Source of the DNA: Pelagibacteraceae bacterium AG-337-G06
Lineage (GTDB): Bacteria; Pseudomonadota; Alphaproteobacteria; Pelagibacterales; AG-422-B15
DNA length: 64,000 nt
Direction: 5' to 3'
Assembly: GCA_003282175.1 (NCBI GenBank)
Contig: QBZX01000007.1
Location: forward strand, 4,144 to 68,143
Shown: in pieces, positions 1 to 64,000 of the stretch
Layout: every line of letters starts with the position of its first letter
Position numbering within the stretch: position 1 is the stretch's first letter
The notes under the pieces: model-generated
Database searches by the model: none
Seen by the model: the letters and a program-made list of their open reading frames with translations, nothing else
Told to the model about the DNA's origin: nothing
Position numbers and translations under genes: made by a program

Positions 1-1
1 A

Positions 2-112
2 GCCCATAAAAAAAATATATCACTTGTAGAGGCAAATAAAATTTTGAAATATTTAGAAACTAAGAAAATTAAATTACTTCTCAGTCCTAGCAAGATGATC
101 TCTTCATATTGA
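2..112 (+). CDS. fumC: C-terminal end of probable class II fumarate hydratase (partial, runs off the left edge)
   Basis: Frame +2 reads AHKKNISLVEANKILKYLETKKIKLLLSPSKMISSY* (TGA 110-112). This resembles the FumC tail (AHK.g.tL.e....lgy......d....P..M), and FumC commonly precedes an RHH_4 gene in alphaproteobacteria. Confidence 0.55.
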   Translation, partial: AHKKNISLVEANKILKYLETKKIKLLLSPSKMISSY

Positions 113-120
113 TTGGCTCA

Positions 121-336
121 ATGCAGAACTCTAAAAAGCGTACAGTCAATCTAGATGGTCATATTACCAGTGTATTTTTAGAAAAAGAATTTTGGGAAGA
201 AATAGTTTCTTTAAGTAAACAAAACAATACTACGCCCGATCGACTTATTTCTGACATTGATCAGAAAAAGACAACTTCAAATTTATCAAGTGCCATTAGA
301 CTATACGTCTTGAATCACTTAAAAAATCGAACATGA
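121..336 (+). CDS. Ribbon-helix-helix domain protein (RHH_4-like)
   Basis: KKRTVNLDGHITSVFLEKEFWEEI...NLSSAIRLYVL pattern. ATG at 121 preferred over the track's TTG at 109. Confidence 0.75.
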   Translation: MQNSKKRTVNLDGHITSVFLEKEFWEEIVSLSKQNNTTPDRLISDIDQKKTTSNLSSAIRLYVLNHLKNRT

Positions 337-2551
337 GCAATACCCAATACCTAGACAATTTAAATAAGTTACAGCACGAGTCAGTTTGCAGTACTAAAGG
401 TCCAAACCTAATTATTGCAGGAGCAGGAACAGGAAAAACAAGAGTTTTGACAACACGTGTGGCGCATATTTTAGAAACTAACCTCGCCTTTCCATCTCAA
501 GTACTTTGCGTTACATTTACTAATAAAGCTGCTCGTGAAATGGCTGATAGGGTTCAGCAGCTTGTAAATCAAAGTATGGATAGAATTCCCTGGATCGGCA
601 CATTTCACTCAATTGGAGCAAAAATTATTAGAAATCACGCCGAGGTATTAGGTCTCAAGTCAAGTTTTACAATATTGGATAAGGATGATCAGCTTTCTCT
701 CATAAAACAAATTATTAAAGCTGAAAACCTTGATCAATCTCAATTCTCGCCCAAACTTATTCTATTAAAAATTGACCAATGGAAGAATAAGGCATTGAAC
801 CCTGATGATGTTAAAGCTGAGAGTCTTGATAGTCTTATTGATGAAAAAAGTTCAACAATTTACAAAATCTATCAGCAACGATTATTTGAAATTAATTGCT
901 TAGATTTTGGAGATTTACTGTTGCAATGTATAAATTTATTCAAGAGAGATGATATTTTAAAAAGATATGCATCTAATTTTAAATATATACATGTTGATGA
1001 ATATCAAGATACGAATGCAGCACAATATATATGGCTAAAACTTCTCGCATCTGAACACCTTAACATATGCTGCGTAGGTGATGATGATCAATCCATTTAT
1101 AGTTGGCGCGGAGCTGAAGTAGATAACATGCTAAAATTTGAAAAAGAATTCGATAACGCAAAAGTAATAAGATTAAAACAAAATTATAGATCAACAAACA
1201 ATATCTTAAAATCTGCATCATCCCTCATAAGTTATAACGAAATGAGGCTTGGAAAAGAATTAATATCTGACCAAGGAACCGGTGAACCAATCTATCTGCA
1301 TTTAGTTAATTCAAGCCGTGACGAAGCTAACCTCGTTGCACAAGAAATTTTAGATTATAAAAAAGATAATCCTGATTTAAATAACATTTCCATCTTAGTT
1401 AGAGCTGTTTTTCAATCCAGAGAAATAGAGGAATCTCTAATAAAGTATTCTATTCCATATCGAATTATTGGTGGAATTAAATTCTATGAGAGATCTGAAA
1501 TAAAAGATGCTGTTTCGTACTTAAGATTAGTCTATGAAAGTCAGGACGATGTCGCTTTTGAAAGAGCACTCACAGTTCCAAAAAGAGGCATAGGTGAAAA
1601 GTCCTTTAATCATATCCTATCACTTGCAAATCGAAATAAAATTTCCCTATACCAAGCTTCTAAAAATATGATTGATACTGATGAACTAACAAAAAAAATT
1701 TCTGAAAGTTTAAAATCATTTATTGGAGTTATAGACAGAGGCAAGTCAATGATCGAGAATGTTCCATTCTACGATATTTTGAAAGTATTATTAGATGAGT
1801 CTGGATATATGAATATGCTTAAGAATGATAAAAATGTATCTGCTCAAACAAAAATTGAAAACATAAAAGAACTTATAGTTGCAATGCAGGACTACAATAG
1901 TATTGAGGAATTTTTAGAGCATATATCATTAGTAACAGCGGTAGATGAAAATAATGCAGATAATAAAGTAAGTATAATGACATTGCATGCTGCAAAAGGA
2001 CTTGAGTATGACTTTGTTTTTCTGCCAGGGTGGGAAGAAGGATTGTTTCCGCATCAAAAAACAATCGATGAAAGTGGCAATAAGGGTATAGAAGAGGAAA
2101 GAAGACTGGCTTATGTAGGAATAACTAGAGCTAAGAAAAAAATTAATATTATAACGTCTATGACGAGGCGTTTTCAAAATAATTGGATGCCTTCACTTCA
2201 ATCAAGGTTCATTGATGAATTAGATCAAGAAATCATAAAGACAATCAACCACGCTTCTGATCATTTGAATTCTTTTCAGGAACCTCATTTTGACGAATAC
2301 AACCAAGATTATGGTTTAAGACCAAAAAAGATTTCATTTCAAAATAATGAAGTATCTAGCTACAGAACTGTCGTAGATATGGAGATTGAAAATGTAAGAG
2401 ATATAAATGATGACCTTATCCTGCAAATTGGACAAACTGTTGAGCACAAAAAATTTGGCATAGGGACAATACAGGACATAGATGGAACAAAAGCTATTGT
2501 TGATTTTGACAAACACGGTAAAAAAAAGCTAATTTCTGATTTCTTAAAGCC

Positions 2552-2558
<7 letters not shown>
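333..2558 (+). CDS. uvrD: ATP-dependent DNA helicase UvrD/PcrA
   Basis: AGAGTGKT Walker A, DEYQD, QNYRS, TLHAAKGLE, EERRLAYVGITRA; C-terminal Tudor-like domain (GQTVEHKKFGIG). Confidence 0.95.
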
Positions 2559-6301
<3,743 letters not shown>

Positions 6302-6310
6302 TTAGATTAA

Positions 6311-7069
6311 TTATGTAAGATCTTTTACAAGTTCATAACTCTTTAAAAACCAGTCACTTTCAGGGAAATTAAATTGAAGAGTTGCTGCGTATCTCTTCGC
6401 TTCTTCATTAAGACCAAGTGAATAATATATTTCTACTAGCCTATGTAGTGCTTCCTCAGTATAAATTGATGTTTTATATTCATCTAAAATATTATTGTAT
6501 CTGTTTATTGCCGATATCCATTGATGATTAAATTGATAATATCTTGCAATCTCCATTTCTTTTGCAGCAAGCCTGTCATTTATAATATCTATTCTAATTA
6601 ATGCATCACTCGCAAATTCTGATTCTGGAAACTTATTTATAACTTCATTAAAAGCTCTTTTAGCTTTAGTTGTAGTTGTTTGATCTCTTTCTACATCGCT
6701 TATCTGCTCAAAATAATTTAATGCTCTTAGGTAGTAGGCGTAAGAGATTTTTTTGCTACCTGGGTATAATGCTATAAATCTCTCAAGCGCATCCAAACTA
6801 TCATTATACATGTTTGATTTGTAATAACAAAACCCAGACATTAATTGAGCTTGGTTTGACCATTTTGAGTAGGGGTATTGTCTTTCAATGTCTTCAAATA
6901 AAATAGCAGCATCAACGAAGTCCCTTTTTTTTACAAGTTCCATTGCATTGTTATATAGAACTTGCAGCTTTTCACCCTCTGTTTCTGGCATCATGAGTTT
7001 AGTATCTGAGCACGCAGTGAAAATTAGTAAAAACGCTATTAAAGAAGCATGAGCTTTTAGATTAAACAT
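6311..7069 (-). CDS. bamD: Outer membrane protein assembly factor BamD (lipoprotein)
   Basis: Lipobox LIFTAC, TPR helices, YPYSKWS, ERDQ, EMEIARYY, EALHRLVE. Start moved to ATG 7069 because the longer track ORF overlaps lpxC. Confidence 0.92.
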   Translation of the reverse strand: MFNLKAHASLIAFLLIFTACSDTKLMMPETEGEKLQVLYNNAMELVKKRDFVDAAILFEDIERQYPYSKWSNQAQLMSGFCYYKSNMYNDSLDALERFIALYPGSKKISYAYYLRALNYFEQISDVERDQTTTTKAKRAFNEVINKFPESEFASDALIRIDIINDRLAAKEMEIARYYQFNHQWISAINRYNNILDEYKTSIYTEEALHRLVEIYYSLGLNEEAKRYAATLQFNFPESDWFLKSYELVKDLT

Positions 7070-7121
7070 CAAATTTGATTTTAATGGAAATTTATTAAGA
7101 TTAAAGTGTAAATCTAATGAT

Positions 7122-8051
7122 TTAAATTGACGCTGAAAGCACTTTTTTATGGTTTGTGGTCGAGAACGAGAATTTATCATAATCATCATTCTCATCAACA
7201 AGTTTCCAATTAGATTTGTCAGACATAATTAATTTAGCAAGTTCGTGAGTAAGCCTATGCCCCCCTTTAAATATTTCAAAGGAACCTTGCACCCTATGCC
7301 CCAATAGGTATATGTCGCCAATGAAATCCAAAACCTTGTGTCTTACAAACTCGTTATCATATCTAAGTGCTGACTTATTCATAATTCCTTCATTATCAAG
7401 GACTATCGCATTTTCAAGAGACCCACCAGCTATAAGTCCTTTATCCTTAAGTAAATCAACTTCGTCTTTGAATCCAAATGTTCTGCTATTACTAATAATA
7501 GTTGTATAATTATATTCTGTATCTAACTCAAAATTAAATTTTTGCTCTTTGATCAGTTTATGTTCATAAACTATAGTATAATTAATTAACGTATTATATG
7601 CTGGTGTAACTTTAATATAACTATCGTCATCTCTAAAAATAATTGGACGATTAATCTTCATAATTTTTCGTTTTGAATTTAAATTCTTAATTCCTACACT
7701 TTTAATTTTCATCACGTAATCTAAAGAGCTACCATCTAGGATTGGAAGCTCTGAATTATCTATCTCAACAATTGCGTTATCTATTCCTAATCCATAGAAA
7801 GCCGACATTAGATGCTCTATGGTTGATACAGAATGACCAAATTCATTTGATATTTTTGTACACAACTCAGAAATTTCAACATATTCAATATTTGCTTTTA
7901 CAATACTTTCATTGTGTGGCACTTTTAAGTCTGTGCGTTTGAAAAGTATCCCTGTATTTGGGGGTGCAGGATTAACTTTCATACTACTCGTCTCTCCACT
8001 ATGCAAAGTGATACCAGATAATTTAAAATACTTTTTGAGAGTTTTTTGCAT
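7122..8051 (-). CDS. lpxC: UDP-3-O-acyl-GlcNAc deacetylase
   Basis: GITLHSG, STIEHLMSA, SRTFGF, GGSLENAIV, RHKVLDFIGD, GGH motifs. Confidence 0.96.
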   Translation of the reverse strand: MQKTLKKYFKLSGITLHSGETSSMKVNPAPPNTGILFKRTDLKVPHNESIVKANIEYVEISELCTKISNEFGHSVSTIEHLMSAFYGLGIDNAIVEIDNSELPILDGSSLDYVMKIKSVGIKNLNSKRKIMKINRPIIFRDDDSYIKVTPAYNTLINYTIVYEHKLIKEQKFNFELDTEYNYTTIISNSRTFGFKDEVDLLKDKGLIAGGSLENAIVLDNEGIMNKSALRYDNEFVRHKVLDFIGDIYLLGHRVQGSFEIFKGGHRLTHELAKLIMSDKSNWKLVDENDDYDKFSFSTTNHKKVLSASI

Positions 8052-8119
8052 CTTGATGCAACTTTATAAATTGATCACTAATGATCTGACAGACAAAGAT
8101 TATTACTTTTTGTTACTAT

Positions 8120-9310
8120 TTATAAGTTTTGAAAAAATTTATAAATTATTGATAATATTGAATTTTTTTTCTTTTTGCTATCACTTATCTCACCCTCTAA
8201 ATCATGGTTTGTTGCGTAAGCAAGTAATCCAAAGCTTGAAGTCAGTGAAGGATTGTCAATAAATGTCTTAGAGCCATTTATTTTTCTGGTAGATCCTAAT
8301 CTAAATGATGAATTAGCAAATTTAGCTCTTATTAGTTTTTGAATAGTAATTGATTTTGCTCCATATCCTGTAAGTAATACTGAATTTAAAACTAATGAAT
8401 TAAATCGTGTCTCAGTTGCTGTCATTGATACCAATTTAGCTAGTTCTTCAGCACGAGATAAATAAATTTCATAATATTTTTCAAGTTCTTTGTCGCGCTT
8501 CTTATCTCTATCAAAAATGTCAATCTTCTTTCTAATATTTTCAGCTTCTTCAAGAGTAAGACACTTTATTTGAGATATATCATTAGTAAAATGAAAAGTT
8601 CCAATTTTTATAATATCAAATCCAATCAATTGACCATCAAACGTATAAGACAAAACAGTTTTATTTTTCCGCACTTCAATGGTTATTGCGCCTAGGTCCG
8701 ACTCTTCTTCACTTAAAACTGCTAAACTTGTTGAATAATTACTAGAGACGATTTGCTTTAAATTTAGACCCATTTCTTGAAATGTTTTATATATTGTTTC
8801 AAGATAATTTTTAGAAACTGATATTACATGCCATTTTGTAAGAAGATTATCGGCCTTCATTCCTATTGGATCTGATACACTTTTTCTGTTGTCAATGCGA
8901 TAGCTAATTGGAAAAGAATGTAATGGTTCTTTAAGTTTTGTATATAAACTTGTAAATAATTTAGAATTAAAGAAGGCTTTTATATCAGTTTCTAAAATTA
9001 CGTTGTCCTTGCTCATAATATTAAAATCAATATATTCTGATGACATATTTTCAGAAATACTAACAAAAACATCTGATATTTTTACGCTAGCCTCATATTC
9101 AGCCTTCGAAATTGCGCTTTCAATATAATTACTGATTTGTGCATGAGGCAGAGAGAGTGGCTTAGTGCAATCAATTGGCATTTTTGAAATGCCGATACCT
9201 ATTAATTGAAGAATTTTTTTCCTATTTATAATTTCTAATTCTTGAGCAATTAAACAAATTATCTTATCAGAGCGTATGTCAATTGCACTTAAAATATTTC
9301 TTTGTGACAT
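8120..9310 (-). CDS. ftsA: Cell division protein FtsA, highly divergent
   Basis: Follows ftsQ with a TGATG overlap. N-terminal IDIRSDKIICLIA, DPIGM, HFTNDIS, SRAEEL, LLTGYGA and a C-terminal amphipathic helix. ATP-binding glycines are replaced. Confidence 0.85.
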   Translation of the reverse strand: MSQRNILSAIDIRSDKIICLIAQELEIINRKKILQLIGIGISKMPIDCTKPLSLPHAQISNYIESAISKAEYEASVKISDVFVSISENMSSEYIDFNIMSKDNVILETDIKAFFNSKLFTSLYTKLKEPLHSFPISYRIDNRKSVSDPIGMKADNLLTKWHVISVSKNYLETIYKTFQEMGLNLKQIVSSNYSTSLAVLSEEESDLGAITIEVRKNKTVLSYTFDGQLIGFDIIKIGTFHFTNDISQIKCLTLEEAENIRKKIDIFDRDKKRDKELEKYYEIYLSRAEELAKLVSMTATETRFNSLVLNSVLLTGYGAKSITIQKLIRAKFANSSFRLGSTRKINGSKTFIDNPSLTSSFGLLAYATNHDLEGEISDSKKKKNSILSIIYKFFQNL

Positions 9311-10047
9311 CAGATATCGTTTATACCATAATTAATCTTTCCTTCATCTACTCTTAAAGATGCCCTTCCTTCAATTCTTAAGTCAATTTCAATTATATTG
9401 CTCTGTAATACTTTTTCTTCGATAAATAAGTTCTTAAGGTTTTTAAGTGCATTATCTACTTTTGAATCAGGTAGTTTTATTAATAAATTATTTTTTAAAG
9501 TTAAATTCCATCTTCTTTTCTCAACAAAATCTAATTTACTTAATTGTGAAATAAGCTCATGAAAATGAATATTTAACTCCTTAATAAGGCCTTTAAGGGC
9601 CGATGGAGATTCGTCGCCTGAAATAATAATAAAGTTTTCAAGTTCATAGTCTTTATTTTTTTCAGTAATGATTGTTCCGTCAATATCTAAAAGATAATAT
9701 TTATCTTTATCTCTTAAAATTGCATATGGTTCATTTTCAATAATATCTAATACTAATGAGGATGGATAAATTTTTTTTAAATTTACTCTCTTGATCCATT
9801 TTTCTTGCTCAATAATCTCTTTAATCTTATGTAAATCCAAAGATAATAAATCAGAAGTATGATTATATATTTCTTCTTTAATTATACTTATATTTGATTT
9901 TTCTGAACCATTAATCTTTATGTGATTTAACAAAAAATATTTTGAGGCTAAGCTTGGAAAGTAATATATTGATACTGATATTGATAAAAGAAATATAATT
10001 AATATTGCACACACAATATTTATATATTTAACGGTTTGTTCCTGCAT
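9310..10047 (-). CDS. ftsQ: Cell division protein FtsQ/DivIB
   Basis: N-terminal TM, POTRA domain, RRWNL, IDLRIEGR; 20-bp overlap with ddl. Confidence 0.9.
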   Translation of the reverse strand: MQEQTVKYINIVCAILIIFLLSISVSIYYFPSLASKYFLLNHIKINGSEKSNISIIKEEIYNHTSDLLSLDLHKIKEIIEQEKWIKRVNLKKIYPSSLVLDIIENEPYAILRDKDKYYLLDIDGTIITEKNKDYELENFIIISGDESPSALKGLIKELNIHFHELISQLSKLDFVEKRRWNLTLKNNLLIKLPDSKVDNALKNLKNLFIEEKVLQSNIIEIDLRIEGRASLRVDEGKINYGINDI

Positions 10048-10939
10048 CCTCTAAGATCCAATTAATAAGTTCATCAAATTCTGTCCCCTTATATTTTGCT
10101 ATCTCTGGCACTAATGAAGTTGGTGTCATTCCAGGCTGTGTATTAAGTTCAAGAATATAAAACTGATTGCTATTATTTTCTAAAATAAACTCTGTCCTGG
10201 AAATTCCTTTACATCCTAGAATTTTATGTGCCTTTAAAGCTAGATTCTCTACCTCTTCCAGTTGATTTTTATCTATTTTTGGTGGGATTATATGCTTAGT
10301 TTTACCGTTATCAAAATACTTTGACTCATAGTCATAGAATTCGTTTTTTGGATCAATTTCTATAGAGCCAGTCCTATCGTTTCCAATTACGGCAACATTA
10401 ATTTCTTGGCCGTCAATGTACTCTTGAACTAGAACCTCATTTCTATGTGAGTTATTCTTTAAGTATCTTTTTTTTTCTTCTTGGTTCCTGATTATTCCAA
10501 CGCCTACACTGGAGCCTTCGTTTCTTGGTTTTATAACAAATGGATACTCAGGAAAATTGTATTCATTAATGATATTAATATTCGCGAGGTTTGTTATTGG
10601 GTAATTAAAATTATTTTTAATAAATAGTTCTGCAGACTTATGTTTGTCCATTGCTAATTGAGATGCTTCAATGCCTGAATGCGTATAGGGAACATTATTT
10701 GCTTCAAGAATTTTTTGAACTTCTCCATCTTCTCCCCATGTACCATGCAAGCCATTAAAAATTACATCAGGTTTGTGTTCTGATATGTGATCTGAAAGAT
10801 CTAAATTTGCATCAATTTCGATTACCTCATAGCCTAATCTTACAAGCGCCCTAGATATTTCTTTGGAAGTTATGATACTTATTTCTCTTTCTGCCGATAT
10901 GCCTCCATAAAGTAACATAACTTTATTGAATATTCTCAT
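10028..10939 (-). CDS. ddl: D-alanine--D-alanine ligase
   Basis: GGISAEREIS, LHGTWGEDG, KPRNEGSSVG, YDYESKY, LELNTQPGMT. Confidence 0.96.
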   Translation of the reverse strand: MRIFNKVMLLYGGISAEREISIITSKEISRALVRLGYEVIEIDANLDLSDHISEHKPDVIFNGLHGTWGEDGEVQKILEANNVPYTHSGIEASQLAMDKHKSAELFIKNNFNYPITNLANINIINEYNFPEYPFVIKPRNEGSSVGVGIIRNQEEKKRYLKNNSHRNEVLVQEYIDGQEINVAVIGNDRTGSIEIDPKNEFYDYESKYFDNGKTKHIIPPKIDKNQLEEVENLALKAHKILGCKGISRTEFILENNSNQFYILELNTQPGMTPTSLVPEIAKYKGTEFDELINWILEDAGTNR

Positions 10940-11859
10940 CTATTACCCAAAATTTTAATTTCCCACTCTAGTTCAATGCCTAATCTACTCTTGACTTCTT
11001 TTTTTATATTTTCACCAAAATCTTCAATTAAATTAGCAGAGTCTTTCTGTCTGTTGACTATAAAATTCGCATGTTTTTCTGAAAATGAAACTCCATTTAA
11101 TTCATATTTTCTTAATCCAGCTTTATCGATTAGTTGCCAGGCTTTAAGCTGGCCACTATCGAACGGATTTTTGAATGTACTTCCAGCAGTCATCACTTTT
11201 TGAGGCTGAGTGTCTTTTCTTTGATTATTGATTTCAACGATTTTTTTATTAATTACTAATGGATCTCCAATTTCTTTATTAAATTGAACCTCGCAGACTA
11301 TGTATTTATCTAAAAAATTATTTTTTCTGTAAGAAAATAATTCTTCAGAATAATTCAGTTCCATGGGCTCTCCCTGATTACTTAAGCATTTTGCTTTAAT
11401 GAAAATATCTTTAGTCTCAGATCCGAAGCACCCTGCATTCATGCGTGTAGCCCCTCCTACAGTGCCAGGTATTCCTGAATAAAATTCAAATCCAATTATT
11501 GAATTCTTCAAGCAATATTTTGATAAAACTTTATCTTGAACGGCCGCTCCTGCAAAAACTATATTCTTATCATGATAAATATTACTAAATTTATTACCTA
11601 ATCTGATGACGAGGCCTGGTATGCCTCCATCTCTAATAATTATATTTGATCCTAAACCAATAACTGTGACATCTATATCCTCTCCTTTGGTAGATAATAC
11701 CAATTGTAATTCTTCTAAACTTGAAGGAATGTAAAAGATTTCGGCATTACCACCAATTCCAAACCAACTATGTTTAGACAAATTATAATTAAATTTGTAT
11801 TTACCTTTTACTTTATTTCTTAAAAATATTTCATTAAGAATTTGCTGATTCTTATTCAT
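10936..11859 (-). CDS. murB: UDP-N-acetylmuramate dehydrogenase
   Basis: GLGSNIIIRDGG, GIPGTVGGATRMNAG, GSTFKNP, HANFIVN, LEWEI. Confidence 0.96.
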   Translation of the reverse strand: MNKNQQILNEIFLRNKVKGKYKFNYNLSKHSWFGIGGNAEIFYIPSSLEELQLVLSTKGEDIDVTVIGLGSNIIIRDGGIPGLVIRLGNKFSNIYHDKNIVFAGAAVQDKVLSKYCLKNSIIGFEFYSGIPGTVGGATRMNAGCFGSETKDIFIKAKCLSNQGEPMELNYSEELFSYRKNNFLDKYIVCEVQFNKEIGDPLVINKKIVEINNQRKDTQPQKVMTAGSTFKNPFDSGQLKAWQLIDKAGLRKYELNGVSFSEKHANFIVNRQKDSANLIEDFGENIKKEVKSRLGIELEWEIKILGNR

Positions 11860-13243
11860 ATATTTTTTTTAGGTTTTTAGTAAATTCTGAAGCCCATTGA
11901 GTCACTGTTCCAGCACCCAGAAATAAAAAAGTAAGTTTGTCATTACTAGACTTAATTAATTTCAGCAACTGCTCATCATTTTTATAGGCCTCTGCATTAA
12001 CTTTGGAATTTTTTTTAATACTTTTTATTAGTGATCGTAGATTAAAATTATTTGGTATCTTTTCTCCTGCTGAATAAACACGCGATACAAAGACCTGGTC
12101 ACATTTAATGAAACATTTGCTGAATTCTTTTTTTAAATTTATCAGTCGTGAATATCGATGAGGCTGAAAAATTATAATAAGTTTTCTTTTTGGATTTGAA
12201 TGATTCAGTCCCTCGATAACATTCTTAATTTCTGTTGGATGATGCGCATAATCGTCTATGATCGTGATATTTTTTTTATTCCAGAGTTGCGTAAGTCTTC
12301 TTTGTACGCCACTGAATTTAGATAAGGCTTTCTTTATTGTTCCATGATTTACATTGAGTTCTGAAGCGAGTGCTATAGCAGCTAAGGCATTACTAATGTT
12401 ATAATTGCCATGCATGGGTAAACTTATATTTTTAATTGTTTTACCAATTTTTTTTAACTCAACATTAAAAACTACTCCATTACTATTGTACCTTATTTTT
12501 TTACTCTGTATGTCACTGTTTTCAGCCTCTCCGTATGTAATTATATTTGCTGTAGTGATTTTATTTACTATTTTTCTTATTGAGGGGTCATCTAAGCATA
12601 CTATGGCAAATCCATAAAATGGAACTTGCGTAATAAATTTTTTAAATTGAAATAGTAAATTATTATAATTTTTATAGAAATCTAGATGTTCTTTATCAAT
12701 ATTAGTTACTATAGCAATCGTAGAAGGTAGTTTTACAAAAGTACCATCCGACTCATCCGCTTCAACAACCATCCATTTTCCTGAACCTAGTCTAGTATTT
12801 GTACCGAACTGATTGATAATACCTCCGTTGATGATCGTTGGGTTCATTTTTGCGGCATTCAAAATTGAAGAAACAAGAGACGTAGTTGTTGTTTTTCCAT
12901 GAGATCCTGAAACAGCAATTGAATTTTTTAGTTTTACAATTTGAGATAGTATTTCCGCTCTTGTTATTGACGGAATTTTATTTTTTTTTGCAAATTTTAA
13001 TTCAACATTGCTTTTCTTTACAGCTGTAGAATATACAATTAAGTTAACATTTTTTAAGTTTTCTTTCTTATGTCCCTTGAAAGTCTTAATGTTTTTTTTG
13101 TTTAAGCGAAGTATGTTTGAATTAATATTTATATCACTGCCCTGAACATGATATCGCATATCTGATAAAATTTCGGCAATACCGCTCATACCAATTCCAC
13201 CAATTCCAATTATATGTATCAATATATCTTTGTTAATTTTCAC
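11852..13243 (-). CDS. murC: UDP-N-acetylmuramate--L-alanine ligase
   Basis: IGIGGIGMSG, GSHGKTTT, EADESDG, DDYAHHP, FQPHRYSR. Confidence 0.97.
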   Translation of the reverse strand: MKINKDILIHIIGIGGIGMSGIAEILSDMRYHVQGSDININSNILRLNKKNIKTFKGHKKENLKNVNLIVYSTAVKKSNVELKFAKKNKIPSITRAEILSQIVKLKNSIAVSGSHGKTTTTSLVSSILNAAKMNPTIINGGIINQFGTNTRLGSGKWMVVEADESDGTFVKLPSTIAIVTNIDKEHLDFYKNYNNLLFQFKKFITQVPFYGFAIVCLDDPSIRKIVNKITTANIITYGEAENSDIQSKKIRYNSNGVVFNVELKKIGKTIKNISLPMHGNYNISNALAAIALASELNVNHGTIKKALSKFSGVQRRLTQLWNKKNITIIDDYAHHPTEIKNVIEGLNHSNPKRKLIIIFQPHRYSRLINLKKEFSKCFIKCDQVFVSRVYSAGEKIPNNFNLRSLIKSIKKNSKVNAEAYKNDEQLLKLIKSSNDKLTFLFLGAGTVTQWASEFTKNLKKIYE

Positions 13244-14298
13244 GAATTGCTCTCTAAATAATCTATTATTTTTTTAGATGGATTACTTATGCGTCTTGCT
13301 TTCAAGCGGTTTTTGATTAAATTCACTTTTTCATTATCATTAATTATTTCATTGATTGAATTCAGAATATTTTCTAGATTTACAGCTTCATTGGAAATAA
13401 TTTTTGTACATTCTGATGTATTCAAGTTTTTTGCATTGTAATATTGATGATTATCTGACGCATGTGGATAAGGTATCAGTATTGAAGGAATACAATAATA
13501 TATAATTTCATTAACTGTTGATGAACCTGACCTTGAAATTACTAAATCAGATCTTGATAGCACTTGTGCCATTTCATCAAAAAATACTCTTACATCATTC
13601 TTGATATTATGAGTCTTATAATAAGCTTGTAAACTCTCTAAGTCCTCTGATCTACACTGGTGAAAAACTATAATCCTCTTTTCACTGTTATCCTGAACTC
13701 TCTTAATGGACTCGGCGATATTAATAGATAAATTACGTGCTCCCTGGCTACCACCTATTATACATATCACAAAATTATTACTCGAATTATTCTTCAATAC
13801 TTTATCCTCTTTATTTATTCTTATAGGAAGGCCAACCATTTTATTATTAATATCTATTTTCTTTCCAGGGATTAAAGTATTTTCAAAACTTGTTAATAGA
13901 TCCTTAGTAAAGTTTAACAAAAATCTATTTGCTTTGCCGATAATCGCATTGCCTTCGTGTAAAAAGATTTTAAACCGCATTAACCATCCTGCAATTATGA
14001 CAGGGACAGTAAAATAGCCACCAAAGCCTAAAACAAAATCCGGTCTTAATTTTAAGTAATATGGAATTGACTGAATAAAAATATATGGAAGATTAATTAA
14101 ATTAGAGATTTTGCCTTGCTTATTAATTAGACTCTTTATTAATATTTTTTTCTTAATTGCAATATCTTTAAAGTATTTTAGCCCTCTTTCGTCTGTTAAA
14201 ATATAGCATTCATTTTTTTTGATTATCTCAGAATACAATACACTCATGGGTATGCAATGACCACCCGTTCCGCCACCAACAAGGAAGAATTTTTTCAT
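13240..14298 (-). CDS. murG: Lipid II GlcNAc transferase MurG
   Basis: GGGTGGH, FGGY, HEGNAIIGKAN, GGSQGA, SRSGSST, HQYYNA. Confidence 0.93.
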   Translation of the reverse strand: MKKFFLVGGGTGGHCIPMSVLYSEIIKKNECYILTDERGLKYFKDIAIKKKILIKSLINKQGKISNLINLPYIFIQSIPYYLKLRPDFVLGFGGYFTVPVIIAGWLMRFKIFLHEGNAIIGKANRFLLNFTKDLLTSFENTLIPGKKIDINNKMVGLPIRINKEDKVLKNNSSNNFVICIIGGSQGARNLSINIAESIKRVQDNSEKRIIVFHQCRSEDLESLQAYYKTHNIKNDVRVFFDEMAQVLSRSDLVISRSGSSTVNEIIYYCIPSILIPYPHASDNHQYYNAKNLNTSECTKIISNEAVNLENILNSINEIINDNEKVNLIKNRLKARRISNPSKKIIDYLESNS

Positions 14299-14313
14299 GC
14301 TATTTCCTACTCA

Positions 14314-15420
14314 TTAACTATGTCTATTTTTAGATAATAATAATATTAAGCCACATGTGATTGACATGCCTATAACAGATGAGCCCCCATAACTAATAAA
14401 AGGAAGTGTTATACCAGTTGTTGGAAGCAATCTAATATTTACTCCAATATGAATAAGAGCTTGAAGGCAAAAATATATTATTAAAGTAAATAAACTTATT
14501 TGTATAAAGTGATTGTTGCTATTGTATATTTTTCTGAATCCTTGATAAGAAATTATAAAGATTATTGTTAAAATTATTAGGCATCCTAATAAACCATACT
14601 CCTCCGCAATAACAGAAAATATATAATCTGAATTCGCTTCAGGAATTTTATTTTTTAATACACCATTTCCTGGACCTACACCTATGAGACCACCTTGTTT
14701 GATCGCCTGAAGTGATAATTCAGTCTGTGTTACATCATAATCATTAGGCGCTAGAAATGAATTAATTCTATTTTGTACATTGAAATTAAATAAATAAATA
14801 AAAACAAAAAATATACCACCAATAAAAATTATTGATGCAAGGACAATTATGCTAAATCCACTCATAAATATGGATGAAAAGTATATTGCTGAAATAAGAA
14901 ATAATTGACTAATGTCTGGCTGAAAAACCAATATTGCAGCCATCAATGCATAAATACTGAAACTAAGTGCATAATTTCTAAAACTATTTTTTAAACTTGG
15001 ATTATTTAAAATAGCTGCAAGTACGATACAGTAAAATGGCTTAATTAATTCAATAGGCATGATTGTAATATATTTTAAATTAATCCATCTCTTCGATCCT
15101 TTTATCTCCACTCCGTAAATTAATGTTAAAAATAGAATGACTATTAGAATTACAAATACAATTATTGATATATTTGGTATTCGTTCGTGATTAATAAACG
15201 AAAATAAAATGAATATAATAAAACCAGACAGTAAATAAAGTGCCTGAATATTAAAGTATGAAAAGAGATTATTGTTTATATACCTTGATGTACCGGGATT
15301 AATTGTAAGACTTATAAATAGTCCAACTGCAATAAGTACAAGCACACAAAAAAATATTGGTTTATTAATTTCATAAATCCAATCAGTTATAATAGATTTT
15401 TCTTTTTGAGTCGCTGTCAT
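14314..15420 (-). CDS. ftsW: Peptidoglycan polymerase FtsW (SEDS family)
   Basis: GSKRWI, QPD, DYIFSVIAEEYG, GITLPFISYGGSS; multi-TM; dcw position. Confidence 0.92.
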   Translation of the reverse strand: MTATQKEKSIITDWIYEINKPIFFCVLVLIAVGLFISLTINPGTSRYINNNLFSYFNIQALYLLSGFIIFILFSFINHERIPNISIIVFVILIVILFLTLIYGVEIKGSKRWINLKYITIMPIELIKPFYCIVLAAILNNPSLKNSFRNYALSFSIYALMAAILVFQPDISQLFLISAIYFSSIFMSGFSIIVLASIIFIGGIFFVFIYLFNFNVQNRINSFLAPNDYDVTQTELSLQAIKQGGLIGVGPGNGVLKNKIPEANSDYIFSVIAEEYGLLGCLIILTIIFIISYQGFRKIYNSNNHFIQISLFTLIIYFCLQALIHIGVNIRLLPTTGITLPFISYGGSSVIGMSITCGLILLLSKNRHS

Positions 15421-16739
15421 TTTAGAATCTCAGCTTTAATTTTTCTTCTAAAATCATCTCCTCTTTCTTCAAAATTATTGTATTGATCAAACGATGCAGC
15501 TCCAGGACTAAATAAAATAGTGCAATGTTCGTTCACAATATTTGCTATTGATAATGACATTTTAACTGCCTTATTTAGGTTTTTTACATATGAGGTATCC
15601 ACATACTTATTAAAATAATTGAAAAAAATATTTTTAGTTTCACCTATTACAATGGCCTTAATAACATTGTGTCGATTTTTATTTAATATATTGATTTTAT
15701 TACTTTTAATTTGCCCTCCACAAATCAAAATTATATTCTTGTAGTTGTTTAATGCTGGCACTAAAGATTCCAAATTTGTTGATTTAGAGTCATTTATTAC
15801 AATTAAATTCTTTCTTTTTACAAGAATCTCTTGTCTGTGAGGTAGTCCACTAAATGAAGAGAAAGATTTATAAATATCTGACGACTTTAAACCTAATTTT
15901 TTTAATATTAAAAAAGAAAAATATAAGTTCTGCATATTGTGTTTTTTTAATATCAAGCTAATTTTCTTATTATTTTTAAAACTGCTACTAATTTTTTTTA
16001 CAGGAATTAGCCGTTTAAGTTTTTTCTTATCTAAATTCGTAGTAGCGATTTTTTTTATATTTTTATTGGAATCATAATAACAAATATTTCTAGCACTTAT
16101 ATTCTGAAATATATTACACTTAGCAGTAGCATACTTATGCATAGTAATGTGACGATCTAAATGATCTGGTGTTAGGTTTAATATACAAGATATATCTGGC
16201 TTAAATATTTTTGCTAGCTCCAGCTGATATGATGAAAGCTCTAAAATATAGACACCATGATTTAACTTTTTTGAGGAAAATATAGGCTTTCCAATATTAC
16301 CTATCAAAACTGAGTTAATATTATTTTTTTTTAATGAATGATGAATCATGGAAACAGTTGTAGATTTTCCGTTAGTTCCAGTGATGCCGATAATCTTAAT
16401 TTTTTTTAATTTATTTATACTATTTATATAAAGTTGAAACAAATCAAGTTCACTAATTATCTTACATTTTTTAGATTTTAATCTTTTAATGTATTTATGT
16501 GCATTTTTTCCTGCAGTGACAATACTAGGACTTGGCATTATATATTCTATATTAGTTATATTCTTATCGTTAATTAGATGATAACCTTTTTTTCTTAATG
16601 CTTTTCTTTTATTAAGATCATCATCCCAGAAATAAACATTTGCACCACCTTTAAGCAGTGAATTGGAAACAGAAATACCTGTAATTCCCATTCCAATAAT
16701 AAGAAAATGTTTATTTTTAAATGATTTTAGTTTAATCAT
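15417..16739 (-). CDS. murD: UDP-MurNAc-L-Ala--D-Glu ligase
   Basis: GITGTNGKST, ELSSYQL, LNLTPDHLDRH, NDSKSTN, SPGAASFDQYNNFEERG. Confidence 0.95.
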   Translation of the reverse strand: MIKLKSFKNKHFLIIGMGITGISVSNSLLKGGANVYFWDDDLNKRKALRKKGYHLINDKNITNIEYIMPSPSIVTAGKNAHKYIKRLKSKKCKIISELDLFQLYINSINKLKKIKIIGITGTNGKSTTVSMIHHSLKKNNINSVLIGNIGKPIFSSKKLNHGVYILELSSYQLELAKIFKPDISCILNLTPDHLDRHITMHKYATAKCNIFQNISARNICYYDSNKNIKKIATTNLDKKKLKRLIPVKKISSSFKNNKKISLILKKHNMQNLYFSFLILKKLGLKSSDIYKSFSSFSGLPHRQEILVKRKNLIVINDSKSTNLESLVPALNNYKNIILICGGQIKSNKINILNKNRHNVIKAIVIGETKNIFFNYFNKYVDTSYVKNLNKAVKMSLSIANIVNEHCTILFSPGAASFDQYNNFEERGDDFRRKIKAEILK

Positions 16740-16743
16740 CCAT

Positions 16744-17826
16744 TTATCTGATTTTAAGTGTTGCTAACCCAATTAGTGCTAAAATTATTGCAACTATCCA
16801 AAAACGAATTACTATTTTTGATTCAGGTAGACCATTTTTTTCAAAATGATGATGTAATGGGGCCATTTTAAAAATTCTTTTTCCAGTTAATTTAAAAGAT
16901 GAGACTTGCAGTATTACAGATATTGCTTCAGCAACAAAAATACCTCCAACAATGGCTAAAACTATCTCCTGTTTTAATAAAATACTAATCGACCCTAATG
17001 CTGCTCCTAATGAAAGCGAGCCTGTATCTCCCATAAACACCATTGCAGGAGGAGCATTATACCATAAAAAGCCAAGCGCTGATCCTATTATTGCTGCACA
17101 CAAAACAGTAAGCTCACCCGCCCCTGGCAAATAATTTATAAATAAATATTCAGCAAAAATTATATTGCCAGCCAAATAACAAATTACAGCGAATGTTCCT
17201 GCAACAATCATTACAGGAACAATTGCTAGCCCGTCTAGACCATCGGTTAAATTTACTGCATTTGCTGATCCCAATATAACGATTAGAATAAAAGGTACTG
17301 CAAACAAACCTAAATTAATGAAAATATCTTTAAAAAAAGGTAATGATAAAAGCTTAATATCAATGTGATGATATTTAGTTATCCAATATATAAAAATTAG
17401 TGAAACAATGATTTGAAGAAATATTCTTATTTTGGCTGAAATACCTTTGCTTGAGTTATTTTTAACTTTATTGAAATCGTCTGCAAATCCAATTAAACCG
17501 AAAGAAACTAGTATAAATATAACTGGCCAAGATATAAAACTTTCTGGGTTTACCCAAAGCAAAATAGATCCAATAATGGAAAGCAATATGATGATTCCAC
17601 CCATGGTAGGCGTTCCCTTTTTAGCTATTATATGAGACTCTGGCCCGTCTTCCCTAATAGGCTGTCCGATAGACTGATAAGCACTAATCTTATTAATCAA
17701 TGCAGGTCCAAATAGCAATATAAAGAAGAAAGAAGTAAAAAGAGCGAAGCCAGTTCTTACAGTCAGATAATTGAAGAAATTATATAAGCCTGGGATATTT
17801 AAGTATTCTAAAATATATAATATCAT
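16744..17826 (-). CDS. mraY: Phospho-N-acetylmuramoyl-pentapeptide transferase
   Basis: KKGTPTMGG, NAVNLTDGLDGL, FMGDTGSL, MAPLHHHFE. Confidence 0.97.
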   Translation of the reverse strand: MILYILEYLNIPGLYNFFNYLTVRTGFALFTSFFFILLFGPALINKISAYQSIGQPIREDGPESHIIAKKGTPTMGGIIILLSIIGSILLWVNPESFISWPVIFILVSFGLIGFADDFNKVKNNSSKGISAKIRIFLQIIVSLIFIYWITKYHHIDIKLLSLPFFKDIFINLGLFAVPFILIVILGSANAVNLTDGLDGLAIVPVMIVAGTFAVICYLAGNIIFAEYLFINYLPGAGELTVLCAAIIGSALGFLWYNAPPAMVFMGDTGSLSLGAALGSISILLKQEIVLAIVGGIFVAEAISVILQVSSFKLTGKRIFKMAPLHHHFEKNGLPESKIVIRFWIVAIILALIGLATLKIR

Positions 17827-19199
17827 AAATTTTCTTGTTTAAGATGACTGATTAATCTTCTTATATTAATTGAATTAGATCCTTTAGCAAAAATTGTATA
17901 ATTACTCTCTATTATTTCATCAAGATTGTCGATAATCTGATCGATGTCTCTAAAAAAAGATATCTTATTATTTCGAATTTTGTTTTCTAACTTTTTGAAA
18001 TGCTTTCCGATAAATAAACATTTTTCAAATTTTTTCTTACTTAAAAACTTAATTAGATTACTATGATAGTAACTAGCCTTTTGACCCAGTTCATTCATAT
18101 CACCAATCAAATAAACAATATTCTTCTCTTTTAAGCTATCAAATATATCAATTGTTTGCTTCATTGAAATTGGGCTTGCATTATAGGAATGATCATAAAG
18201 CTTAAGTCTGTGACTATTATACTTACATCTAATCATATTTCCTCGCCCACTGGTGAATGGTACGTTTTTAAACTTTTTAATAAATCTATATTCAATGTTA
18301 AGTGCGTGTAAGCAAGTAAGAATTGCTAAGCAGTTATCGATTAGATTTTCCTGATCACTTCTAACGCCAAAACTAATTAATTTGTCTGTTGGAAGACTAA
18401 CTTTAAGCTGTATATTTTTTTTTGTTAACTTACTTTCTTTTATATAGACATTTGCATTATTTTTTTTGCTATAATTATAAATATTTTTTATCTTGGTATT
18501 TTTATAGTATCTATGTAACAGATTATAATAATTAGTGTCTTTGTTAAGAATTAGTGAGTCAATATTTTCTGAAGATGTAAATATTTCACTTTTCGCTACA
18601 GCAATCTCTTTTAAAGATTTAAAATTACCTAAGTGTACGTTTTCAATATTTAAAATAATGGAAATATTTGGTTTAAGTATTTTTACTAATCTTCTTATCT
18701 CTCCAGAATGATTCATGCCTAATTCGAAAAAACCAAATTTTGTTTTTCTTTGCATATTTAAAATTTCTAATGGCATTCCATATTTATTGTTATAAGACTG
18801 TCTCGAGCAAAAAATATTTCTATGCTCTTTTAAAATAAACGAAATTGCATCCTTAGTTCCAGTTTTCCCTACACTACCTGTAATTCCAATAATTTGAGTA
18901 TTGAGTAAGGACCTGTAATATCTAGCAAGAGATGATAATGCAGATAGAGTATTTTTTACCTTAATTTGCTTAAGGTTAGATTTAGAATTAATTTTTTGAA
19001 CAAATGCTATAGATGCACCCTTTTTTTCTGCTTGATTAATAAATTTATGGCCATCATTATTTTTTCCTTTAATTGCAAAAAAAATATTTCCTTTCTTTAA
19101 GGTTCTTGTATCAAGTGATGCACCTGTAATTTTTATTTCGCTGTGCTTAGTATTAAATAGATCATTAATCTCTAAAATTGAAATATGACTTGATCTCAT
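17823..19199 (-). CDS. murF: UDP-MurNAc-tripeptide--D-Ala-D-Ala ligase
   Basis: GITGSVGKT, SYNNKYG, ELGMNHSGEI, YNASPISM, GDMNELG, KGS. Confidence 0.93.
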   Translation of the reverse strand: MRSSHISILEINDLFNTKHSEIKITGASLDTRTLKKGNIFFAIKGKNNDGHKFINQAEKKGASIAFVQKINSKSNLKQIKVKNTLSALSSLARYYRSLLNTQIIGITGSVGKTGTKDAISFILKEHRNIFCSRQSYNNKYGMPLEILNMQRKTKFGFFELGMNHSGEIRRLVKILKPNISIILNIENVHLGNFKSLKEIAVAKSEIFTSSENIDSLILNKDTNYYNLLHRYYKNTKIKNIYNYSKKNNANVYIKESKLTKKNIQLKVSLPTDKLISFGVRSDQENLIDNCLAILTCLHALNIEYRFIKKFKNVPFTSGRGNMIRCKYNSHRLKLYDHSYNASPISMKQTIDIFDSLKEKNIVYLIGDMNELGQKASYYHSNLIKFLSKKKFEKCLFIGKHFKKLENKIRNNKISFFRDIDQIIDNLDEIIESNYTIFAKGSNSINIRRLISHLKQENL

Positions 19200-20632
19200 A
19201 ATTTTAGGAAACCTTTAGATATTTTCACATCATCAAAGGGGTAAACTTTGCCATTAATAATTTGATTTTTTTCATGCCCCTTGCCTGCAATAATTAATAA
19301 ATCTCCTTTTCTTAGTTGCTTGATTGTATGTTTTATTGCCTTTCTTCTATCTGAGATTTCCAAAAAGTTTTTGCAATCATCAATGATTTCTTTTCTAATT
19401 TTTTTTGCATTCTCAAAGCGCGGATTATCATCAGTTATAACAACATTATCTGCGTATTTAGAAGCAATTTTTCCCATCATTGGACGTTTTGAGTAATCTC
19501 TGTTTCCACCACATCCAAAAACTACATACAGCTCTGATTTACAAAGATTGCCGCCTTCTATTAAAGCATTTTCAAGAGCGTCGGGTGTGTGCGCAAAATC
19601 GATATATACAGAGGCACTGTTTCTTGTATTCCCCACAAATTCCATGCGACCTGGTACTGAAGGACATTTTAGACTTAATTTTTGAATCTTAGTTAAATTA
19701 TGACCCATAGAATAAAGCGTCAATGTTGCCAGTAAGAAGTTGTGTATTTGAAATAATGGAAAGTTAGCAAACTTAAATTTTTTAAGCTCTTTACCAAATT
19801 TTACATCGACTATTGTTGAGTTGTACTTGTTTTTTTTTATCTTGACTATTTTAAATTTATTATTTTTCTGAAAATATATTGGACTAATATTACTTTCTTT
19901 CTTTAAATAATTTTTAATTATATCAATATATTTAGTTTCAGTGTTAACTATGATTTTACTATCCTTTTTTACATAATCAGAAAATAATTTGAGCTTACTC
20001 ATTATGTAATGTGACATAGTTTTATGGTAATCTAAGTGATCTTGTGAAATGTTCGTAAGTACACAAGCATCAAATTTTAATCCATAAAACCTTTTTTGAT
20101 GCAAGCCATGACTTGATGCTTCCATTACAAGATACTTAATTTTATTTTTACTTAATTTTCTTAACTGTTTTGATAAGTCAATTGGCTCAGGAGAAGTTAG
20201 ATTTTCAGTATTAAGTTTTTTTATCTGAGAATTGCCCAAAGTACCTATTGTTGCCGTTTTTACTCCTAAATTTGATAATATATAATTTAAAAAATAAGTT
20301 ACTGATGTTTTTCCATTTGTTCCTGTTACAGCGATTTTTTTTTCTATTGTTTCACTATTGACCACGAATGCTGCTAAAGAAATTTCTTTTCGAATATCTT
20401 TTACCCTATAAATTGGGATATTTGACGAAATCTTTATTTTTTTTCTGATTGGAATAACTATTGCAGAGGCACCTTTAGCTACTGCGTCATTAACATACTT
20501 CATCCCATCAACATTACTTCCTGGGATTGCAAAGAAGATGTCCCCTTTCTTTATTATTCTCGAGTCAGAGCAAATATCTTTGTACTTAACCTTGTCTGAA
20601 TTTATTTTTTTTAGGAGACGACTATTTGTCAT
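19196..20632 (-). CDS. murE: UDP-MurNAc-L-Ala-D-Glu--2,6-diaminopimelate ligase
   Basis: VTGTNGKTS, MEASSHGL, DFAHTPDAL, DDNPR (meso-DAP specificity), AGKGHE. Confidence 0.96.
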   Translation of the reverse strand: MTNSRLLKKINSDKVKYKDICSDSRIIKKGDIFFAIPGSNVDGMKYVNDAVAKGASAIVIPIRKKIKISSNIPIYRVKDIRKEISLAAFVVNSETIEKKIAVTGTNGKTSVTYFLNYILSNLGVKTATIGTLGNSQIKKLNTENLTSPEPIDLSKQLRKLSKNKIKYLVMEASSHGLHQKRFYGLKFDACVLTNISQDHLDYHKTMSHYIMSKLKLFSDYVKKDSKIIVNTETKYIDIIKNYLKKESNISPIYFQKNNKFKIVKIKKNKYNSTIVDVKFGKELKKFKFANFPLFQIHNFLLATLTLYSMGHNLTKIQKLSLKCPSVPGRMEFVGNTRNSASVYIDFAHTPDALENALIEGGNLCKSELYVVFGCGGNRDYSKRPMMGKIASKYADNVVITDDNPRFENAKKIRKEIIDDCKNFLEISDRRKAIKHTIKQLRKGDLLIIAGKGHEKNQIINGKVYPFDDVKISKGFLKL

Positions 20633-22411
20633 TTATTGCAGTGATGTATTAATTAATAAGTTATCACTTGGTAAATATTTACTTTTTGTGTCTAAAATAG
20701 GACTAATCCTGTCTATAATTTGTCGCGAAACTCTTGCTGCATTCCAACCGGCATCTGTATAACCCCACGTATTAAAAGGCGTATCATATTCTCCAACTAT
20801 TCCTTTCGGATCATCTAGTGAAATAAGTACAAGATATTTTGGTTTATTGATTGGAAAAGCTGAGATAAACGTCGTCATTTTTTCATTAGCATAAGACTTA
20901 TTGTTTATTTTCCTAGCTGTTCCTGTTTTGCCTCCAACTAGATATTTATAATCACTATAGTTCCCAGTATACTTCTTATTGGAATCTTTTCCAAAAGCGT
21001 CTTTTGCAGTTCCCTCATCTACAACACGATTGAGTAAGTATCTCATAATCTCACTCGTTTGCTCTGAAAATATTCGATTTTTGAATAATTTATTATCTTT
21101 TTTTATTAATGACGGCTCTATAATGTAACCGCCATTTAATACTGTCGCAGTAGCTAAAGCTAAATGTAGAGGAGAAATTGATAGCCCATAACCATAAGAA
21201 ATGGACTCGGTATTAACCATTCTCCAAGGATCTGGAATAAGTGGCTCTGCTCGTTCAGGTAAGTTTACAATAACTTGATCAAAAAAACCTAAATCATATA
21301 AATAATTCTTCTGTAATTCTGGTCCAATATCTCTAATCATATTAATAGTTCCAACATTAGATGAGTACACAAATATTTCTTCAACTGTGCATTTTTTGGT
21401 TTCACAGGGGCGATGAACATCGTGTACTTTATGTTTACCTACATAAATGTGATCATCAATTTCATAAAGGGTATTTGGCTTAAATATATTTTCTTCAATT
21501 CCAATTGCTGTTGTAAATATTTTCATGACTGATCCAAATTCGTATACACCTAAAGTGTTTTTATTAAATGTAGAATTTTCATCAAAATTTTTGTTATTAG
21601 GGTCAAAGTCAGGAAGCGATACCATGGATAATATCTCTCCAGTATTTACCTCCATAACAAGTCCTGATCCACCAGTTGCTTTATATAATTTAATAGAGTC
21701 CAATATTTCATCTCTTACTATGTGTTGTATTCTTATATCTACTGAGGAAATAATATCGTTTTCATTTTGATTATTTAATAATGTATTAAAAGATTTTTCC
21801 ATTCCTGAGATACCATCGTTATCAATATCTACTTTTCCTATGAGATGGCTAAATAACTCCTTATGAAGATACTTTCTTTTATAAATATCTCTTATCTCTA
21901 TACCAGTTTCTCCAAGGTCAATAACTTTCTGAAGTTCATTGGGACTTATATTACGTTTCAAGTAAAACCATTTACCAGAATTAATTCTATTTTCTAAATC
22001 ATTTGCTGATATGTTGTAATGCAATGATGAGACTTTCTTAATGAATGCCTCATGATCATAAATTTTTTTAGGATCAATACCAACATCAGACATTTGTAAG
22101 TTAGCTGTTATAGAAATATTGTTTCTATCTAATATGTTACGCCTTTTCTCATCTATTGATGATATAAAATAACGATTTTTTTCAACATAAAAGAGATTAA
22201 TTTCAATCATTTTGATTGTAATTGCAATAAACAAAGTACTGAATATTATTGCTGACAAAATTAAACGATTATTAATCTTAAGTGCAAAGTTTTGCTTTAT
22301 TGAATTTAATTTATCAATAGCAAATTTTTCAGCATTGTATCGATGAGTAAATGAGAAACTTTTTTGATAAATATCTATTTTCTTTTTGCCAGAATTTTTT
22401 CTCTTTCTCAC
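20633..22411 (-). CDS. ftsI: Division transpeptidase FtsI (class B penicillin-binding protein)
   Basis: RRNILDRN, SxxK (GSVMK), SxN (SSN), KTG motifs; N-terminal TM; follows ftsL. Confidence 0.93.
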   Translation of the reverse strand: MRKRKNSGKKKIDIYQKSFSFTHRYNAEKFAIDKLNSIKQNFALKINNRLILSAIIFSTLFIAITIKMIEINLFYVEKNRYFISSIDEKRRNILDRNNISITANLQMSDVGIDPKKIYDHEAFIKKVSSLHYNISANDLENRINSGKWFYLKRNISPNELQKVIDLGETGIEIRDIYKRKYLHKELFSHLIGKVDIDNDGISGMEKSFNTLLNNQNENDIISSVDIRIQHIVRDEILDSIKLYKATGGSGLVMEVNTGEILSMVSLPDFDPNNKNFDENSTFNKNTLGVYEFGSVMKIFTTAIGIEENIFKPNTLYEIDDHIYVGKHKVHDVHRPCETKKCTVEEIFVYSSNVGTINMIRDIGPELQKNYLYDLGFFDQVIVNLPERAEPLIPDPWRMVNTESISYGYGLSISPLHLALATATVLNGGYIIEPSLIKKDNKLFKNRIFSEQTSEIMRYLLNRVVDEGTAKDAFGKDSNKKYTGNYSDYKYLVGGKTGTARKINNKSYANEKMTTFISAFPINKPKYLVLISLDDPKGIVGEYDTPFNTWGYTDAGWNAARVSRQIIDRISPILDTKSKYLPSDNLLINTSLQ

Positions 22412-22417
22412 AAAATT

Positions 22418-22762
22418 CTAACGTGCAGGGCTTATAATTTTCTTAGAAGGTATATCAACTGCAATGATATCTTGAAATACTTGATTTTCTTTACCTAGAT
22501 CATCTTTATCTAAAACTACAAAGTATTTAGTATAATCATTGGAAATAACCATTTCGGATATTTTTTTTAAATTTGTAGGAGAGATCATATGATCCCATTC
22601 TATTTTATACAGTTCACTCTTTTTCTGCTCCTCTCTCAAAGTAATTTCTAATTCGTTGATATAATTTTGCTTTTCAGCTGATATATTTTTTATGATCATT
22701 ATTGCAAGTAATCCTATCAGTAAGATGATCACTGATAAAATTTTAAATAAATAGCTAATCAT
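22418..22762 (-). CDS. ftsL: Cell division protein FtsL (alphaproteobacterial type)
   Basis: Single TM, coiled coil, EWDHMISPTNL; lies between rsmH and ftsI. Confidence 0.75.
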   Translation of the reverse strand: MISYLFKILSVIILLIGLLAIMIIKNISAEKQNYINELEITLREEQKKSELYKIEWDHMISPTNLKKISEMVISNDYTKYFVVLDKDDLGKENQVFQDIIAVDIPSKKIISPAR

Positions 22763-23682
22763 GATTGTTTAAATCCCAAATCTTCAATTGGTATATAACT
22801 AAATTCTAAATTATTCTTCTCATAGAATCTTAACTTAGCTGATCTAGATCTTGAATTATGTTCTATCTCTTCTTTGCTAGGTTTGAGAACTTTATTCAAT
22901 TTATTGTTTTGACTTACTATTTTTAAAAACTTTTTCACTAGTCTATCTTCAAGAGAATGAAAGGTAACTACATGCAAATTTCCATTTTTTTCTAAATATT
23001 TTAGTGCGTGATTAAGTCCGGAATGTAATTCTTCAATTTCGTTATTGATATAGATTCTTAAAGCTTGAAAAGTTTTAGTCGCAGGGTGTTTTTTATAATA
23101 TTTATTTGGAAAAGATTTCCTTACTACTTCTGCCAATTCTAAAGTTGTTTCAATATTTTTTGATTTGCGATAATTTTCAATTTCTCGAGCAATCCTCCTT
23201 GAGTTTCGCTCATCACCATAATAATAAATAATATCAGCTAATTCTGCGTGACTTTTTGAATTTACTACATCATAGGCAGTTGTACCTTTTTGACCCATTC
23301 GCATGTCTAACGGACCCTCTTTAATAAAAGAAAAGCCTCTTTCTGGAAAATCTAACTGCATTGATGAAACTCCTATATCAAATAAGAAACCGTTAATTTT
23401 TTTTTCCTTGGTTTTCTCCATAACTTCGTTAATTTGGCTAAATTTAGAATGGAAAAAATTGAACCTTTTGCCGTATTTTTTTTTAAATTCTCTAGCAATC
23501 TGTTTAGCATATGGATCCCTGTCAATTGCAATAATATTGCAGTTACTGACCTCAAGAAATTCTTTCGAGTACCCTCCATTTCCAAATGTTGCATCGAAGT
23601 AAGTCTCATTATCTTTAGGCCCAGTTAGTTTTATTATCTCCTTTATAAGAACTGGCTTATGAGCCAATTCTTTTTTTGTCAT
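22759..23682 (-). CDS. rsmH: 16S rRNA m4C1402 methyltransferase RsmH (MraW)
   Basis: [46 protein letters not shown]. Confidence 0.96.
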
Positions 23683-25205
23683 TTACTCTGTCTTCTAAGG
23701 AATGAAGGAATTTCTAACAGATCCTGATCAGTTTCATTTTCTTCAGTCAATTCTTCATCTTTAGGATCGTTCATATCGTCTAATTGATGAATATTTGGAC
23801 CGCTAAATAGATCAGGTGCATCTAACTCATCATTTTCTCTATTAGCATTTATCAGATCCATAATGCTATTAGGAGCTTCTTCCTCAGTGACCATCTCAGG
23901 CTCAGTAATTGGCTCTGGCTCAACTTCTTCTGCAGCCACCATTTCTGGTTCTGATATTTCTGGCTCAGTAATTGGCTCTGGCTCAGCTTCTTCTGAAGCC
24001 ACCATTTCTGGTTCTATCATAACTGCCGTATCTTCAAGATCAGTTTCAGAGTGAATATCAGAGTCTTCTCCATCCATGAACATATATGGATCAGAATTCT
24101 CTTTTACTTCTTCATTCGTATCTTCGTTACTAATTGAAGCTTGTATTGAATTTGAAGTTGCTGCTGGTGTAGCGGCAATTGATGATGCTGCTGAATTTCT
24201 TGTAATTTGTAAATCTACAATTGATTTAGTTGGCTTTGGATGTGAGTCTAGTCCCGTAGCTACAACAGAAACTCTTGCCTTACCCTCAAGTTTATCATCA
24301 AAAATTGATCCTACTATTACATCTGCATCTGGATGAACCTGCTCGCGTATCTCATTTGTAATTTTATCAACTTCATGAAGTGTAAGATCAGTCCCACCTG
24401 TTATATTAATAAGGAGTCCTTTAGCTCCATCAAGTGAATAGTCATCCAGTAATGGATTCGTTACAGCATTATGGGCACATTCAATAGCTCTATTTTCACC
24501 AGAAGCTTCTCCTGTTCCCATCATTGCGCGACCCATATTGTTCATGATAGTTTTAACATCTGCAAAATCTAAATTTATTAGACCAGGAACTACCATTAAA
24601 TCTGTAATACTTCTTACTCCTGCATGTAAAACATCATCCGCCATTGAAAAAGCATCTGCAAAAGTTGTTTTTTCATCAGCAACTTTGAATAAGTTTTGGT
24701 TTGGTATAACAATTGTCGTATCAACTAGATGCTCTAACTCTTTAAGACCTTGCTCAGCAATACGCATTCTTCCAGCGCCTTCAAATTGAAATGGTTTTGT
24801 AACAACTGCGACAGTTAGGATTCCCAATTCTTTAGCTACTCTTGCTATTACTGGTGCAGCACCAGTCCCGGTACCACCGCCCATGCCTGCTGTGATGAAA
24901 AGCATATTTGTTCCCTCTAAACGTTCCATGATTTCATGCTTAGTTTCATCAGCTGAAGATTTTCCAATATCAGGATGTGATCCTGCGCCTAGACCTTTTG
25001 TTACTTGAACTCCTAGTTGCATCTTTGAGTCACTTAATGATTTTGAAAGAGCTTGTGCATCCGTATTTGCCGCCACAAACTCAACACCTGACAAACCTGA
25101 GTCAATCATATTGTTAATTGCATTACCGCCTGCACCACCGACTCCAAATACAGTTATCTTAGGTTTAAGTTCTTTTAGTTCTGGAACGCTTAAATTTAAA
25201 ACCAT
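23679..25205 (-). CDS. ftsZ: Cell division protein FtsZ with long acidic linker
   Basis: [18 protein letters not shown] tubulin signature, NLDFAD, C-terminal peptide [10 protein letters not shown]; SD AGGAGG 9 nt upstream of ATG. Confidence 0.98.
23899..24015. repeat. Direct repeat in the ftsZ linker: 2 x 54 bp, 63-bp period
   Basis: ggctcagtaattggctctggctca(a/g)cttcttctg(c/a)agccaccatttctggttct at 23899-23952 and 23962-24015, 2 mismatches; encodes EPEMVA(S/A)EE(A/V)EPEPITEP. Confidence 0.92.
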
Positions 25206-25230
25206 GAAATTATCCTCCTATTTTCATTAG

Positions 25231-25683
25231 TTATTGATTACTCCATTTGAGATTTGCTAAATTATTCTTTGCACTATTTGTTATATCTTTTTTATAGTCC
25301 TCATATGAAGTCGGATTCCACATTTGAAATGTCTCGCCCATGCCTACAAATGAAACTTGATCAATAATTCCCGCTGATACAATTAATTCACCAGGTATTA
25401 TTACTCTACCGTCTTGATCAAAATGAATTTGATGACTATCTGCAAATATAGAAGATGAAAAAGTATTTCTTTCTTCACTGAAAGGTCCAGCAGATTCAAT
25501 TGCATCACTTATTTTTTGCATTCTATTAATTGCACACCCTTCAATTGATTGAAGAGTTGGTGAAGGGTAACAAATCATCCCCTTAAGGCCATTTTGTTCA
25601 AGTACACTTCTGAATGATGAAGGTACTGAAACACGACCTTTCTTGTCTATGCGATTAATATAGGTAGATAGAAACAGCGCCAT
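25231..25683 (-). CDS. mraZ: Division/cell wall cluster transcriptional regulator MraZ
   Basis: MALFLSTYINRIDKKGRVSVP, DQDGRVIIP, FVGMGETFQMW. ATG 25683 chosen; a TTG at 25716 behind GAGGT is an alternative start. Confidence 0.94.
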   Translation of the reverse strand: MALFLSTYINRIDKKGRVSVPSSFRSVLEQNGLKGMICYPSPTLQSIEGCAINRMQKISDAIESAGPFSEERNTFSSSIFADSHQIHFDQDGRVIIPGELIVSAGIIDQVSFVGMGETFQMWNPTSYEDYKKDITNSAKNNLANLKWSNQ

Positions 25684-25730
25684 GTTATAAAAAAAGTTAG
25701 TTATTAAAATAATCAACAAATTACCTCGTT

Positions 25731-25775
25731 TGGGTTAAATTGGGATTACATGGGATAGTATGGGATCAGATGGGC
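25731..25775. promoter_or_regulatory. Five MraZ-type binding boxes (TGGGN, 10-bp period)
   Basis: tgggttaaat tgggattaca tgggatagta tgggatcaga tgggc on the + strand, directly upstream of mraZ; matches the TGGGN direct repeats known to bind MraZ. Confidence 0.85.
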
Positions 25776-25878
25776 AATGTCTATAGCTTTTTTTCGAATT
25801 GTTATATTTTTCAGCAGCTTATAGGATAATTCACTTTAAGCAAATTTAATAAGTTATTGAAAATAAATAGATATAAAA

Positions 25879-26234
25879 TTGCCAGATAATCTATAAGCCG
25901 GGTTCTGTGATTTAATAAAAATCAATGACTATTCATCTAGTTCGAGTGTTACCACACGAATCATGCGATCAACCCAGTTACAGCCAAGACTAACTATTGT
26001 AACTCTATTTGATCTTGCTCCTGGTGGGGTTTACCGTGCCTTTTTTGTTACCAAAAAAGCGGTGAGCTCTTACCTCACCTTTTCACCCTTACCTTATAAA
26101 TTTCAATTAAGGCGGTTTATTTTCTGCGGCACTTTCCCTGGGGTCACCCCCGCCGGGTATTACCCGGCACCATTGTCTTGTGGAGCCCGGACTTTCCTCT
26201 TTACAAGTAAAGCAGTCATCCAATTATCTGGCAA
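25879..26234 (-). ncRNA. rnpB: RNase P RNA (type A)
   Basis: Minus strand has GAGGAAAGTCCGGGCTC, AGTGCCGCAGAAA, GGTAAACCCCAC and ACAGAACCCGGCTTATA; 12-bp P1 helix TTGCCAGATAAT/ATTATCTGGCAA; usual position between amidase and mraZ. Confidence 0.96.
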
Positions 26235-26249
26235 ATACCATTTATAGTC

Positions 26250-26981
26250 TTAGTCTTTTTTGGTCAAGCTTCTGTTTTTGGATTTTATTAAATTTCGCAG
26301 ATATTCCATCAATTTATGTTTAACAGAAAATTCTTCTAGTTCTTCTGGACAATAGTGGCTCTCAAAGGCATGAATAACTTGAAGGGTTTCTTTATCCATT
26401 AATCCATTAATTGAAATTTTGTAACCAAAATCGCTCAATAAAAGCTGTAAATTTTTTATATTTGATGGGTTTAGTTCTTTTTTAGAGTTATTTTTTTTTG
26501 GAAGTAATCCAATACCTTTTTTATTTAATAATTTCCAAGGGAAAAAATAACCTGGGTCTATTTTTCTCAATGGAGCTATATCTGAGTGTCCTAGTATAAA
26601 CGCATCATTAATTTGATATTTATTTTTTAAATATATTATTAATTCTATTATTGCATCTACTTGAGACTTATTGAATTTGTGATAGCCAAATTCTTGACCT
26701 TTATTCTGTAATTCTATTCCAATTGATTTTGAATTAAGATTTTTGTCTGATCCCCAAAATGAGATACCTGCATGCCAAGCAATATTGTGATCTCTCACGA
26801 GCTGAAAGGTTTTCCCGTATTCATTAATAAAATAATGTGAGCTAACTTTATATTTTTTTGATTGCAATCTTTTTAAAGATTCTGCTGATGACTTCATTCC
26901 CGTATAATGAACTATAATATATTTTATTTTTCTTTTTTTTCTTTTTTCAAAATTAGGAGAATCTAAGAATAGAAATTTCAT
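26250..26981 (-). CDS. N-acetylmuramoyl-L-alanine amidase (AmpD/AmiD, Amidase_2) with C-terminal PG-binding domain
   Basis: VHYTGM, AWHAG, SIGIEL, GHSDIAPLRKIDPG. Confidence 0.93.
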   Translation of the reverse strand: MKFLFLDSPNFEKRKKRKIKYIIVHYTGMKSSAESLKRLQSKKYKVSSHYFINEYGKTFQLVRDHNIAWHAGISFWGSDKNLNSKSIGIELQNKGQEFGYHKFNKSQVDAIIELIIYLKNKYQINDAFILGHSDIAPLRKIDPGYFFPWKLLNKKGIGLLPKKNNSKKELNPSNIKNLQLLLSDFGYKISINGLMDKETLQVIHAFESHYCPEELEEFSVKHKLMEYLRNLIKSKNRSLTKKD

Positions 26982-27877
26982 GGAGAATTGGGAACCTTTT
27001 TCTCTTCTGGTTCACGTACCATCACTATTGCAACTCCTACTAAAGTAGTCAATGCGCCAAAAATGATTTTTACAGTAATTACCTCATCAAAACCCTCATA
27101 CAATGAATATAAAGAAATTATAAATGCGTTTATTATGGCTAATACAGGAGCCATTAGAGTTAGAGGTGTTACTTTGGATAGTTCATACTTTGTAATAAGA
27201 TAATAAAATCCTGCATGACCTATTAATGTTGCTGCAAAAGCTGTAAATAAAACAGCATACCAACCAATTAAATTAGCATTTATTATCACTTCAACATGAT
27301 TATCTTCAAAAATTAACGAAACAATTGCGAGAAAAATAAAGCTTATAAAAGCGATCCATGCCTGTAGATCAAATACCTTTATATTTTCTAATTTTTTCAT
27401 AAACAATAGACTTACAGCTATAGAGAAAGCTGCAAGAAGAGCAAAATAAACACCACCTAAGTCAGAAAAAATTGTTGGCTCGAAGACAAGTATTACAACA
27501 CCTCCAAAAGACAAAGTGATACCTAATATTCTTCTCCATCGAATAACTTCCTCAAGAAAGATTACGGACAATATGGTAGCAATTGGTACCCCCAATTGAA
27601 GTATGATTGCAACAGATGAAATATACTGAGAATTATCAAGGGCTAAATAAAAAAATGCAAAATGAATGCCCCCTCCTAGGATTGAAACGACCAAAATATT
27701 ACTCATTTGACCTTTATGAATCTTCAGGAATGGAATTAAAACAAGAGCTATAAGCAAAAAGCGCATTGTTGTAAAAAGAAATGGGGGAAACTCTGTTACA
27801 CCAATCTTTGCTGAAATAAAGGCTAAACTAAAAGCAAAATTTATCATTAATACCAAAATGATGTCTTTGGTTCTCAA
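26978..27877 (-). CDS. EamA/DMT family transporter
   Basis: About 10 TM helices in two EamA repeats; KIGVTEFPPFLFTTMRF, LQLGVP. Confidence 0.88.
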   Translation of the reverse strand: MRTKDIILVLMINFAFSLAFISAKIGVTEFPPFLFTTMRFLLIALVLIPFLKIHKGQMSNILVVSILGGGIHFAFFYLALDNSQYISSVAIILQLGVPIATILSVIFLEEVIRWRRILGITLSFGGVVILVFEPTIFSDLGGVYFALLAAFSIAVSLLFMKKLENIKVFDLQAWIAFISFIFLAIVSLIFEDNHVEVIINANLIGWYAVLFTAFAATLIGHAGFYYLITKYELSKVTPLTLMAPVLAIINAFIISLYSLYEGFDEVITVKIIFGALTTLVGVAIVMVREPEEKKVPNSP

Positions 27878-27972
27878 AATAGTTCCATTTATTGTCTAAA
27901 ATGCCTCATAAATTTAAAGTCAATTAAAGTATTAATTTGATTACAAAATTTATATAGAATAGCATCAATCTA

Positions 27973-28794
27973 ATGAATTTGAGAATACTATTAGTGCTTA
28001 TTATTGGATCAATCCTTATCTTTCAGGGTTGTGCGTCAAAGGGTACAGAATTGAATAATTCTCTATCACAACAAGAGGTGTCAAAGGCTAATGATCCATT
28101 TGAAAAAGTAAATAGAGCTGTATTCTCTTTTAATATTATTTTTGATAAAATTATTTTAAGACCAATTGCTATAACTTACAAAGCAGTTGTTCCGAGCTTT
28201 GTAAGAAATAGAATTACATATTCCTTAAATAATTTAAGTATGCCAATAACTGCGGTTAACAATCTTCTACAGGGAGAACTCAGAAAAGCCGGGGTATCGA
28301 CATCAAGGTTTATTATTAATTCAACCGTTGGATTATTAGGTTTCTTTGATCCAGCTTCCAGCATGGGATTAGTTACAGAAACCGAAGATTTTGGACAAAC
28401 ACTATCGGTTTGGGGCGTTTCCTCAGGACCGTACTTAGTGTTGCCTTTCTTGGGACCATCCAATCCTCGAGATTTTGCAGGTCTCCTGTCCACATCTCTT
28501 CTAGATCCAATGTATCAGATAGGAGGAGGAAGTGCTCCTGACTCTCTTAGAACATATAGATTAGGGACAGGTGCTGTTGATTTTAGATCACAAAATATTG
28601 AAATACTTGATGACCTACAGAATAATTCAATTGATTATTATGCAGCCATCAGAAGTTTTTATTCACAGGGAAGGGAGAGTCAAGCAGCTAGTAATCTAGA
28701 AATTGACTCTTCTGAACAAGAGAATGATATTTTTGATGACTTTGAGATAGATGAGAGCTATGTAGGACCAGATATAGAGATTTCATATGACTAA
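27973..28794 (+). CDS. mlaA: MlaA/VacJ phospholipid-asymmetry lipoprotein
   Basis: Lipobox FQGC, DPFEKVNR, EDFGQTL, GPYLVLPFLGPSNPRD. Confidence 0.93.
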   Translation: MNLRILLVLIIGSILIFQGCASKGTELNNSLSQQEVSKANDPFEKVNRAVFSFNIIFDKIILRPIAITYKAVVPSFVRNRITYSLNNLSMPITAVNNLLQGELRKAGVSTSRFIINSTVGLLGFFDPASSMGLVTETEDFGQTLSVWGVSSGPYLVLPFLGPSNPRDFAGLLSTSLLDPMYQIGGGSAPDSLRTYRLGTGAVDFRSQNIEILDDLQNNSIDYYAAIRSFYSQGRESQAASNLEIDSSEQENDIFDDFEIDESYVGPDIEISYD

Positions 28795-29386
28795 AATTAT
28801 ATTTCATATATACGTACTTCTTCTTTGCTTTAGTTTCAATCTAACAGTTCTTGCATCAAACTTTACAGAAGAAGAAAATTTCGTAACTTCATTTGCAGAC
28901 TCAGCTATATCTATCTTAAGTAATGACTCACTTTCTGATGATGAAAGAACGTCAAGTTTTACAGAATTAGTCATGTCATCAATTGATCTAAATTTAATTT
29001 CAAAATTTGTTTTATCTAAAGCATGGAAAAATGCTTCAGATGAACAAAAAGAAGCATATCTAATCGCATTCAAGGACTACTTTGTAAGTTCGTACGCAAA
29101 TAGGCTTGATCAATACGCGGGTGAAAAAGTTGATGTAGTTGGATCACAAGAAGCTGGTAAATACGTGATTGTTGAAAGCAATATTATTAGGGAGGGAACT
29201 GACACGCTTAAGATCAATCTAAAGTGGAGACTTCTAAATAAAGACAATCAAATAAAAATCATTGATTTAAATATTGAAGGCATCAGTCTTGTGATTGCGC
29301 AGCGAGAAGAATTTCAGTCATTCCTGTCTAACAATGATTACGATTTGGATAAGCTGATTGAAAAAATTGTTTCAGTCTCAGATTAA
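28787..29386 (+). CDS. mlaC: MlaC/Ttg2D phospholipid shuttle
   Basis: Signal peptide, IIDLNIEGISLVIAQREEF; follows mlaA. Confidence 0.9.
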   Translation: MTKIIFHIYVLLLCFSFNLTVLASNFTEEENFVTSFADSAISILSNDSLSDDERTSSFTELVMSSIDLNLISKFVLSKAWKNASDEQKEAYLIAFKDYFVSSYANRLDQYAGEKVDVVGSQEAGKYVIVESNIIREGTDTLKINLKWRLLNKDNQIKIIDLNIEGISLVIAQREEFQSFLSNNDYDLDKLIEKIVSVSD

Positions 29387-29760
29387 TATTCTGCTGATGG
29401 GAGACCTTTGGGTTTCCAACCTAGAGTAAAACCATCTTCAACATTAAATAAACTTTTGTAACCTTCATTCGCAACCATGTTGGCCGCCAAATTAGAACGC
29501 CCTCCTGATTTACAAATGAAATAAATATTTGAGTCCTTAGGTATTTCAAGAGAGTTAAATTCCTCAATAAAATTGAGATTTTCTGTTCCTTCCTCATTTC
29601 TTATAGCTAATTTAAAGAGAATGCCCTCAAAAGATTCTTCATCGGGGATACCATCAACATTCCACTCGGTTGGACTTCTTACGTCAATTAAGTAAGAATT
29701 CTGATCTTCGTTTAGTTTTTTAAAGCAGTCTTCAGATAAAATATTTTGTACTGAGCTCAT
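29383..29760 (-). CDS. Single-domain rhodanese (sulfurtransferase)
   Basis: LIDVRSPTEW, active-site loop CKSGGRS, NVEDGF. Confidence 0.9.
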   Translation of the reverse strand: MSSVQNILSEDCFKKLNEDQNSYLIDVRSPTEWNVDGIPDEESFEGILFKLAIRNEEGTENLNFIEEFNSLEIPKDSNIYFICKSGGRSNLAANMVANEGYKSLFNVEDGFTLGWKPKGLPSAEY

Positions 29761-29764
29761 ATTA

Positions 29765-30004
29765 TTATGTCTTTTGATTAGAGGATTTAAATCGACTCGA
29801 AATTGGATTAATTTTTGTTTTTCGTCCCCTCACTCTTTGTCTCCATTTCAGAAAAGAATTACGTTTAAGATTATCTTTCATAATCTTTATCACTTCTTTT
29901 TCTTTAAGTCCAAATTGATTATTAATATCAGTAAAGGTTGTTCGATCTTCCCAAGCCATTTCAATAATACGGTTAGTATCTGCCTGGGATAGTTTGTTCT
30001 CCAT
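29765..30004 (-). CDS. TIGR03643/DUF2805 family protein
   Basis: RIIEMAWEDRTTF...LKRNSFLKWRQRVRGRKTK signature. Confidence 0.85.
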   Translation of the reverse strand: MENKLSQADTNRIIEMAWEDRTTFTDINNQFGLKEKEVIKIMKDNLKRNSFLKWRQRVRGRKTKINPISSRFKSSNQKT

Positions 30005-30005
30005 A

Positions 30006-30794
30006 TTACTTTGATATCTTTATAGCTTGAAAATTACCAGGGCGATGTTCTCCTTTTTCAACTACACCAAGTAATTTTTCCCAAATCTCAAGCGCTCCAT
30101 CTGCTTCTTCTTTTCCAATCAGCTTTATCACCTCATCATAAAGGGGGCCTTTTATATCTGATATTTCTGTCTTAACTTTTTCTAAGTACCATTTATTACG
30201 ATCATTTAGTGATAGGACTTTAAATCCTGTTTCTTTTAAGAGACTTTTGTACTTCTCGAGTGAACACATGAACATATCTAAGCCTTCCGCTGCAATATAG
30301 TCCTTCATCTGCGCCGATGGTTCGTTATCATCATTGCGCATCCAGTCTCCAACAGAGAGAATTCCGTCATCAACTAATATATCATTTATCTCTTGGAGTA
30401 ATTTTTTTTTGTCAATGATATGCAAAAAGGCTTCCTTGCTAAAAACAACCTGAAAGGTTTTATCTTCAAATTTATGTTCACCAGGCTTAGTGCATATAAA
30501 TTTCACTTTATTAGATATGCCTTTCTTTATAGATAAATTATTTGCAGTTTCGATAACTAATGGTTCTGGATCTATTCCAATTGCTTCTTTGGCGCCATAT
30601 TTTTCTATCATATGAAAAACTGCACCTCCTGTGCCACAACCAATATCCAAAACTTTTTTGCCTTTTAAGTCTATTCCTTTTAAAATTTGATCAATTTCAC
30701 CAGTACCTCCCGGTGACAAAAATCCTTCACCCCAGATGGTTTTAAGCATATTTAATTGTTTGGGACCGTAATGTCCTTCGTCGGTTAAGCTCAT
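30006..30794 (-). CDS. Class I SAM methyltransferase of the phosphoethanolamine/sarcosine N-methyltransferase type
   Basis: WGEGFLSPGG, VLDIGCGTGG, VFSKEAFLHI, GDW; length and layout resemble single-domain PMT. Confidence 0.8.
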   Translation of the reverse strand: MSLTDEGHYGPKQLNMLKTIWGEGFLSPGGTGEIDQILKGIDLKGKKVLDIGCGTGGAVFHMIEKYGAKEAIGIDPEPLVIETANNLSIKKGISNKVKFICTKPGEHKFEDKTFQVVFSKEAFLHIIDKKKLLQEINDILVDDGILSVGDWMRNDDNEPSAQMKDYIAAEGLDMFMCSLEKYKSLLKETGFKVLSLNDRNKWYLEKVKTEISDIKGPLYDEVIKLIGKEEADGALEIWEKLLGVVEKGEHRPGNFQAIKISK

Positions 30795-30901
30795 ATAGTT
30801 AATGATATGTTTTAGATGATCTAATGGTTTTGTTTAAGTCAATAAAACTTAGATTGCATTTTCTTTTGATGACTAGCTTAATTACAGGAGGTAATAAATT
30901 T

Positions 30902-31033
30902 TTAAACGTTACCCGCCTTACTAAAATATCCTGCTGCTTCATCATATGACCTGTTTGCATATAATTTAGAAATACACAAAAGTGTTAAATGTAATGGAAT
31001 GCCAAATAACAACTCAGGTAGATCTAGATTCAT
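30902..31033 (-). CDS. Possible 43-aa small ORF (below track cutoff)
   Basis: MNLDLPELLFGIPLHLTLLCISKLYANRSYDEAAGYFSKAGNV*; weak SD and the ATG sits in a hairpin loop, so it may not be translated. Confidence 0.25.
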   Translation of the reverse strand: MNLDLPELLFGIPLHLTLLCISKLYANRSYDEAAGYFSKAGNV

Positions 31034-31051
31034 ATCAAGATACTAACCTGA
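31014..31051 (-). terminator. Imperfect hairpin directly after the stop of the 98-aa gene (possible terminator or stabiliser)
   Basis: Minus strand TCAGGT-T-AG-T-ATCT-T-GAT-ATGA-ATC-T-AGAT-CT-ACCTGA, followed by GTTGTTATTT. Confidence 0.4.
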
Positions 31052-31052
31052 T

Positions 31053-31349
31053 TTACCCCTCATAATCAAGAACAACTGTACCTGAAACAGGATCAGTTAC
31101 ACCTAATTCAGGTGATAGTTCTTCTAGGACATGCCTCATCTTGTCTAAATTTGCAATCATTGCATCTCTCTGTGCAGCAATTGCCTCTTCTGACTCCCAA
31201 ATACCGATATAGCAATAAGTTCTATCTCCTGTTTTGAAAAGACGACTAATCTTTTGGCCAGGTAAATTTTCAAAACTTTTATTGATTTCCAAATACTCTT
31301 CTTCGCAACCTTCTTTGACTTTAGCCCTAACAGCATTACAAAATTCCAT
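31053..31349 (-). CDS. Hypothetical protein, dimeric alpha+beta barrel (ABM-like)
   Basis: VRAKVKEGCEEEY...YCYIGIWESEEAI pattern typical of ABM-like folds; strong SD AAGGAGA. Confidence 0.6.
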   Translation of the reverse strand: MEFCNAVRAKVKEGCEEEYLEINKSFENLPGQKISRLFKTGDRTYCYIGIWESEEAIAAQRDAMIANLDKMRHVLEELSPELGVTDPVSGTVVLDYEG

Positions 31350-31380
31350 ATGATTTCTCCTTTAATATTAATTTAATCGA

Positions 31381-32553
31381 TTATGCATAAACTTCTTTTT
31401 CAAAAGCTACGACCATGTCGTGCCATTCTTTATCATTATAGGGATAGAAATTTGAAAAAATCAAGGCTCCCTTTTGTTTTTCTAAATTAAAGCTAAAGAA
31501 TGTGCAAGCAGCACCACCGTGAGCAATTGATCCTACAGGCCGAGAGTCATTAGGATCAAAAGATATGGTTAAACCTAACCCATATCTATTCATCTTGTTT
31601 TTTATTCTACCATTTTCGCCCATTAAAAAATTATAGTTGTCATCTCTCTCAAACATTTGATCAAAATCCCCTGGTTTTACCATTTCGTTGAAACTTAATT
31701 CGGAGATAATTTGATGACCATTAAAACTTCCTTTATTCATTAGACATTGTACAAACTTTGCGAAGTCATTGGGCGAACTAAAGATTTCAGTCCCTCCATA
31801 GTGTGATTTTCTCCAAAATCGCAAGTAGGGCTGACCTATAAAGGGCATTTTTCTAATCACTTTAGATTTTTTTCCCTGTCTAATACCTAAGGGTACAATT
31901 TTATGTTTTTTTTCTTTGGGAATAGTAAAAAAAGTATTTGTCATATTTAAAGGATTAAAAATATTTTCTTTACAATATTCCTCTAATGATTGACCTGAAA
32001 CCTTTTCAATCATCATACCTACAAATCCAAGTCCAGTACCATATTTAAAATTAGTTCCAGCCTCAAATAGTCTTGGTCCTTTTGAAAATGGATAAATGTA
32101 TGTAACTATTCCTTTAATAAATAAATATAATTTCATAAAGTTAGACAACCCTCTAAATTTCTTGGAAGTAATCATCATTAGTGAATTATATGCAAATCCT
32201 GATGTATGTGACATTAAGTGCCTTAATGTGATTGATTTAGTCTGTTTGACTAGCCTATTATCATCAGTCAATACTGGGATATTTGCTAATTCAGGAAGAA
32301 TTTCCTCAGCCGGTGAATCCAAATTTAATTTACCCATTTCAACTAACTGCATTGCTGCCAGAGCAGTTATTGGTTTGCTCATAGACATTAATCTAAATAT
32401 ATGATCACCATTTAGATCATCTTCATTATTCCAGTGAGATTTGCCAAAAGAAATAGAATTACTCACAAAATTATCATCATTTTTTTTTAAATAAATAAAA
32501 TGACAATTTTTTACCGAATTCTCATTAAATAATTTTTTAATTTTTTCAAACAC
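31381..32553 (-). CDS. Serine hydrolase, beta-lactamase fold (EstB/LovD-like family VIII esterase)
   Basis: SxxK (SMSK), ITLRHLMSHTSG, FKYG, HGG; no signal peptide; GTG start. Confidence 0.85.
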   Translation of the reverse strand: MFEKIKKLFNENSVKNCHFIYLKKNDDNFVSNSISFGKSHWNNEDDLNGDHIFRLMSMSKPITALAAMQLVEMGKLNLDSPAEEILPELANIPVLTDDNRLVKQTKSITLRHLMSHTSGFAYNSLMMITSKKFRGLSNFMKLYLFIKGIVTYIYPFSKGPRLFEAGTNFKYGTGLGFVGMMIEKVSGQSLEEYCKENIFNPLNMTNTFFTIPKEKKHKIVPLGIRQGKKSKVIRKMPFIGQPYLRFWRKSHYGGTEIFSSPNDFAKFVQCLMNKGSFNGHQIISELSFNEMVKPGDFDQMFERDDNYNFLMGENGRIKNKMNRYGLGLTISFDPNDSRPVGSIAHGGAACTFFSFNLEKQKGALIFSNFYPYNDKEWHDMVVAFEKEVYA

Positions 32554-32607
32554 ACTAGAATTTTACAAAAGGAGGCAAATTTAGAAAGATTAAAAATTAA
32601 TCATATC

Positions 32608-33924
32608 TTATTCCCATGAAACTCGAGCAAAGGTTCTTGTTGAGCAGTAGATGATATCATTATTTAAACCGGGGGTTAAAAACATACCATTTGCTAACGG
32701 CGACTTAAGAGAAACTTTGCTTAAAATGTTGCCATTAGTAAAATCAATCACTACTAATCTATCGTCATTTTCTTCAAAACTATTAATAACAAGTTCTTTG
32801 CTTTCAGGAAACACAACAGGCTGCATTGTTGGACGGATATCATCAATTTTCCAGGAGAGATTTAATGCTTTTGCTGAGGTGTCAATGCCTGCTAAGCCTC
32901 CATTTATACTATCCCAACAAATACATACGTTATGTTCTGGTATGTTTACAGGTGGTGCTATAATGCCTCCTCCAGATTTTTCAAATGGCTCTATAAACTG
33001 AAACTCATTAGAATAAAGATCAAACTTATACAGTCTCTGTTTGCAACTCCATGGTGCACTTCTTCTCCAACTTAATTCCTTAGGCGCTTCATTAAACCTA
33101 CCATTAGGATGGGCTGAATATATTGCTCTTAATGAGTCTATATCACCATTATTCATTAGCCACATCGATCCATCTGAAATACACCCATCCCAAGATAGAC
33201 CCTGATTATCATCGGTTGAACGATAGGTTGGTGACCAGCTCTCATCCACTGAGAGCTTTTCTTCAACCCTGATTTTCCATATTTTTTCTATTCCAGGAAT
33301 ATAGATAAATTCACCATCATCATTTTTATCTGAGGCAATCCTTCCCATTGAACCTTCAGGCAATAAAAATGGTTCATGCATTAATTCCAGTTTGTCATTC
33401 AAACGCGTAATGGTTGATCTGCCCTGCCCCTCAAGGCGAAGGTCTTTGGTTACAATAGAACCATCAGACAAGACCAATAAACCGTTATGTGCTTGGTCAA
33501 TTGGAAGTTTTTTTTCAATGTCGACTTCACAATGACTGGTAATACTATGCATGTAATTGCCATTAACTTTAATAATTTTACCGTTTTGATGGGCAGCAAT
33601 CGCTCCGCACCAAACATGCTCGCCGCAGGGAAGTCGAGGTGTCTCATTAATAACTTCGAGAGTTTGAGGGTCAATTTTTTGAACCCAACCAAAAGGAGGT
33701 GGTCCAGTAAAACTTGGCATAGTGCCTCCAAGAAAAAGTTCTTCGCGCTCTCGAAAAATGGTCATAACATTCCATCTTTCGTTACGAATACTTTGTACAC
33801 GTGCTTGTTTATTTTTTACATCCAATCTTCCATTGACAGCTTTTTGTCTTCGGTTACCTCCACATTCTACTGGCCAATGAGATTTGTAATATCCTTCAAG
33901 TTTAACGTCACGATCTTTGCTCAT
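32608..33924 (-). CDS. Hypothetical 438-aa protein, probable beta-propeller
   Basis: Long clean ORF overlapping the GST stop (TAATG); beta-strand-rich repeats ending in W/D; no recognised family. Confidence 0.7.
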   Translation of the reverse strand: MSKDRDVKLEGYYKSHWPVECGGNRRQKAVNGRLDVKNKQARVQSIRNERWNVMTIFREREELFLGGTMPSFTGPPPFGWVQKIDPQTLEVINETPRLPCGEHVWCGAIAAHQNGKIIKVNGNYMHSITSHCEVDIEKKLPIDQAHNGLLVLSDGSIVTKDLRLEGQGRSTITRLNDKLELMHEPFLLPEGSMGRIASDKNDDGEFIYIPGIEKIWKIRVEEKLSVDESWSPTYRSTDDNQGLSWDGCISDGSMWLMNNGDIDSLRAIYSAHPNGRFNEAPKELSWRRSAPWSCKQRLYKFDLYSNEFQFIEPFEKSGGGIIAPPVNIPEHNVCICWDSINGGLAGIDTSAKALNLSWKIDDIRPTMQPVVFPESKELVINSFEENDDRLVVIDFTNGNILSKVSLKSPLANGMFLTPGLNNDIIYCSTRTFARVSWE

Positions 33925-34778
33925 TATTTTGGCATTAATGCCTTTATTGACCTTCCGTTAAGCGCTGTTGTTATTTTTGCATATTGCCTAATTAATTTTA
34001 GAATCAAAGGGTCGTTTACTTCCTTATTAAATTCATTTCGTGAATAAAGATCATGAAACCAAGTTGATACAAGTGGATATAATCTACGAAAAGGAAATCC
34101 AGATATATAAAGCCGGTAAGAGTAAATAAACCATGCAAGGTCTAGCAACGAAAGCTTATCGCCCATTAAATATTTTTGGTTAGTTAGACGGCTTTCAAAT
34201 TTGTCGTAACGCTCACAAAATTTAACCAATGACTGTTTTACAGCCTCATTTGTGATTCCTTCTTTATCGTAGGTTTCATAAAATTTAACCTCTTTCATCT
34301 TTAGTTTATCAAGTTCAGAATTAGATGATTTATAATTTTTGAATACTTCGAGTCCCTTCGAGCTCTTCTTGCCTAGGCCGCCGAACATATAACGATAAGC
34401 AATGTTTCTAATATCTTCATGAAGAACATCTTCATCTTTAAGAAGGGTATTCATATTTTCCTCTTCATGCTTGTCAAGTAAAGGATTTTGAGGGTATTTT
34501 TTTTCGAGATACATTAGTATGTCATTGCTTTCAATTTCAACATGTCCATCATCCACAAGTACTGGGATAAGCCCTTTAGGATTGATACCTAAAAACCATT
34601 CAGTATAATTTTTTCCTGTTGCTAGATTTACACTGTGCGAAGTCCAACTTATTTTTTTTAAATTAAGGTATATTCGAAGTTTCTGCGAACAAGAAGATGT
34701 TCTAAAATTGAGTAAGTGTAAACCCTTCCAGTCTAATATTTCTTTTGTTTTAATCTGCTCGCTTGGAATAGTTGTCAT
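33924..34778 (-). CDS. Glutathione S-transferase family protein (long, with Cys in the active-site loop)
   Basis: SSCSQKLR, INPKGLIPVL, IESNDILMYL, YLMGDKLSLLDLAW. Confidence 0.88.
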   Translation of the reverse strand: MTTIPSEQIKTKEILDWKGLHLLNFRTSSCSQKLRIYLNLKKISWTSHSVNLATGKNYTEWFLGINPKGLIPVLVDDGHVEIESNDILMYLEKKYPQNPLLDKHEEENMNTLLKDEDVLHEDIRNIAYRYMFGGLGKKSSKGLEVFKNYKSSNSELDKLKMKEVKFYETYDKEGITNEAVKQSLVKFCERYDKFESRLTNQKYLMGDKLSLLDLAWFIYSYRLYISGFPFRRLYPLVSTWFHDLYSRNEFNKEVNDPLILKLIRQYAKITTALNGRSIKALMPK

Positions 34779-34946
34779 TTATTTCTTCCCCTTGTTATTT
34801 TGTTTCGTAACTAAATAAGCTAGAATCAATATCACAGCTGTACCTGCCATCATCGATACATCGACTGATAAACCAAAACCCATGAGTATGAAGCCTATTA
34901 ATGCACCAATGAAAAATACTCCAAGTATTTGCAGCACATTCTTCAT
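34779..34946 (-). CDS. 55-aa two-TM small membrane protein (missed by the track)
   Basis: MKNVLQILGVFFIGALIGFILMGFGLSVDVSMMAGTAVILILAYLVTKQNNKGKK*; fills the gap with a 9-bp spacer after BT1 and a stop abutting the GST ATG; basic tail. Confidence 0.75.
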   Translation of the reverse strand: MKNVLQILGVFFIGALIGFILMGFGLSVDVSMMAGTAVILILAYLVTKQNNKGKK

Positions 34947-34955
34947 AAATTAATA

Positions 34956-36560
34956 TTACTCATTTGTTTTTAATTTTGTTCTCTGAATAATTATAACAGA
35001 AATTATTGGGACCAAAAGGGTGAGTAGTGTTACCACAATAAGTAAAATGCCTAATTCAGAATAATCTGCAACTGAAAGAATTTCATTTGTAATTTTATCC
35101 TTTACTTCTCTCGTGACCTCATAAGTTTGATTGAGGTATTTAGTGAGTAATGAACTTGCAGATAGAGCAAGATTGGTAAAGGAAGCGAATACTGCAAAAA
35201 ATGTAGCTTTGAGATGAGTGGGTGCATTTCTTGCGATCCAAGCAAGTAAGGGTATCATCGACACTTGTCCCAAAGGTGACTCAAGTGCAGTATTAAAAAT
35301 AGCTATGAATCTTGCATCAACCACATCATTGGTTAAAGAAGCTGTCCATTGATGAAATCCATAGTACATACCCACACTTGGCAAAAATAGAACTGCGCCA
35401 GCAATAGACAGAATGACTATAATTTTTGCAATCGAATTATTTACCATAAACGGTCTTAAAACAATAATTCCCAACAAAGTTAGAAATGATGCAAGTAATG
35501 AAAGAACTGAAAAAAATTGCTCATCAAAACCTAGATTGTCTATTTCAAACCAAGTTAAACCTGCCCCAGGACCTGGCATAGCTCTAAAAATAAATATAAT
35601 GATTGCAGTGCCTAAAATAGTTAGTCGCATAGTCTCGGGGAGCTCATGCATAAGCTTAGCCATCAAAAAGAAAATAATACTAACAGATCCAATAAAGACG
35701 ATTTCTTGAGCAAAGGGTAGGTTAAATCCACCTACACCTAGGGTGAATATGACAAAAACAAATGAACCCCCAAGTATCCACCAATCAACTTTTGTTTTCT
35801 CACTTTCTATCTTCTCTTCAACACCTACATTTGATAATTTATTTTTTCGAATATTTTTAAGATAAATTGATAGAAATACACCAAGTACTGAGATTAAAGG
35901 GATAATCAATGCAAAGAGATATATATTTGCATAGAGCAGTATTTTTTCTTGCTCAGTTTCAGCTTCAACACTACTGAAAATGATTACATTAATCAGAGCA
36001 ACAACAACTGTTCCTCCAATAATTGCAAATCTTCCCAATGTTTGCATTGTGGTATGCATATTTTTTATTAATTCAGGTGAATAAAGTTTACCTTCTTCAT
36101 CAAAACTTGGAACCGCTTCAACAGTCATAGCATCAGCTACAACGTCTTGTACAACATATCCAATAGGCGCTAGCAATACACTGATCACATACCAGGTTTC
36201 AATATGGAGGAATTCCGACATAAAGCTTGTATGGGCAATAAGGCCATACATAATAGCCAAGCTTATGGCAATTAATGAAGCCCCTATGTATACAAGGTAA
36301 TTTTTTCGATCCCAAATCAAATCAACTAAATGACCTAATGGCATTTTTAAAGCCCATGGAATTCCGGCCCAGAAGCCAAGGCCTGCAAGAAATGCAGCAG
36401 ATAAATTGAGATAGTCTTTGACAAAAAAAGTTCCAACTATTCCCGTCAATCCTGCAACACCGGCAGCTAAGTAAATCATGAGTGGTGGCAAGTAACTTAG
36501 TTTAAACTGTCTTCCTAAATCTATAAATGTACTGTCTATGAAATGATATAACTTACTCAT
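34956..36560 (-). CDS. Folate/biopterin transporter (BT1/FBT family, MFS)
   Basis: IPWALKMPLGHLVD, QDVVADAMTVE, ATFFAVFASFTNL; about 12 TM. Confidence 0.8.
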   Translation of the reverse strand: MSKLYHFIDSTFIDLGRQFKLSYLPPLMIYLAAGVAGLTGIVGTFFVKDYLNLSAAFLAGLGFWAGIPWALKMPLGHLVDLIWDRKNYLVYIGASLIAISLAIMYGLIAHTSFMSEFLHIETWYVISVLLAPIGYVVQDVVADAMTVEAVPSFDEEGKLYSPELIKNMHTTMQTLGRFAIIGGTVVVALINVIIFSSVEAETEQEKILLYANIYLFALIIPLISVLGVFLSIYLKNIRKNKLSNVGVEEKIESEKTKVDWWILGGSFVFVIFTLGVGGFNLPFAQEIVFIGSVSIIFFLMAKLMHELPETMRLTILGTAIIIFIFRAMPGPGAGLTWFEIDNLGFDEQFFSVLSLLASFLTLLGIIVLRPFMVNNSIAKIIVILSIAGAVLFLPSVGMYYGFHQWTASLTNDVVDARFIAIFNTALESPLGQVSMIPLLAWIARNAPTHLKATFFAVFASFTNLALSASSLLTKYLNQTYEVTREVKDKITNEILSVADYSELGILLIVVTLLTLLVPIISVIIIQRTKLKTNE

Positions 36561-36576
36561 GATAGAATTATATATT

Positions 36577-37137
36577 TTAAATTTTTTCTAACAACTGACT
36601 GTTATTATTTTTTGGACTGTTTATTTGTTTAGATATCTCATAAAAATCAACTTGATTATCTTTTTTTCTTTCTATTTGATGCACACCTGACAGCCATTCA
36701 CCTATCTGTTTTTCCTCTAACAATAGTGGCTGACGATGATGAACTTCGGTAATCTTTTGAGATGATTGACAAGTTACCACCGCACATCCACTTGTTAAAT
36801 TATAAATTCCAGCAAAAAAAATGAGCTCATTTTTTATTAAGTGAAAAAAAGGTTTTTTTTCGTTTTCTAATCTTTGCCATTCAATCCATCCATTCGCTAT
36901 AAAAACACATCTCATAGAACCTTTAAAAGATGGCTTTTCAAGTAATGTTTCATGGCGACAATTAATAAGGTTCATATCTTCTTTCCATTTTGGAGAATAA
37001 GACCACTTAATCATTTCAGGATTTGGTTTTAGTACCAGAACATCTTGTGATGGTGTAATATTGTATGATGCTGATACTTTAGTTTTAAATTTTTTTTCAA
37101 CTGCTTCAGTATCTGAAAGTACGTAACGTCCACACAT
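36577..37137 (-). CDS. SOS response-associated peptidase (SRAP, YedK/HMCES)
   Basis: N-terminal MCGRY (catalytic Cys2), YNITPSQ, NCRHET, WIEW, HHRQP. Confidence 0.9.
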   Translation of the reverse strand: MCGRYVLSDTEAVEKKFKTKVSASYNITPSQDVLVLKPNPEMIKWSYSPKWKEDMNLINCRHETLLEKPSFKGSMRCVFIANGWIEWQRLENEKKPFFHLIKNELIFFAGIYNLTSGCAVVTCQSSQKITEVHHRQPLLLEEKQIGEWLSGVHQIERKKDNQVDFYEISKQINSPKNNNSQLLEKI

Positions 37138-37664
37138 CAGACTAACAAGTCATTGATTAATTTTAATCTGTCTTGAGATTTTTTACTTGAGGGGATAATT
37201 TCTAAAATTCGTTTATAAGTTGCTGCGGCACTGATAAGGTCATCTTTAATTAAGTAAATTTCAGCTAAACCGTCAAGTGCGCCAAAATGACGAGGCTCTA
37301 GATATAACGTTTTTTCAATATCTGATATCGATTTATTTAATTCACCTTTTAAAAAATAAACAGTGGCTCTCTTGTTCCACCCTTCGGCAAATTCTGGGCT
37401 TTGATCAACAACTTTTGAAAATAATTCAATTGCACTATCTAATTCTCCAACATCCATGAATTGATTAGCTTCATCAAATAAAATCTGCGTTTCTTGATTA
37501 TCGGCTATAGACCATATATCCCATATACTAAACAGAAGCTTACTGGCTTCCATATTATTAGTACTTAAAAATAATTTATCAAAAAGCTCAATCAAGCGAT
37601 CATCTTTTTGATCTGCATGAGCAAAATTTGAAAAGAGAATTATAAGAATGATTAATCTCTTCAA
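37137..37664 (-). CDS. Exported tetratricopeptide repeat protein
   Basis: Signal peptide; AEGWNKRAT and LEPRHFGALDGL TPR motifs. Confidence 0.85.
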   Translation of the reverse strand: MKRLIILIILFSNFAHADQKDDRLIELFDKLFLSTNNMEASKLLFSIWDIWSIADNQETQILFDEANQFMDVGELDSAIELFSKVVDQSPEFAEGWNKRATVYFLKGELNKSISDIEKTLYLEPRHFGALDGLAEIYLIKDDLISAAATYKRILEIIPSSKKSQDRLKLINDLLV

Positions 37665-38977
37665 TTTAGATCACTCCAATATTCTTGGTATTTTTTACTT
37701 TTGGCAGAATCTTCTCTAAAATGATCAAATAAAGCTTTTGTTAAACTAAGCTTATTATCAACTTCTTCACCGTTAGCCATTTTCAAAATTTGTCGATAGC
37801 ACCAATATACTTGAGCTGCTTTATTATTAGACCTCATCAATGCAATCGGACTGTTGAGGCCAAATATCCAAGGTCCAAATTGAAGAATATTCTCATAAAG
37901 TGTAGCTGACTTTTTTTCTCCACTTATCAATTCATTAATAATTTCAGGTTCGGAGCATAAAGGTCTCCCAAGACCTATAACATCACAGGCTCCACTGTTT
38001 AGTGCGCTATTCATTCCATCAGTAGTGCGAAAACCTCCGGTTACGGCAAGAGGAATTGAAAGAAACTTTTTGATTTCCTCTGCATATTTTAAAAAATAAG
38101 CCTCTCTTACAACTGTACTTCTTTGAGGTTTTATTGTTTTCATTTTTTTTAGGTTAAAAGAATCAATCTCTAAAGCTGCAAAATTTTCATATGTACCTCC
38201 AGAAATCTCAAGCAAATCCAATGAGGTTAAATTAAGTAGTTTGGCAACTTCAATACTTTCTTCATGGGTAAAACCACCTTTTTGAAAATCTGATGAATTT
38301 AATTTTATAGATATTGGAAAGCTATTTCCAACTTTTGCCCTTATCCCATCAATAATACTAATCAATAATCTTGACCTATTTTCTATACTTCCACCCCATT
38401 GATCAGTTCTATTATTTATATTTGGTGACAAAAATTCTGATAATAAATATCCATGCGCTGAATGTAGTTGCACTCCAGTAAAACCAGTTTGTTTTGCAAT
38501 TTCGGCAGCATTAATAAATCTATCAATGATATCTAGAATTTGAGTATGTGAGAGTTCCTCAGGTACCCCAAACTTCAAAACTCCACCTAAAGTCGGCATA
38601 GGTTTGACTGAAGGTGCTACTGATTTTTTATTGATAGAAAATGGAGTTTGACGCCCTGCGTGACTGAGCTGCATCCATAACTGGGTATTATTCTGTTTTC
38701 CAGCCTGAGACCAATTTGCTAATGCTGCTAAGCTTTCATTCGTTTGTGTCCCTTCTATAACAACATTTCCAGCACGCTCAATGTACCGATGGTCTATTTG
38801 TACATTGCCAGTAATTGAAATTCCTGTACCCCCTTTTGCCCAGCGTTCATATAGTTTTATATGACGTTTGTTTGATAACGCATCACTATTTGCAATGCCC
38901 TCAGTCATTGCAGATTTTAAAAATCTATTTTTTATCTCTACACCGCAAGGAAGTTGCAATTTTTTATCAATTTTCAT
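37661..38977 (-). CDS. NADH:flavin oxidoreductase (Old Yellow Enzyme family)
   Basis: NRFLKSAMTE, QLSHAGRQ, HSAHGYLLSEFLSP, RTDQWGGS, TGGFR. Confidence 0.92.
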   Translation of the reverse strand: MKIDKKLQLPCGVEIKNRFLKSAMTEGIANSDALSNKRHIKLYERWAKGGTGISITGNVQIDHRYIERAGNVVIEGTQTNESLAALANWSQAGKQNNTQLWMQLSHAGRQTPFSINKKSVAPSVKPMPTLGGVLKFGVPEELSHTQILDIIDRFINAAEIAKQTGFTGVQLHSAHGYLLSEFLSPNINNRTDQWGGSIENRSRLLISIIDGIRAKVGNSFPISIKLNSSDFQKGGFTHEESIEVAKLLNLTSLDLLEISGGTYENFAALEIDSFNLKKMKTIKPQRSTVVREAYFLKYAEEIKKFLSIPLAVTGGFRTTDGMNSALNSGACDVIGLGRPLCSEPEIINELISGEKKSATLYENILQFGPWIFGLNSPIALMRSNNKAAQVYWCYRQILKMANGEEVDNKLSLTKALFDHFREDSAKSKKYQEYWSDLN

Positions 38978-39627
38978 AATTTCTTAAGTACAACTTTATA
39001 TAATTTTCTCGGAAACTTTCCCTCAATAAAATCATCAATTTTTATTAATTCGAACCCATTTAGAAGCATCTTTATTTTTTCTATCGAAAAAAAATGTACA
39101 ATAAATCCATCATTTTCATATAAATCCTCATCTCTATGAATGCCATTTTTGTAATCACCGTCCAATGTATTACGTACAGTAAAAATATTTATACCTCCTT
39201 TTTTTAATATTCTTAAAACTTCGTTATTTAAAGATATAATCTCATTCATCGAAAATGCCATGCAGTAAAGCATGTGTGAATAACATGCTTCAAAGGATTC
39301 ATTATTGTAAGGTAAGGGCAATCTCATATCATGAACCTTAGGTGTAATAAGATTTTCTAAACGATTCATTCTACTTTTTTCACTTATGTCATTAATTGCT
39401 TTTTTACTGTAATCTAAAGAGTCAATTTTGAAACCTTGTTTAGCGAAATATAAAGTATCACGGCCCTGGCCAGCTCCTATTTCTAAAACTTTATTAATTT
39501 TATGGGATTTGAATATTTTTGAAGATTTGATAGCAGCTATACTGGGATCTATTCCAAACATCTCAGGCTTATTTAGGAAATTATTCTCCCAATGCTGAGA
39601 TTGTTTGGATAAGAGTTTACTATCCAA
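38974..39627 (-). CDS. Class I SAM-dependent methyltransferase
   Basis: VLEIGAGQGRD motif I, LDYS, HDMR, LKKGG. Confidence 0.85.
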   Translation of the reverse strand: MDSKLLSKQSQHWENNFLNKPEMFGIDPSIAAIKSSKIFKSHKINKVLEIGAGQGRDTLYFAKQGFKIDSLDYSKKAINDISEKSRMNRLENLITPKVHDMRLPLPYNNESFEACYSHMLYCMAFSMNEIISLNNEVLRILKKGGINIFTVRNTLDGDYKNGIHRDEDLYENDGFIVHFFSIEKIKMLLNGFELIKIDDFIEGKFPRKLYKVVLKKL

Positions 39628-39628
39628 T

Positions 39629-40291
39629 TTATTTCGAAGGATCAGGTACCTTGCGTAAATAAGGTTTTACAGTTTCCCATCCATCAGGGTATATTTTTTC
39701 TGCATCCTCATTTTTAACTGCTGGAAGTATTACAACATCTTCACCTTTTTTCCAGTTAGCTGGAGTTGCAACTTTATGATTAGCGGTAAGCTGCATAGAA
39801 TCAATTGCACGCAAAATTTCATGAAAATTTCTTCCTGTAGCCATTGGATATGTTAGATATAGGCCAATTCTTTTGTCTGGCCTTACAACAAATATTGTCC
39901 GAACAGTTTCATTGTCTACGGCAGTTCTTCCCATTGATGATGTGCCAGCATCGCCTTCAAGCATATTAAAAAGCTTAGCAACTTTTAAATCTTCATCAGC
40001 AATTATTGGATAAGTTGGCCTTATACCTGAAACATCCTTAATATCATCTAACCATTTTATATGGTCTTCAACACCATCGACGCTCAGTCCAATCACTTTT
40101 ACATTTCTTTTATCAAATTCATCTTTCATTCCAGCTAATACTCCTAGTTCCGTAGTACAAACAGGTGTGAAATCTTTAGGATGAGAAAATAATACTCCCC
40201 AACTATCACCTAGCCATTCATGAAAAGATATATCTCCTTCTGAAGTCTTAGCTTCAAAATCTGGACACATACTATTAATTTTTAAAGTCAT
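39629..40291 (-). CDS. 1-Cys peroxiredoxin (Prx6 class)
   Basis: LFSHPKDFTPVCTTE, YPMATGRNF, VATPANW; SD AAGGGG. Confidence 0.95.
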   Translation of the reverse strand: MTLKINSMCPDFEAKTSEGDISFHEWLGDSWGVLFSHPKDFTPVCTTELGVLAGMKDEFDKRNVKVIGLSVDGVEDHIKWLDDIKDVSGIRPTYPIIADEDLKVAKLFNMLEGDAGTSSMGRTAVDNETVRTIFVVRPDKRIGLYLTYPMATGRNFHEILRAIDSMQLTANHKVATPANWKKGEDVVILPAVKNEDAEKIYPDGWETVKPYLRKVPDPSK

Positions 40292-40318
40292 TTAATTCCC
40301 CTTTATTAATTTAGAATT

Positions 40319-40359
40319 ATTATAAACAAGATTGCTTTCTGTTCAAATTTTTATAAGAT
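40319..40359. promoter_or_regulatory. Overlapping divergent sigma70-like promoters for the peroxiredoxin and persulfide dioxygenase genes
   Basis: Minus strand TTGAAC-N16-TATAAT (40346 to 40319); plus strand TTGCTT-N16-TAAGAT (40332-40359). Read by eye in AT-rich DNA. Confidence 0.4.
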
Positions 40360-40370
40360 GTTGATTCAAA

Positions 40371-41060
40371 ATGATTTTTAAACAACTTTTTGACGAGAAA
40401 TCATCTACCTACACGTATATCGTTGCCAGTGGTAAGGGCCGCGAGGCTTTAATCATTGATCCAGTAATTGAACATACTTACATTTATACTGATTTATTAA
40501 ATGATTTAGACTTAAGGCTCGTGACAGTTATCGATACCCATATTCATGCTGATCATATTTCTGCGATGGCGGAATTAAAAGAAAGAACAAATTGCCAAAC
40601 AGTTATGGGAGAATATTCAAAATCAGAGGTGGTTAACTTAAAAGTAAAGGACAATGATAAAATAATTATTGATGGAATTAATTTAGAAGCTCTTTATACA
40701 CCAGGACATACGGATGACTCATATTGCTTTTTAATGAACGACCGTATTTTTACTGGTGATACACTTTTAATAAATGGCACCGGTAGAACTGATTTCCAAA
40801 ATGGAAGTGCTAGCGAAGCTTATGACTCGCTCTTTAATAAAGTTTTAAAATTACCTGAAGAGACCTTAGTTTACCCAGCACACGATTATAAGGGTAAGCA
40901 ATTTTCAACAATCGGTAGAGAAAAGAAAAATAATCCAAGACTTCAAGTGAATTCAGCAGCTGAATATGCCGAAATTATGGATAATCTTAATTTAGCTAAT
41001 CCAAAAATGATGGATGTTGCAGTTCCAGCAAACTTAAAAGGTCAAATCCTCAAAACTTGA
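40371..41060 (+). CDS. Persulfide dioxygenase (ETHE1-like metallo-beta-lactamase fold)
   Basis: QLFDEKSSTYTY, THIHADH, TPGHT, GRTDFQNG, HDYKG, VAVPANL. Confidence 0.9.
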   Translation: MIFKQLFDEKSSTYTYIVASGKGREALIIDPVIEHTYIYTDLLNDLDLRLVTVIDTHIHADHISAMAELKERTNCQTVMGEYSKSEVVNLKVKDNDKIIIDGINLEALYTPGHTDDSYCFLMNDRIFTGDTLLINGTGRTDFQNGSASEAYDSLFNKVLKLPEETLVYPAHDYKGKQFSTIGREKKNNPRLQVNSAAEYAEIMDNLNLANPKMMDVAVPANLKGQILKT

Positions 41061-41064
41061 AAGA

Positions 41065-42054
41065 TTATAATTTATCTATTTTTATAAAGTCATTGATTTC
41101 TTTAACGACGCCAATGGGGTCTTCGATCATTGGCATATGACCCATATTAGTGAAAATTTTTATTTTTAAATTATTTATATTATTCTCAAATGGTTTTGTT
41201 GCCCACAAACCAATGATATTATCTTTATCACCGTGTATCATCAAAGATGGTGCTTTAATTTGTTTTAATAAATTTTCATCATCTAACAACAAATCTTTTA
41301 CCTCATTCATCAATGCCATATCAGCTAATGCCTGCCTTGAACCCTCAAGCAGAGGTAAATCATAATACTGATCAACCATTTCATCTGTAACTAAGTTTTG
41401 GTCATAAACCGAAACCTTCGCCCCTTGTTTTGCAAAAAATTTTGGTGTGAAGTAAACAAATTTTTCTTTAAAAGGAAAATTAGCACCGATATATCTAAAT
41501 GCTTTAGGAATATTTTGCCTTTCAAACCTCTCAAGATCGCCTTCATTAAGAAGAACTCCTGATCCAACAAGTATTAATTTTCTTACCTGATCTGGATATT
41601 TAATGGCATAACGCCACGCAACTCTGCCGCCCATCGAATGACCTAAAAGGTAAAATTTATCTATACTTAATTTTTTAAGTACTTGATTTACTGTCTCAAT
41701 AAAAGACTCAACTGAATAATCCTTATTTGGTACTGCTCCAGTCAAACCAAATGCTGGAAAGTCTAAGCAGACTACTTTATATTTTTTAGATAGCTGAGGT
41801 ACAACTTTATCAAATGTGAACAATGAAGCTAAGTAGCCATGAAGTAAGACTAATACGGGTCCATCTGGATTTCCTTTAACTATAGTATGTATTCTTGAAC
41901 CATTATCTAGTGTAATAAATTTAGACTCAGATTTTGCATATTTCGCTTCTATTATATTTCTTGGAACATCATTCTTAAAAGATTTTAAAAAAGAATAAAT
42001 TAACCCAAGGATAATAAGCAATCCGATGATTAAGAAAATTAATGAATAAGACAT
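41065..42054 (-). CDS. Membrane-anchored alpha/beta hydrolase
   Basis: N-terminal TM, LLHGY oxyanion strand, GHSMGG nucleophile, GDKD, GHMP. Confidence 0.9.
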   Translation of the reverse strand: MSYSLIFLIIGLLIILGLIYSFLKSFKNDVPRNIIEAKYAKSESKFITLDNGSRIHTIVKGNPDGPVLVLLHGYLASLFTFDKVVPQLSKKYKVVCLDFPAFGLTGAVPNKDYSVESFIETVNQVLKKLSIDKFYLLGHSMGGRVAWRYAIKYPDQVRKLILVGSGVLLNEGDLERFERQNIPKAFRYIGANFPFKEKFVYFTPKFFAKQGAKVSVYDQNLVTDEMVDQYYDLPLLEGSRQALADMALMNEVKDLLLDDENLLKQIKAPSLMIHGDKDNIIGLWATKPFENNINNLKIKIFTNMGHMPMIEDPIGVVKEINDFIKIDKL

Positions 42055-42159
42055 ATCTATTTATTTGTTGTTGAAAATTATTATTATAATTTAGAGTAAC
42101 ACTTGTATCCTACTTAATCTATTATTTAAGTTGGAAAAAAATTTTAGGAGCAATACAAT

Positions 42160-43227
42160 ATGGAAAATACAGAAATAAATCCCGAAACACTAAAAAAGCT
42201 GCAACTTAAAATCATGCAGGATGTTTCTGCTTCAGCGATAATTCCATTGATGAGAATTGGTGATCAGCTTGGTATATTTAAGAAACTAAGTGAAATAGGA
42301 GAAGTCAGTTCAAATGAGTTAGCAAAAGCAACAGCACTTGATGAAAGATATCTAAGAGAGTGGCTGTATGCAGTTTCAGCTGCTGGGTTTGTTACATACA
42401 ATGAAGAAACACAAAAATTTTTATTAACTCCTGAACAAATTGCAGTTTTTGCAGATGATGATAGCCCTGCATCAATGATGGGAGCATATGATATGCTTAC
42501 TGGAGCAATACATAATGAGGATAAGGTCAAAGAAGCATTTAAAACTGGTGAAGGTGTTGATTATAAGGATTCATGTCCAATTTGTTTTCAAGGAACTGCC
42601 AGATTCTTTAAACCATCTTATGAAAAAAATTTAGTAACAAGCTGGCTTCCAAAAATTGAAAATCTTGAAGAACGAATGAATGCAGGAGCCAGTTTTGCCG
42701 ATATTGGGTGTGGTTATGGATTGTCAACTATGATAATCGCTCAGACTTTTCCAAACGCAAAAGTATGTGGCTATGATATACATGAGCCTTCAATTAAGGA
42801 AGCTGAGAAACTAGCTAAAGAAGCTGGGCTAGATGAAAGAATAAAATACATTACAGCAGATGCAAAAAGTTATCACGGTAAGCATGACTACATTGCTTTT
42901 TTCGATTGTTTACATGATATGGGAGACCCTGTAGGTGCTGCTAAATATGCATATAATCAACTAGAAGATGATGGCTCTGTAATATTAATTGAACCCACTG
43001 CAAATGATAAACCTCAAGATAACTTTAATCTTTTCGGACAAATGTATTACTCATTTTCAACAATTGGTTGCATTCCTACATCAAAATCTCAAGAAGTTGG
43101 CTTGGCATTAGGAGCACAGGCTGGACCCTCGAAATTAATAGGTGTATTAAACGAGGCAGGCTTTAAAAATTGCAAAGTGGTAAAAAAGAATGCAAGCAAT
43201 ATGGTAATTGAAGCTCGAAAAAATTAG
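42160..43227 (+). CDS. SAM methyltransferase with N-terminal winged helix (Rv2258c-like)
   Basis: ERYLREWL, ADIGCGYG, FDCLHDMGDPV, LGAQAG. Confidence 0.85.
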   Translation: MENTEINPETLKKLQLKIMQDVSASAIIPLMRIGDQLGIFKKLSEIGEVSSNELAKATALDERYLREWLYAVSAAGFVTYNEETQKFLLTPEQIAVFADDDSPASMMGAYDMLTGAIHNEDKVKEAFKTGEGVDYKDSCPICFQGTARFFKPSYEKNLVTSWLPKIENLEERMNAGASFADIGCGYGLSTMIIAQTFPNAKVCGYDIHEPSIKEAEKLAKEAGLDERIKYITADAKSYHGKHDYIAFFDCLHDMGDPVGAAKYAYNQLEDDGSVILIEPTANDKPQDNFNLFGQMYYSFSTIGCIPTSKSQEVGLALGAQAGPSKLIGVLNEAGFKNCKVVKKNASNMVIEARKN

Positions 43228-43236
43228 ATTATAAGC

Positions 43237-44085
43237 TTATTCTTCATAAGCAGCTATTGTAGTTCGATGCAAGAGTCTTTCTTGGCCCTCATAACCTCCT
43301 GTAGCTCTATGTAAAACACTTCTATTATCCCACATAATTAACATATCTTTTTTCCATTTGTGCTTATAGATAAATTCTTCCTGGCACTGCCACGCACTTA
43401 ACTCCATAAGTAATTTCATCGCATCTTGGTTATCCATGCCATCAATGCCGATGGTGTAACCTATTGTGCCATAAATGCCTTCCCTTTTTGTTTCAGGATG
43501 CTCCTTTATTATAGGATGCAATTGTTTTAAAAATGCTTCATCGGAGGCTCGTATGTCCATACTTCGTCCCATTTCTCTATCTTTATCTCCATATCCTCCT
43601 CCAGGCGAGTAGGGAATCAAGGCTGAATGGATTGCTTGCTTACCCTCTAGTTTTTTTCTAAGTGATGATGGCATCTTTTCTAATGCCAAATGCTGATTAG
43701 CGAATAAAGTATCACCACCTTGATTTGGAATAATCTTACCAAATAGGCAAGTACCGGCTGGTGGGTTTTCTTGAAAACTCCAGTCTGTATGCCAATTATC
43801 TGCAAAAATTGGAACATTTTCATTGGCTGTTCTTTTAACTGCAATAATATTTTCTCTTCCTGGAATTGGCGCTATGAAAGGATCATCTCCAAACGAGCCA
43901 AAGCAAAGAGTGAAACGTTCAAGATCGTCATCATTTAAATGTTGATTTGGAAAACTCAGCACATGATGCTCAAGCCATAAATCTCTTATCTCTGAAACCT
44001 GACTATCTGATAGGTCGTTGGTTAAATCAATTCCAATGATTTCAGCTCCACAAGCTTGATCAGATAAATTCACATTCAAACTCAT
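43237..44085 (-). CDS. TauD/TfdA family Fe(II)/2-oxoglutarate dioxygenase
   Basis: WHTD (HxD), GGDTLF, WDNRSVLHRA, RLLHRT. Confidence 0.92.
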   Translation of the reverse strand: MSLNVNLSDQACGAEIIGIDLTNDLSDSQVSEIRDLWLEHHVLSFPNQHLNDDDLERFTLCFGSFGDDPFIAPIPGRENIIAVKRTANENVPIFADNWHTDWSFQENPPAGTCLFGKIIPNQGGDTLFANQHLALEKMPSSLRKKLEGKQAIHSALIPYSPGGGYGDKDREMGRSMDIRASDEAFLKQLHPIIKEHPETKREGIYGTIGYTIGIDGMDNQDAMKLLMELSAWQCQEEFIYKHKWKKDMLIMWDNRSVLHRATGGYEGQERLLHRTTIAAYEE

Positions 44086-44133
44086 AGTTAACTAGACTAA
44101 TCAATAAGCTTTGTTTTGTAAATGTACTGAATT

Positions 44134-44210
44134 TGGTGGGCCCACTAGGACTCGAACCTAGGACAACTCCGTTATGAGCGGAGGGCTCTAACCAACTGAG
44201 CTATGGGCCC
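44134..44210 (-). tRNA. tRNA-Ile2 (CAU anticodon, lysidine-modified)
   Basis: GGGCCCATAGCTCAGTTGGTTAGAGCCCTCCGCTCATAACGGAGTTGTCCTAGGTTCGAGTCCTAGTGGGCCCACCA. G1:C72 rules out the initiator; C4:G69 and C5:G68 are TilS determinants; CCA is encoded. Confidence 0.9.
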
Positions 44211-44258
44211 CAACATGATTGTTATATACAATTAATAAAAGTATTATAGACCAATAAA

Positions 44259-46274
44259 TTAGTTTTTATCCAAAAAACTTTTAAGTAGTTTGGCTCTAGT
44301 CGGGTGCTTTAACTTGCGTAATGCTTTAGCTTCAATTTGTCTAATTCGCTCTCTTGTAACTGAAAATTGCTGACCTACTTCCTCTAATGTATGATCTGAA
44401 TTCATTCCAATTCCGAACCTCATTCTAAGCACCCGCTCCTCCCTTGGAGTTAGAGAAGATAGTATTTTTGTTGTTGTTTGCCTTAAATTAGAATTAATTG
44501 CAGCATCAATTGGAATAACGGCATTTTCATCATGTATAAAATCACCTAAGTGACTGTCTTCTTCATCACCCACTGGTGTTTCAAGACTTACTGGTTCTTT
44601 TGCTATTTTTAAAACCTTTCTTACTTTTTCGAGAGGCATATTTAATTTAATTGAAATTTCTTCTGGAGTTGGCTCTCTGCCAATCTCATTTAATAGTAGT
44701 CTTTGTGTTCTAACAATCTTGTTAATAGTCTCGATCATGTGCACGGGGATCCTGATTGTTCTTGCCTGGTCTGCTATGGAGCGTGTTATAGCTTGCCTAA
44801 TCCACCAAGTTGCATAGGTCGAGAACTTATATCCTCTTCGATACTCAAACTTATCAACTGCCTTCATAAGGCCAATATTGCCTTCTTGTATGAGATCAAG
44901 AAATTGTAAACCTCTATTTGTATATTTTTTAGCAATTGAAATAACTAATCTAAGATTTGCTTCTATCATCTCTTTTTTTGCTATACTAGATTCTCGCTCA
45001 CCTTTTTGAACATTACTAACTATTCTTTTAAATTCATTTAAGGTTAATCCAATATTACTTGCTGATGCTCTTACTTCATTCATTATATTTTTAATGCTAT
45101 TTTTTTCTGATTTAACAAATTTTTCCCACCCCGTTAGTCTAGTAATTTTTCTTAGCCAATATGGATTATTTTCATTGCCCACATATTTATCTAAAAATTC
45201 TTCTCGTGAAATTTTATACTGCATTGCTAGACGTAAAAGCTTTCCTTCTAGAGAAACTACCTCTTTATTAATAAAATATAATTTGTTAATTAATTCTTCA
45301 ATTTTATTTGTATTAATTTGCAAGCCTTTAATCAAAGCCACTACAGCAACTTTTGATAGTTGATAATTTTTTTCAGATTTTGCTGGAAACGCTTTTCCTT
45401 TTTCTTGAAATACAATTTTGTCCTGTTGAAGTTTTTGTAATTTTTTAAAACTTTTATGTAATTTTTTAAATGTTTCTAGAATTGTAGGCTTTAACTCTTC
45501 TTCCATTATTGCAATAGAGACGTTCAATTCATCATCAGAATCTTCATATTCCTCAGCAGTCTGATCTGATTTGGTTTCTATCATCGTCTCGGTATCATCT
45601 CCATAAATTGAGGACTTTTTCTCAGCTTCTTTTCGTTTTCTTATTTCTTCCTTTTCTTCCTGTTCTTTTCTTTTTTTTGCCTCTTTTATTTTTTTACTAA
45701 GCTCTTTTTTGTTTGGAGACTCTTCGAATAAAGACTCCAAATCTATTACTTCCCTTAAAGTAATTTTTTCATCAATTATTTCATCCCTCCAATCAAGTAT
45801 TGCTTTTAATGTCAATGGACTTTCACATAATCCAGAAATCATTGCTTCTTGACCAGCTTCTATTCTTTTTGCGATTGCAATTTCACCCTCACGAGAAAGA
45901 AGATCAACTGTACCCATTTCTCTTAAATAAAGTTTTACAGGGTCATCTGTTTTTTCAGTTCCCGTTTTAGTTCCTGCAGTTTCATCATCCTTATCATCAT
46001 CATTATCTGAATCGTCTGAGTCAATAATATCAAAACCTACTTGTGATAACTTTGAAGTATAATGCTCAATTTGCTCTGAAGTGAATTTATCTTCTGGAAA
46101 TGATTTTTTTATCAATTCATTTGTTAGATATCCATCTTTCTTACCCTGCTTGATTAGCTTTTTTATAATAGACTTTTCTAAATCTAAAACAGGTCCATCC
46201 TGATCATTTGCTTGAGATTCATTTATTTCAGGTGATTGCTTTACTTGCTTCTTTTTTCTGCCACGTTTTTTCAT
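44259..46274 (-). CDS. rpoD: Primary sigma factor RpoD
   Basis: [64 protein letters not shown]. Confidence 0.98.
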
Positions 46275-46275
46275 A

Positions 46276-48084
46276 TCAATTTTTTGCTAAACTCTCTTTT
46301 TTTATTTTTAAAAAATTTTCATAACTTTTCTGATCCATATTCTTCTCTAAATCTCTAAAAGCTTGCGACAAATCTTTTTTTTCAAGTAGCTGATTGTGTA
46401 AATCAAGTAGTCCTAAAAAACTTTTTTCAACTATTTCGAAATCACTTTTTATGACTGATCTGTAAGTTTTAAGCAGATTAGATTTGTATATGAGTGCAAT
46501 TTCTAGTGAAAACCCCTTTTCTAGTAAATATGACTTAAAGTCAAAGTTTTCAAGATATTTATCTGAATTTGTTGATCCAAATTCAATGATTTCTAATACT
46601 AATTTTGCTAATTTAAGGTCATTAAATCTAATTTTTCCCAATTCCTCGATGTACTTAAATAAAAGTGATGGATTCTCAATTATGTGCATCAAAATAATTT
46701 TTTCTCTAATGACTGAGTCGTGACTTGATTGATTAACCCTATCACTATTATAAATCTCTTTTGAAACTTTATTATCAATACGACGCGAGTACGAAGAACT
46801 ATTTTGAAACTGCGATCTTTTAAGAAAATTAATTTTATCATTAAATTCTTTGAAATAATAATCCCTTACTGTTTGGTTATCAATTTTACTTATGATTGAC
46901 TTAATTCTTTTTTCAAATCCAGCTTTTTTTTCTGGAGTTGAAATATCATCTTTTTCTAATTCTACTTTCCAAATAAATTCTGATAGAGAATATGAGTTGT
47001 TCAAAAGCCTCTTAAATTCTTCGGGACTATTTTTTAATAGAAAATCATCTGGGTCATAATCACTTGGCAATATGCAAAACCTTGCTGATAAGTCTGGCGA
47101 TATATTACTTAATGCCAAAACTGCTGCACGCTCAGCTGCTTTTTGACCAGCTTCATCACCATCAAACATAATAATTGGACTATTGCATACTTTCCAGGCT
47201 CTTTGTAGTTGATAACTTGTGAGTGCAGTGCCTAAAGGAGCAACGGTGGTCTTAAAGTTATTCTGATATAAGGATATTACATCCATATAACCTTCAACTA
47301 TGATTAAATTTTCAACTTTTCTATTCTCTTCAATTGCTAAATTAAGATTAAATAGGTTGAAACTTTTTTTAAAAATTGGACTGTCAGAAGAATTGATATA
47401 TTTAATATTTGAGTCATCTAAAGCTCTTCCTCCAAATGCAATTAAGTTTGACTTATAATCTTTAATCGGAAACATCAGTCTGTTTCTAAAGAAATCGTAG
47501 TATTTATTTTCTTTATGTTTTGAATTTTTTATAAGTCCCAATGATAAAGCATCCTCGATATTTACTCCAATCTTCTTAAAATGCAGATAAAGCTGATTAC
47601 TTTGGGATCCTGCAAATCCCAAATCAAATTTTTCCCACATGTCACTGTTGACTTGTCTTTTCTCTAAATATTTCTTGATCCCCTCACTCTGTTTCAACAT
47701 TGACGAGTAAAATTTATTGGCCTCAATCATAATACTTCTTAGACTTGCATAGTTTTTTTCTACATAGTTTGAGTCCTTTATAATTCCGGATTCAGGATTG
47801 AGACCTGCTTGCTTAGCAAGGTACTCTATTGAATCAGGATAAGACATATTTTTATGCTTCATAAGAAATGAAAATATATCTCCATGTTCTGCGCTACTAA
47901 AACAATGAAAAAACTCTTTCTCATCATTAACTGTAAATGATGGTGTCTTCTCATTCTTAAATGGACTTAATCCTACAAATTCATTGCCGCGCGGTGTTAG
48001 CTTTACAAATTTACCTACAACCTCAGAAACCCTAAGTCTTGACTTGATTTCAGTAATAAATTCTTTTGAGTATCTGGGCATCAA
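46276..48084 (-). CDS. dnaG: DNA primase
   Basis: [38 protein letters not shown]. Confidence 0.96.
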
Positions 48085-48131
48085 TGAAGTATAGTACCTA
48101 ATTTTAGGAAAAAATAGTTAGCAAATTACAA

Positions 48132-48596
48132 CTATTTTTGTAGCTTTTCCTTTATTATTTTGCTTGCAAGTGACATGTCTAAAGAAGAAGAACTGTTATC
48201 TTTTAGATATTTTATTACTTTACCGATTTCTTTAAGGTTTGAAGCTTCAGTTATGTGGATTGCCTTATCACATATTTTTGCCGTTTCTTCTTCACTCAGC
48301 TGTTTTGGTAAAAATTCACTGATAATTGTAATTTCTAATTTCTCTTTTTCTGCAAGCTCAATACGATTTGCTTTTTCAAACATTTCAATCGAATCGTTTC
48401 GTTGCTTTACCATCTTTTTTAAAAGTTGTATAATAGCCTCTTCTAATATTTCAGAGTCCTCTCCAGAAGAGCGACTAGCAATCTCTTTATCTTTTATTGC
48501 CGCTATTATTAACCTTAATGTATGGATTCTCTCTTTATCACCATTTTTCAGTGCCTTTGACAATTCATTTGTAATTATATCTTTCATACGGGACAA
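48132..48596 (-). CDS. GatB/YqeY domain protein
   Basis: TLRLIIAAIK, KQRNDSIEMF, EFLPKQLSEEE; start could be ATG 48587. Confidence 0.9.
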   Translation of the reverse strand: MSRMKDIITNELSKALKNGDKERIHTLRLIIAAIKDKEIASRSSGEDSEILEEAIIQLLKKMVKQRNDSIEMFEKANRIELAEKEKLEITIISEFLPKQLSEEETAKICDKAIHITEASNLKEIGKVIKYLKDNSSSSLDMSLASKIIKEKLQK

Positions 48597-48660
48597 ATAA
48601 GAAAACTATATCAACTAATCTTAAGTATCAATAAAAGTTAAAATAATTATTATCTTACTA

Positions 48661-48702
48661 TTGCATCAAGCATTCATTTGCCCTAGATTCCTATAAATCT
48701 AG
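48661..48702 (+). promoter_or_regulatory. Candidate carA promoter with an inverted repeat over the -10 element
   Basis: TTGCAT-N17-TAGATT (48661-48689); CTAGATT-cctata-AATCTAG inverted repeat at 48683-48702. Confidence 0.4.
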
Positions 48703-48712
48703 AATCATATTT

Positions 48713-49864
48713 ATGTTCAAGTCGAATAGGTTGAAAAAAGATCGCAAATCCGCTCGATCTAAACCTATTTTAGGAAAGCTTATCTTAGAAGACGGAACTT
48801 CTTTCCATGGTATAAAAATTGGATCAGACATTAATTCTATTGGTGAAGTTTGTTTCAATACATCAATGACCGGTTATCAAGAGATTATTACTGATCCATC
48901 ATACGCGGGTCAAATAATTAATTTTACATTTCCTCATATTGGAAATGTAGGTACTAATTTCCTAGATAATGAGTCGTCAATATCCTATGCAAAAGGCATA
49001 ATAATTAATTGTGATATTTCTGATCCATCTAACTTTAGATCTATACAGCATTTAGATACATGGCTTGTAAAAAAAGGCATTCCTGGATTATGCAATATAG
49101 ATACAAGATCAATTACCAATAGAATAAGATCTAAAGGGGCTCCAAAAGGAGGGATAGTTAAAAAACTAACAAATAAAAAATATGAGAAAAATTTTCTTAT
49201 AGAGATTAAAAAGTGGCAGGGACTTAATAATCTTGATCTTGCAATTGACGTAACACGTAAAAAAATTGAGAAATTTAAAAGTAAATCAAAATCAAATTTA
49301 AATATAGTAGCCATTGATTATGGTATGAAACAAAATATTTTAAATTGCCTACTAGAATTAAATATAAATATAATTGTTGTTCCTGCAAACACTGCAACAG
49401 ATGAAATATTAAAGTATAACCCTGATGGAATTTTTTTATCTAATGGTCCTGGAGACCCAAAAGCAACAGGCAGATATGCTATACCAACTATAAAAGAATT
49501 AATTGATCAAAAAATTCCTATATTTGGGATCTGTTTAGGGCATCAATTAATATCTCTTGCGCTAGGAGCTAAGACAAAAAAAATGTTTCAAGGCCATCGA
49601 GGCGCAAATCACCCTGTTCAAAATCTAGAAAATAATAAAGTAGAGATAACATCTCAAAATCATGGCTTTGTAGTTACTGAAAAGTCTATTCCTAAAAATG
49701 TAAAGATCACTCATAAATCTTTATTTGATGGAAGTGTTGAGGGAATAGAGCATAAGCATAAAAAGATTTTTGCAGTTCAATACCATCCAGAAGCAAGTCC
49801 TGGACCTCACGATAGTCAGTATCTTTTTCAAAAATTTAAAAGGATGATTAGAAGTAGTGCCTAA
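48713..49864 (+). CDS. carA: Carbamoyl-phosphate synthase small subunit
   Basis: [39 protein letters not shown]. Confidence 0.97.
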
Positions 49865-52800
49865 AAGAAATGATATTAAATCAATACTGGTAGTAGGCGC
49901 TGGACCAATTGTCATAGGCCAAGCGTGTGAATTTGATTATTCAGGTACGCAGGCCTGTAAGGCGTTAAGGGAAGAAGGGTATAGAGTAATTTTAATTAAT
50001 TCAAACCCTGCTACTATTATGACTGACCCTGACACAGCTGATGCAGTTTATATTGAACCAATTACTCCTGATATTGTAACTAAGATAATAACCAAAGAAA
50101 GGCCGGATGTAATGTTGCCTACTATGGGAGGACAGACAGCATTAAATATTGCTATTGATCTTTCTAATAATGGAATCCTTAAAAAGTATAAAGTTGAACT
50201 AATAGGAGCAAATCTTAAAGCAATAAAAAAAGCAGAAGAAAGAGAGAGGTTTTATAAGGCAATGTTAAAAATTGGCCTTGAATGTCCTCGAGCAGAGATA
50301 GCTAGAAATTATAAAGATGCAAAGAGGGCCTTAAAAAAAATTGGACTCCCAGTAATTATTAGACCCTCATTTACCCTGGGAGGTACAGGAGGAGGAATCG
50401 CGACTACAGAAAAACAATTTGATGAAATAGCTAATTCAGGTCTCCACAGTTCTCCAATTAGTGAAATTTTAATTGAAGAATCGGTTGCTGGTTGGAAAGA
50501 ATATGAAATGGAGGTTGTCAGAGATCGAAATGATAATTGTATTATAATTTGCTCAATTGAAAATATAGATCCAATGGGAATTCATACTGGTGACTCCATT
50601 ACGATTGCGCCTGCACTTACATTAACAGATAAAGAATTCCAAATAATGAGGAATGCCTCTATCGCCTGTCTAAGAGAAATTGGAGTTGAAACTGGTGGTT
50701 CAAATGTTCAATTTGCTGTAAATCCAAAAAATGGTCGTCTTGTTATCATTGAAATGAACCCAAGAGTATCAAGATCATCAGCATTGGCTTCTAAGGCTAC
50801 AGGGTTTCCAATTGCTAAAATTGCTGCAAAACTTGCAGTAGGATATACTTTAGATGAGTTAAGAAATGAAATTACAAAAGTAACACCCGCTTCCTTTGAA
50901 CCAACAATTGACTATGTAGTAACAAAGATACCAAGATTTACGTTTGAAAAATTCCAACTAACAAAACCGCTTCTTTCTAGTTCGATGAAATCTGTTGGTG
51001 AGGTCATGGCCATAGGCAGATCATTTCCCGAGTCACTCCAAAAAGCAATGAGATCCCTTGAAATTGGTTTAGAGGGACTTGATGAAGTAAAAACAAATAT
51101 AAATAATAAAAAACTAAATAAAAAAAATATAATCGGTGAACTTAAGAAACCTTTAGCGGATCGTCTCTTACTTATTGCGCAAGCTCTGCGTCTCGGTAAT
51201 TCGGTCAAAGATATTTATAATGCTTCAAAAGTTGATAAATGGTTTATTGAACAAATTAAGCAAATTATAGATAAAGAGATTGAACTTAAATCAAAAGGTT
51301 TTCCAAAAAAGCCTGGTGAGATTTTAAAAATTAAAGCTTTAGGGTTTTCAGACAAAAAAATATCCCAACTATGCGGGTTGAGTGAGAAAAAAGTATTTGA
51401 CTTAAGGAAAAAAAATAAAATATTTCCAGATTTTAAAAGAATTGATACGTGTGCAGCTGAATTTAAATCAATGACTCCTTACATGTATTCAACATATTCA
51501 AAAAATTATCTCGATAGAGATACCTGCGAGTCGAATCCATCAGCCAAGAAGAAAGTAATCATATTGGGGAGTGGTCCAAACAGAATCGGTCAAGGAGTTG
51601 AATTTGATTATTGTTGCTGTCACGCATCATTTGCACTTAAAGAACTTAAATATGAGACAATTATGATAAATTGTAACCCTGAAACTGTATCAACAGATCC
51701 AGATACAAGTGATCGACTGTATTTTGAGCCGCTAGCTGAAGAGAATGTTTACGACATAATATTAAAAGAAAAAACTAAAGGTAAATTGCTGGGTGTCATC
51801 GTACAGTTTGGAGGTCAAACCCCTCTGAAACTAGCATCATTTTTAAACAAAATGAGAATTCCAATTCTTGGAACATCAAAGAAGTCTATTGATGCTGCTG
51901 AAGATCGAGAGAAATTTAAAAAAATATCAGAAGACTTAAATCTTTTACAGCCTGCAAACGGTATAGCCTTTTCAGAAAAGCAAGCTTTCGAGGTGATTAA
52001 TAAAATTGGTTTCCCTGCTGTCATCCGGCCATCATATGTTTTAGGTGGAAGAGCAATGGAAATTGTTCATAATAAAGATGAGCTCAAGAAATATTTTAAA
52101 GAAGCGGTAATTGTATCTGGCGATAGTCCGGTACTGATAGATCATTATTTGAAAGACTCAATTGAGGTTGATGTAGACGCTGTGTCTGATGGAAAAAAGG
52201 TAATTATTGCAGGTATTATGGAGCATATTGAAGAAGCGGGAATTCATTCAGGCGATTCAACCTGTACACTTCCTCCATATTCATTATCAGAAAAAATTAT
52301 AAAAAATATTGAGAAACAAACAAAAAAACTTGCAATGGCCCTTCATGTAAAAGGTCTTTTGAATATTCAATTTGCGATACAAAATAATAATATCTTTCTT
52401 TTAGAAGTTAACCCTAGAAGTAGTAGAACAGTTCCTTTTGTCGCAAAAGCAACAGGAAATCCAGTTGTTAAGATTGCACTAAATGTTGCAATGGGTAAAA
52501 AATTAAGTACGAGAGATTTTAAAGAAAATAAAAAAAAATATATTTCAATTAAAGAACCAGTCTTTCCTTTCAAAAGATTTCCTAATGTTGACACAATATT
52601 AGGACCCGAAATGAAGTCGACTGGAGAAGTCATGGCAATTGATACATCATTTGAGGCAGCATTTATCAAATGTCAATTAGCTTCATCAAACCCCCTTCCA
52701 AAAAAAGGTAATTTATTTGTTTCCGTTAAGAATTCTGATAAGCCAAAAATAGTACCGATTGTTAGGTCCTTTCAAAAACTTGGATTTAAAATTAAGGCTA

Positions 52801-53096
52801 CTCATGGGACGGCTTCATATTTAATGGATCAAGGAATTAATGTTAGTAAAATTAATAAAGTGTCTCAAGGTTCACCCCACATAGTGGAAGATTTATTAAA
52901 TGAGAAAATAGACATACTGATCAACACAACAGAGGGCAGAAAATCAATAAATGACTCCTTTAGCGTGAGAAGAACAGCATTAATGAAAAGTTTACCCTAC
53001 TTTCTCACTATATCAGGGGCAAGAGCAGCCATAAATTCAATTAAGGAATTACGAAACAACGATCTTGAAGTAAATCAAATAACGAGTTTTCACTAA
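49857..53096 (+). CDS. carB: Carbamoyl-phosphate synthase large subunit
   Basis: [44 protein letters not shown] domain; GTG start. Confidence 0.98.
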
Positions 53097-53563
53097 TCTA
53101 AAGGAACGTTTCCCAGTTTTTTAGTGTTCTTTATTACAAATGCTGTTTTAACACTTGAAATATTTTCATTAGGTGTGATGTTGTGTGTCAAAAAATCATT
53201 AAATTCGTTCATATTTTTAACGACACATTTTAAAATAAAATCAATTTCACCATTAAGCATAAAGCACTCTCTTATTGCTTCCCATCCCCATATTTGTTTT
53301 TCAAAAGCGCTCAAGCTCTCTTCATTCTGGTTCTTCAGACTAACAAAAATCCATGCAGTTAAGTCATATCCTAACTTTGTTGGATCAAGATTAGCCCTAA
53401 ACCCATCAATATAACCATTATCTTCTAAGTCACGTACTCGTCTAAGAGTTGGAGGCGGCGACATACTAATTTTTTTTGAAAGATCTAGATTAGATATTCT
53501 TCCTTGATCTTGAAGAATTCTTAGTATTTTTAAATCTATACTATCAAGTGGTTTTTTTACCAT
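53093..53563 (-). CDS. Lrp/AsnC family transcriptional regulator
   Basis: [34 protein letters not shown]; ATG 53563 preferred. Confidence 0.92.
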
Positions 53564-53608
53564 ACTTAAACTGACCAAATACTCACAAAGATTATGAGAT
53601 GAATAAAT

Positions 53609-54592
53609 CTAGAATGAAGCATATTTTTTATTATATCGTTCAATTATGTTTCTGACTACTTCATTAGTTTCATCGTTATAAGGATTTGAGTAATCATTTA
53701 AATTACCTTTCAGGATTCTTGCATAATTTTTTTTTAAAATTGTTAATATAAAATTTTCAATTCTATTATTTTTTTTTAAACTAGGTAGTTTAAATATATA
53801 AACTGATTTATGTGCTGAAATACTTTCTGAGATCATTGAGACTGAGTCAGATGTACAAATTATAAATTTAGAATAATGTAAAAGAGCGAGATAAGGATTC
53901 TCTTTTCCTTGCCAAATGTAGTTTTTGTCTGAGTACTTATTTATTAGATATTCTTTTATAAATTTGTCAGTTCGTCTTGAAAATAAAATAAATAATCGAA
54001 CATCATTATTTTTTATAACTTTGTCGATGCTTTCCCCTAGGTTCATAAGTGTGGAATAATCAAATTTATAATTTCTACTGTGCCCTCCAATTAATATCGT
54101 GCAGATTGGTTTTTGAATAGACGCAAATTTTTCACTCATTTGTTGAGCGTGTTTATCTAATAATTTTTGGGTAACATGATTTATGGCAAGATCAGTTACT
54201 ATTACATTATTACCTGCGATTTTATCATGAGATGGCGCTACAATAACATCAAAATTGTTAGTTTTTATCTTGGGATTTTGTATGTGAATAGAAAAAATTT
54301 TATTTGGAGTATTTTTTTTAATGAACAAAGATGCATATATACTCCGTTTTCCACACGAGATTATAATATCTGGTAATTTTGACTTTAAATAAAAGTCATC
54401 AAAGTTTTTAAACATCATTTTTGTTATAGGCAATAATCCTACTGGTAACTTATTCCAAGGAAAAATGAGTTTTACTTCCTTTAGTTTATAATTTAAATCT
54501 AGAGCTTCCGCAAGTCCTCGAACTTGACTGATCGTACCAGCTGAGCCATCTGTTAAACACCATGCTAGTTTATTGGTCTTGAAATTATTCAT
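53609..54592 (-). CDS. ELM1 (mitochondrial fission ELM1-like) family protein
   Basis: LTDGSAGTISQVRGLAEAL, HIQNPK, APSHD, FSRRT, ENPY, TSDSVSMISE. Confidence 0.85.
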   Translation of the reverse strand: MNNFKTNKLAWCLTDGSAGTISQVRGLAEALDLNYKLKEVKLIFPWNKLPVGLLPITKMMFKNFDDFYLKSKLPDIIISCGKRSIYASLFIKKNTPNKIFSIHIQNPKIKTNNFDVIVAPSHDKIAGNNVIVTDLAINHVTQKLLDKHAQQMSEKFASIQKPICTILIGGHSRNYKFDYSTLMNLGESIDKVIKNNDVRLFILFSRRTDKFIKEYLINKYSDKNYIWQGKENPYLALLHYSKFIICTSDSVSMISESISAHKSVYIFKLPSLKKNNRIENFILTILKKNYARILKGNLNDYSNPYNDETNEVVRNIIERYNKKYASF

Positions 54593-54668
54593 TTAGATAT
54601 TATTTAGAATCTGAATATAAATATTCTTTTAATTAGTTTGATAATATATAGATTATACTAAAAGCCAA

Positions 54669-55601
54669 ATGCATTCAAAAGTTCTCATAATAGGTTCAGG
54701 GCCCGCAGGGTATACAGCTGCAATCTATGCAGCGCGCGCCATGCTGGAACCAACTATTGTGCAGGGAATTCAGCCAGGAGGTCAACTAACAATTACTACT
54801 GATGTCGAAAATTACCCCGGTTACGGAGATGTGATACAAGGTCCTTGGCTTATGGAACAAATGGAAGCTCAGGCAAAGAATGTTGGGACAAAAATTATTA
54901 GTGATATTATTGAAAGCGTAGATTTTAAATCAACCCCTTTTAGGGCCATGAGCGAGTCTGGCAAGACTTACACTGCTGACTCAGTAATCATTTCAACAGG
55001 TGCTCAAGCAAGATGGTTAGGTCTAGAATCTGAAAAAAAATTTCAAGGGTATGGGGTTTCTGCTTGTGCTACATGTGATGGCTTTTTCTTTAAAGAAAAA
55101 AAAGTTGCTGTTATTGGTGGTGGCAATTCAGCTGTAGAGGAAGCCTTGTATTTAACTAATTTTGCATCAACGGTATATTTAATACATCGAAGAGATGAAT
55201 TAAGAGCTGAAAAAATACTTCAAGATAGACTTTTTAATAATAAAAAAATTAAGTGTATTTGGGACCATCAACTGCAGGATATTCTAGGTGATGAAGATCC
55301 TCTCAATGTAAAAGGTATTAAAGTCAAAAATGTTAAAACTAATGAGATACAAGATATTGAATTAGACGGAGTGTTTATAGCAATAGGACACGATCCTGCT
55401 ACACAAATCTTCAGAAATCAAGTTGAGATGGATAATGAAGGCTACATTATTACAAAACCGGACTCAACTCTAACAAATGTTAATGGTGTTTATGCTGCTG
55501 GTGATGTAAAAGATAAAACTTACCGTCAAGCTGTGACCGCAGCTGGCATGGGATGCATGGCTGCGCTTGAGGCAGAAAAGTTTCTAGCAGAGAAATCTTA
55601 A
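54669..55601 (+). CDS. trxB: Thioredoxin reductase
   Basis: GSGPAGY, SACATCDG, GGGNSA, GVYAAGDV, RQAVTAAG. Confidence 0.97.
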   Translation: MHSKVLIIGSGPAGYTAAIYAARAMLEPTIVQGIQPGGQLTITTDVENYPGYGDVIQGPWLMEQMEAQAKNVGTKIISDIIESVDFKSTPFRAMSESGKTYTADSVIISTGAQARWLGLESEKKFQGYGVSACATCDGFFFKEKKVAVIGGGNSAVEEALYLTNFASTVYLIHRRDELRAEKILQDRLFNNKKIKCIWDHQLQDILGDEDPLNVKGIKVKNVKTNEIQDIELDGVFIAIGHDPATQIFRNQVEMDNEGYIITKPDSTLTNVNGVYAAGDVKDKTYRQAVTAAGMGCMAALEAEKFLAEKS

Positions 55602-55602
55602 A

Positions 55603-56844
<1,242 letters not shown>

Positions 56845-56895
56845 TTATATTAGAAATTAAGTATACTCAACTAAAATTGAAAAAATACATAATTA

Positions 56896-58950
56896 ATGCC
56901 TAATACTGAGCTACTAAAAGTCACATCTGAATATAGCCCTGCAGGAGACCAGCCTCAGGCCATCGAAGAAATTGTGAAAAGCATTAACGGCAATGAAATG
57001 GAACAAGTTTTACTTGGTGTAACAGGATCAGGTAAAACATTCACAATGGCCAAAATCATTGAAAGAGTTCAAAGACCAACATTGATTCTTGCTCCAAATA
57101 AAACTTTAGCTGCTCAGCTTTATGGTGAGATGAAATCATTTTTTCCAGATAACGCAGTTGAATATTTTGTCTCGTATTACGATTATTATATTCCAGAAGC
57201 TTATGTGCCGAGATCAAATACTTATATTGAAAAAGAAGCGTCGATTAATGAGCAAATTGATCGAATGCGACACTCGGCAACGCAGTCATTGCTTGAAAGA
57301 AAAGATGTTATTATTGTTGCGAGTGTATCATGTATTTATGGAATTGGCTCTGTTGAAACATATCGGTCCATGACTATAAAGCTTGAAAAAAATCAAAAAA
57401 TTGGACGTAATGAAATTATACAAAAACTTATTACACTTCAATACACACGCAATGATACAGATTTTCACAGAGGCACCTTCAGAGTTAGAGGAGACCTCAT
57501 AGAAATATTTCCCTCTCATTATGAAGACAGAGCATGGAAACTATCACTTTTCGGTGATGAGCTCGAAACAATAAGTGAATTTGATCCATTGACAGGTAAA
57601 AAAACGGATGAACTAGAAACGATAAAGATATATGCAAATAGTCACTATGTTACTCCAAGACCTACATTGCAAACTGCAATTAAACAAATCCGAAAAGATT
57701 TAGAACTCAGAGTTCCAGAATTTAAAAAAGAAAATAAATTAATTGAAGCTCAACGAATAGAGGAGAGAACGCGTTTTGATCTAGAAATGATTGAAGCAAC
57801 TGGAAGCTGTCCAGGAATTGAAAATTATTCGAGATATTTATCTGGTCGTAAACCGGGTGAAGCGCCGCCAACATTATTTGAGTACTTGCCTGAAAATTCA
57901 TTATTATTTGTAGACGAAAGTCATGTAACAGTACCTCAGCTTGAAGGCATGTATAAAGGTGACAGAAGTAGAAAAACAACACTTTCCGAGTATGGATTTA
58001 GACTTCCATCTTGCCTCGATAATAGGCCATTAAAATTTGAAGAATGGGAAGCAATGAGACCTCAAAGTCTTTTTATTTCTGCTACGCCAGGGCCTTGGGA
58101 AATGCAGAAAACTCAAGGTGTATTTACTGAACAAATCATTAGGCCAACTGGACTGATAGACCCAGATATTGAGATTCGGCCTGCTAAAACACAAGTTGAA
58201 GATCTTATTTCCGAATGTAAGAAAATCATTGATATGAAATATAGAGTTTTGGTTACAACTTTGACCAAACGGATGGCTGAAGATTTATCAGAGTATATGC
58301 ACGAGAATGGAATAAAAGTTAAGTATATGCACTCAGACATCGATACTTTAGAAAGAATTGAAATAATTAGAGATTTAAGAAAAGGTATGTTCGATGTTCT
58401 GGTTGGAATTAATTTACTTAGAGAAGGACTCGATATACCTGAGTGCGCGTTAGTGGCTATTCTTGATGCTGATAAAGAGGGGTTCTTAAGATCTGAAAGA
58501 TCGCTTGTTCAAACTATTGGAAGAGCAGCTCGAAATGTCGATGGCCGGGTGATACTTTATGCTGATAAAGAGACGGAGAGTATTAAAAAAGCAATAAAAG
58601 AGACTGATAGAAGAAGAGAGATTCAAAAACAATTTAATCTCAAAAATAATATCACTCCTGAAACTATTAAAAGAGATATTAGCGATATTTTAGAGAGTAT
58701 TTATGAAAACGATAGGGTTAACGTTGAATTAGAGGGTGAGAATAAGAATCTTGTAGGAGACAATTTGCAAAAGCACATCAAAGGGCTTAGAAAGAACATG
58801 ATTGATCTAGCCGATGACTTAAATTTCGAGGAAGCTGCTAAGTTAAGAGATGAAATAAAAAGGCTTGAAAATAATCAATTAGAATTGCCACCTAATAATC
58901 TCAGACAATATAAAAAGAATAGAAGAAGTAAGAGGAAGTATTTCACATAA
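56896..58950 (+). CDS. uvrB: Excinuclease ABC subunit B
   Basis: [40 protein letters not shown]-terminal UVR domain. Confidence 0.98.
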
Positions 58951-59883
58951 ATGTTTGTAGATATTTTAATACTATTGATTGGACTTGCATTGTTACTTTA
59001 TAGCGCTGACGTGATGATAAATTCCTCAGATTTAATTGCAAAAAAATTTCAACTGTCACCTATTCTTATAGGACTAACAATTGTTGCATTCGGAACATCT
59101 GCTCCCGAATTAGTTATTACCTTATTCGCAGCTTTTAGAGATATCCCAGCGACAGACGCAATAATTGGTAACATTATTGGTTCAAACATTGCAAATATTC
59201 TACTTATTTTAGGCACTGCCTCACTTTTTTTTAAAATAGATTTAAGCAGCATTGGACTTAAAGATAATATTTTTTTGTTAATACTGACATCCTATTTTGT
59301 TGCAATGTTCTATTTTGCGAACTCTCTAAACTTTACAATTATTATTGGATTAATAGTTTTTGTAATACTCTTTTTAAATTTACTTAAAAATTATGAGTCT
59401 GACTATGAGGAAGAAGAATTCAAAGAATTTGGCAATAGAACTTTCTTAATTCTTTTATTTTCATTTATTGGCATCTTTATAGGTGGAAAAATATTTTTAG
59501 ACAGTTCGCTTAATATATTTACAACTTTTGGATTAGAGGAGTCAATAATAGGAATATCTATTTTAGCCATTGGAACTTCACTTCCTGAACTAGCAACTGT
59601 AGTAATTTCTTACATAAGACAAAAAGGCTCTATTGGTATTGGTAATATTATTGGAAGCAATATAATGAATATTCTTTTTGTTTTTTTACCAGGGGCAATA
59701 ATTGTTAAATCAAGAAACTTGGATTTTCCACTAGAAAATATTGAAATTGTACATATTAATGTCTTGTTATTAGTAACATTAATTATAACAGTAATGTCAT
59801 TATTAAAACTGAAACTAAATATAATATTTGCTTTGGGTTTTCTTACGTCGTATGCGATATATATAGGATATTTACTATCATGA
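58951..59883 (+). CDS. Calcium/sodium antiporter (CaCA, YrbG-like)
   Basis: Two alpha repeats: GTSAPE..GSNIAN and GTSLPE..GSN. Confidence 0.9.
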   Translation: MFVDILILLIGLALLLYSADVMINSSDLIAKKFQLSPILIGLTIVAFGTSAPELVITLFAAFRDIPATDAIIGNIIGSNIANILLILGTASLFFKIDLSSIGLKDNIFLLILTSYFVAMFYFANSLNFTIIIGLIVFVILFLNLLKNYESDYEEEEFKEFGNRTFLILLFSFIGIFIGGKIFLDSSLNIFTTFGLEESIIGISILAIGTSLPELATVVISYIRQKGSIGIGNIIGSNIMNILFVFLPGAIIVKSRNLDFPLENIEIVHINVLLLVTLIITVMSLLKLKLNIIFALGFLTSYAIYIGYLLS

Positions 59884-60605
59884 AAAAACAAACCATTTTA
59901 ATTACAGGAGGTGCTCAAAGAATTGGTAAGGCAATTGCTTTAAGTTTAAAGAATAATAACCTAAATTTTATAATTCATTATAATAACTCGATTAAAGAGG
60001 CAAAAGATTTAAAAAATAGTCTCGTAAAATCTGGAAATCAATGTGAAATAATTAAGTGCGATTTAAATAAACCAGGTCAAGTTTCAAAAATAATATCGAA
60101 ATCAAAAAGAATTTTTGGATCAGTCGATTTTCTTGTTAACAATGCTTCACTATTTTTAAATGACAATATTGAAACGCTCAGTGATCGCTTGTGGTACGAT
60201 CATATGAATATAAATTTATATGCGCCTTTATTACTATCCAAAGAATTTAAAAAGTACTTACCAAAAAAGTCCAATGGACATATCATAAATATTTTAGATC
60301 AAAATGTAGTCAACGCTGACACTTCATTTCTTTCTTACTCAATTGCAAAGGCTGCTCTATATGCGGCAACACCAATATTAGCTAAATCTTTTGCTCCAAA
60401 TATAAGAGTTAATTCTATTGGTCCCGGACCAACTTTAAAAAATATTCATCAATCAAAGAAACACTTTGATAAGTCGTTGAAAAATACAATTTTAAAGATT
60501 GGTTCGCCTCCAGAAGAAATAGCAAAATCAGTTAAATTTCTGCTTGAATCAAAGTCAATTACAGGCCAATTTATAGCCGTTGACGGGGGGGAGCATTTAT
60601 CATGA
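59880..60605 (+). CDS. SDR oxidoreductase of the FolM/pteridine reductase type
   Basis: TGGAQRIG (Arg in the Gly loop as in PTR1/FolM), NNAS, YSIAK; adjacent to folB. Confidence 0.85.
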   Translation: MKKQTILITGGAQRIGKAIALSLKNNNLNFIIHYNNSIKEAKDLKNSLVKSGNQCEIIKCDLNKPGQVSKIISKSKRIFGSVDFLVNNASLFLNDNIETLSDRLWYDHMNINLYAPLLLSKEFKKYLPKKSNGHIINILDQNVVNADTSFLSYSIAKAALYAATPILAKSFAPNIRVNSIGPGPTLKNIHQSKKHFDKSLKNTILKIGSPPEEIAKSVKFLLESKSITGQFIAVDGGEHLS

Positions 60606-61027
60606 ACCATAAAAATGTACTAAAAATTAGCGATTTAAAATCAAATACGGATTTAGTAGATCCGTTGTCAGGATATGATTTGATATTTTTAAATGATTTT
60701 ATAATTGATGCAAACATTGGTGTCTACAAACATGAAAAATTAAAACGGCAACCACTTCGAATAAATGTTATTGCCAAAGTTAAAAATCCTAAAACAATTA
60801 ACGACAGCAAATTGCAAAGTGTTGTTTGCTATAATCAAATATCAAAAAAAATTAAAAAAATTATAGGTGCTGGCCACACAGTTCTTCTTGAGAAATTGGC
60901 TGAAAAGATATTTCAGGAATGTTTCAAAAATAAAAGAATTGAGACAATGAAAATTAGGCTAGAAAAATTGGACGCAATAAAAGAGGCTGCGAGTGCTGGT
61001 ATTGAAATTGAGCGCTCACGCGCTTAA
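60602..61027 (+). CDS. folB: Dihydroneopterin aldolase
   Basis: IGVYKHE..RQPLRIN, VCYNQI, LLEKLAE, RLEK. Confidence 0.85.
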   Translation: MNHKNVLKISDLKSNTDLVDPLSGYDLIFLNDFIIDANIGVYKHEKLKRQPLRINVIAKVKNPKTINDSKLQSVVCYNQISKKIKKIIGAGHTVLLEKLAEKIFQECFKNKRIETMKIRLEKLDAIKEAASAGIEIERSRA

Positions 61028-61029
61028 AA

Positions 61030-62862
61030 ATGAATAGTACAGAAAATCTAAAAGAAATTATAAATCAATCTCCTACTTCTGCAGGTATTTATAAAATGCT
61101 GAATGAAAAAGATGAAATACTCTACGTAGGAAAAGCCAAGAATATACAAAATCGTCTTAAAAGTTACCTGAATGGTAACAATTTATCAAACCGCATAAAA
61201 AGAATGGTTAGTAAAATATCAACTATTGACGTTGTGATTACACAAACTGAAAAGGAAGCATTACTTTTAGAGGCAAATTTAATCAAGAAACTAAAACCAC
61301 CATTTAATATACTTCTTCGTGATGACAAATCTTTTCCTTATATCTTTATTAACCATGAACAAGAATATCCTCAAATTACAAAACATAGAGGTAAGCAAAA
61401 ATTTAAAGGAAAGTATTTCGGTCCTTTTGCAACAATCAACTCTCTTAATTATACATTAAAAATATTACAGAAAGTTTTCTTACTGCGTTCATGTGACGAT
61501 ACAATATTTGAAAACAGATCAAAACCTTGTCTTCTTTATCAAATTGAACGCTGCAGCGGTCCTTGTGTGAATGATACAATTAATAAGAAAGACTACAATT
61601 CAACAGTAAAAAATGCTGAAAATTTTCTTTCAGGCCATCACAGCACTCTACAGGCAGAACTCTCAAAAAAGATGGATAGAGAAAGTGAAATTTTGAATTA
61701 TGAAAAAGCTGCAAGCTATAGAGATAAAATTGAAGCTTTAACTCAAATACAAAGTCAACAAAATATAAACTTGCATGACATTAAAAATACTGACGTGATA
61801 TCTATTTCAAGAAAAGGAAACAAATCTTGCGTGCAGGTATTCATATACAGATCAGGTCAGAATTGGGGAAATAGATCATACTTTCCCAAACATGGAGAAG
61901 AAGTCGAAACTTATGAAATATTAGAGAGGTTTATAGTTGATTTTTATACAAAGTATTCACCTCCAAAAAATGTGCTTATAAATACCCCCATTAATAATTC
62001 TAAGCTCATTAAAAATTCTCTAAAATCGATTTATTCTTATCAAACAAATTTTTCAATCCCAAAAAAGGGTAAAAAATTAGAAATTATTAATTATGCGATA
62101 AGGAATTCCGAATTATCATTAAAAAATCATATTACTCAGTCGTTCTCTGATAAAGAAAATTTAAAAGCCTTAAAGAAAGATCTTGGAATTGCCCTTGATA
62201 TTAATCGAATAGAAGCTTTTGATAACAGTCACTTATTTGGCAAAAATGCTGTTGGTGCCATGATTGTATTTTCAAAAGAAGGTTTTGATAAAAAGTCTTA
62301 TAGAAAATTTAATATTGATTCAAACAAGGTTAAACCTGGAGATGATTATGGTATGATGCGGCATGTTCTCGAGAGAAGGTTTTCTTCTGAAGCAATAAAA
62401 AATCAAAAAAAATATCAAAATTTACCTGAGCTTCTCATAATAGATGGTGGCAAAGGCCACTATGATTTGGCTAAAAAAATATTAGAAGAGAAAAATTTAA
62501 GTGAAATTAAATTAGCATCAATTTTTAAGGGCGAAGGAAGAAAGGAAAGCCTTGATCAGATTATTTTCAATGATAAGAAAAATTATATAAAAAAAGATAC
62601 ACCTTCATTTTTCTTTATGCAAAGGCTCAGAGATGAATCACATAGATATGCTATTGGTGCTCATAGAGACAAAAGAAAAAAAGAAATGCATACATCAGAA
62701 TTGGAACCCATTGAAGGTTTGGGAAGAGTTAGAAAAAAGCTACTACTGAATCATTTTGGGTCAGTTAAAAATATTAAAACTGCATCATCTCAAGATATTA
62801 TGAAGGTTAAGGGAATAAGCAGGTTGCTATCAGAAAAAATATATGCTTACTTTAATGATTGA
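61030..62862 (+). CDS. uvrC: Excinuclease ABC subunit C
   Basis: GIY-YIG (GIYKM..YVGKAKN), Cys cluster, FDNSH, DGGKG, QRLRDESH, HhH. Confidence 0.97.
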   Translation: MNSTENLKEIINQSPTSAGIYKMLNEKDEILYVGKAKNIQNRLKSYLNGNNLSNRIKRMVSKISTIDVVITQTEKEALLLEANLIKKLKPPFNILLRDDKSFPYIFINHEQEYPQITKHRGKQKFKGKYFGPFATINSLNYTLKILQKVFLLRSCDDTIFENRSKPCLLYQIERCSGPCVNDTINKKDYNSTVKNAENFLSGHHSTLQAELSKKMDRESEILNYEKAASYRDKIEALTQIQSQQNINLHDIKNTDVISISRKGNKSCVQVFIYRSGQNWGNRSYFPKHGEEVETYEILERFIVDFYTKYSPPKNVLINTPINNSKLIKNSLKSIYSYQTNFSIPKKGKKLEIINYAIRNSELSLKNHITQSFSDKENLKALKKDLGIALDINRIEAFDNSHLFGKNAVGAMIVFSKEGFDKKSYRKFNIDSNKVKPGDDYGMMRHVLERRFSSEAIKNQKKYQNLPELLIIDGGKGHYDLAKKILEEKNLSEIKLASIFKGEGRKESLDQIIFNDKKNYIKKDTPSFFFMQRLRDESHRYAIGAHRDKRKKEMHTSELEPIEGLGRVRKKLLLNHFGSVKNIKTASSQDIMKVKGISRLLSEKIYAYFND

Positions 62863-63404
62863 TGTCCAAATTGCCAAACATATTAACAATTTCAAGAATA
62901 TTACTGCTTCCAGTCCTTATAATTTTAATTTTCTCTGATTCAAATTTAATAAATTTCTTATCAATAGTTTTATTTATTGTGATGTCGATTACCGATTATC
63001 TTGATGGTTTAATTGCTAGAAAGACAAAAAACACTTCAAATTTTGGAAAAATGCTTGATCCCATCGCTGATAAACTCTTCGTAGTTCTTATCTTAGTTAC
63101 TTTTATTTCAGATGGGATGTTGTTAGGAATACATCTGATACCTGCATATCTAATTATAGCTAGAGAAATATTTATTTCTGGCTTGAGAGAATATGCATCA
63201 AGTGATGTTAATAAAAAAGAAATACCTGTATCAAATTTAGGTAAATATAAAACTGCAGCTCAAATGGGCAGCTTATTTTTGATACTCTTAGCTGATGTTT
63301 ACAGCAGCTTATTATTAATTAACAATTTTGGTATAGCACTTTTATGGATTGCCATGATCGCATCGGTATATAGTGGATATCAATACTATAGAAATATTTT
63401 TTGA
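62859..63404 (+). CDS. pgsA: CDP-diacylglycerol--glycerol-3-phosphate 3-phosphatidyltransferase
   Basis: LPNILT, TDYLDGLIAR..FGKMLDPIADK, REIFISGLRE. Confidence 0.95.
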   Translation: MMSKLPNILTISRILLLPVLIILIFSDSNLINFLSIVLFIVMSITDYLDGLIARKTKNTSNFGKMLDPIADKLFVVLILVTFISDGMLLGIHLIPAYLIIAREIFISGLREYASSDVNKKEIPVSNLGKYKTAAQMGSLFLILLADVYSSLLLINNFGIALLWIAMIASVYSGYQYYRNIF

Positions 63405-64000
63405 CTATGATCTCACTAGATCGTGATAGTCTTGCATGAACTGAAAATTTTGACTTTCATCGCCAGTCTTAAATTTAATGCTATCAATTGATTGTATAGG
63501 AGTGATTTCAGCGGCCGTCCCAGTTAAAAAAGCCTCGTCATAGTTAGTTATTTCATCCGGCATTATATGTTTTTCCTCAACTGAAAATCCTTTTTTTGTC
63601 ACCATCTCAATAACTGTTTGCCTAGTGATGCCATTTAGAAAACAATCTGGTATAGGTGTATGTATTGTTTCATCTTTTATAAAGAATATGTTCGCTCCGG
63701 TTCCTTCCGCTATATAACCTCTGTAATCAAGCATAAGAGCGTCATTGTAACCATTGCTCTCTGCATATTCCTTTGACATTGTGCAAATAACATAAGGACC
63801 TGACGCTTTAGCTTCACATGGAGCTGTATCAGGTGCTGGTCGTTTCCAGGGTGATGTGATCAATCTTAGACCCGCTTTTCTATCTTCTATTTTGAAATAT
63901 GATGCCCAATCATCCCAGACTGCGATGGCAACATTTATATCAGCATTAGAAGTAGATAATCCCATCTGTTGACTTCCACGCCAGGCAATTGGACGAACAT
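63405..64000 (-). CDS. ilvE: Branched-chain amino acid aminotransferase (partial, 5' end beyond the window)
   Basis: The frame continues to the edge (VRPIAWRGSQQMG); AKASGPY, EGTGANIF, LNGITRQ, GTAAEITP. Confidence 0.93.
   Translation of the reverse strand, partial: VRPIAWRGSQQMGLSTSNADINVAIAVWDDWASYFKIEDRKAGLRLITSPWKRPAPDTAPCEAKASGPYVICTMSKEYAESNGYNDALMLDYRGYIAEGTGANIFFIKDETIHTPIPDCFLNGITRQTVIEMVTKKGFSVEEKHIMPDEITNYDEAFLTGTAAEITPIQSIDSIKFKTGDESQNFQFMQDYHDLVRS

What the first reader, a model, noticed from the sequence alone, without database searches (positions are those of the whole stretch)
8120..9310. FtsA with all three ATP-binding motifs degenerated but membrane helix and FtsZ-binding Arg retained
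Seen: phosphate-1 reads DIRS (usually DIGT/S), phosphate-2 reads EVRKNK (usually DxGGGT) and the adenosine motif reads TGYGA (usually TGGG/AA). The RG.K.G segment is missing, and the stretch between AENIRKK and SRAEEL looks much shorter than usual, suggesting loss of the S12-S13 hairpin of subdomain 2B. SRAEEL (equivalent to the E. coli R300 FtsZ-peptide site, from recall) and the C-terminal amphipathic helix SILSIIYKFFQNL remain, and the ORF is intact and coupled to ftsQ. Inferred: an ATP-independent FtsA acting mainly as a membrane tether, which fits with ftsZ being transcriptionally separated from it.
Basis: partly seen in the sequence, partly recalled or inferred. Interest (0 to 1): 0.68.

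Follow-up and report, generated by a model that had tools for sequence, protein, structure and literature searches.

The report
SAR11 FtsA with eroded ATP pocket
The cell-division protein FtsA of SAR11, the ocean's most abundant bacteria, keeps its fold, membrane anchor and FtsZ-docking residues under strong selection, but has lost the glycines that hold ATP in other FtsA proteins, so it probably works without ATP.

Summary
Window 8120-9310 (-) is the ftsA orthologue of a Pelagibacteraceae (SAR11) genome. It is intact at 396 aa, and its ATG overlaps the ftsQ stop codon. AlphaFold gives a confident FtsA fold with TM about 0.8 to solved FtsA structures. dN/dS is about 0.11, the same as neighbouring essential genes.

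Three glycines are 98-100% conserved in 153 ordinary FtsA proteins (E. coli G16, G212, G337). Here they are R13, R214 and Y316. R286/E289 (E. coli R300/E303), the 1C subdomain and an amphipathic C-terminal helix are retained.

The same state is found in two deep Pelagibacterales lineages that share only about 35% identity. Each lineage has different replacement residues, and those residues are conserved within the lineage.

- 'DxGGGT' is too strict. FtsA proteins crystallised with ATP read DIGEDVT (S. aureus) and NLGYNFT (T. maritima). Only the first glycine is diagnostic, and deep SAR11 relatives still have it.
- ftsZ is not split off. It moved to the head of the same compact dcw cluster (mraZ-ftsZ-rsmH…ftsQ-ftsA-lpxC).

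The best reading is a nucleotide-independent FtsA that tethers and recruits. ATP independence is inferred, not shown.

The parts
8120..9310 (-). ftsA orthologue, 396 aa, intact; SAR11-type FtsA
   Evidence: ORF. Pfam SHS2_FTSA scores 33 bits, above its cut-off. TIGR01174 scores 162 bits, below its cut-off of 175.85. AlphaFold gives pLDDT 88.5 and pTM 0.86. Foldseek gives TM 0.77-0.80 to solved FtsA structures. dN/dS is 0.107.
9260..9283 (-). Former phosphate-1 loop, IDIRSDKI (res 10-17). R13 replaces the 99%-conserved Gly (E. coli G16).
   Evidence: D11, I12, R13 and D15 are invariant in the 72 family members.
9137..9193 (-). Res 40-58, GISKMPIDCTKPLSLPHAQ. This replaces the canonical G-x-G-xxx-S-x-G-xx-x-G-x-[IV] segment (E. 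coli GVGSCPSRGMDKGGVND).
   Evidence: Alignments. C48 is invariant in the family.
8819..9055 (-). 1C (SHS2) subdomain, res 86-164, retained
   Evidence: Pfam PF02491 matches res 100-163. H131, P134 and P148 are kept in both SAR11 lineages, and D140 is kept as the lineage consensus (51% in lineage A).
8654..8680 (-). Former phosphate-2 loop, IEVRKNKTV (res 211-219). R214 replaces the 100%-conserved first Gly (E. coli G212).
   Evidence: Family variants are [DE][IV][QRG]KxxT, with K215 and T218 invariant.
8474..8521 (-). Shortened 2B connector (res 264-279) at the place where E. coli 277-292, including R286, is missing.
   Evidence: Gap in the alignment. The model shows a loop between helices 253-264 and 274-300, and the same holds in the lineage B model. 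This is the least conserved stretch, at 0.44 column identity.
8438..8464 (-). Putative FtsZ C-terminal-peptide docking helix, YLSRAEELA. R286/E289 correspond to E. coli R300/E303.
   Evidence: Invariant in 87 of 87 sequences and 97% conserved in canonical FtsAs.
8351..8374 (-). Former adenosine motif, LTGYGAKS (res 313-320). Y316 replaces the 98%-conserved second Gly (E. coli G337).
   Evidence: The family reads TG[YK]G[AS]KS, and lineage B reads TGEGAK.
8123..8161 (-). C-terminal amphipathic helix SILSIIYKFFQNL, the presumed membrane-targeting sequence, after a disordered linker
   Evidence: Model helix at 385-395. Hydrophobic moment 0.61, exceeded by 0.2% of shuffles. Conserved across both lineages.
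9310..10047 (-). ftsQ; its stop codon overlaps the ftsA start by 1 nt
7122..8051 (-). lpxC, directly downstream of ftsA after a 68-nt gap, in the position ftsZ occupies in E. coli
23679..25205 (-). ftsZ (508 aa), relocated to between mraZ and rsmH at the head of the same dcw cluster
   Evidence: tblastn gives 52.5% identity to E. coli FtsZ. ORFs. Same order in L019 and L020.
23682..23723 (-). FtsZ conserved C-terminal peptide [14 protein letters not shown], the presumed ligand of the FtsA 2B site
   Evidence: E. coli reads DYLDIPAFLRKQAD.
25231..25719 (-). mraZ, first gene of the cluster
   Evidence: Pfam MraZ is recorded on the homologous genes in L019 and L020.
22759..23682 (-). rsmH (mraW); overlaps the ftsZ stop by 4 nt
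   Evidence: Methyltransf_5 is recorded in L019 and L020.

Best explanation
This is the single, functional ftsA orthologue of a SAR11 (Pelagibacterales) cell.

What it has lost: the ancestor of the order replaced the phosphate-1 glycine and the second glycine of the adenosine motif. Most lineages also replaced the first glycine of phosphate-2. Bulky or charged side chains now sit at these positions. The ancestor also deleted the 2B segment that holds E. coli R286.

How it most likely works (inferred, not shown): the protein no longer binds or hydrolyses ATP. It acts as a nucleotide-independent adaptor that anchors FtsZ filaments to the membrane through the retained helix and 2B site, and presumably recruits later divisome proteins through 1C. 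Because the missing segment holds a residue described as lying at or near the FtsA-FtsA interface, it may also self-associate less, like E. coli FtsA* (R286W). That would fit the reported absence of ZipA and FtsE in SAR11.

Shown here: orthology, fold, selection, motif loss, the deletion, retention of the other sites, and the spread across the clade.
For: Identity:
- The 12 loci fetched from named genomes (82-83% aa identity to the query) are all Pelagibacteraceae or Pelagibacterales SAGs and MAGs.
- Gene order is ...murC-murB-ddl-ftsQ-ftsA-lpxC.
- The Pfam SHS2_FTSA match is above its cut-off.
- AlphaFold gives pLDDT 88.5. Foldseek gives TM 0.77-0.86 to FtsA of V. maritimus, E. coli and T. 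maritima, against about 0.6 for PilM.

Selection:
- Median NG86 dN/dS is 0.107 over 78 pairs with no indels, against ftsQ 0.159, lpxC 0.094, ddl 0.119 and murB 0.130.

Pocket loss:
- G16, G212 and G337 (E. coli numbering) are 99%, 100% and 98% conserved in 153 canonical FtsAs. They are replaced in the window by R, R and Y.
- Lineage B (P0116/P0358) reads LQIDHNS, LDLNYYKT and LTGEGAK. It has also lost the P1 Asp and Lys.
- The replaced loops are more conserved than the protein average within lineage A (0.85, 0.76 and 0.86 against 0.66), but differ between lineages A and B. They appear to be constrained as structure, not as an ATP site.

Deletion:
- E. coli 277-292 is absent, and neither model shows a hairpin.

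Retained partner sites:
- R286/E289 are invariant.
- The FtsZ peptide [DL]LEIP[AS]FLRRQSK is conserved across the SAR11 FtsZ hits.
- The C-terminal helix is amphipathic.

Discreteness:
- A profile search of 1.84 billion representatives gives the SAR11 family at 658 and 332 bits, then a drop to 178 bits or less for canonical FtsAs.

Context from papers:
- E. coli substitutions that inactivate FtsA map mostly to the ATP site (PMC5832921).
- E14R is non-functional and D210 is reported as critical (PMC8897712).
- R286W-type alleles lower self-interaction and bypass ZipA and FtsEX (PMC9098913).
- SAR11 pangenomes lack ZipA, FtsE, MinC, MipZ and SepF (bioRxiv 10.1101/2025.06.25.661606).
Against: - No binding assay and no atomic coordinates were available. 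Loss of ATP binding rests on motif logic from the actin/Hsp70/sugar-kinase superfamily.
- Phosphate-2 is naturally variable in FtsAs crystallised with ATP: DIGEDVT in S. aureus and NLGYNFT in T. maritima. Deep lineage-A members keep D-x-G (DIGKTKT, DIGKNFT). Phosphate-2 therefore counts only in part of the clade.
- D11, K16, E/D212 and T218 persist in lineage A. New Arg and Lys residues in the loops could in principle contact phosphates.
- The strong conservation of the new loop residues would also fit a new ligand.
- The self-interaction inference is indirect. The one paper read here on E. coli FtsA lacking S12-S13 (PMC4281207) says those strands are essential for FtsZ interaction and recruitment. 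My recollection of the original study (Rico et al. 2004, not read here) is that the deletion protein still bound FtsZ but was not fully functional.
- Co-occurrence with the ftsZ move and with the gene losses is a single evolutionary event.
Confidence: 0.65

Rival explanations
1. The protein still binds ATP or another nucleotide in a non-canonical geometry. The new Arg and Lys side chains (R13, K215, K217) would replace backbone-amide contacts to the phosphates.
For: D11, K16, E/D212 and T218 are kept in lineage A. Phosphate-2 is already loose in FtsAs crystallised with ATP. The loop residues are strongly conserved within lineage A.
Against: Lineage B has no such basic residues and has also lost the P1 Asp and Lys (LQIDHNS, LDLNYYKT, LTGEGAK), yet it keeps the same fold, synteny and partner sites. 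The second adenosine Gly is 98% conserved in canonical FtsA and is replaced by Y, K or E, which should occupy the adenosine pocket.
Confidence: 0.17
2. The former nucleotide cleft has been re-purposed to bind a different small molecule or a partner peptide, making FtsA a sensor in a cell that lacks the usual division regulators.
For: The former motif loops are more conserved than the protein average (0.85 and 0.86 against 0.66). SAR11 is reported to lack Min, MipZ, FtsE and ZipA.
Against: The cleft residues differ completely between lineages A and B, which argues against one conserved ligand. There is no positive evidence for any ligand.
Confidence: 0.1
3. The gene is a decaying or dispensable relic of ftsA, and another protein tethers FtsZ.
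For: Scores fall below curated family cut-offs: TIGR01174 at 162.4 against 175.85, and PF14450 at 30.6 against 31.8. NCBI names one lineage-B copy 'hypothetical protein'.
Against: dN/dS is 0.107, equal to essential neighbours. There are no indels among 13 genomes. Length is fixed at 393-396 aa, and the gene is conserved down to about 35% identity across the order. The start is translationally coupled to ftsQ. Both models are confident. The FtsZ site and the FtsZ peptide are both conserved.
Confidence: 0.03
4. It is not the FtsA orthologue but a PilM-like or other actin-fold paralogue that landed next to ftsQ.
For: There is a weak TIGR01175 (PilM) hit with E = 0.001.
Against: PilM scores 18 bits against a cut-off of 133. 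The FtsA-specific SHS2 1C insert is detected. TM to FtsA is 0.77-0.86, against about 0.6 for PilM. The ftsQ-ftsA position in the dcw cluster is conserved in every lineage examined. tblastn found no other FtsA-like gene in the window.
Confidence: 0.02

Closest known systems
Canonical FtsA (E. coli 7q6d, V. maritimus 7q6f/7q6i, T. maritima 1e4g/4a2a, S. aureus 3wqu)
   Same: Actin-like fold with the 1C (SHS2) subdomain (TM 0.7-0.86). Position after ftsQ in the dcw cluster. Arg/Glu pair of 2B (E. coli R300/E303). C-terminal amphipathic helix after a flexible linker.
   Different: Only 20-24% identity. The glycines of phosphate-1, phosphate-2 (first Gly) and the adenosine motif (98-100% conserved in canonical FtsA) are replaced by R, R/Q and Y. 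The 'S-x-G-xxx-G-x-V' segment is replaced. E. coli 277-292 is deleted. ftsZ does not follow ftsA.
E. coli gain-of-function FtsA* (R286W) and related self-interaction-impaired alleles
   Same: The SAR11 protein lacks the whole segment that carries R286. [quoted passage not shown] They lower self-interaction and bypass ZipA and FtsEX (PMC9098913, PMC5832921), and SAR11 is reported to lack zipA and ftsE.
   Different: Those are point mutants with an intact ATP site in a cell with a full divisome. Here a whole segment is deleted and the nucleotide site is also gone. Reduced self-interaction in SAR11 is only inferred.
E. coli FtsA lacking strands S12-S13 (laboratory deletion; Rico et al. 2004, from memory and as summarised in PMC4281207)
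   Same: The same structural element is missing.
   Different: From memory, the engineered protein was not fully functional in E. coli. PMC4281207 describes those strands as needed for FtsZ interaction. In SAR11 the deletion is fixed and selected across an entire order.
PilM (type IV pilus actin-like protein, 5eou, 2ych)
   Same: Same superfamily. The nearest non-FtsA structural neighbour.
   Different: TM is only about 0.6. The PilM model scores 18 bits against a cut-off of 133. No pilN/O neighbours. The solved PilM entries are nucleotide-bound.
Nucleotide-free members of the actin/Hsp70/sugar-kinase fold, e.g. TsaB/YeaZ (from general knowledge, not tested here)
   Same: A precedent that this fold can persist as a scaffold after losing the phosphate and adenosine motifs.
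   Different: An unrelated function (partner of TsaD in tRNA modification), not a cytoskeletal or membrane-tethering protein.

Membership tests
FtsA (orthologous group; TIGR01174 / PF14450 + PF02491) | Actin-like fold in which subdomain 1B is replaced by the 1C (SHS2) insert | tested here: met
   PF02491 scores 33 bits against a cut-off of 25.4. AlphaFold gives pLDDT 88.5. Foldseek gives TM 0.77-0.86 to solved FtsAs.
FtsA (orthologous group; TIGR01174 / PF14450 + PF02491) | Score above the curated family cut-offs | tested here: not met
   TIGR01174 scores 162.4 against 175.85. PF14450 scores 30.6 against 31.8. NF007009 scores 83.7 against 409. This is an annotation threshold, not a biological feature. 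It explains why NCBI names one lineage-B copy 'hypothetical protein' and another 'FtsA domain-containing protein'.
FtsA (orthologous group; TIGR01174 / PF14450 + PF02491) | Gene immediately downstream of ftsQ in the dcw cluster | tested here: met
   The stop and start codons overlap by 1 nt. Same order in L014-L018 and L021.
FtsA (orthologous group; TIGR01174 / PF14450 + PF02491) | ftsZ immediately downstream of ftsA (usual but not universal) | tested here: not met
   lpxC follows ftsA. ftsZ lies between mraZ and rsmH.
FtsA (orthologous group; TIGR01174 / PF14450 + PF02491) | Nucleotide-binding motifs of the actin/Hsp70/sugar-kinase superfamily (phosphate-1 DxG[ST]xxK, phosphate-2 DxG...T, adenosine GG) | tested here: not met
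   G16, G212 and G337 (99%, 100% and 98% conserved) are replaced by R13, R214 and Y316. Lineage B has also lost the P1 Asp and Lys.
FtsA (orthologous group; TIGR01174 / PF14450 + PF02491) | Actual ATP binding or hydrolysis | not testable with these tools
   No assay and no model coordinates were available.
FtsA (orthologous group; TIGR01174 / PF14450 + PF02491) | 2B site for the FtsZ C-terminal peptide (E. coli R300/E303) | tested here: met
   R286/E289 are invariant in 87 sequences. The FtsZ peptide is conserved. Binding itself was not tested.
FtsA (orthologous group; TIGR01174 / PF14450 + PF02491) | C-terminal amphipathic membrane-targeting helix | tested here: met
   Model helix at 385-395. 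Hydrophobic moment 0.61 against 0.24 ± 0.12 for shuffles.
FtsA (orthologous group; TIGR01174 / PF14450 + PF02491) | S12-S13 beta-hairpin of 2B (subunit-interface element) | tested here: not met
   E. coli 277-292 has no counterpart. Neither model has strands between the two 2B helices.
PilM (TIGR01175) | Family score above cut-off and pilN/pilO neighbourhood | tested here: not met
   18.2 bits against a cut-off of 133. The neighbours are ftsQ and lpxC. TM is about 0.6.

The most novel reading that the evidence does not exclude
SAR11 FtsA is a naturally 'locked-on' FtsA. Its nucleotide cleft is plugged by its own side chains (R13, D15, K215 and Y316 in lineage A; a different set in lineage B). 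Its filament-interface segment is deleted. It would therefore be a constitutively active form that polymerises weakly or not at all and needs no ATP cycle. This change would be what allowed the order to discard FtsEX, to do without ZipA, and to move ftsZ to the head of the dcw operon. If true, ATP binding and regulated polymerisation are dispensable for the core job of FtsA.
Probability: 0.3. Interest if true: 0.78.

Novelty: new variant of a known kind. Interest (0 to 1): 0.6.

Why it matters
What ATP does for FtsA is still unsettled. In E. coli, inactivating substitutions cluster at the ATP site (PMC5832921), and ATP drives polymerisation and membrane remodelling in vitro (PMC8897712). In a reconstituted system, however, ATPγS behaved like ATP (PMC9098913).

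An entire, hugely abundant bacterial order whose only FtsA lacks the nucleotide-binding glycines, yet is under strong purifying selection, is a natural experiment. It would show which FtsA functions need no nucleotide. It also gives a concrete protein to purify and test.

The finding also offers a mechanistic link to the recently reported absence of FtsE, ZipA, Min and MipZ in SAR11, and to that study's observations of cell-division failure under stress.

In practice, these proteins fall below NCBIfam and Pfam FtsA cut-offs, and some copies are named 'hypothetical' or only 'FtsA domain-containing' in public genomes.

Tried and rejected
- Promoter and terminator scan of the cluster. Fewer promoter-like sites than in shuffles, and the only minus-strand terminator-like hits within the cluster are two weak ones inside mraY. 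Uninformative about transcription units in this AT-rich genome.
- Sequencing runs. The window's genotype occurs only in metagenomes. One metatranscriptome gave a few low-depth contigs at 90-95% likeness over ftsA 8374-8698. This is a weak hint of transcription, and operon structure could not be read.
- Tandem repeats in the ftsZ linker. None at the DNA level.
- Literature. No paper in the library links FtsA motifs or dcw gene order with SAR11 or Pelagibacter. The 2025 SAR11 cell-cycle preprint and its supplements do not discuss FtsA.
- Papers not held. Szwedziak et al. 2012 and Herricks et al. 2014 could not be read, so statements on the T. maritima filament interface rest on secondary sources and memory. 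A search for 'R300E' found nothing.
- Pocket geometry. The structure tool returns no coordinates, so I could not check whether R13, K215 and Y316 fill the cleft.
- Pseudogene and PilM readings. Considered and rejected (see rivals).
- Taxa and gene contexts of three non-SAR11 FtsAs with partly eroded motifs (P0170, P0238, P0262). These could not be fetched under the tool restrictions.
Full report
WHAT IS THERE

The window has about 30% G+C. It carries, on the minus strand, a gap-free division and cell-wall cluster:
- mraZ (25231-25719), ftsZ (23679-25205), rsmH (22759-23682), ftsL, ftsI
- murE, murF, mraY, murD, ftsW, murG, murC, murB, ddl
- ftsQ (9310-10047), ftsA (8120-9310), lpxC (7122-8051), a bamD-like gene, ligA

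The ftsA ORF is intact at 396 aa. Its ATG shares one base with the ftsQ stop, TGATG. The 12 loci fetched from named genomes (82-83% aa identity to the query) are Pelagibacteraceae or Pelagibacterales single-cell and metagenome-assembled genomes. This is a SAR11 genome.

IS IT FtsA?

- Pfam finds the FtsA-specific SHS2 (1C) insert above its cut-off.
- The general FtsA models score just below their curated cut-offs: PF14450 at 30.6 against 31.8, and TIGR01174 at 162.4 against 175.85.
- The best PDB sequence matches are FtsA proteins, with E = 2e-16.
- AlphaFold on an 87-sequence alignment gives a confident model with pLDDT 88.5 and pTM 0.86.
- Foldseek places that model on solved FtsA structures at TM 0.77-0.86 (V. 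maritimus, E. coli, T. maritima). PilM reaches about 0.6.

With the conserved ftsQ-ftsA position, orthology is secure. tblastn with E. coli FtsA finds no second copy in the window.

CHECKING THE OBSERVATION

- Phosphate-1: IDIRSDK against LEIGTAK. D11 = E14, R13 = G16, K16 = K19.
- Phosphate-2: IEVRKNKT against VDIGGGTM. E212 = D210, R214 = G212.
- Adenosine motif: LTGYGAK against LTGGAAQ. G315 = G336, Y316 = G337.
- The canonical 'S-x-G-xxx-G-x-V' segment is replaced by 'MPIDCTKPL'.
- E. coli 277-292 (VPSVGGRPPRSLQRQT, which includes R286) has no counterpart.
- SRAEEL R286/E289 align to E. coli R300/E303.

The model puts R13-D15 and R214-K217 in the two beta-hairpin loops where the phosphate motifs belong. 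It shows helix-loop-helix (253-264, 265-273, 274-300) with no hairpin in 2B. The C-terminal SILSIIYKFFQNL is a helix after a disordered linker. Its hydrophobic moment is 0.61, exceeded by 0.2% of shuffles; the E. coli helix scores 0.57.

AN UNBIASED TEST

I aligned 71 lineage-A proteins, 19 lineage-B proteins and 153 canonical FtsAs. The canonical set was E. coli plus the nearest representatives from two database searches. I then listed every column that is at least 80% conserved in the canonical set.
- Of 43 such columns, 23 are kept in both SAR11 lineages. These include R300, E303, the 1C residues H129/P132/D138/P146, D242, T335, G336, R357 and G381.
- Ten columns are lost in both lineages. 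Among them are the three most invariant glycines: G16 (99%), G212 (100%) and G337 (98%).

The erosion is therefore concentrated in the nucleotide loops, not spread evenly.

A NECESSARY CORRECTION

- S. aureus FtsA, in entries with ATP and AMPPNP, reads DIGEDVT.
- T. maritima FtsA, whose entries include an ATP form, reads NLGYNFT.

Only the first glycine is universal. Deep members of the SAR11 family (DIGKTKT, DIGKNFT) still have it. Phosphate-2 therefore counts as degenerate only in part of the clade. That part includes the window (EVRKNKT, a singleton; close relatives read EVQKNKT) and lineage B (DLNYYKT). The case for lost ATP binding rests mainly on phosphate-1 and the adenosine motif.

HOW FAR IT EXTENDS

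- A word-indexed search found 98 relatives of 393-396 aa, down to 42% identity. After that comes a jump to canonical FtsAs at 22-26%.
- A profile search of 1.84 billion representatives gave the family at 658 bits and a second lineage (P0116, 393 aa) at 332 bits. Scores then drop to 178 bits or less.
- That second lineage is also Pelagibacterales. NCBI names one copy 'hypothetical protein' and another 'cell division FtsA domain-containing protein'.
- Lineage B is about 35% identical to the window protein. It has the same deletion, the same Arg/Glu pair and the same kind of C-terminal helix.
- Its loops are more eroded: LQIDHNS, LDLNYYKT, LTGEGAK. Its AlphaFold model is equally FtsA-like, with pLDDT 85.7 and no 2B hairpin.
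- Within lineage A the former motif loops are more conserved than the protein average: 0.85, 0.76 and 0.86 against 0.66. R13, D15, K215 and T218 are invariant. Between the two lineages the replacement residues differ.

The simplest reading is this. The common ancestor lost the phosphate-1 and adenosine glycines and the 2B segment, while the first phosphate-2 glycine was lost later within the order. Each lineage then fixed its own packing solution for an empty cleft.

SELECTION

Across the window and 12 SAR11 genomes the gene has no indels. Median NG86 dN/dS is 0.107. The neighbours score 0.159 (ftsQ), 0.094 (lpxC), 0.119 (ddl) and 0.130 (murB). This is not a decaying gene.

ftsZ

ftsZ is not absent or isolated. 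It lies about 14 kb upstream on the same strand, between mraZ and rsmH, and its stop overlaps the rsmH start by 4 nt.
- The same mraZ-ftsZ-rsmH-ftsL-ftsI order, and the same ftsQ-ftsA-lpxC-bamD-ligA order, occur in other Pelagibacterales lineages.
- One 51,316-bp contig carries both the relocated ftsZ and a lineage-B ftsA.
- FtsZ keeps its C-terminal peptide, [14 protein letters not shown] here and [DL]LEIP[AS]FLRRQSK across the SAR11 hits. E. coli reads DYLDIPAFLRKQAD.

Motif loss and ftsZ relocation do co-occur. But they do so as one event in one clade, which carries no statistical weight. 'Transcriptionally separated' is not supported by the gene layout. No transcript data were usable.

MECHANISM

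Shown: orthology, fold, purifying selection, loss of the nucleotide-loop glycines, loss of the E. coli 277-292 segment, and retention of 1C, the R300/E303 pair, the membrane helix and the FtsZ peptide.

Inferred, at about 0.65: the protein no longer binds ATP. It works as a nucleotide-independent adaptor that tethers FtsZ to the membrane and recruits later proteins.

Inferred more weakly, at about 0.3: removal of the segment that carries R286 lowers FtsA self-interaction, mimicking FtsA*.
[quoted passage not shown] They reduce self-interaction and bypass ZipA and FtsEX (PMC9098913, PMC5832921).
- A 2025 preprint reports no ZipA, FtsE, MinC, MipZ or SepF in SAR11 pangenomes.
- The counter-evidence is set out under 'evidence against'. 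The strongest rival is non-canonical nucleotide binding through the new Arg and Lys residues. Lineage B weakens that rival, because it has none of them.

NOVELTY

I found no paper in the searchable library that links FtsA motifs or dcw order to SAR11. This is FtsA by descent and fold, but it fails the family's biochemical hallmark at sequence level. I file it as a new variant of a known kind. It is of moderate to high interest to cell-division specialists, because it makes the role of ATP in FtsA directly testable with a natural protein.

Noticed in passing
window 22759-25719 (-); also L019 and L020: ftsZ sits between mraZ and rsmH at the head of the dcw cluster, with a 25-nt gap after mraZ and a 4-nt overlap with rsmH. 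It is not after ftsA. The order is the same in three Pelagibacterales lineages. No paper in the library pairs the term 'dcw' with SAR11 or Pelagibacter.
   Followed up: partly
window 25878-26231 (-): Bacterial RNase P RNA class A (324 bits) lies directly upstream of mraZ. The 94-aa plus-strand ORF at 25963-26247 is a spurious ORF across it. This RNA also accounts for the local G+C rise.
   Followed up: yes
window 23679-24200 (-), C-terminal half of FtsZ: FtsZ has a long, very acidic linker with imperfect peptide repeats ([17 protein letters not shown]). Linker length varies widely among SAR11 FtsZ proteins (477-605 aa among the full-length hits). No DNA-level tandem repeat was detected.
   Followed up: partly
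P0238, P0170, P0262: A few non-SAR11 FtsA representatives from marine metagenomes have partly eroded motifs. P0238 reads LTGKSSE. P0170 reads LDLGNNK, IDFGYKST and LAGNGSQ. P0262 reads VDFGDRVT and ITGQGSL. A few others lack the 2B hairpin (P0156, P0234). Their taxa are unknown. Erosion of the FtsA nucleotide site may not be unique to SAR11.
   Followed up: no
PDB FtsA sequences: Solved FtsAs whose PDB entries include ATP-bound forms have non-consensus phosphate-2 motifs: DIGEDVT in S. aureus and NLGYNFT in T. maritima. The textbook DxGGGT does not apply to this family beyond its first glycine.
   Followed up: yes
NCBI MDC3263383.1 and P0378: Public annotation calls one lineage-B SAR11 FtsA copy 'hypothetical protein' and another 'cell division FtsA domain-containing protein'. 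This is consistent with their sub-threshold family scores, and ftsA may be under-counted in SAR11 gene-content surveys.
   Followed up: partly
window 44137-44210 (-): A single tRNA gene (69 bits), not examined further.
   Followed up: no
window 6311-7201 (-): The listed bamD-like ORF (TTG start at 7201) overlaps the end of lpxC by 80 nt. The true start is probably further downstream; homologues in L014 and L017 are 253-254 aa, against 296 aa here.
   Followed up: no

Follow-up and report, generated by a model that had tools for sequence, protein, structure and literature searches.

Gene Content and Order of the dcw Locus

The window, a 64-kb stretch of DNA from Pelagibacteraceae bacterium AG-337-G06 analysed as a whole, carries a dcw cluster on its minus strand, where open reading frame coordinates together with NCBIfam and Pfam matches give the order rnpB, mraZ, ftsZ, rsmH, ftsL, ftsI … ftsQ, ftsA and lpxC. 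The mraZ-ftsZ-rsmH order, with ftsQ-ftsA-lpxC at the far end, had been put forward in an original prediction, and its reality in this window is confirmed. The features of the locus are as follows, in the direction of transcription:

25878-26231, minus strand: rnpB, RNase P RNA, class A (Rfam RF00010, 324 bits), directly upstream of the dcw promoter
25755-25783, minus strand: Pmra, a sigma-70-like promoter (TAGACA-17 nt-TACTAT) predicted by consensus scan
25731-25775, minus strand: putative MraZ boxes, five direct repeats with a 10-nt period, read from the sequence
25231-25683, minus strand: mraZ, 150 aa from ATG (NF001477, 150 bits; PF02381 in two stretches)
25206-25230, minus strand: mraZ-ftsZ spacer, 25 nt, ctaatgaaaatAGGAGGataatttc, with an AGGAGG Shine-Dalgarno sequence
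23679-25205, minus strand: ftsZ, 508 aa (TIGR00065, 410 bits, cutoff 295; PF00091 and PF12327)
23679-23682, minus strand: ATGA, overlap of the ftsZ stop (TGA) with the rsmH start (ATG)
22759-23682, minus strand: rsmH, 16S rRNA m4C1402 methyltransferase, now third in the cluster (TIGR00006, 306 bits)
9310-22762, minus strand: ftsL, ftsI, murE, murF, mraY, murD, ftsW, murG, murC, murB, ddl and ftsQ, in canonical order
9310-10047, minus strand: ftsQ
8120-9310, minus strand: ftsA, last division gene of the cluster (TIGR01174, 162 bits)
8052-8119, minus strand: ftsA-lpxC spacer, 68 nt, the vacated canonical ftsZ site
7122-8051, minus strand: lpxC (TIGR00325, 308 bits), followed by bamD and ligA, the ancestral downstream flank

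The first protein is identified as a member of the MraZ family by two SpoVT/AbrB-like half-domains (Pfam PF02381, 60.5 bits, cutoff 23), both with their DxxGR DNA-binding motif, here DKKGR and DQDGR; its NCBIfam equivalog score lies slightly under the curated cutoff (150 against 162). An alternative in-frame TTG start at 25719/25716, with GAGG ahead of it, would add 11-12 residues. The second protein is FtsZ, scoring above the equivalog cutoff and combining the tubulin-type GTPase domain with FtsZ_C in a layout of GTPase core, linker of ~160 aa and C-terminal peptide, and its translation contains both the GGGTGTG signature and the C-terminal FtsA-binding peptide. The linker region of ftsZ also holds a 63-bp repeat, missed by Tandem Repeats Finder and recovered by a separate repeat search.

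The cluster lies on one strand and is tightly packed, the genes from ftsL to ftsQ overlapping or following at short distances, and a scan of the mraZ-rsmH stretch found no terminator-like site on the coding strand. In the canonical form rsmH comes right after mraZ and ftsZ comes last, after ftsA; here ftsZ separates mraZ from rsmH and lpxC is the next gene after ftsA, so the cluster is a variant of dcw and not its canonical form. The junctions agree in every detail with those predicted (the 25-nt spacer with AGGAGG, ATGA at 23679-23682, and an ftsA-lpxC gap of 68 nt), and tblastn detected no FtsZ-like remnant in the 68-nt gap, as had also been claimed. A search for a second ftsZ had been suggested along with the prediction, and within the 64-kb window tblastn found none.

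Distribution of the Arrangement

The same arrangement was followed through 80 loci of Pelagibacterales (SAR11) that span subclade Ia, deeper marine clades, IIIa/HIMB114 and LD12. In 78 of the 80 ftsZ follows mraZ, in 59 rsmH follows ftsZ, none has the canonical order, and all 80 are consistent with ftsZ in second place. Misassembly, which the original prediction had allowed for, is effectively refuted as an explanation of the window, the identical junctions recurring in ~80 independent assemblies (SAGs, MAGs, isolate and complete genomes, including the single-contig or complete HIMB114, MiE-29 and ME-17) and the published locus tags of HTCC1062 (SAR11_0032 for ftsZ, SAR11_0033 for mraZ) implying the same order. 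The ftsZ-second order is real and ancient; it is the standard of Pelagibacterales, common to all sampled subclades, and the rearrangement is as old as had been supposed. It had been conceded that such an order might be both standard and already described in this lineage: standard it is, and no publication discussing the SAR11 dcw order was found in the literature searched.

The details of the junctions vary among the clades. Spacers of 12-35 nt with a Shine-Dalgarno sequence separate mraZ from ftsZ in all SAR11 clades. The ATGA overlap of ftsZ and rsmH is kept in the Ia-type clades and in L046, while IIIa and LD12 have spacers of ~5-30 nt instead, and the proposed dependence of rsmH translation on ftsZ through this overlap can stand for Ia-type clades only. 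Three Ia genomes, and marine SAR11 contigs whose FtsA identity is only 42-49%, likewise show the vacated site as ftsQ-ftsA-lpxC-bamD-ligA with ftsZ missing, and the ftsA-lpxC gap measures 62-78 nt in other SAR11.

Elsewhere the canonical order prevails at both ends of the cluster. At the mraZ loci of other Alphaproteobacteria rsmH adjoins mraZ in 26/26 cases, and ftsZ lies upstream of lpxC at 69 of 75 lpxC loci among the matches listed, a control drawn from a broad LpxC alignment with no SAR11 among the matches listed. A single-query LpxC search of genome contigs gave 4 loci, and the best 120 of 8000 matches in an FtsZ protein-database search were all close SAR11-like relatives. The upstream flank ampD-rnpB-mraZ is shared with Kiloniella, Rhodovibrionaceae and Parvibaculaceae, and the order ftsZ-lpxC-bamD-ligA is found in Hyphomonadaceae. 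Because the cluster has kept its ancestral flanks on both sides, only ftsZ moved, and a genuine relocation of this one gene is supported by the order kept among all other dcw genes.

The ftsZ-second order is absent from the other Alphaproteobacteria sampled, with the exception of two uncultured marine lineages in which ftsZ is promoter-proximal, here called X (mraZ-ftsZ-rsmH) and Y (mraZ-rsmH-ftsZ-ftsL). Both resemble SAR11 in their ampD-rnpB-box-mraZ flank and very tight junctions, and in both ftsA is followed directly by lpxC, with no ftsZ in that slot. Lineage X has the same order as SAR11 but a highly divergent FtsZ (GIGGTGGNIINSMI, ~52-57% core identity to other sequences), whereas in lineage Y ftsZ is third, after rsmH. 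Neighbour-joining trees grouped SAR11, X and Y in 48 of 200 replicates and gave no robust grouping of X or Y with SAR11; such trees being prone to compositional attraction, no claim of common ancestry is made. In GC content lineage X matches AEGEAN-169/HIMB59, and Y is the sister of X.

Origin of the ftsZ Gene

The relocated gene is more GC-rich than its neighbours (0.385 against 0.24-0.33), as the original prediction had noticed by eye, and this is what speaks for a xenologous replacement, in which a foreign ftsZ was inserted beside mraZ before the native copy disappeared from its place after ftsA. The excess resides in codon positions 1 and 2 alone, where it reflects a protein rich in Gly, Ala, Val and Glu, while GC3 is 0.204, like that of the neighbours (0.17-0.25); after the analysis by codon position the argument from GC for a foreign origin was rejected. 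In the FtsZ tree that had been proposed alongside a foreign origin, built by neighbour joining with bootstrap, SAR11 and other Alphaproteobacteria group in 100/100 replicates and SAR11 is monophyletic in 78-88/100, its branching order matching the subclades. The FtsZ core shares 62-70% identity with alphaproteobacterial sequences and 49-54% with those of beta- and gammaproteobacteria, and the N-terminal motif is identical in the window and in other alphaproteobacteria. Since the trees place SAR11 inside the Alphaproteobacteria, xenologous replacement is unsupported and very improbable, and these comparisons establish a vertical, alphaproteobacterial descent as the origin of ftsZ.

Promoter and Transcription of mraZ-ftsZ

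Pmra is the sole promoter-like site that the consensus scan found upstream of mraZ-ftsZ on the minus strand, and TAGACA/TTGACT occurs at the same position across SAR11 clades and other alphaproteobacteria. The putative MraZ boxes read GCCCA, TCCCA, TCCCA, TCCCA and ACCCA (TGGGA on the opposite strand), and their array overlaps the -10 hexamer and the predicted start site. The pattern WCCCA-N5-WCCCA-N5-WCCCA occurs once in the window and in 0/100 shuffles, and the array is conserved in all SAR11 clades, in other alphaproteobacteria and in lineages X and Y. The cluster thus begins with mraZ behind a promoter with at least three direct putative MraZ boxes, at a 10-bp period equal to that of the E. 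coli and Mycoplasma MraZ operators. The known MraZ box is GTG(G/T) with 6-nt spacers, and MraZ acts as a repressor or an activator depending on the species (PMC12957436). In E. coli three GTGGG boxes with the same period lie on the sense strand downstream of the -10 hexamer, whereas the SAR11 boxes are antisense TGGGA over the -10 hexamer and predicted start, a layout that SAR11 shares with other Alphaproteobacteria. We assume that SAR11 MraZ binds these antisense TGGGA boxes, unlike its E. coli counterpart with sense GTGGG. These features identify the predicted promoter upstream of mraZ as the ancestral alphaproteobacterial mraZ promoter, overlapped by four to five putative MraZ boxes, and ftsZ stands right downstream of it, just where the original prediction had placed it.

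With this lone box-bearing mraZ promoter and with tight junctions that lack terminators, MraZ-controlled co-transcription of mraZ and ftsZ is likely. RNA folding found no structure at the mraZ-ftsZ junction beyond that of shuffled sequence (z = +0.73), and no attenuator or processing hairpin is therefore proposed.

The proximity of ftsZ to mraZ would not mean control by MraZ if the 3' end of mraZ housed an ftsZ promoter independent of MraZ, or an RNA-processing site. The stretch is indeed constrained: among 39 Ia-type sequences the entropy of the spacer is 0.05, so that it is nearly invariant, and third-position entropy drops to 0.14 in mraZ codons 141-150 and to 0.31 over ftsZ codons 1-15; the means at synonymous sites are 0.58-0.68, with 0.58 for mraZ. 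A precedent also exists, since E. coli ftsZ depends on several internal promoters. However, the consensus scan found no -35/-10 match in the mraZ 3' end, the nucleotides of this end and of the spacer are unconserved across Ia, IIIa and LD12 apart from the LKW codons and the Shine-Dalgarno sequence, and an unstructured translation-initiation region would account for the constraint just as well. We regard such an internal site as unlikely.

An Ancient Relocation Within the Cluster

The reading that we favour, with a probability of roughly three in four, is that of a standard Pelagibacterales dcw cluster that underwent one ancient intragenomic move of ftsZ, with MraZ-governed co-transcription as its predicted consequence. 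The gene moved from the slot between ftsA and lpxC to the slot between mraZ and rsmH while all else stayed; exactly the tidy outcome that is seen would result if the rsmH…ftsZ segment had been duplicated in tandem and genes had then been lost reciprocally from the two copies. A single mRNA from Pmra would then carry mraZ, ftsZ, rsmH and the downstream genes of the 17.6-kb operon, and FtsZ synthesis would come under the autoregulation of MraZ. The strong, conserved Shine-Dalgarno sequence would ensure high FtsZ translation, with rsmH translated by coupling or re-initiation, and it may be the promoter-proximal position, and not dedicated internal promoters, that keeps the FtsZ level higher than that of FtsA, whose gene follows ~15 kb downstream in the operon. 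Such an arrangement would suit a streamlined organism in which CtrA is missing along with many further cell-cycle regulators: a ctrA orthologue is absent from Pelagibacter (PMC2877005), and many cell-cycle regulators are missing in SAR11 (bioRxiv 10.1101/2025.06.25.661606).

The relocation may also be real and yet neutral for regulation, a chance rearrangement (e.g., duplication then loss) that was fixed in the SAR11 ancestor, with the FtsZ level set mainly by translation and turnover and not by operon position or MraZ. The order would then be frozen because a further break would disrupt an essential operon. No sequence feature demonstrates a fitness effect, the gene order within SAR11 operons is extremely conserved in general (PMC3448164), and lineage Y tolerates another slot for ftsZ, after rsmH. 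An adaptive rationale is unnecessary, as a neutral intra-operon rearrangement would also be preserved. Against neutrality, the dcw order is otherwise rigid (the 26/26 mraZ loci and, among the matches listed, the 69/75 lpxC loci), every deviation found, in at most three streamlined marine lineages, brings ftsZ closer to the promoter, and the translation signals at the junctions are strong and nearly invariant. A neutral relocation appears to us the lesser possibility, though the best placed of the alternatives.

Comparison With Known dcw Systems

The relocation, with the MraZ-governed transcription predicted for it, can be set against three known systems. The canonical E. coli cluster (mraZ-rsmH-ftsL-ftsI-murE-murF-mraY-murD-ftsW-murG-murC-ddlB-ftsQ-ftsA-ftsZ-lpxC) shares with SAR11 the same genes on one strand, an order equal but for one gene, mraZ in first place, a box array of 10-bp period at the promoter and lpxC after the cluster; in SAR11, however, ftsZ is second and not last, and ftsA abuts lpxC. 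The minimal cluster of Mycoplasma genitalium is mraZ-mraW-MG_223/ftsA*-ftsZ (PMC12957436, PMC8475190), and the Mollicutes resemble SAR11 in having ftsZ a few genes from mraZ in a streamlined genome, their ftsZ being transcribed from the MraZ-box promoter. The resemblance, to which the original prediction had alluded, proves superficial: in Mollicutes the proximity arose through deletion of intervening cell-wall genes and ftsZ is still last, whereas SAR11 keeps all 16 genes, including the mur genes, mraY, ftsW and ftsI, and has changed the rank of ftsZ, which now stands ahead of rsmH. Caulobacter crescentus resembles SAR11 in its FtsZ, which is alphaproteobacterial and has both a long, disordered C-terminal linker and a LEIPxFLRRQ tail, but it keeps ftsA-ftsZ and transcribes ftsZ from its own cell-cycle promoter under CtrA, DnaA and CcrM/GcrA control (PMC2877005), while Pelagibacter has neither the ctrA orthologue nor a recognisable ftsZ promoter of its own.

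Significance

The dcw cluster is the classic example of a gene order that is conserved across Bacteria, with ftsZ normally last, and here an order-wide variant is found in the most abundant marine bacteria, which are studied for their fragile, regulator-poor cell cycle (without CtrA, MinCD and MipZ). From the gene order and promoter we infer a regulatory effect that supplies a testable hypothesis for the FtsZ level and the FtsZ:FtsA ratio of SAR11, namely operon position plus MraZ autoregulation. The arrangement also bears on growth indices derived in the field from ftsZ transcripts, in some cases with normalisation to RNase P RNA: in SAR11 ftsZ and the RNase P RNA gene fall within the same 2.6 kb, and the mraZ mRNA probably includes ftsZ. 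The arrangements of lineages X and Y may furthermore provide a rare-genomic-change marker for deep alphaproteobacterial relationships, which are confounded by base-composition artefacts. Only tentatively can it be suggested, as a rather doubtful extension, that the promoter-ward shift of ftsZ is one rare genomic change common to Pelagibacterales, X and Y. If inherited from a common ancestor, the shift would be a composition-independent character for the disputed relationship of SAR11 and HIMB59; if convergent, it would point to selection for FtsZ expression from the MraZ promoter in cells without CtrA-type control. Under either history, if the suggestion is true, the main transcriptional control of FtsZ in the most abundant bacteria of the ocean would lie with MraZ.

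Position of ftsZ in Pelagibacterales

A complete cluster of genes for division and the cell wall (dcw), delimited by ORF coordinates and NCBIfam/Pfam matches, occupies the minus strand of the window, with ftsZ second, between mraZ and rsmH.

Features of the dcw cluster in the window (protein-coding genes from ORFs with NCBIfam/Pfam matches)
25878-26231, minus, RNase P RNA (rnpB), just upstream of mraZ
25231-25683, minus, mraZ
23679-25205, minus, ftsZ (508 aa; TIGR00065, 410 bits)
22759-23682, minus, rsmH
minus, ftsL, ftsI, murE, murF, mraY, murD, ftsW, murG, murC, murB, ddl
9310-10047, minus, ftsQ
8120-9310, minus, ftsA
7122-8051, minus, lpxC, then bamD and ligA

The junctions described in the original prediction are all present in the sequence: a 25-nt mraZ-ftsZ spacer with AGGAGG, an ATGA overlap of the ftsZ stop and rsmH start (23679-23682) and a 68-nt ftsA-lpxC gap. 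As also predicted, no ftsZ remnant follows ftsA, and tblastn across the 64-kb window found neither a remnant nor a second ftsZ. The window FtsZ is 87-97% identical to that of Pelagibacteraceae single-cell genomes (SAGs), which places the window in SAR11, close to subclade Ia. Comparison loci were each re-annotated using the window's proteins, and mraZ is directly followed by ftsZ in 78 of 80 Pelagibacterales loci, none of which has the canonical order; ftsZ is directly followed by rsmH in 59, the rest being truncated contigs. The loci come from Ia, from deeper marine clades (MraZ 60-71% identical), and from AG-439-H11, IIIa (HIMB114) and freshwater LD12/Fonsibacter, with single-contig and complete genomes among them. 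The order is thus standard in the lineage, and no paper discussing it was found in the full-text literature searched, which does not include Megrian et al. (2022), the principal survey of how dcw clusters evolved; nor did a targeted look through the SAR11 cell-cycle preprint, a SAR11 comparative-genomics paper and the AEGEAN-169 paper bring up any discussion of it.

The C-terminal linker of ftsZ (23893-24015) contains an imperfect 63-bp (21-aa) tandem repeat with copies 93% identical. In the Pelagibacterales loci FtsZ ranges between 485 and 606 aa, and many SAG contigs stop inside the linker, near residues 365-390, suggesting that it is hypervariable and breaks assemblies. In one LD12-type MAG (L075, ~7050-7460) the frame is broken in the linker, 385 aa being followed by the conserved C-terminus in another frame, probably through an assembly frameshift.

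Promoter, Junctions and Proposed Regulation

A promoter scan found one promoter-like site upstream on the coding strand, TAGACA-17-TACTAT (25783-25755, minus), at the mraZ promoter, Pmra. Over it lie five direct repeats, one every 10 nt (25775-25731; GCCCA, three TCCCA and ACCCA), which represent putative MraZ boxes; their three-box pattern occurs once in the window and in 0 of 100 shuffles, and three to five such boxes are kept at the promoter in all SAR11 clades. A TTGACA plus CCCA-box layout is also found in Kiloniella, UBA2966, Parvibaculaceae and others, and the SAR11 Pmra is therefore ancestral to alphaproteobacteria and no SAR11 invention. The array matches the period of the known MraZ operator, boxes of GTG(G/T) separated by six nucleotides (PMC12957436). 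In E. coli (L081, 186-215), three GTGGG boxes lie downstream of the -10 in sense orientation, whereas in alphaproteobacteria the boxes are antisense, reading TGGGA, and extend over both the -10 hexamer and the predicted start site, a difference of which no mention was found in the MraZ structure paper. Boxes resembling the LD12 operator (ACCAT/CCCAT, 10-nt period) also lie upstream of mraZ in two AT-rich marine 'Rickettsiales bacterium SI075' bins of canonical order (L179, L180).

The 50 nt before the mraZ ATG (leader, 25684-25734) are near-invariant in Ia-type genomes (entropy 0.05-0.2 vs. 0.58 at synonymous sites). Here GAGG and an in-frame TTG (25719/25716) give mraZ a stop-free extension of 11-12 codons (LLIILITNFFYN), whose frame, judged by eye from upstream sequences, is open too in several relatives (e.g., L040, L041, L043, L045); in IIIa and in an uncultured marine lineage named X here, the start codon comes immediately past the boxes. 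Translation of MraZ may begin at this TTG; alternatively, the leader may serve some function in itself. From mraZ to rsmH, the coding strand shows no terminator-like site. The mraZ-ftsZ spacer measures 12-35 nt across clades and carries a strong Shine-Dalgarno sequence (SD), and ftsZ and rsmH overlap by 4 nt in Ia-type clades or are spaced by ~5-30 nt in IIIa/LD12.

We infer that mraZ-ftsZ-rsmH-… forms a single transcript from Pmra, so that FtsZ synthesis would follow MraZ autoregulation. The strong SD would secure high FtsZ output, rsmH would be translated via coupling or re-initiation, and the promoter-proximal place would stand in for the dedicated ftsZ promoters of E. coli and Caulobacter. 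The order might instead reflect a neutral rearrangement that operon constraints then froze in place, to which we would give perhaps one chance in a few. Slightly less probable is a promoter inside the mraZ 3' end. Such a hidden promoter, or an RNA processing site at the junction, may underlie the suppressed third-position variation there: among 39 Ia-type sequences, third-position entropy drops to 0.14 over the final ten codons of mraZ and to 0.31 over the opening 15 codons of ftsZ (means 0.58-0.68), with an entropy of 0.05 in the spacer. RNA spanning the junction has no more structure than shuffled sequence, and we read this constrained stretch as an open translation-initiation region.

Origin of the Rearrangement

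Outside Pelagibacterales, four alphaproteobacterial FtsZ loci show ddl-ftsQ-ftsA-ftsZ-lpxC-bamD-ligA, ftsZ stands upstream of lpxC in 69 of the 75 lpxC loci having enough upstream DNA, and rsmH directly follows mraZ in 26/26 mraZ loci from other Alphaproteobacteria, including the lineages with the most SAR11-like MraZ, AT-rich marine bins, Rickettsiaceae, Kiloniella, Parvibaculaceae and UBA2966. SAR11 shares the upstream flank ampD-rnpB-mraZ with many other alphaproteobacteria (window 25878-26231; L051, L057, L174, L181, L185, L194, L195, L204, L206, L207) and the downstream flank lpxC-bamD-ligA with Hyphomonadaceae. The flanks are ancestral and ftsZ is the sole gene to have changed place, its rank being the one defining departure from the canonical cluster. 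The loose likeness to the minimal Mycoplasma operon once suggested is superficial: this is no Mollicutes-type minimal operon, because every cell-wall gene is present. So tidy an order could have arisen if the rsmH…ftsZ segment was duplicated in tandem and the copies then underwent reciprocal loss. Among the comparison loci, one labelled 'Halopseudomonas aestusnigri MAG' (L182) shares 91% identity with a Rhodospirillales MAG across 10.4 kb and 81% with Kiloniella antarctica, and looks like a misbinned alphaproteobacterial contig.

The gene is indeed richer in GC than its neighbours (0.385), as originally noted, but the xenologous replacement offered as an alternative is unsupported and very improbable. 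Its GC3 (0.204) lies inside the neighbours' range (0.17-0.25), and the excess, in codon positions 1 (0.57) and 2 (0.38), reflects amino-acid composition. In its core, FtsZ shares 62-70% identity with alphaproteobacterial FtsZ vs. 49-54% with beta- and gammaproteobacterial FtsZ, the 14-residue N-terminal motif is identical in SAR11 and other alphaproteobacteria, and an FtsZ NJ tree joins SAR11 to Alphaproteobacteria in 100/100 bootstraps (SAR11 monophyly 78/100), with internal branching that matches the subclades. The gene has thus been inherited vertically. An assembly artefact has next to no probability, and misassembly is excluded by the recurrence of the junctions in about 80 independent SAR11 assemblies. 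The emptied site, ftsQ-ftsA-lpxC-bamD-ligA without ftsZ, recurs in three Ia genomes and in marine SAR11 contigs with FtsA just 42-49% identical, and the tables published for HTCC1062 contain SAR11_0034 (ybjR), RNase P RNA, SAR11_0033 (mraZ) and SAR11_0032 (ftsZ), so the order has been publicly annotated since the first SAR11 genome.

When MraZ was searched against cluster representatives and the nearest non-SAR11 lineages were followed, these proved mostly canonical, with two abundant uncultured marine lineages, X and Y, deviating. Lineage X (MraZ cluster P0228; L199/L206/L208; 'Alphaproteobacteria bacterium') has the SAR11 order, ampD-rnpB-mraZ-ftsZ-rsmH-…-ftsA-lpxC-bamD, on contigs of 1.53-1.58 Mb with local GC of 0.27-0.33; size and GC fit the published ranges of AEGEAN-169/HIMB59 (1.26-1.84 Mbp, 27-32.5% GC; PMC10308909), a candidate identity. 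On its 1.53-Mb long-read contig (L206/L208), murE, murF, murC, murB and ftsQ seem to be divided or truncated into multiple short ORFs, most likely by indel errors in a polished long-read contig and not as pseudogenes. Lineage Y (L201/L207/L209; from mesopelagic Tara samples; GC 0.35-0.39; 'Rickettsiales bacterium' in NCBI, under the consecutive accessions MBV31319-21) has ftsZ third, in ampD-rnpB-mraZ-rsmH-ftsZ-ftsL-ftsI-…-ftsQ-ftsA-lpxC-bamD-ligA. In both, lpxC directly follows ftsA, and MraZ boxes and extremely tight junctions are present; in Y the beginning of ftsZ and the end of rsmH share 11 nt, and the TAG of ftsZ runs straight into the ATG of ftsL. An NJ tree of MraZ+RsmH+FtsI makes X and Y sisters in 164/200 replicates and groups SAR11+X+Y in just 48/200, a grouping not recovered in the FtsZ tree, and such trees are vulnerable to compositional attraction; the ftsZ shift in X, Y and SAR11 may be due either to common ancestry or to convergence.

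Biological Significance

A single 2.6-kb stretch contains both RNase P RNA and ftsZ in SAR11, their near ends ~670 nt apart, a closeness that bears on the ftsZ:RNase P transcript ratio used as a growth index in a 2026 study (PMC13349992). The relocation of ftsZ is real and ancient and defines the lineage; moderately interesting taken alone, it would be more so if the link to X and Y or the MraZ-FtsZ wiring were confirmed. A promoter-proximal ftsZ governed by MraZ would plausibly fit organisms without a ctrA orthologue, as is the case in Pelagibacter (PMC2877005), and with few cell-cycle regulators, as in SAR11 (bioRxiv 10.1101/2025.06.25.661606).
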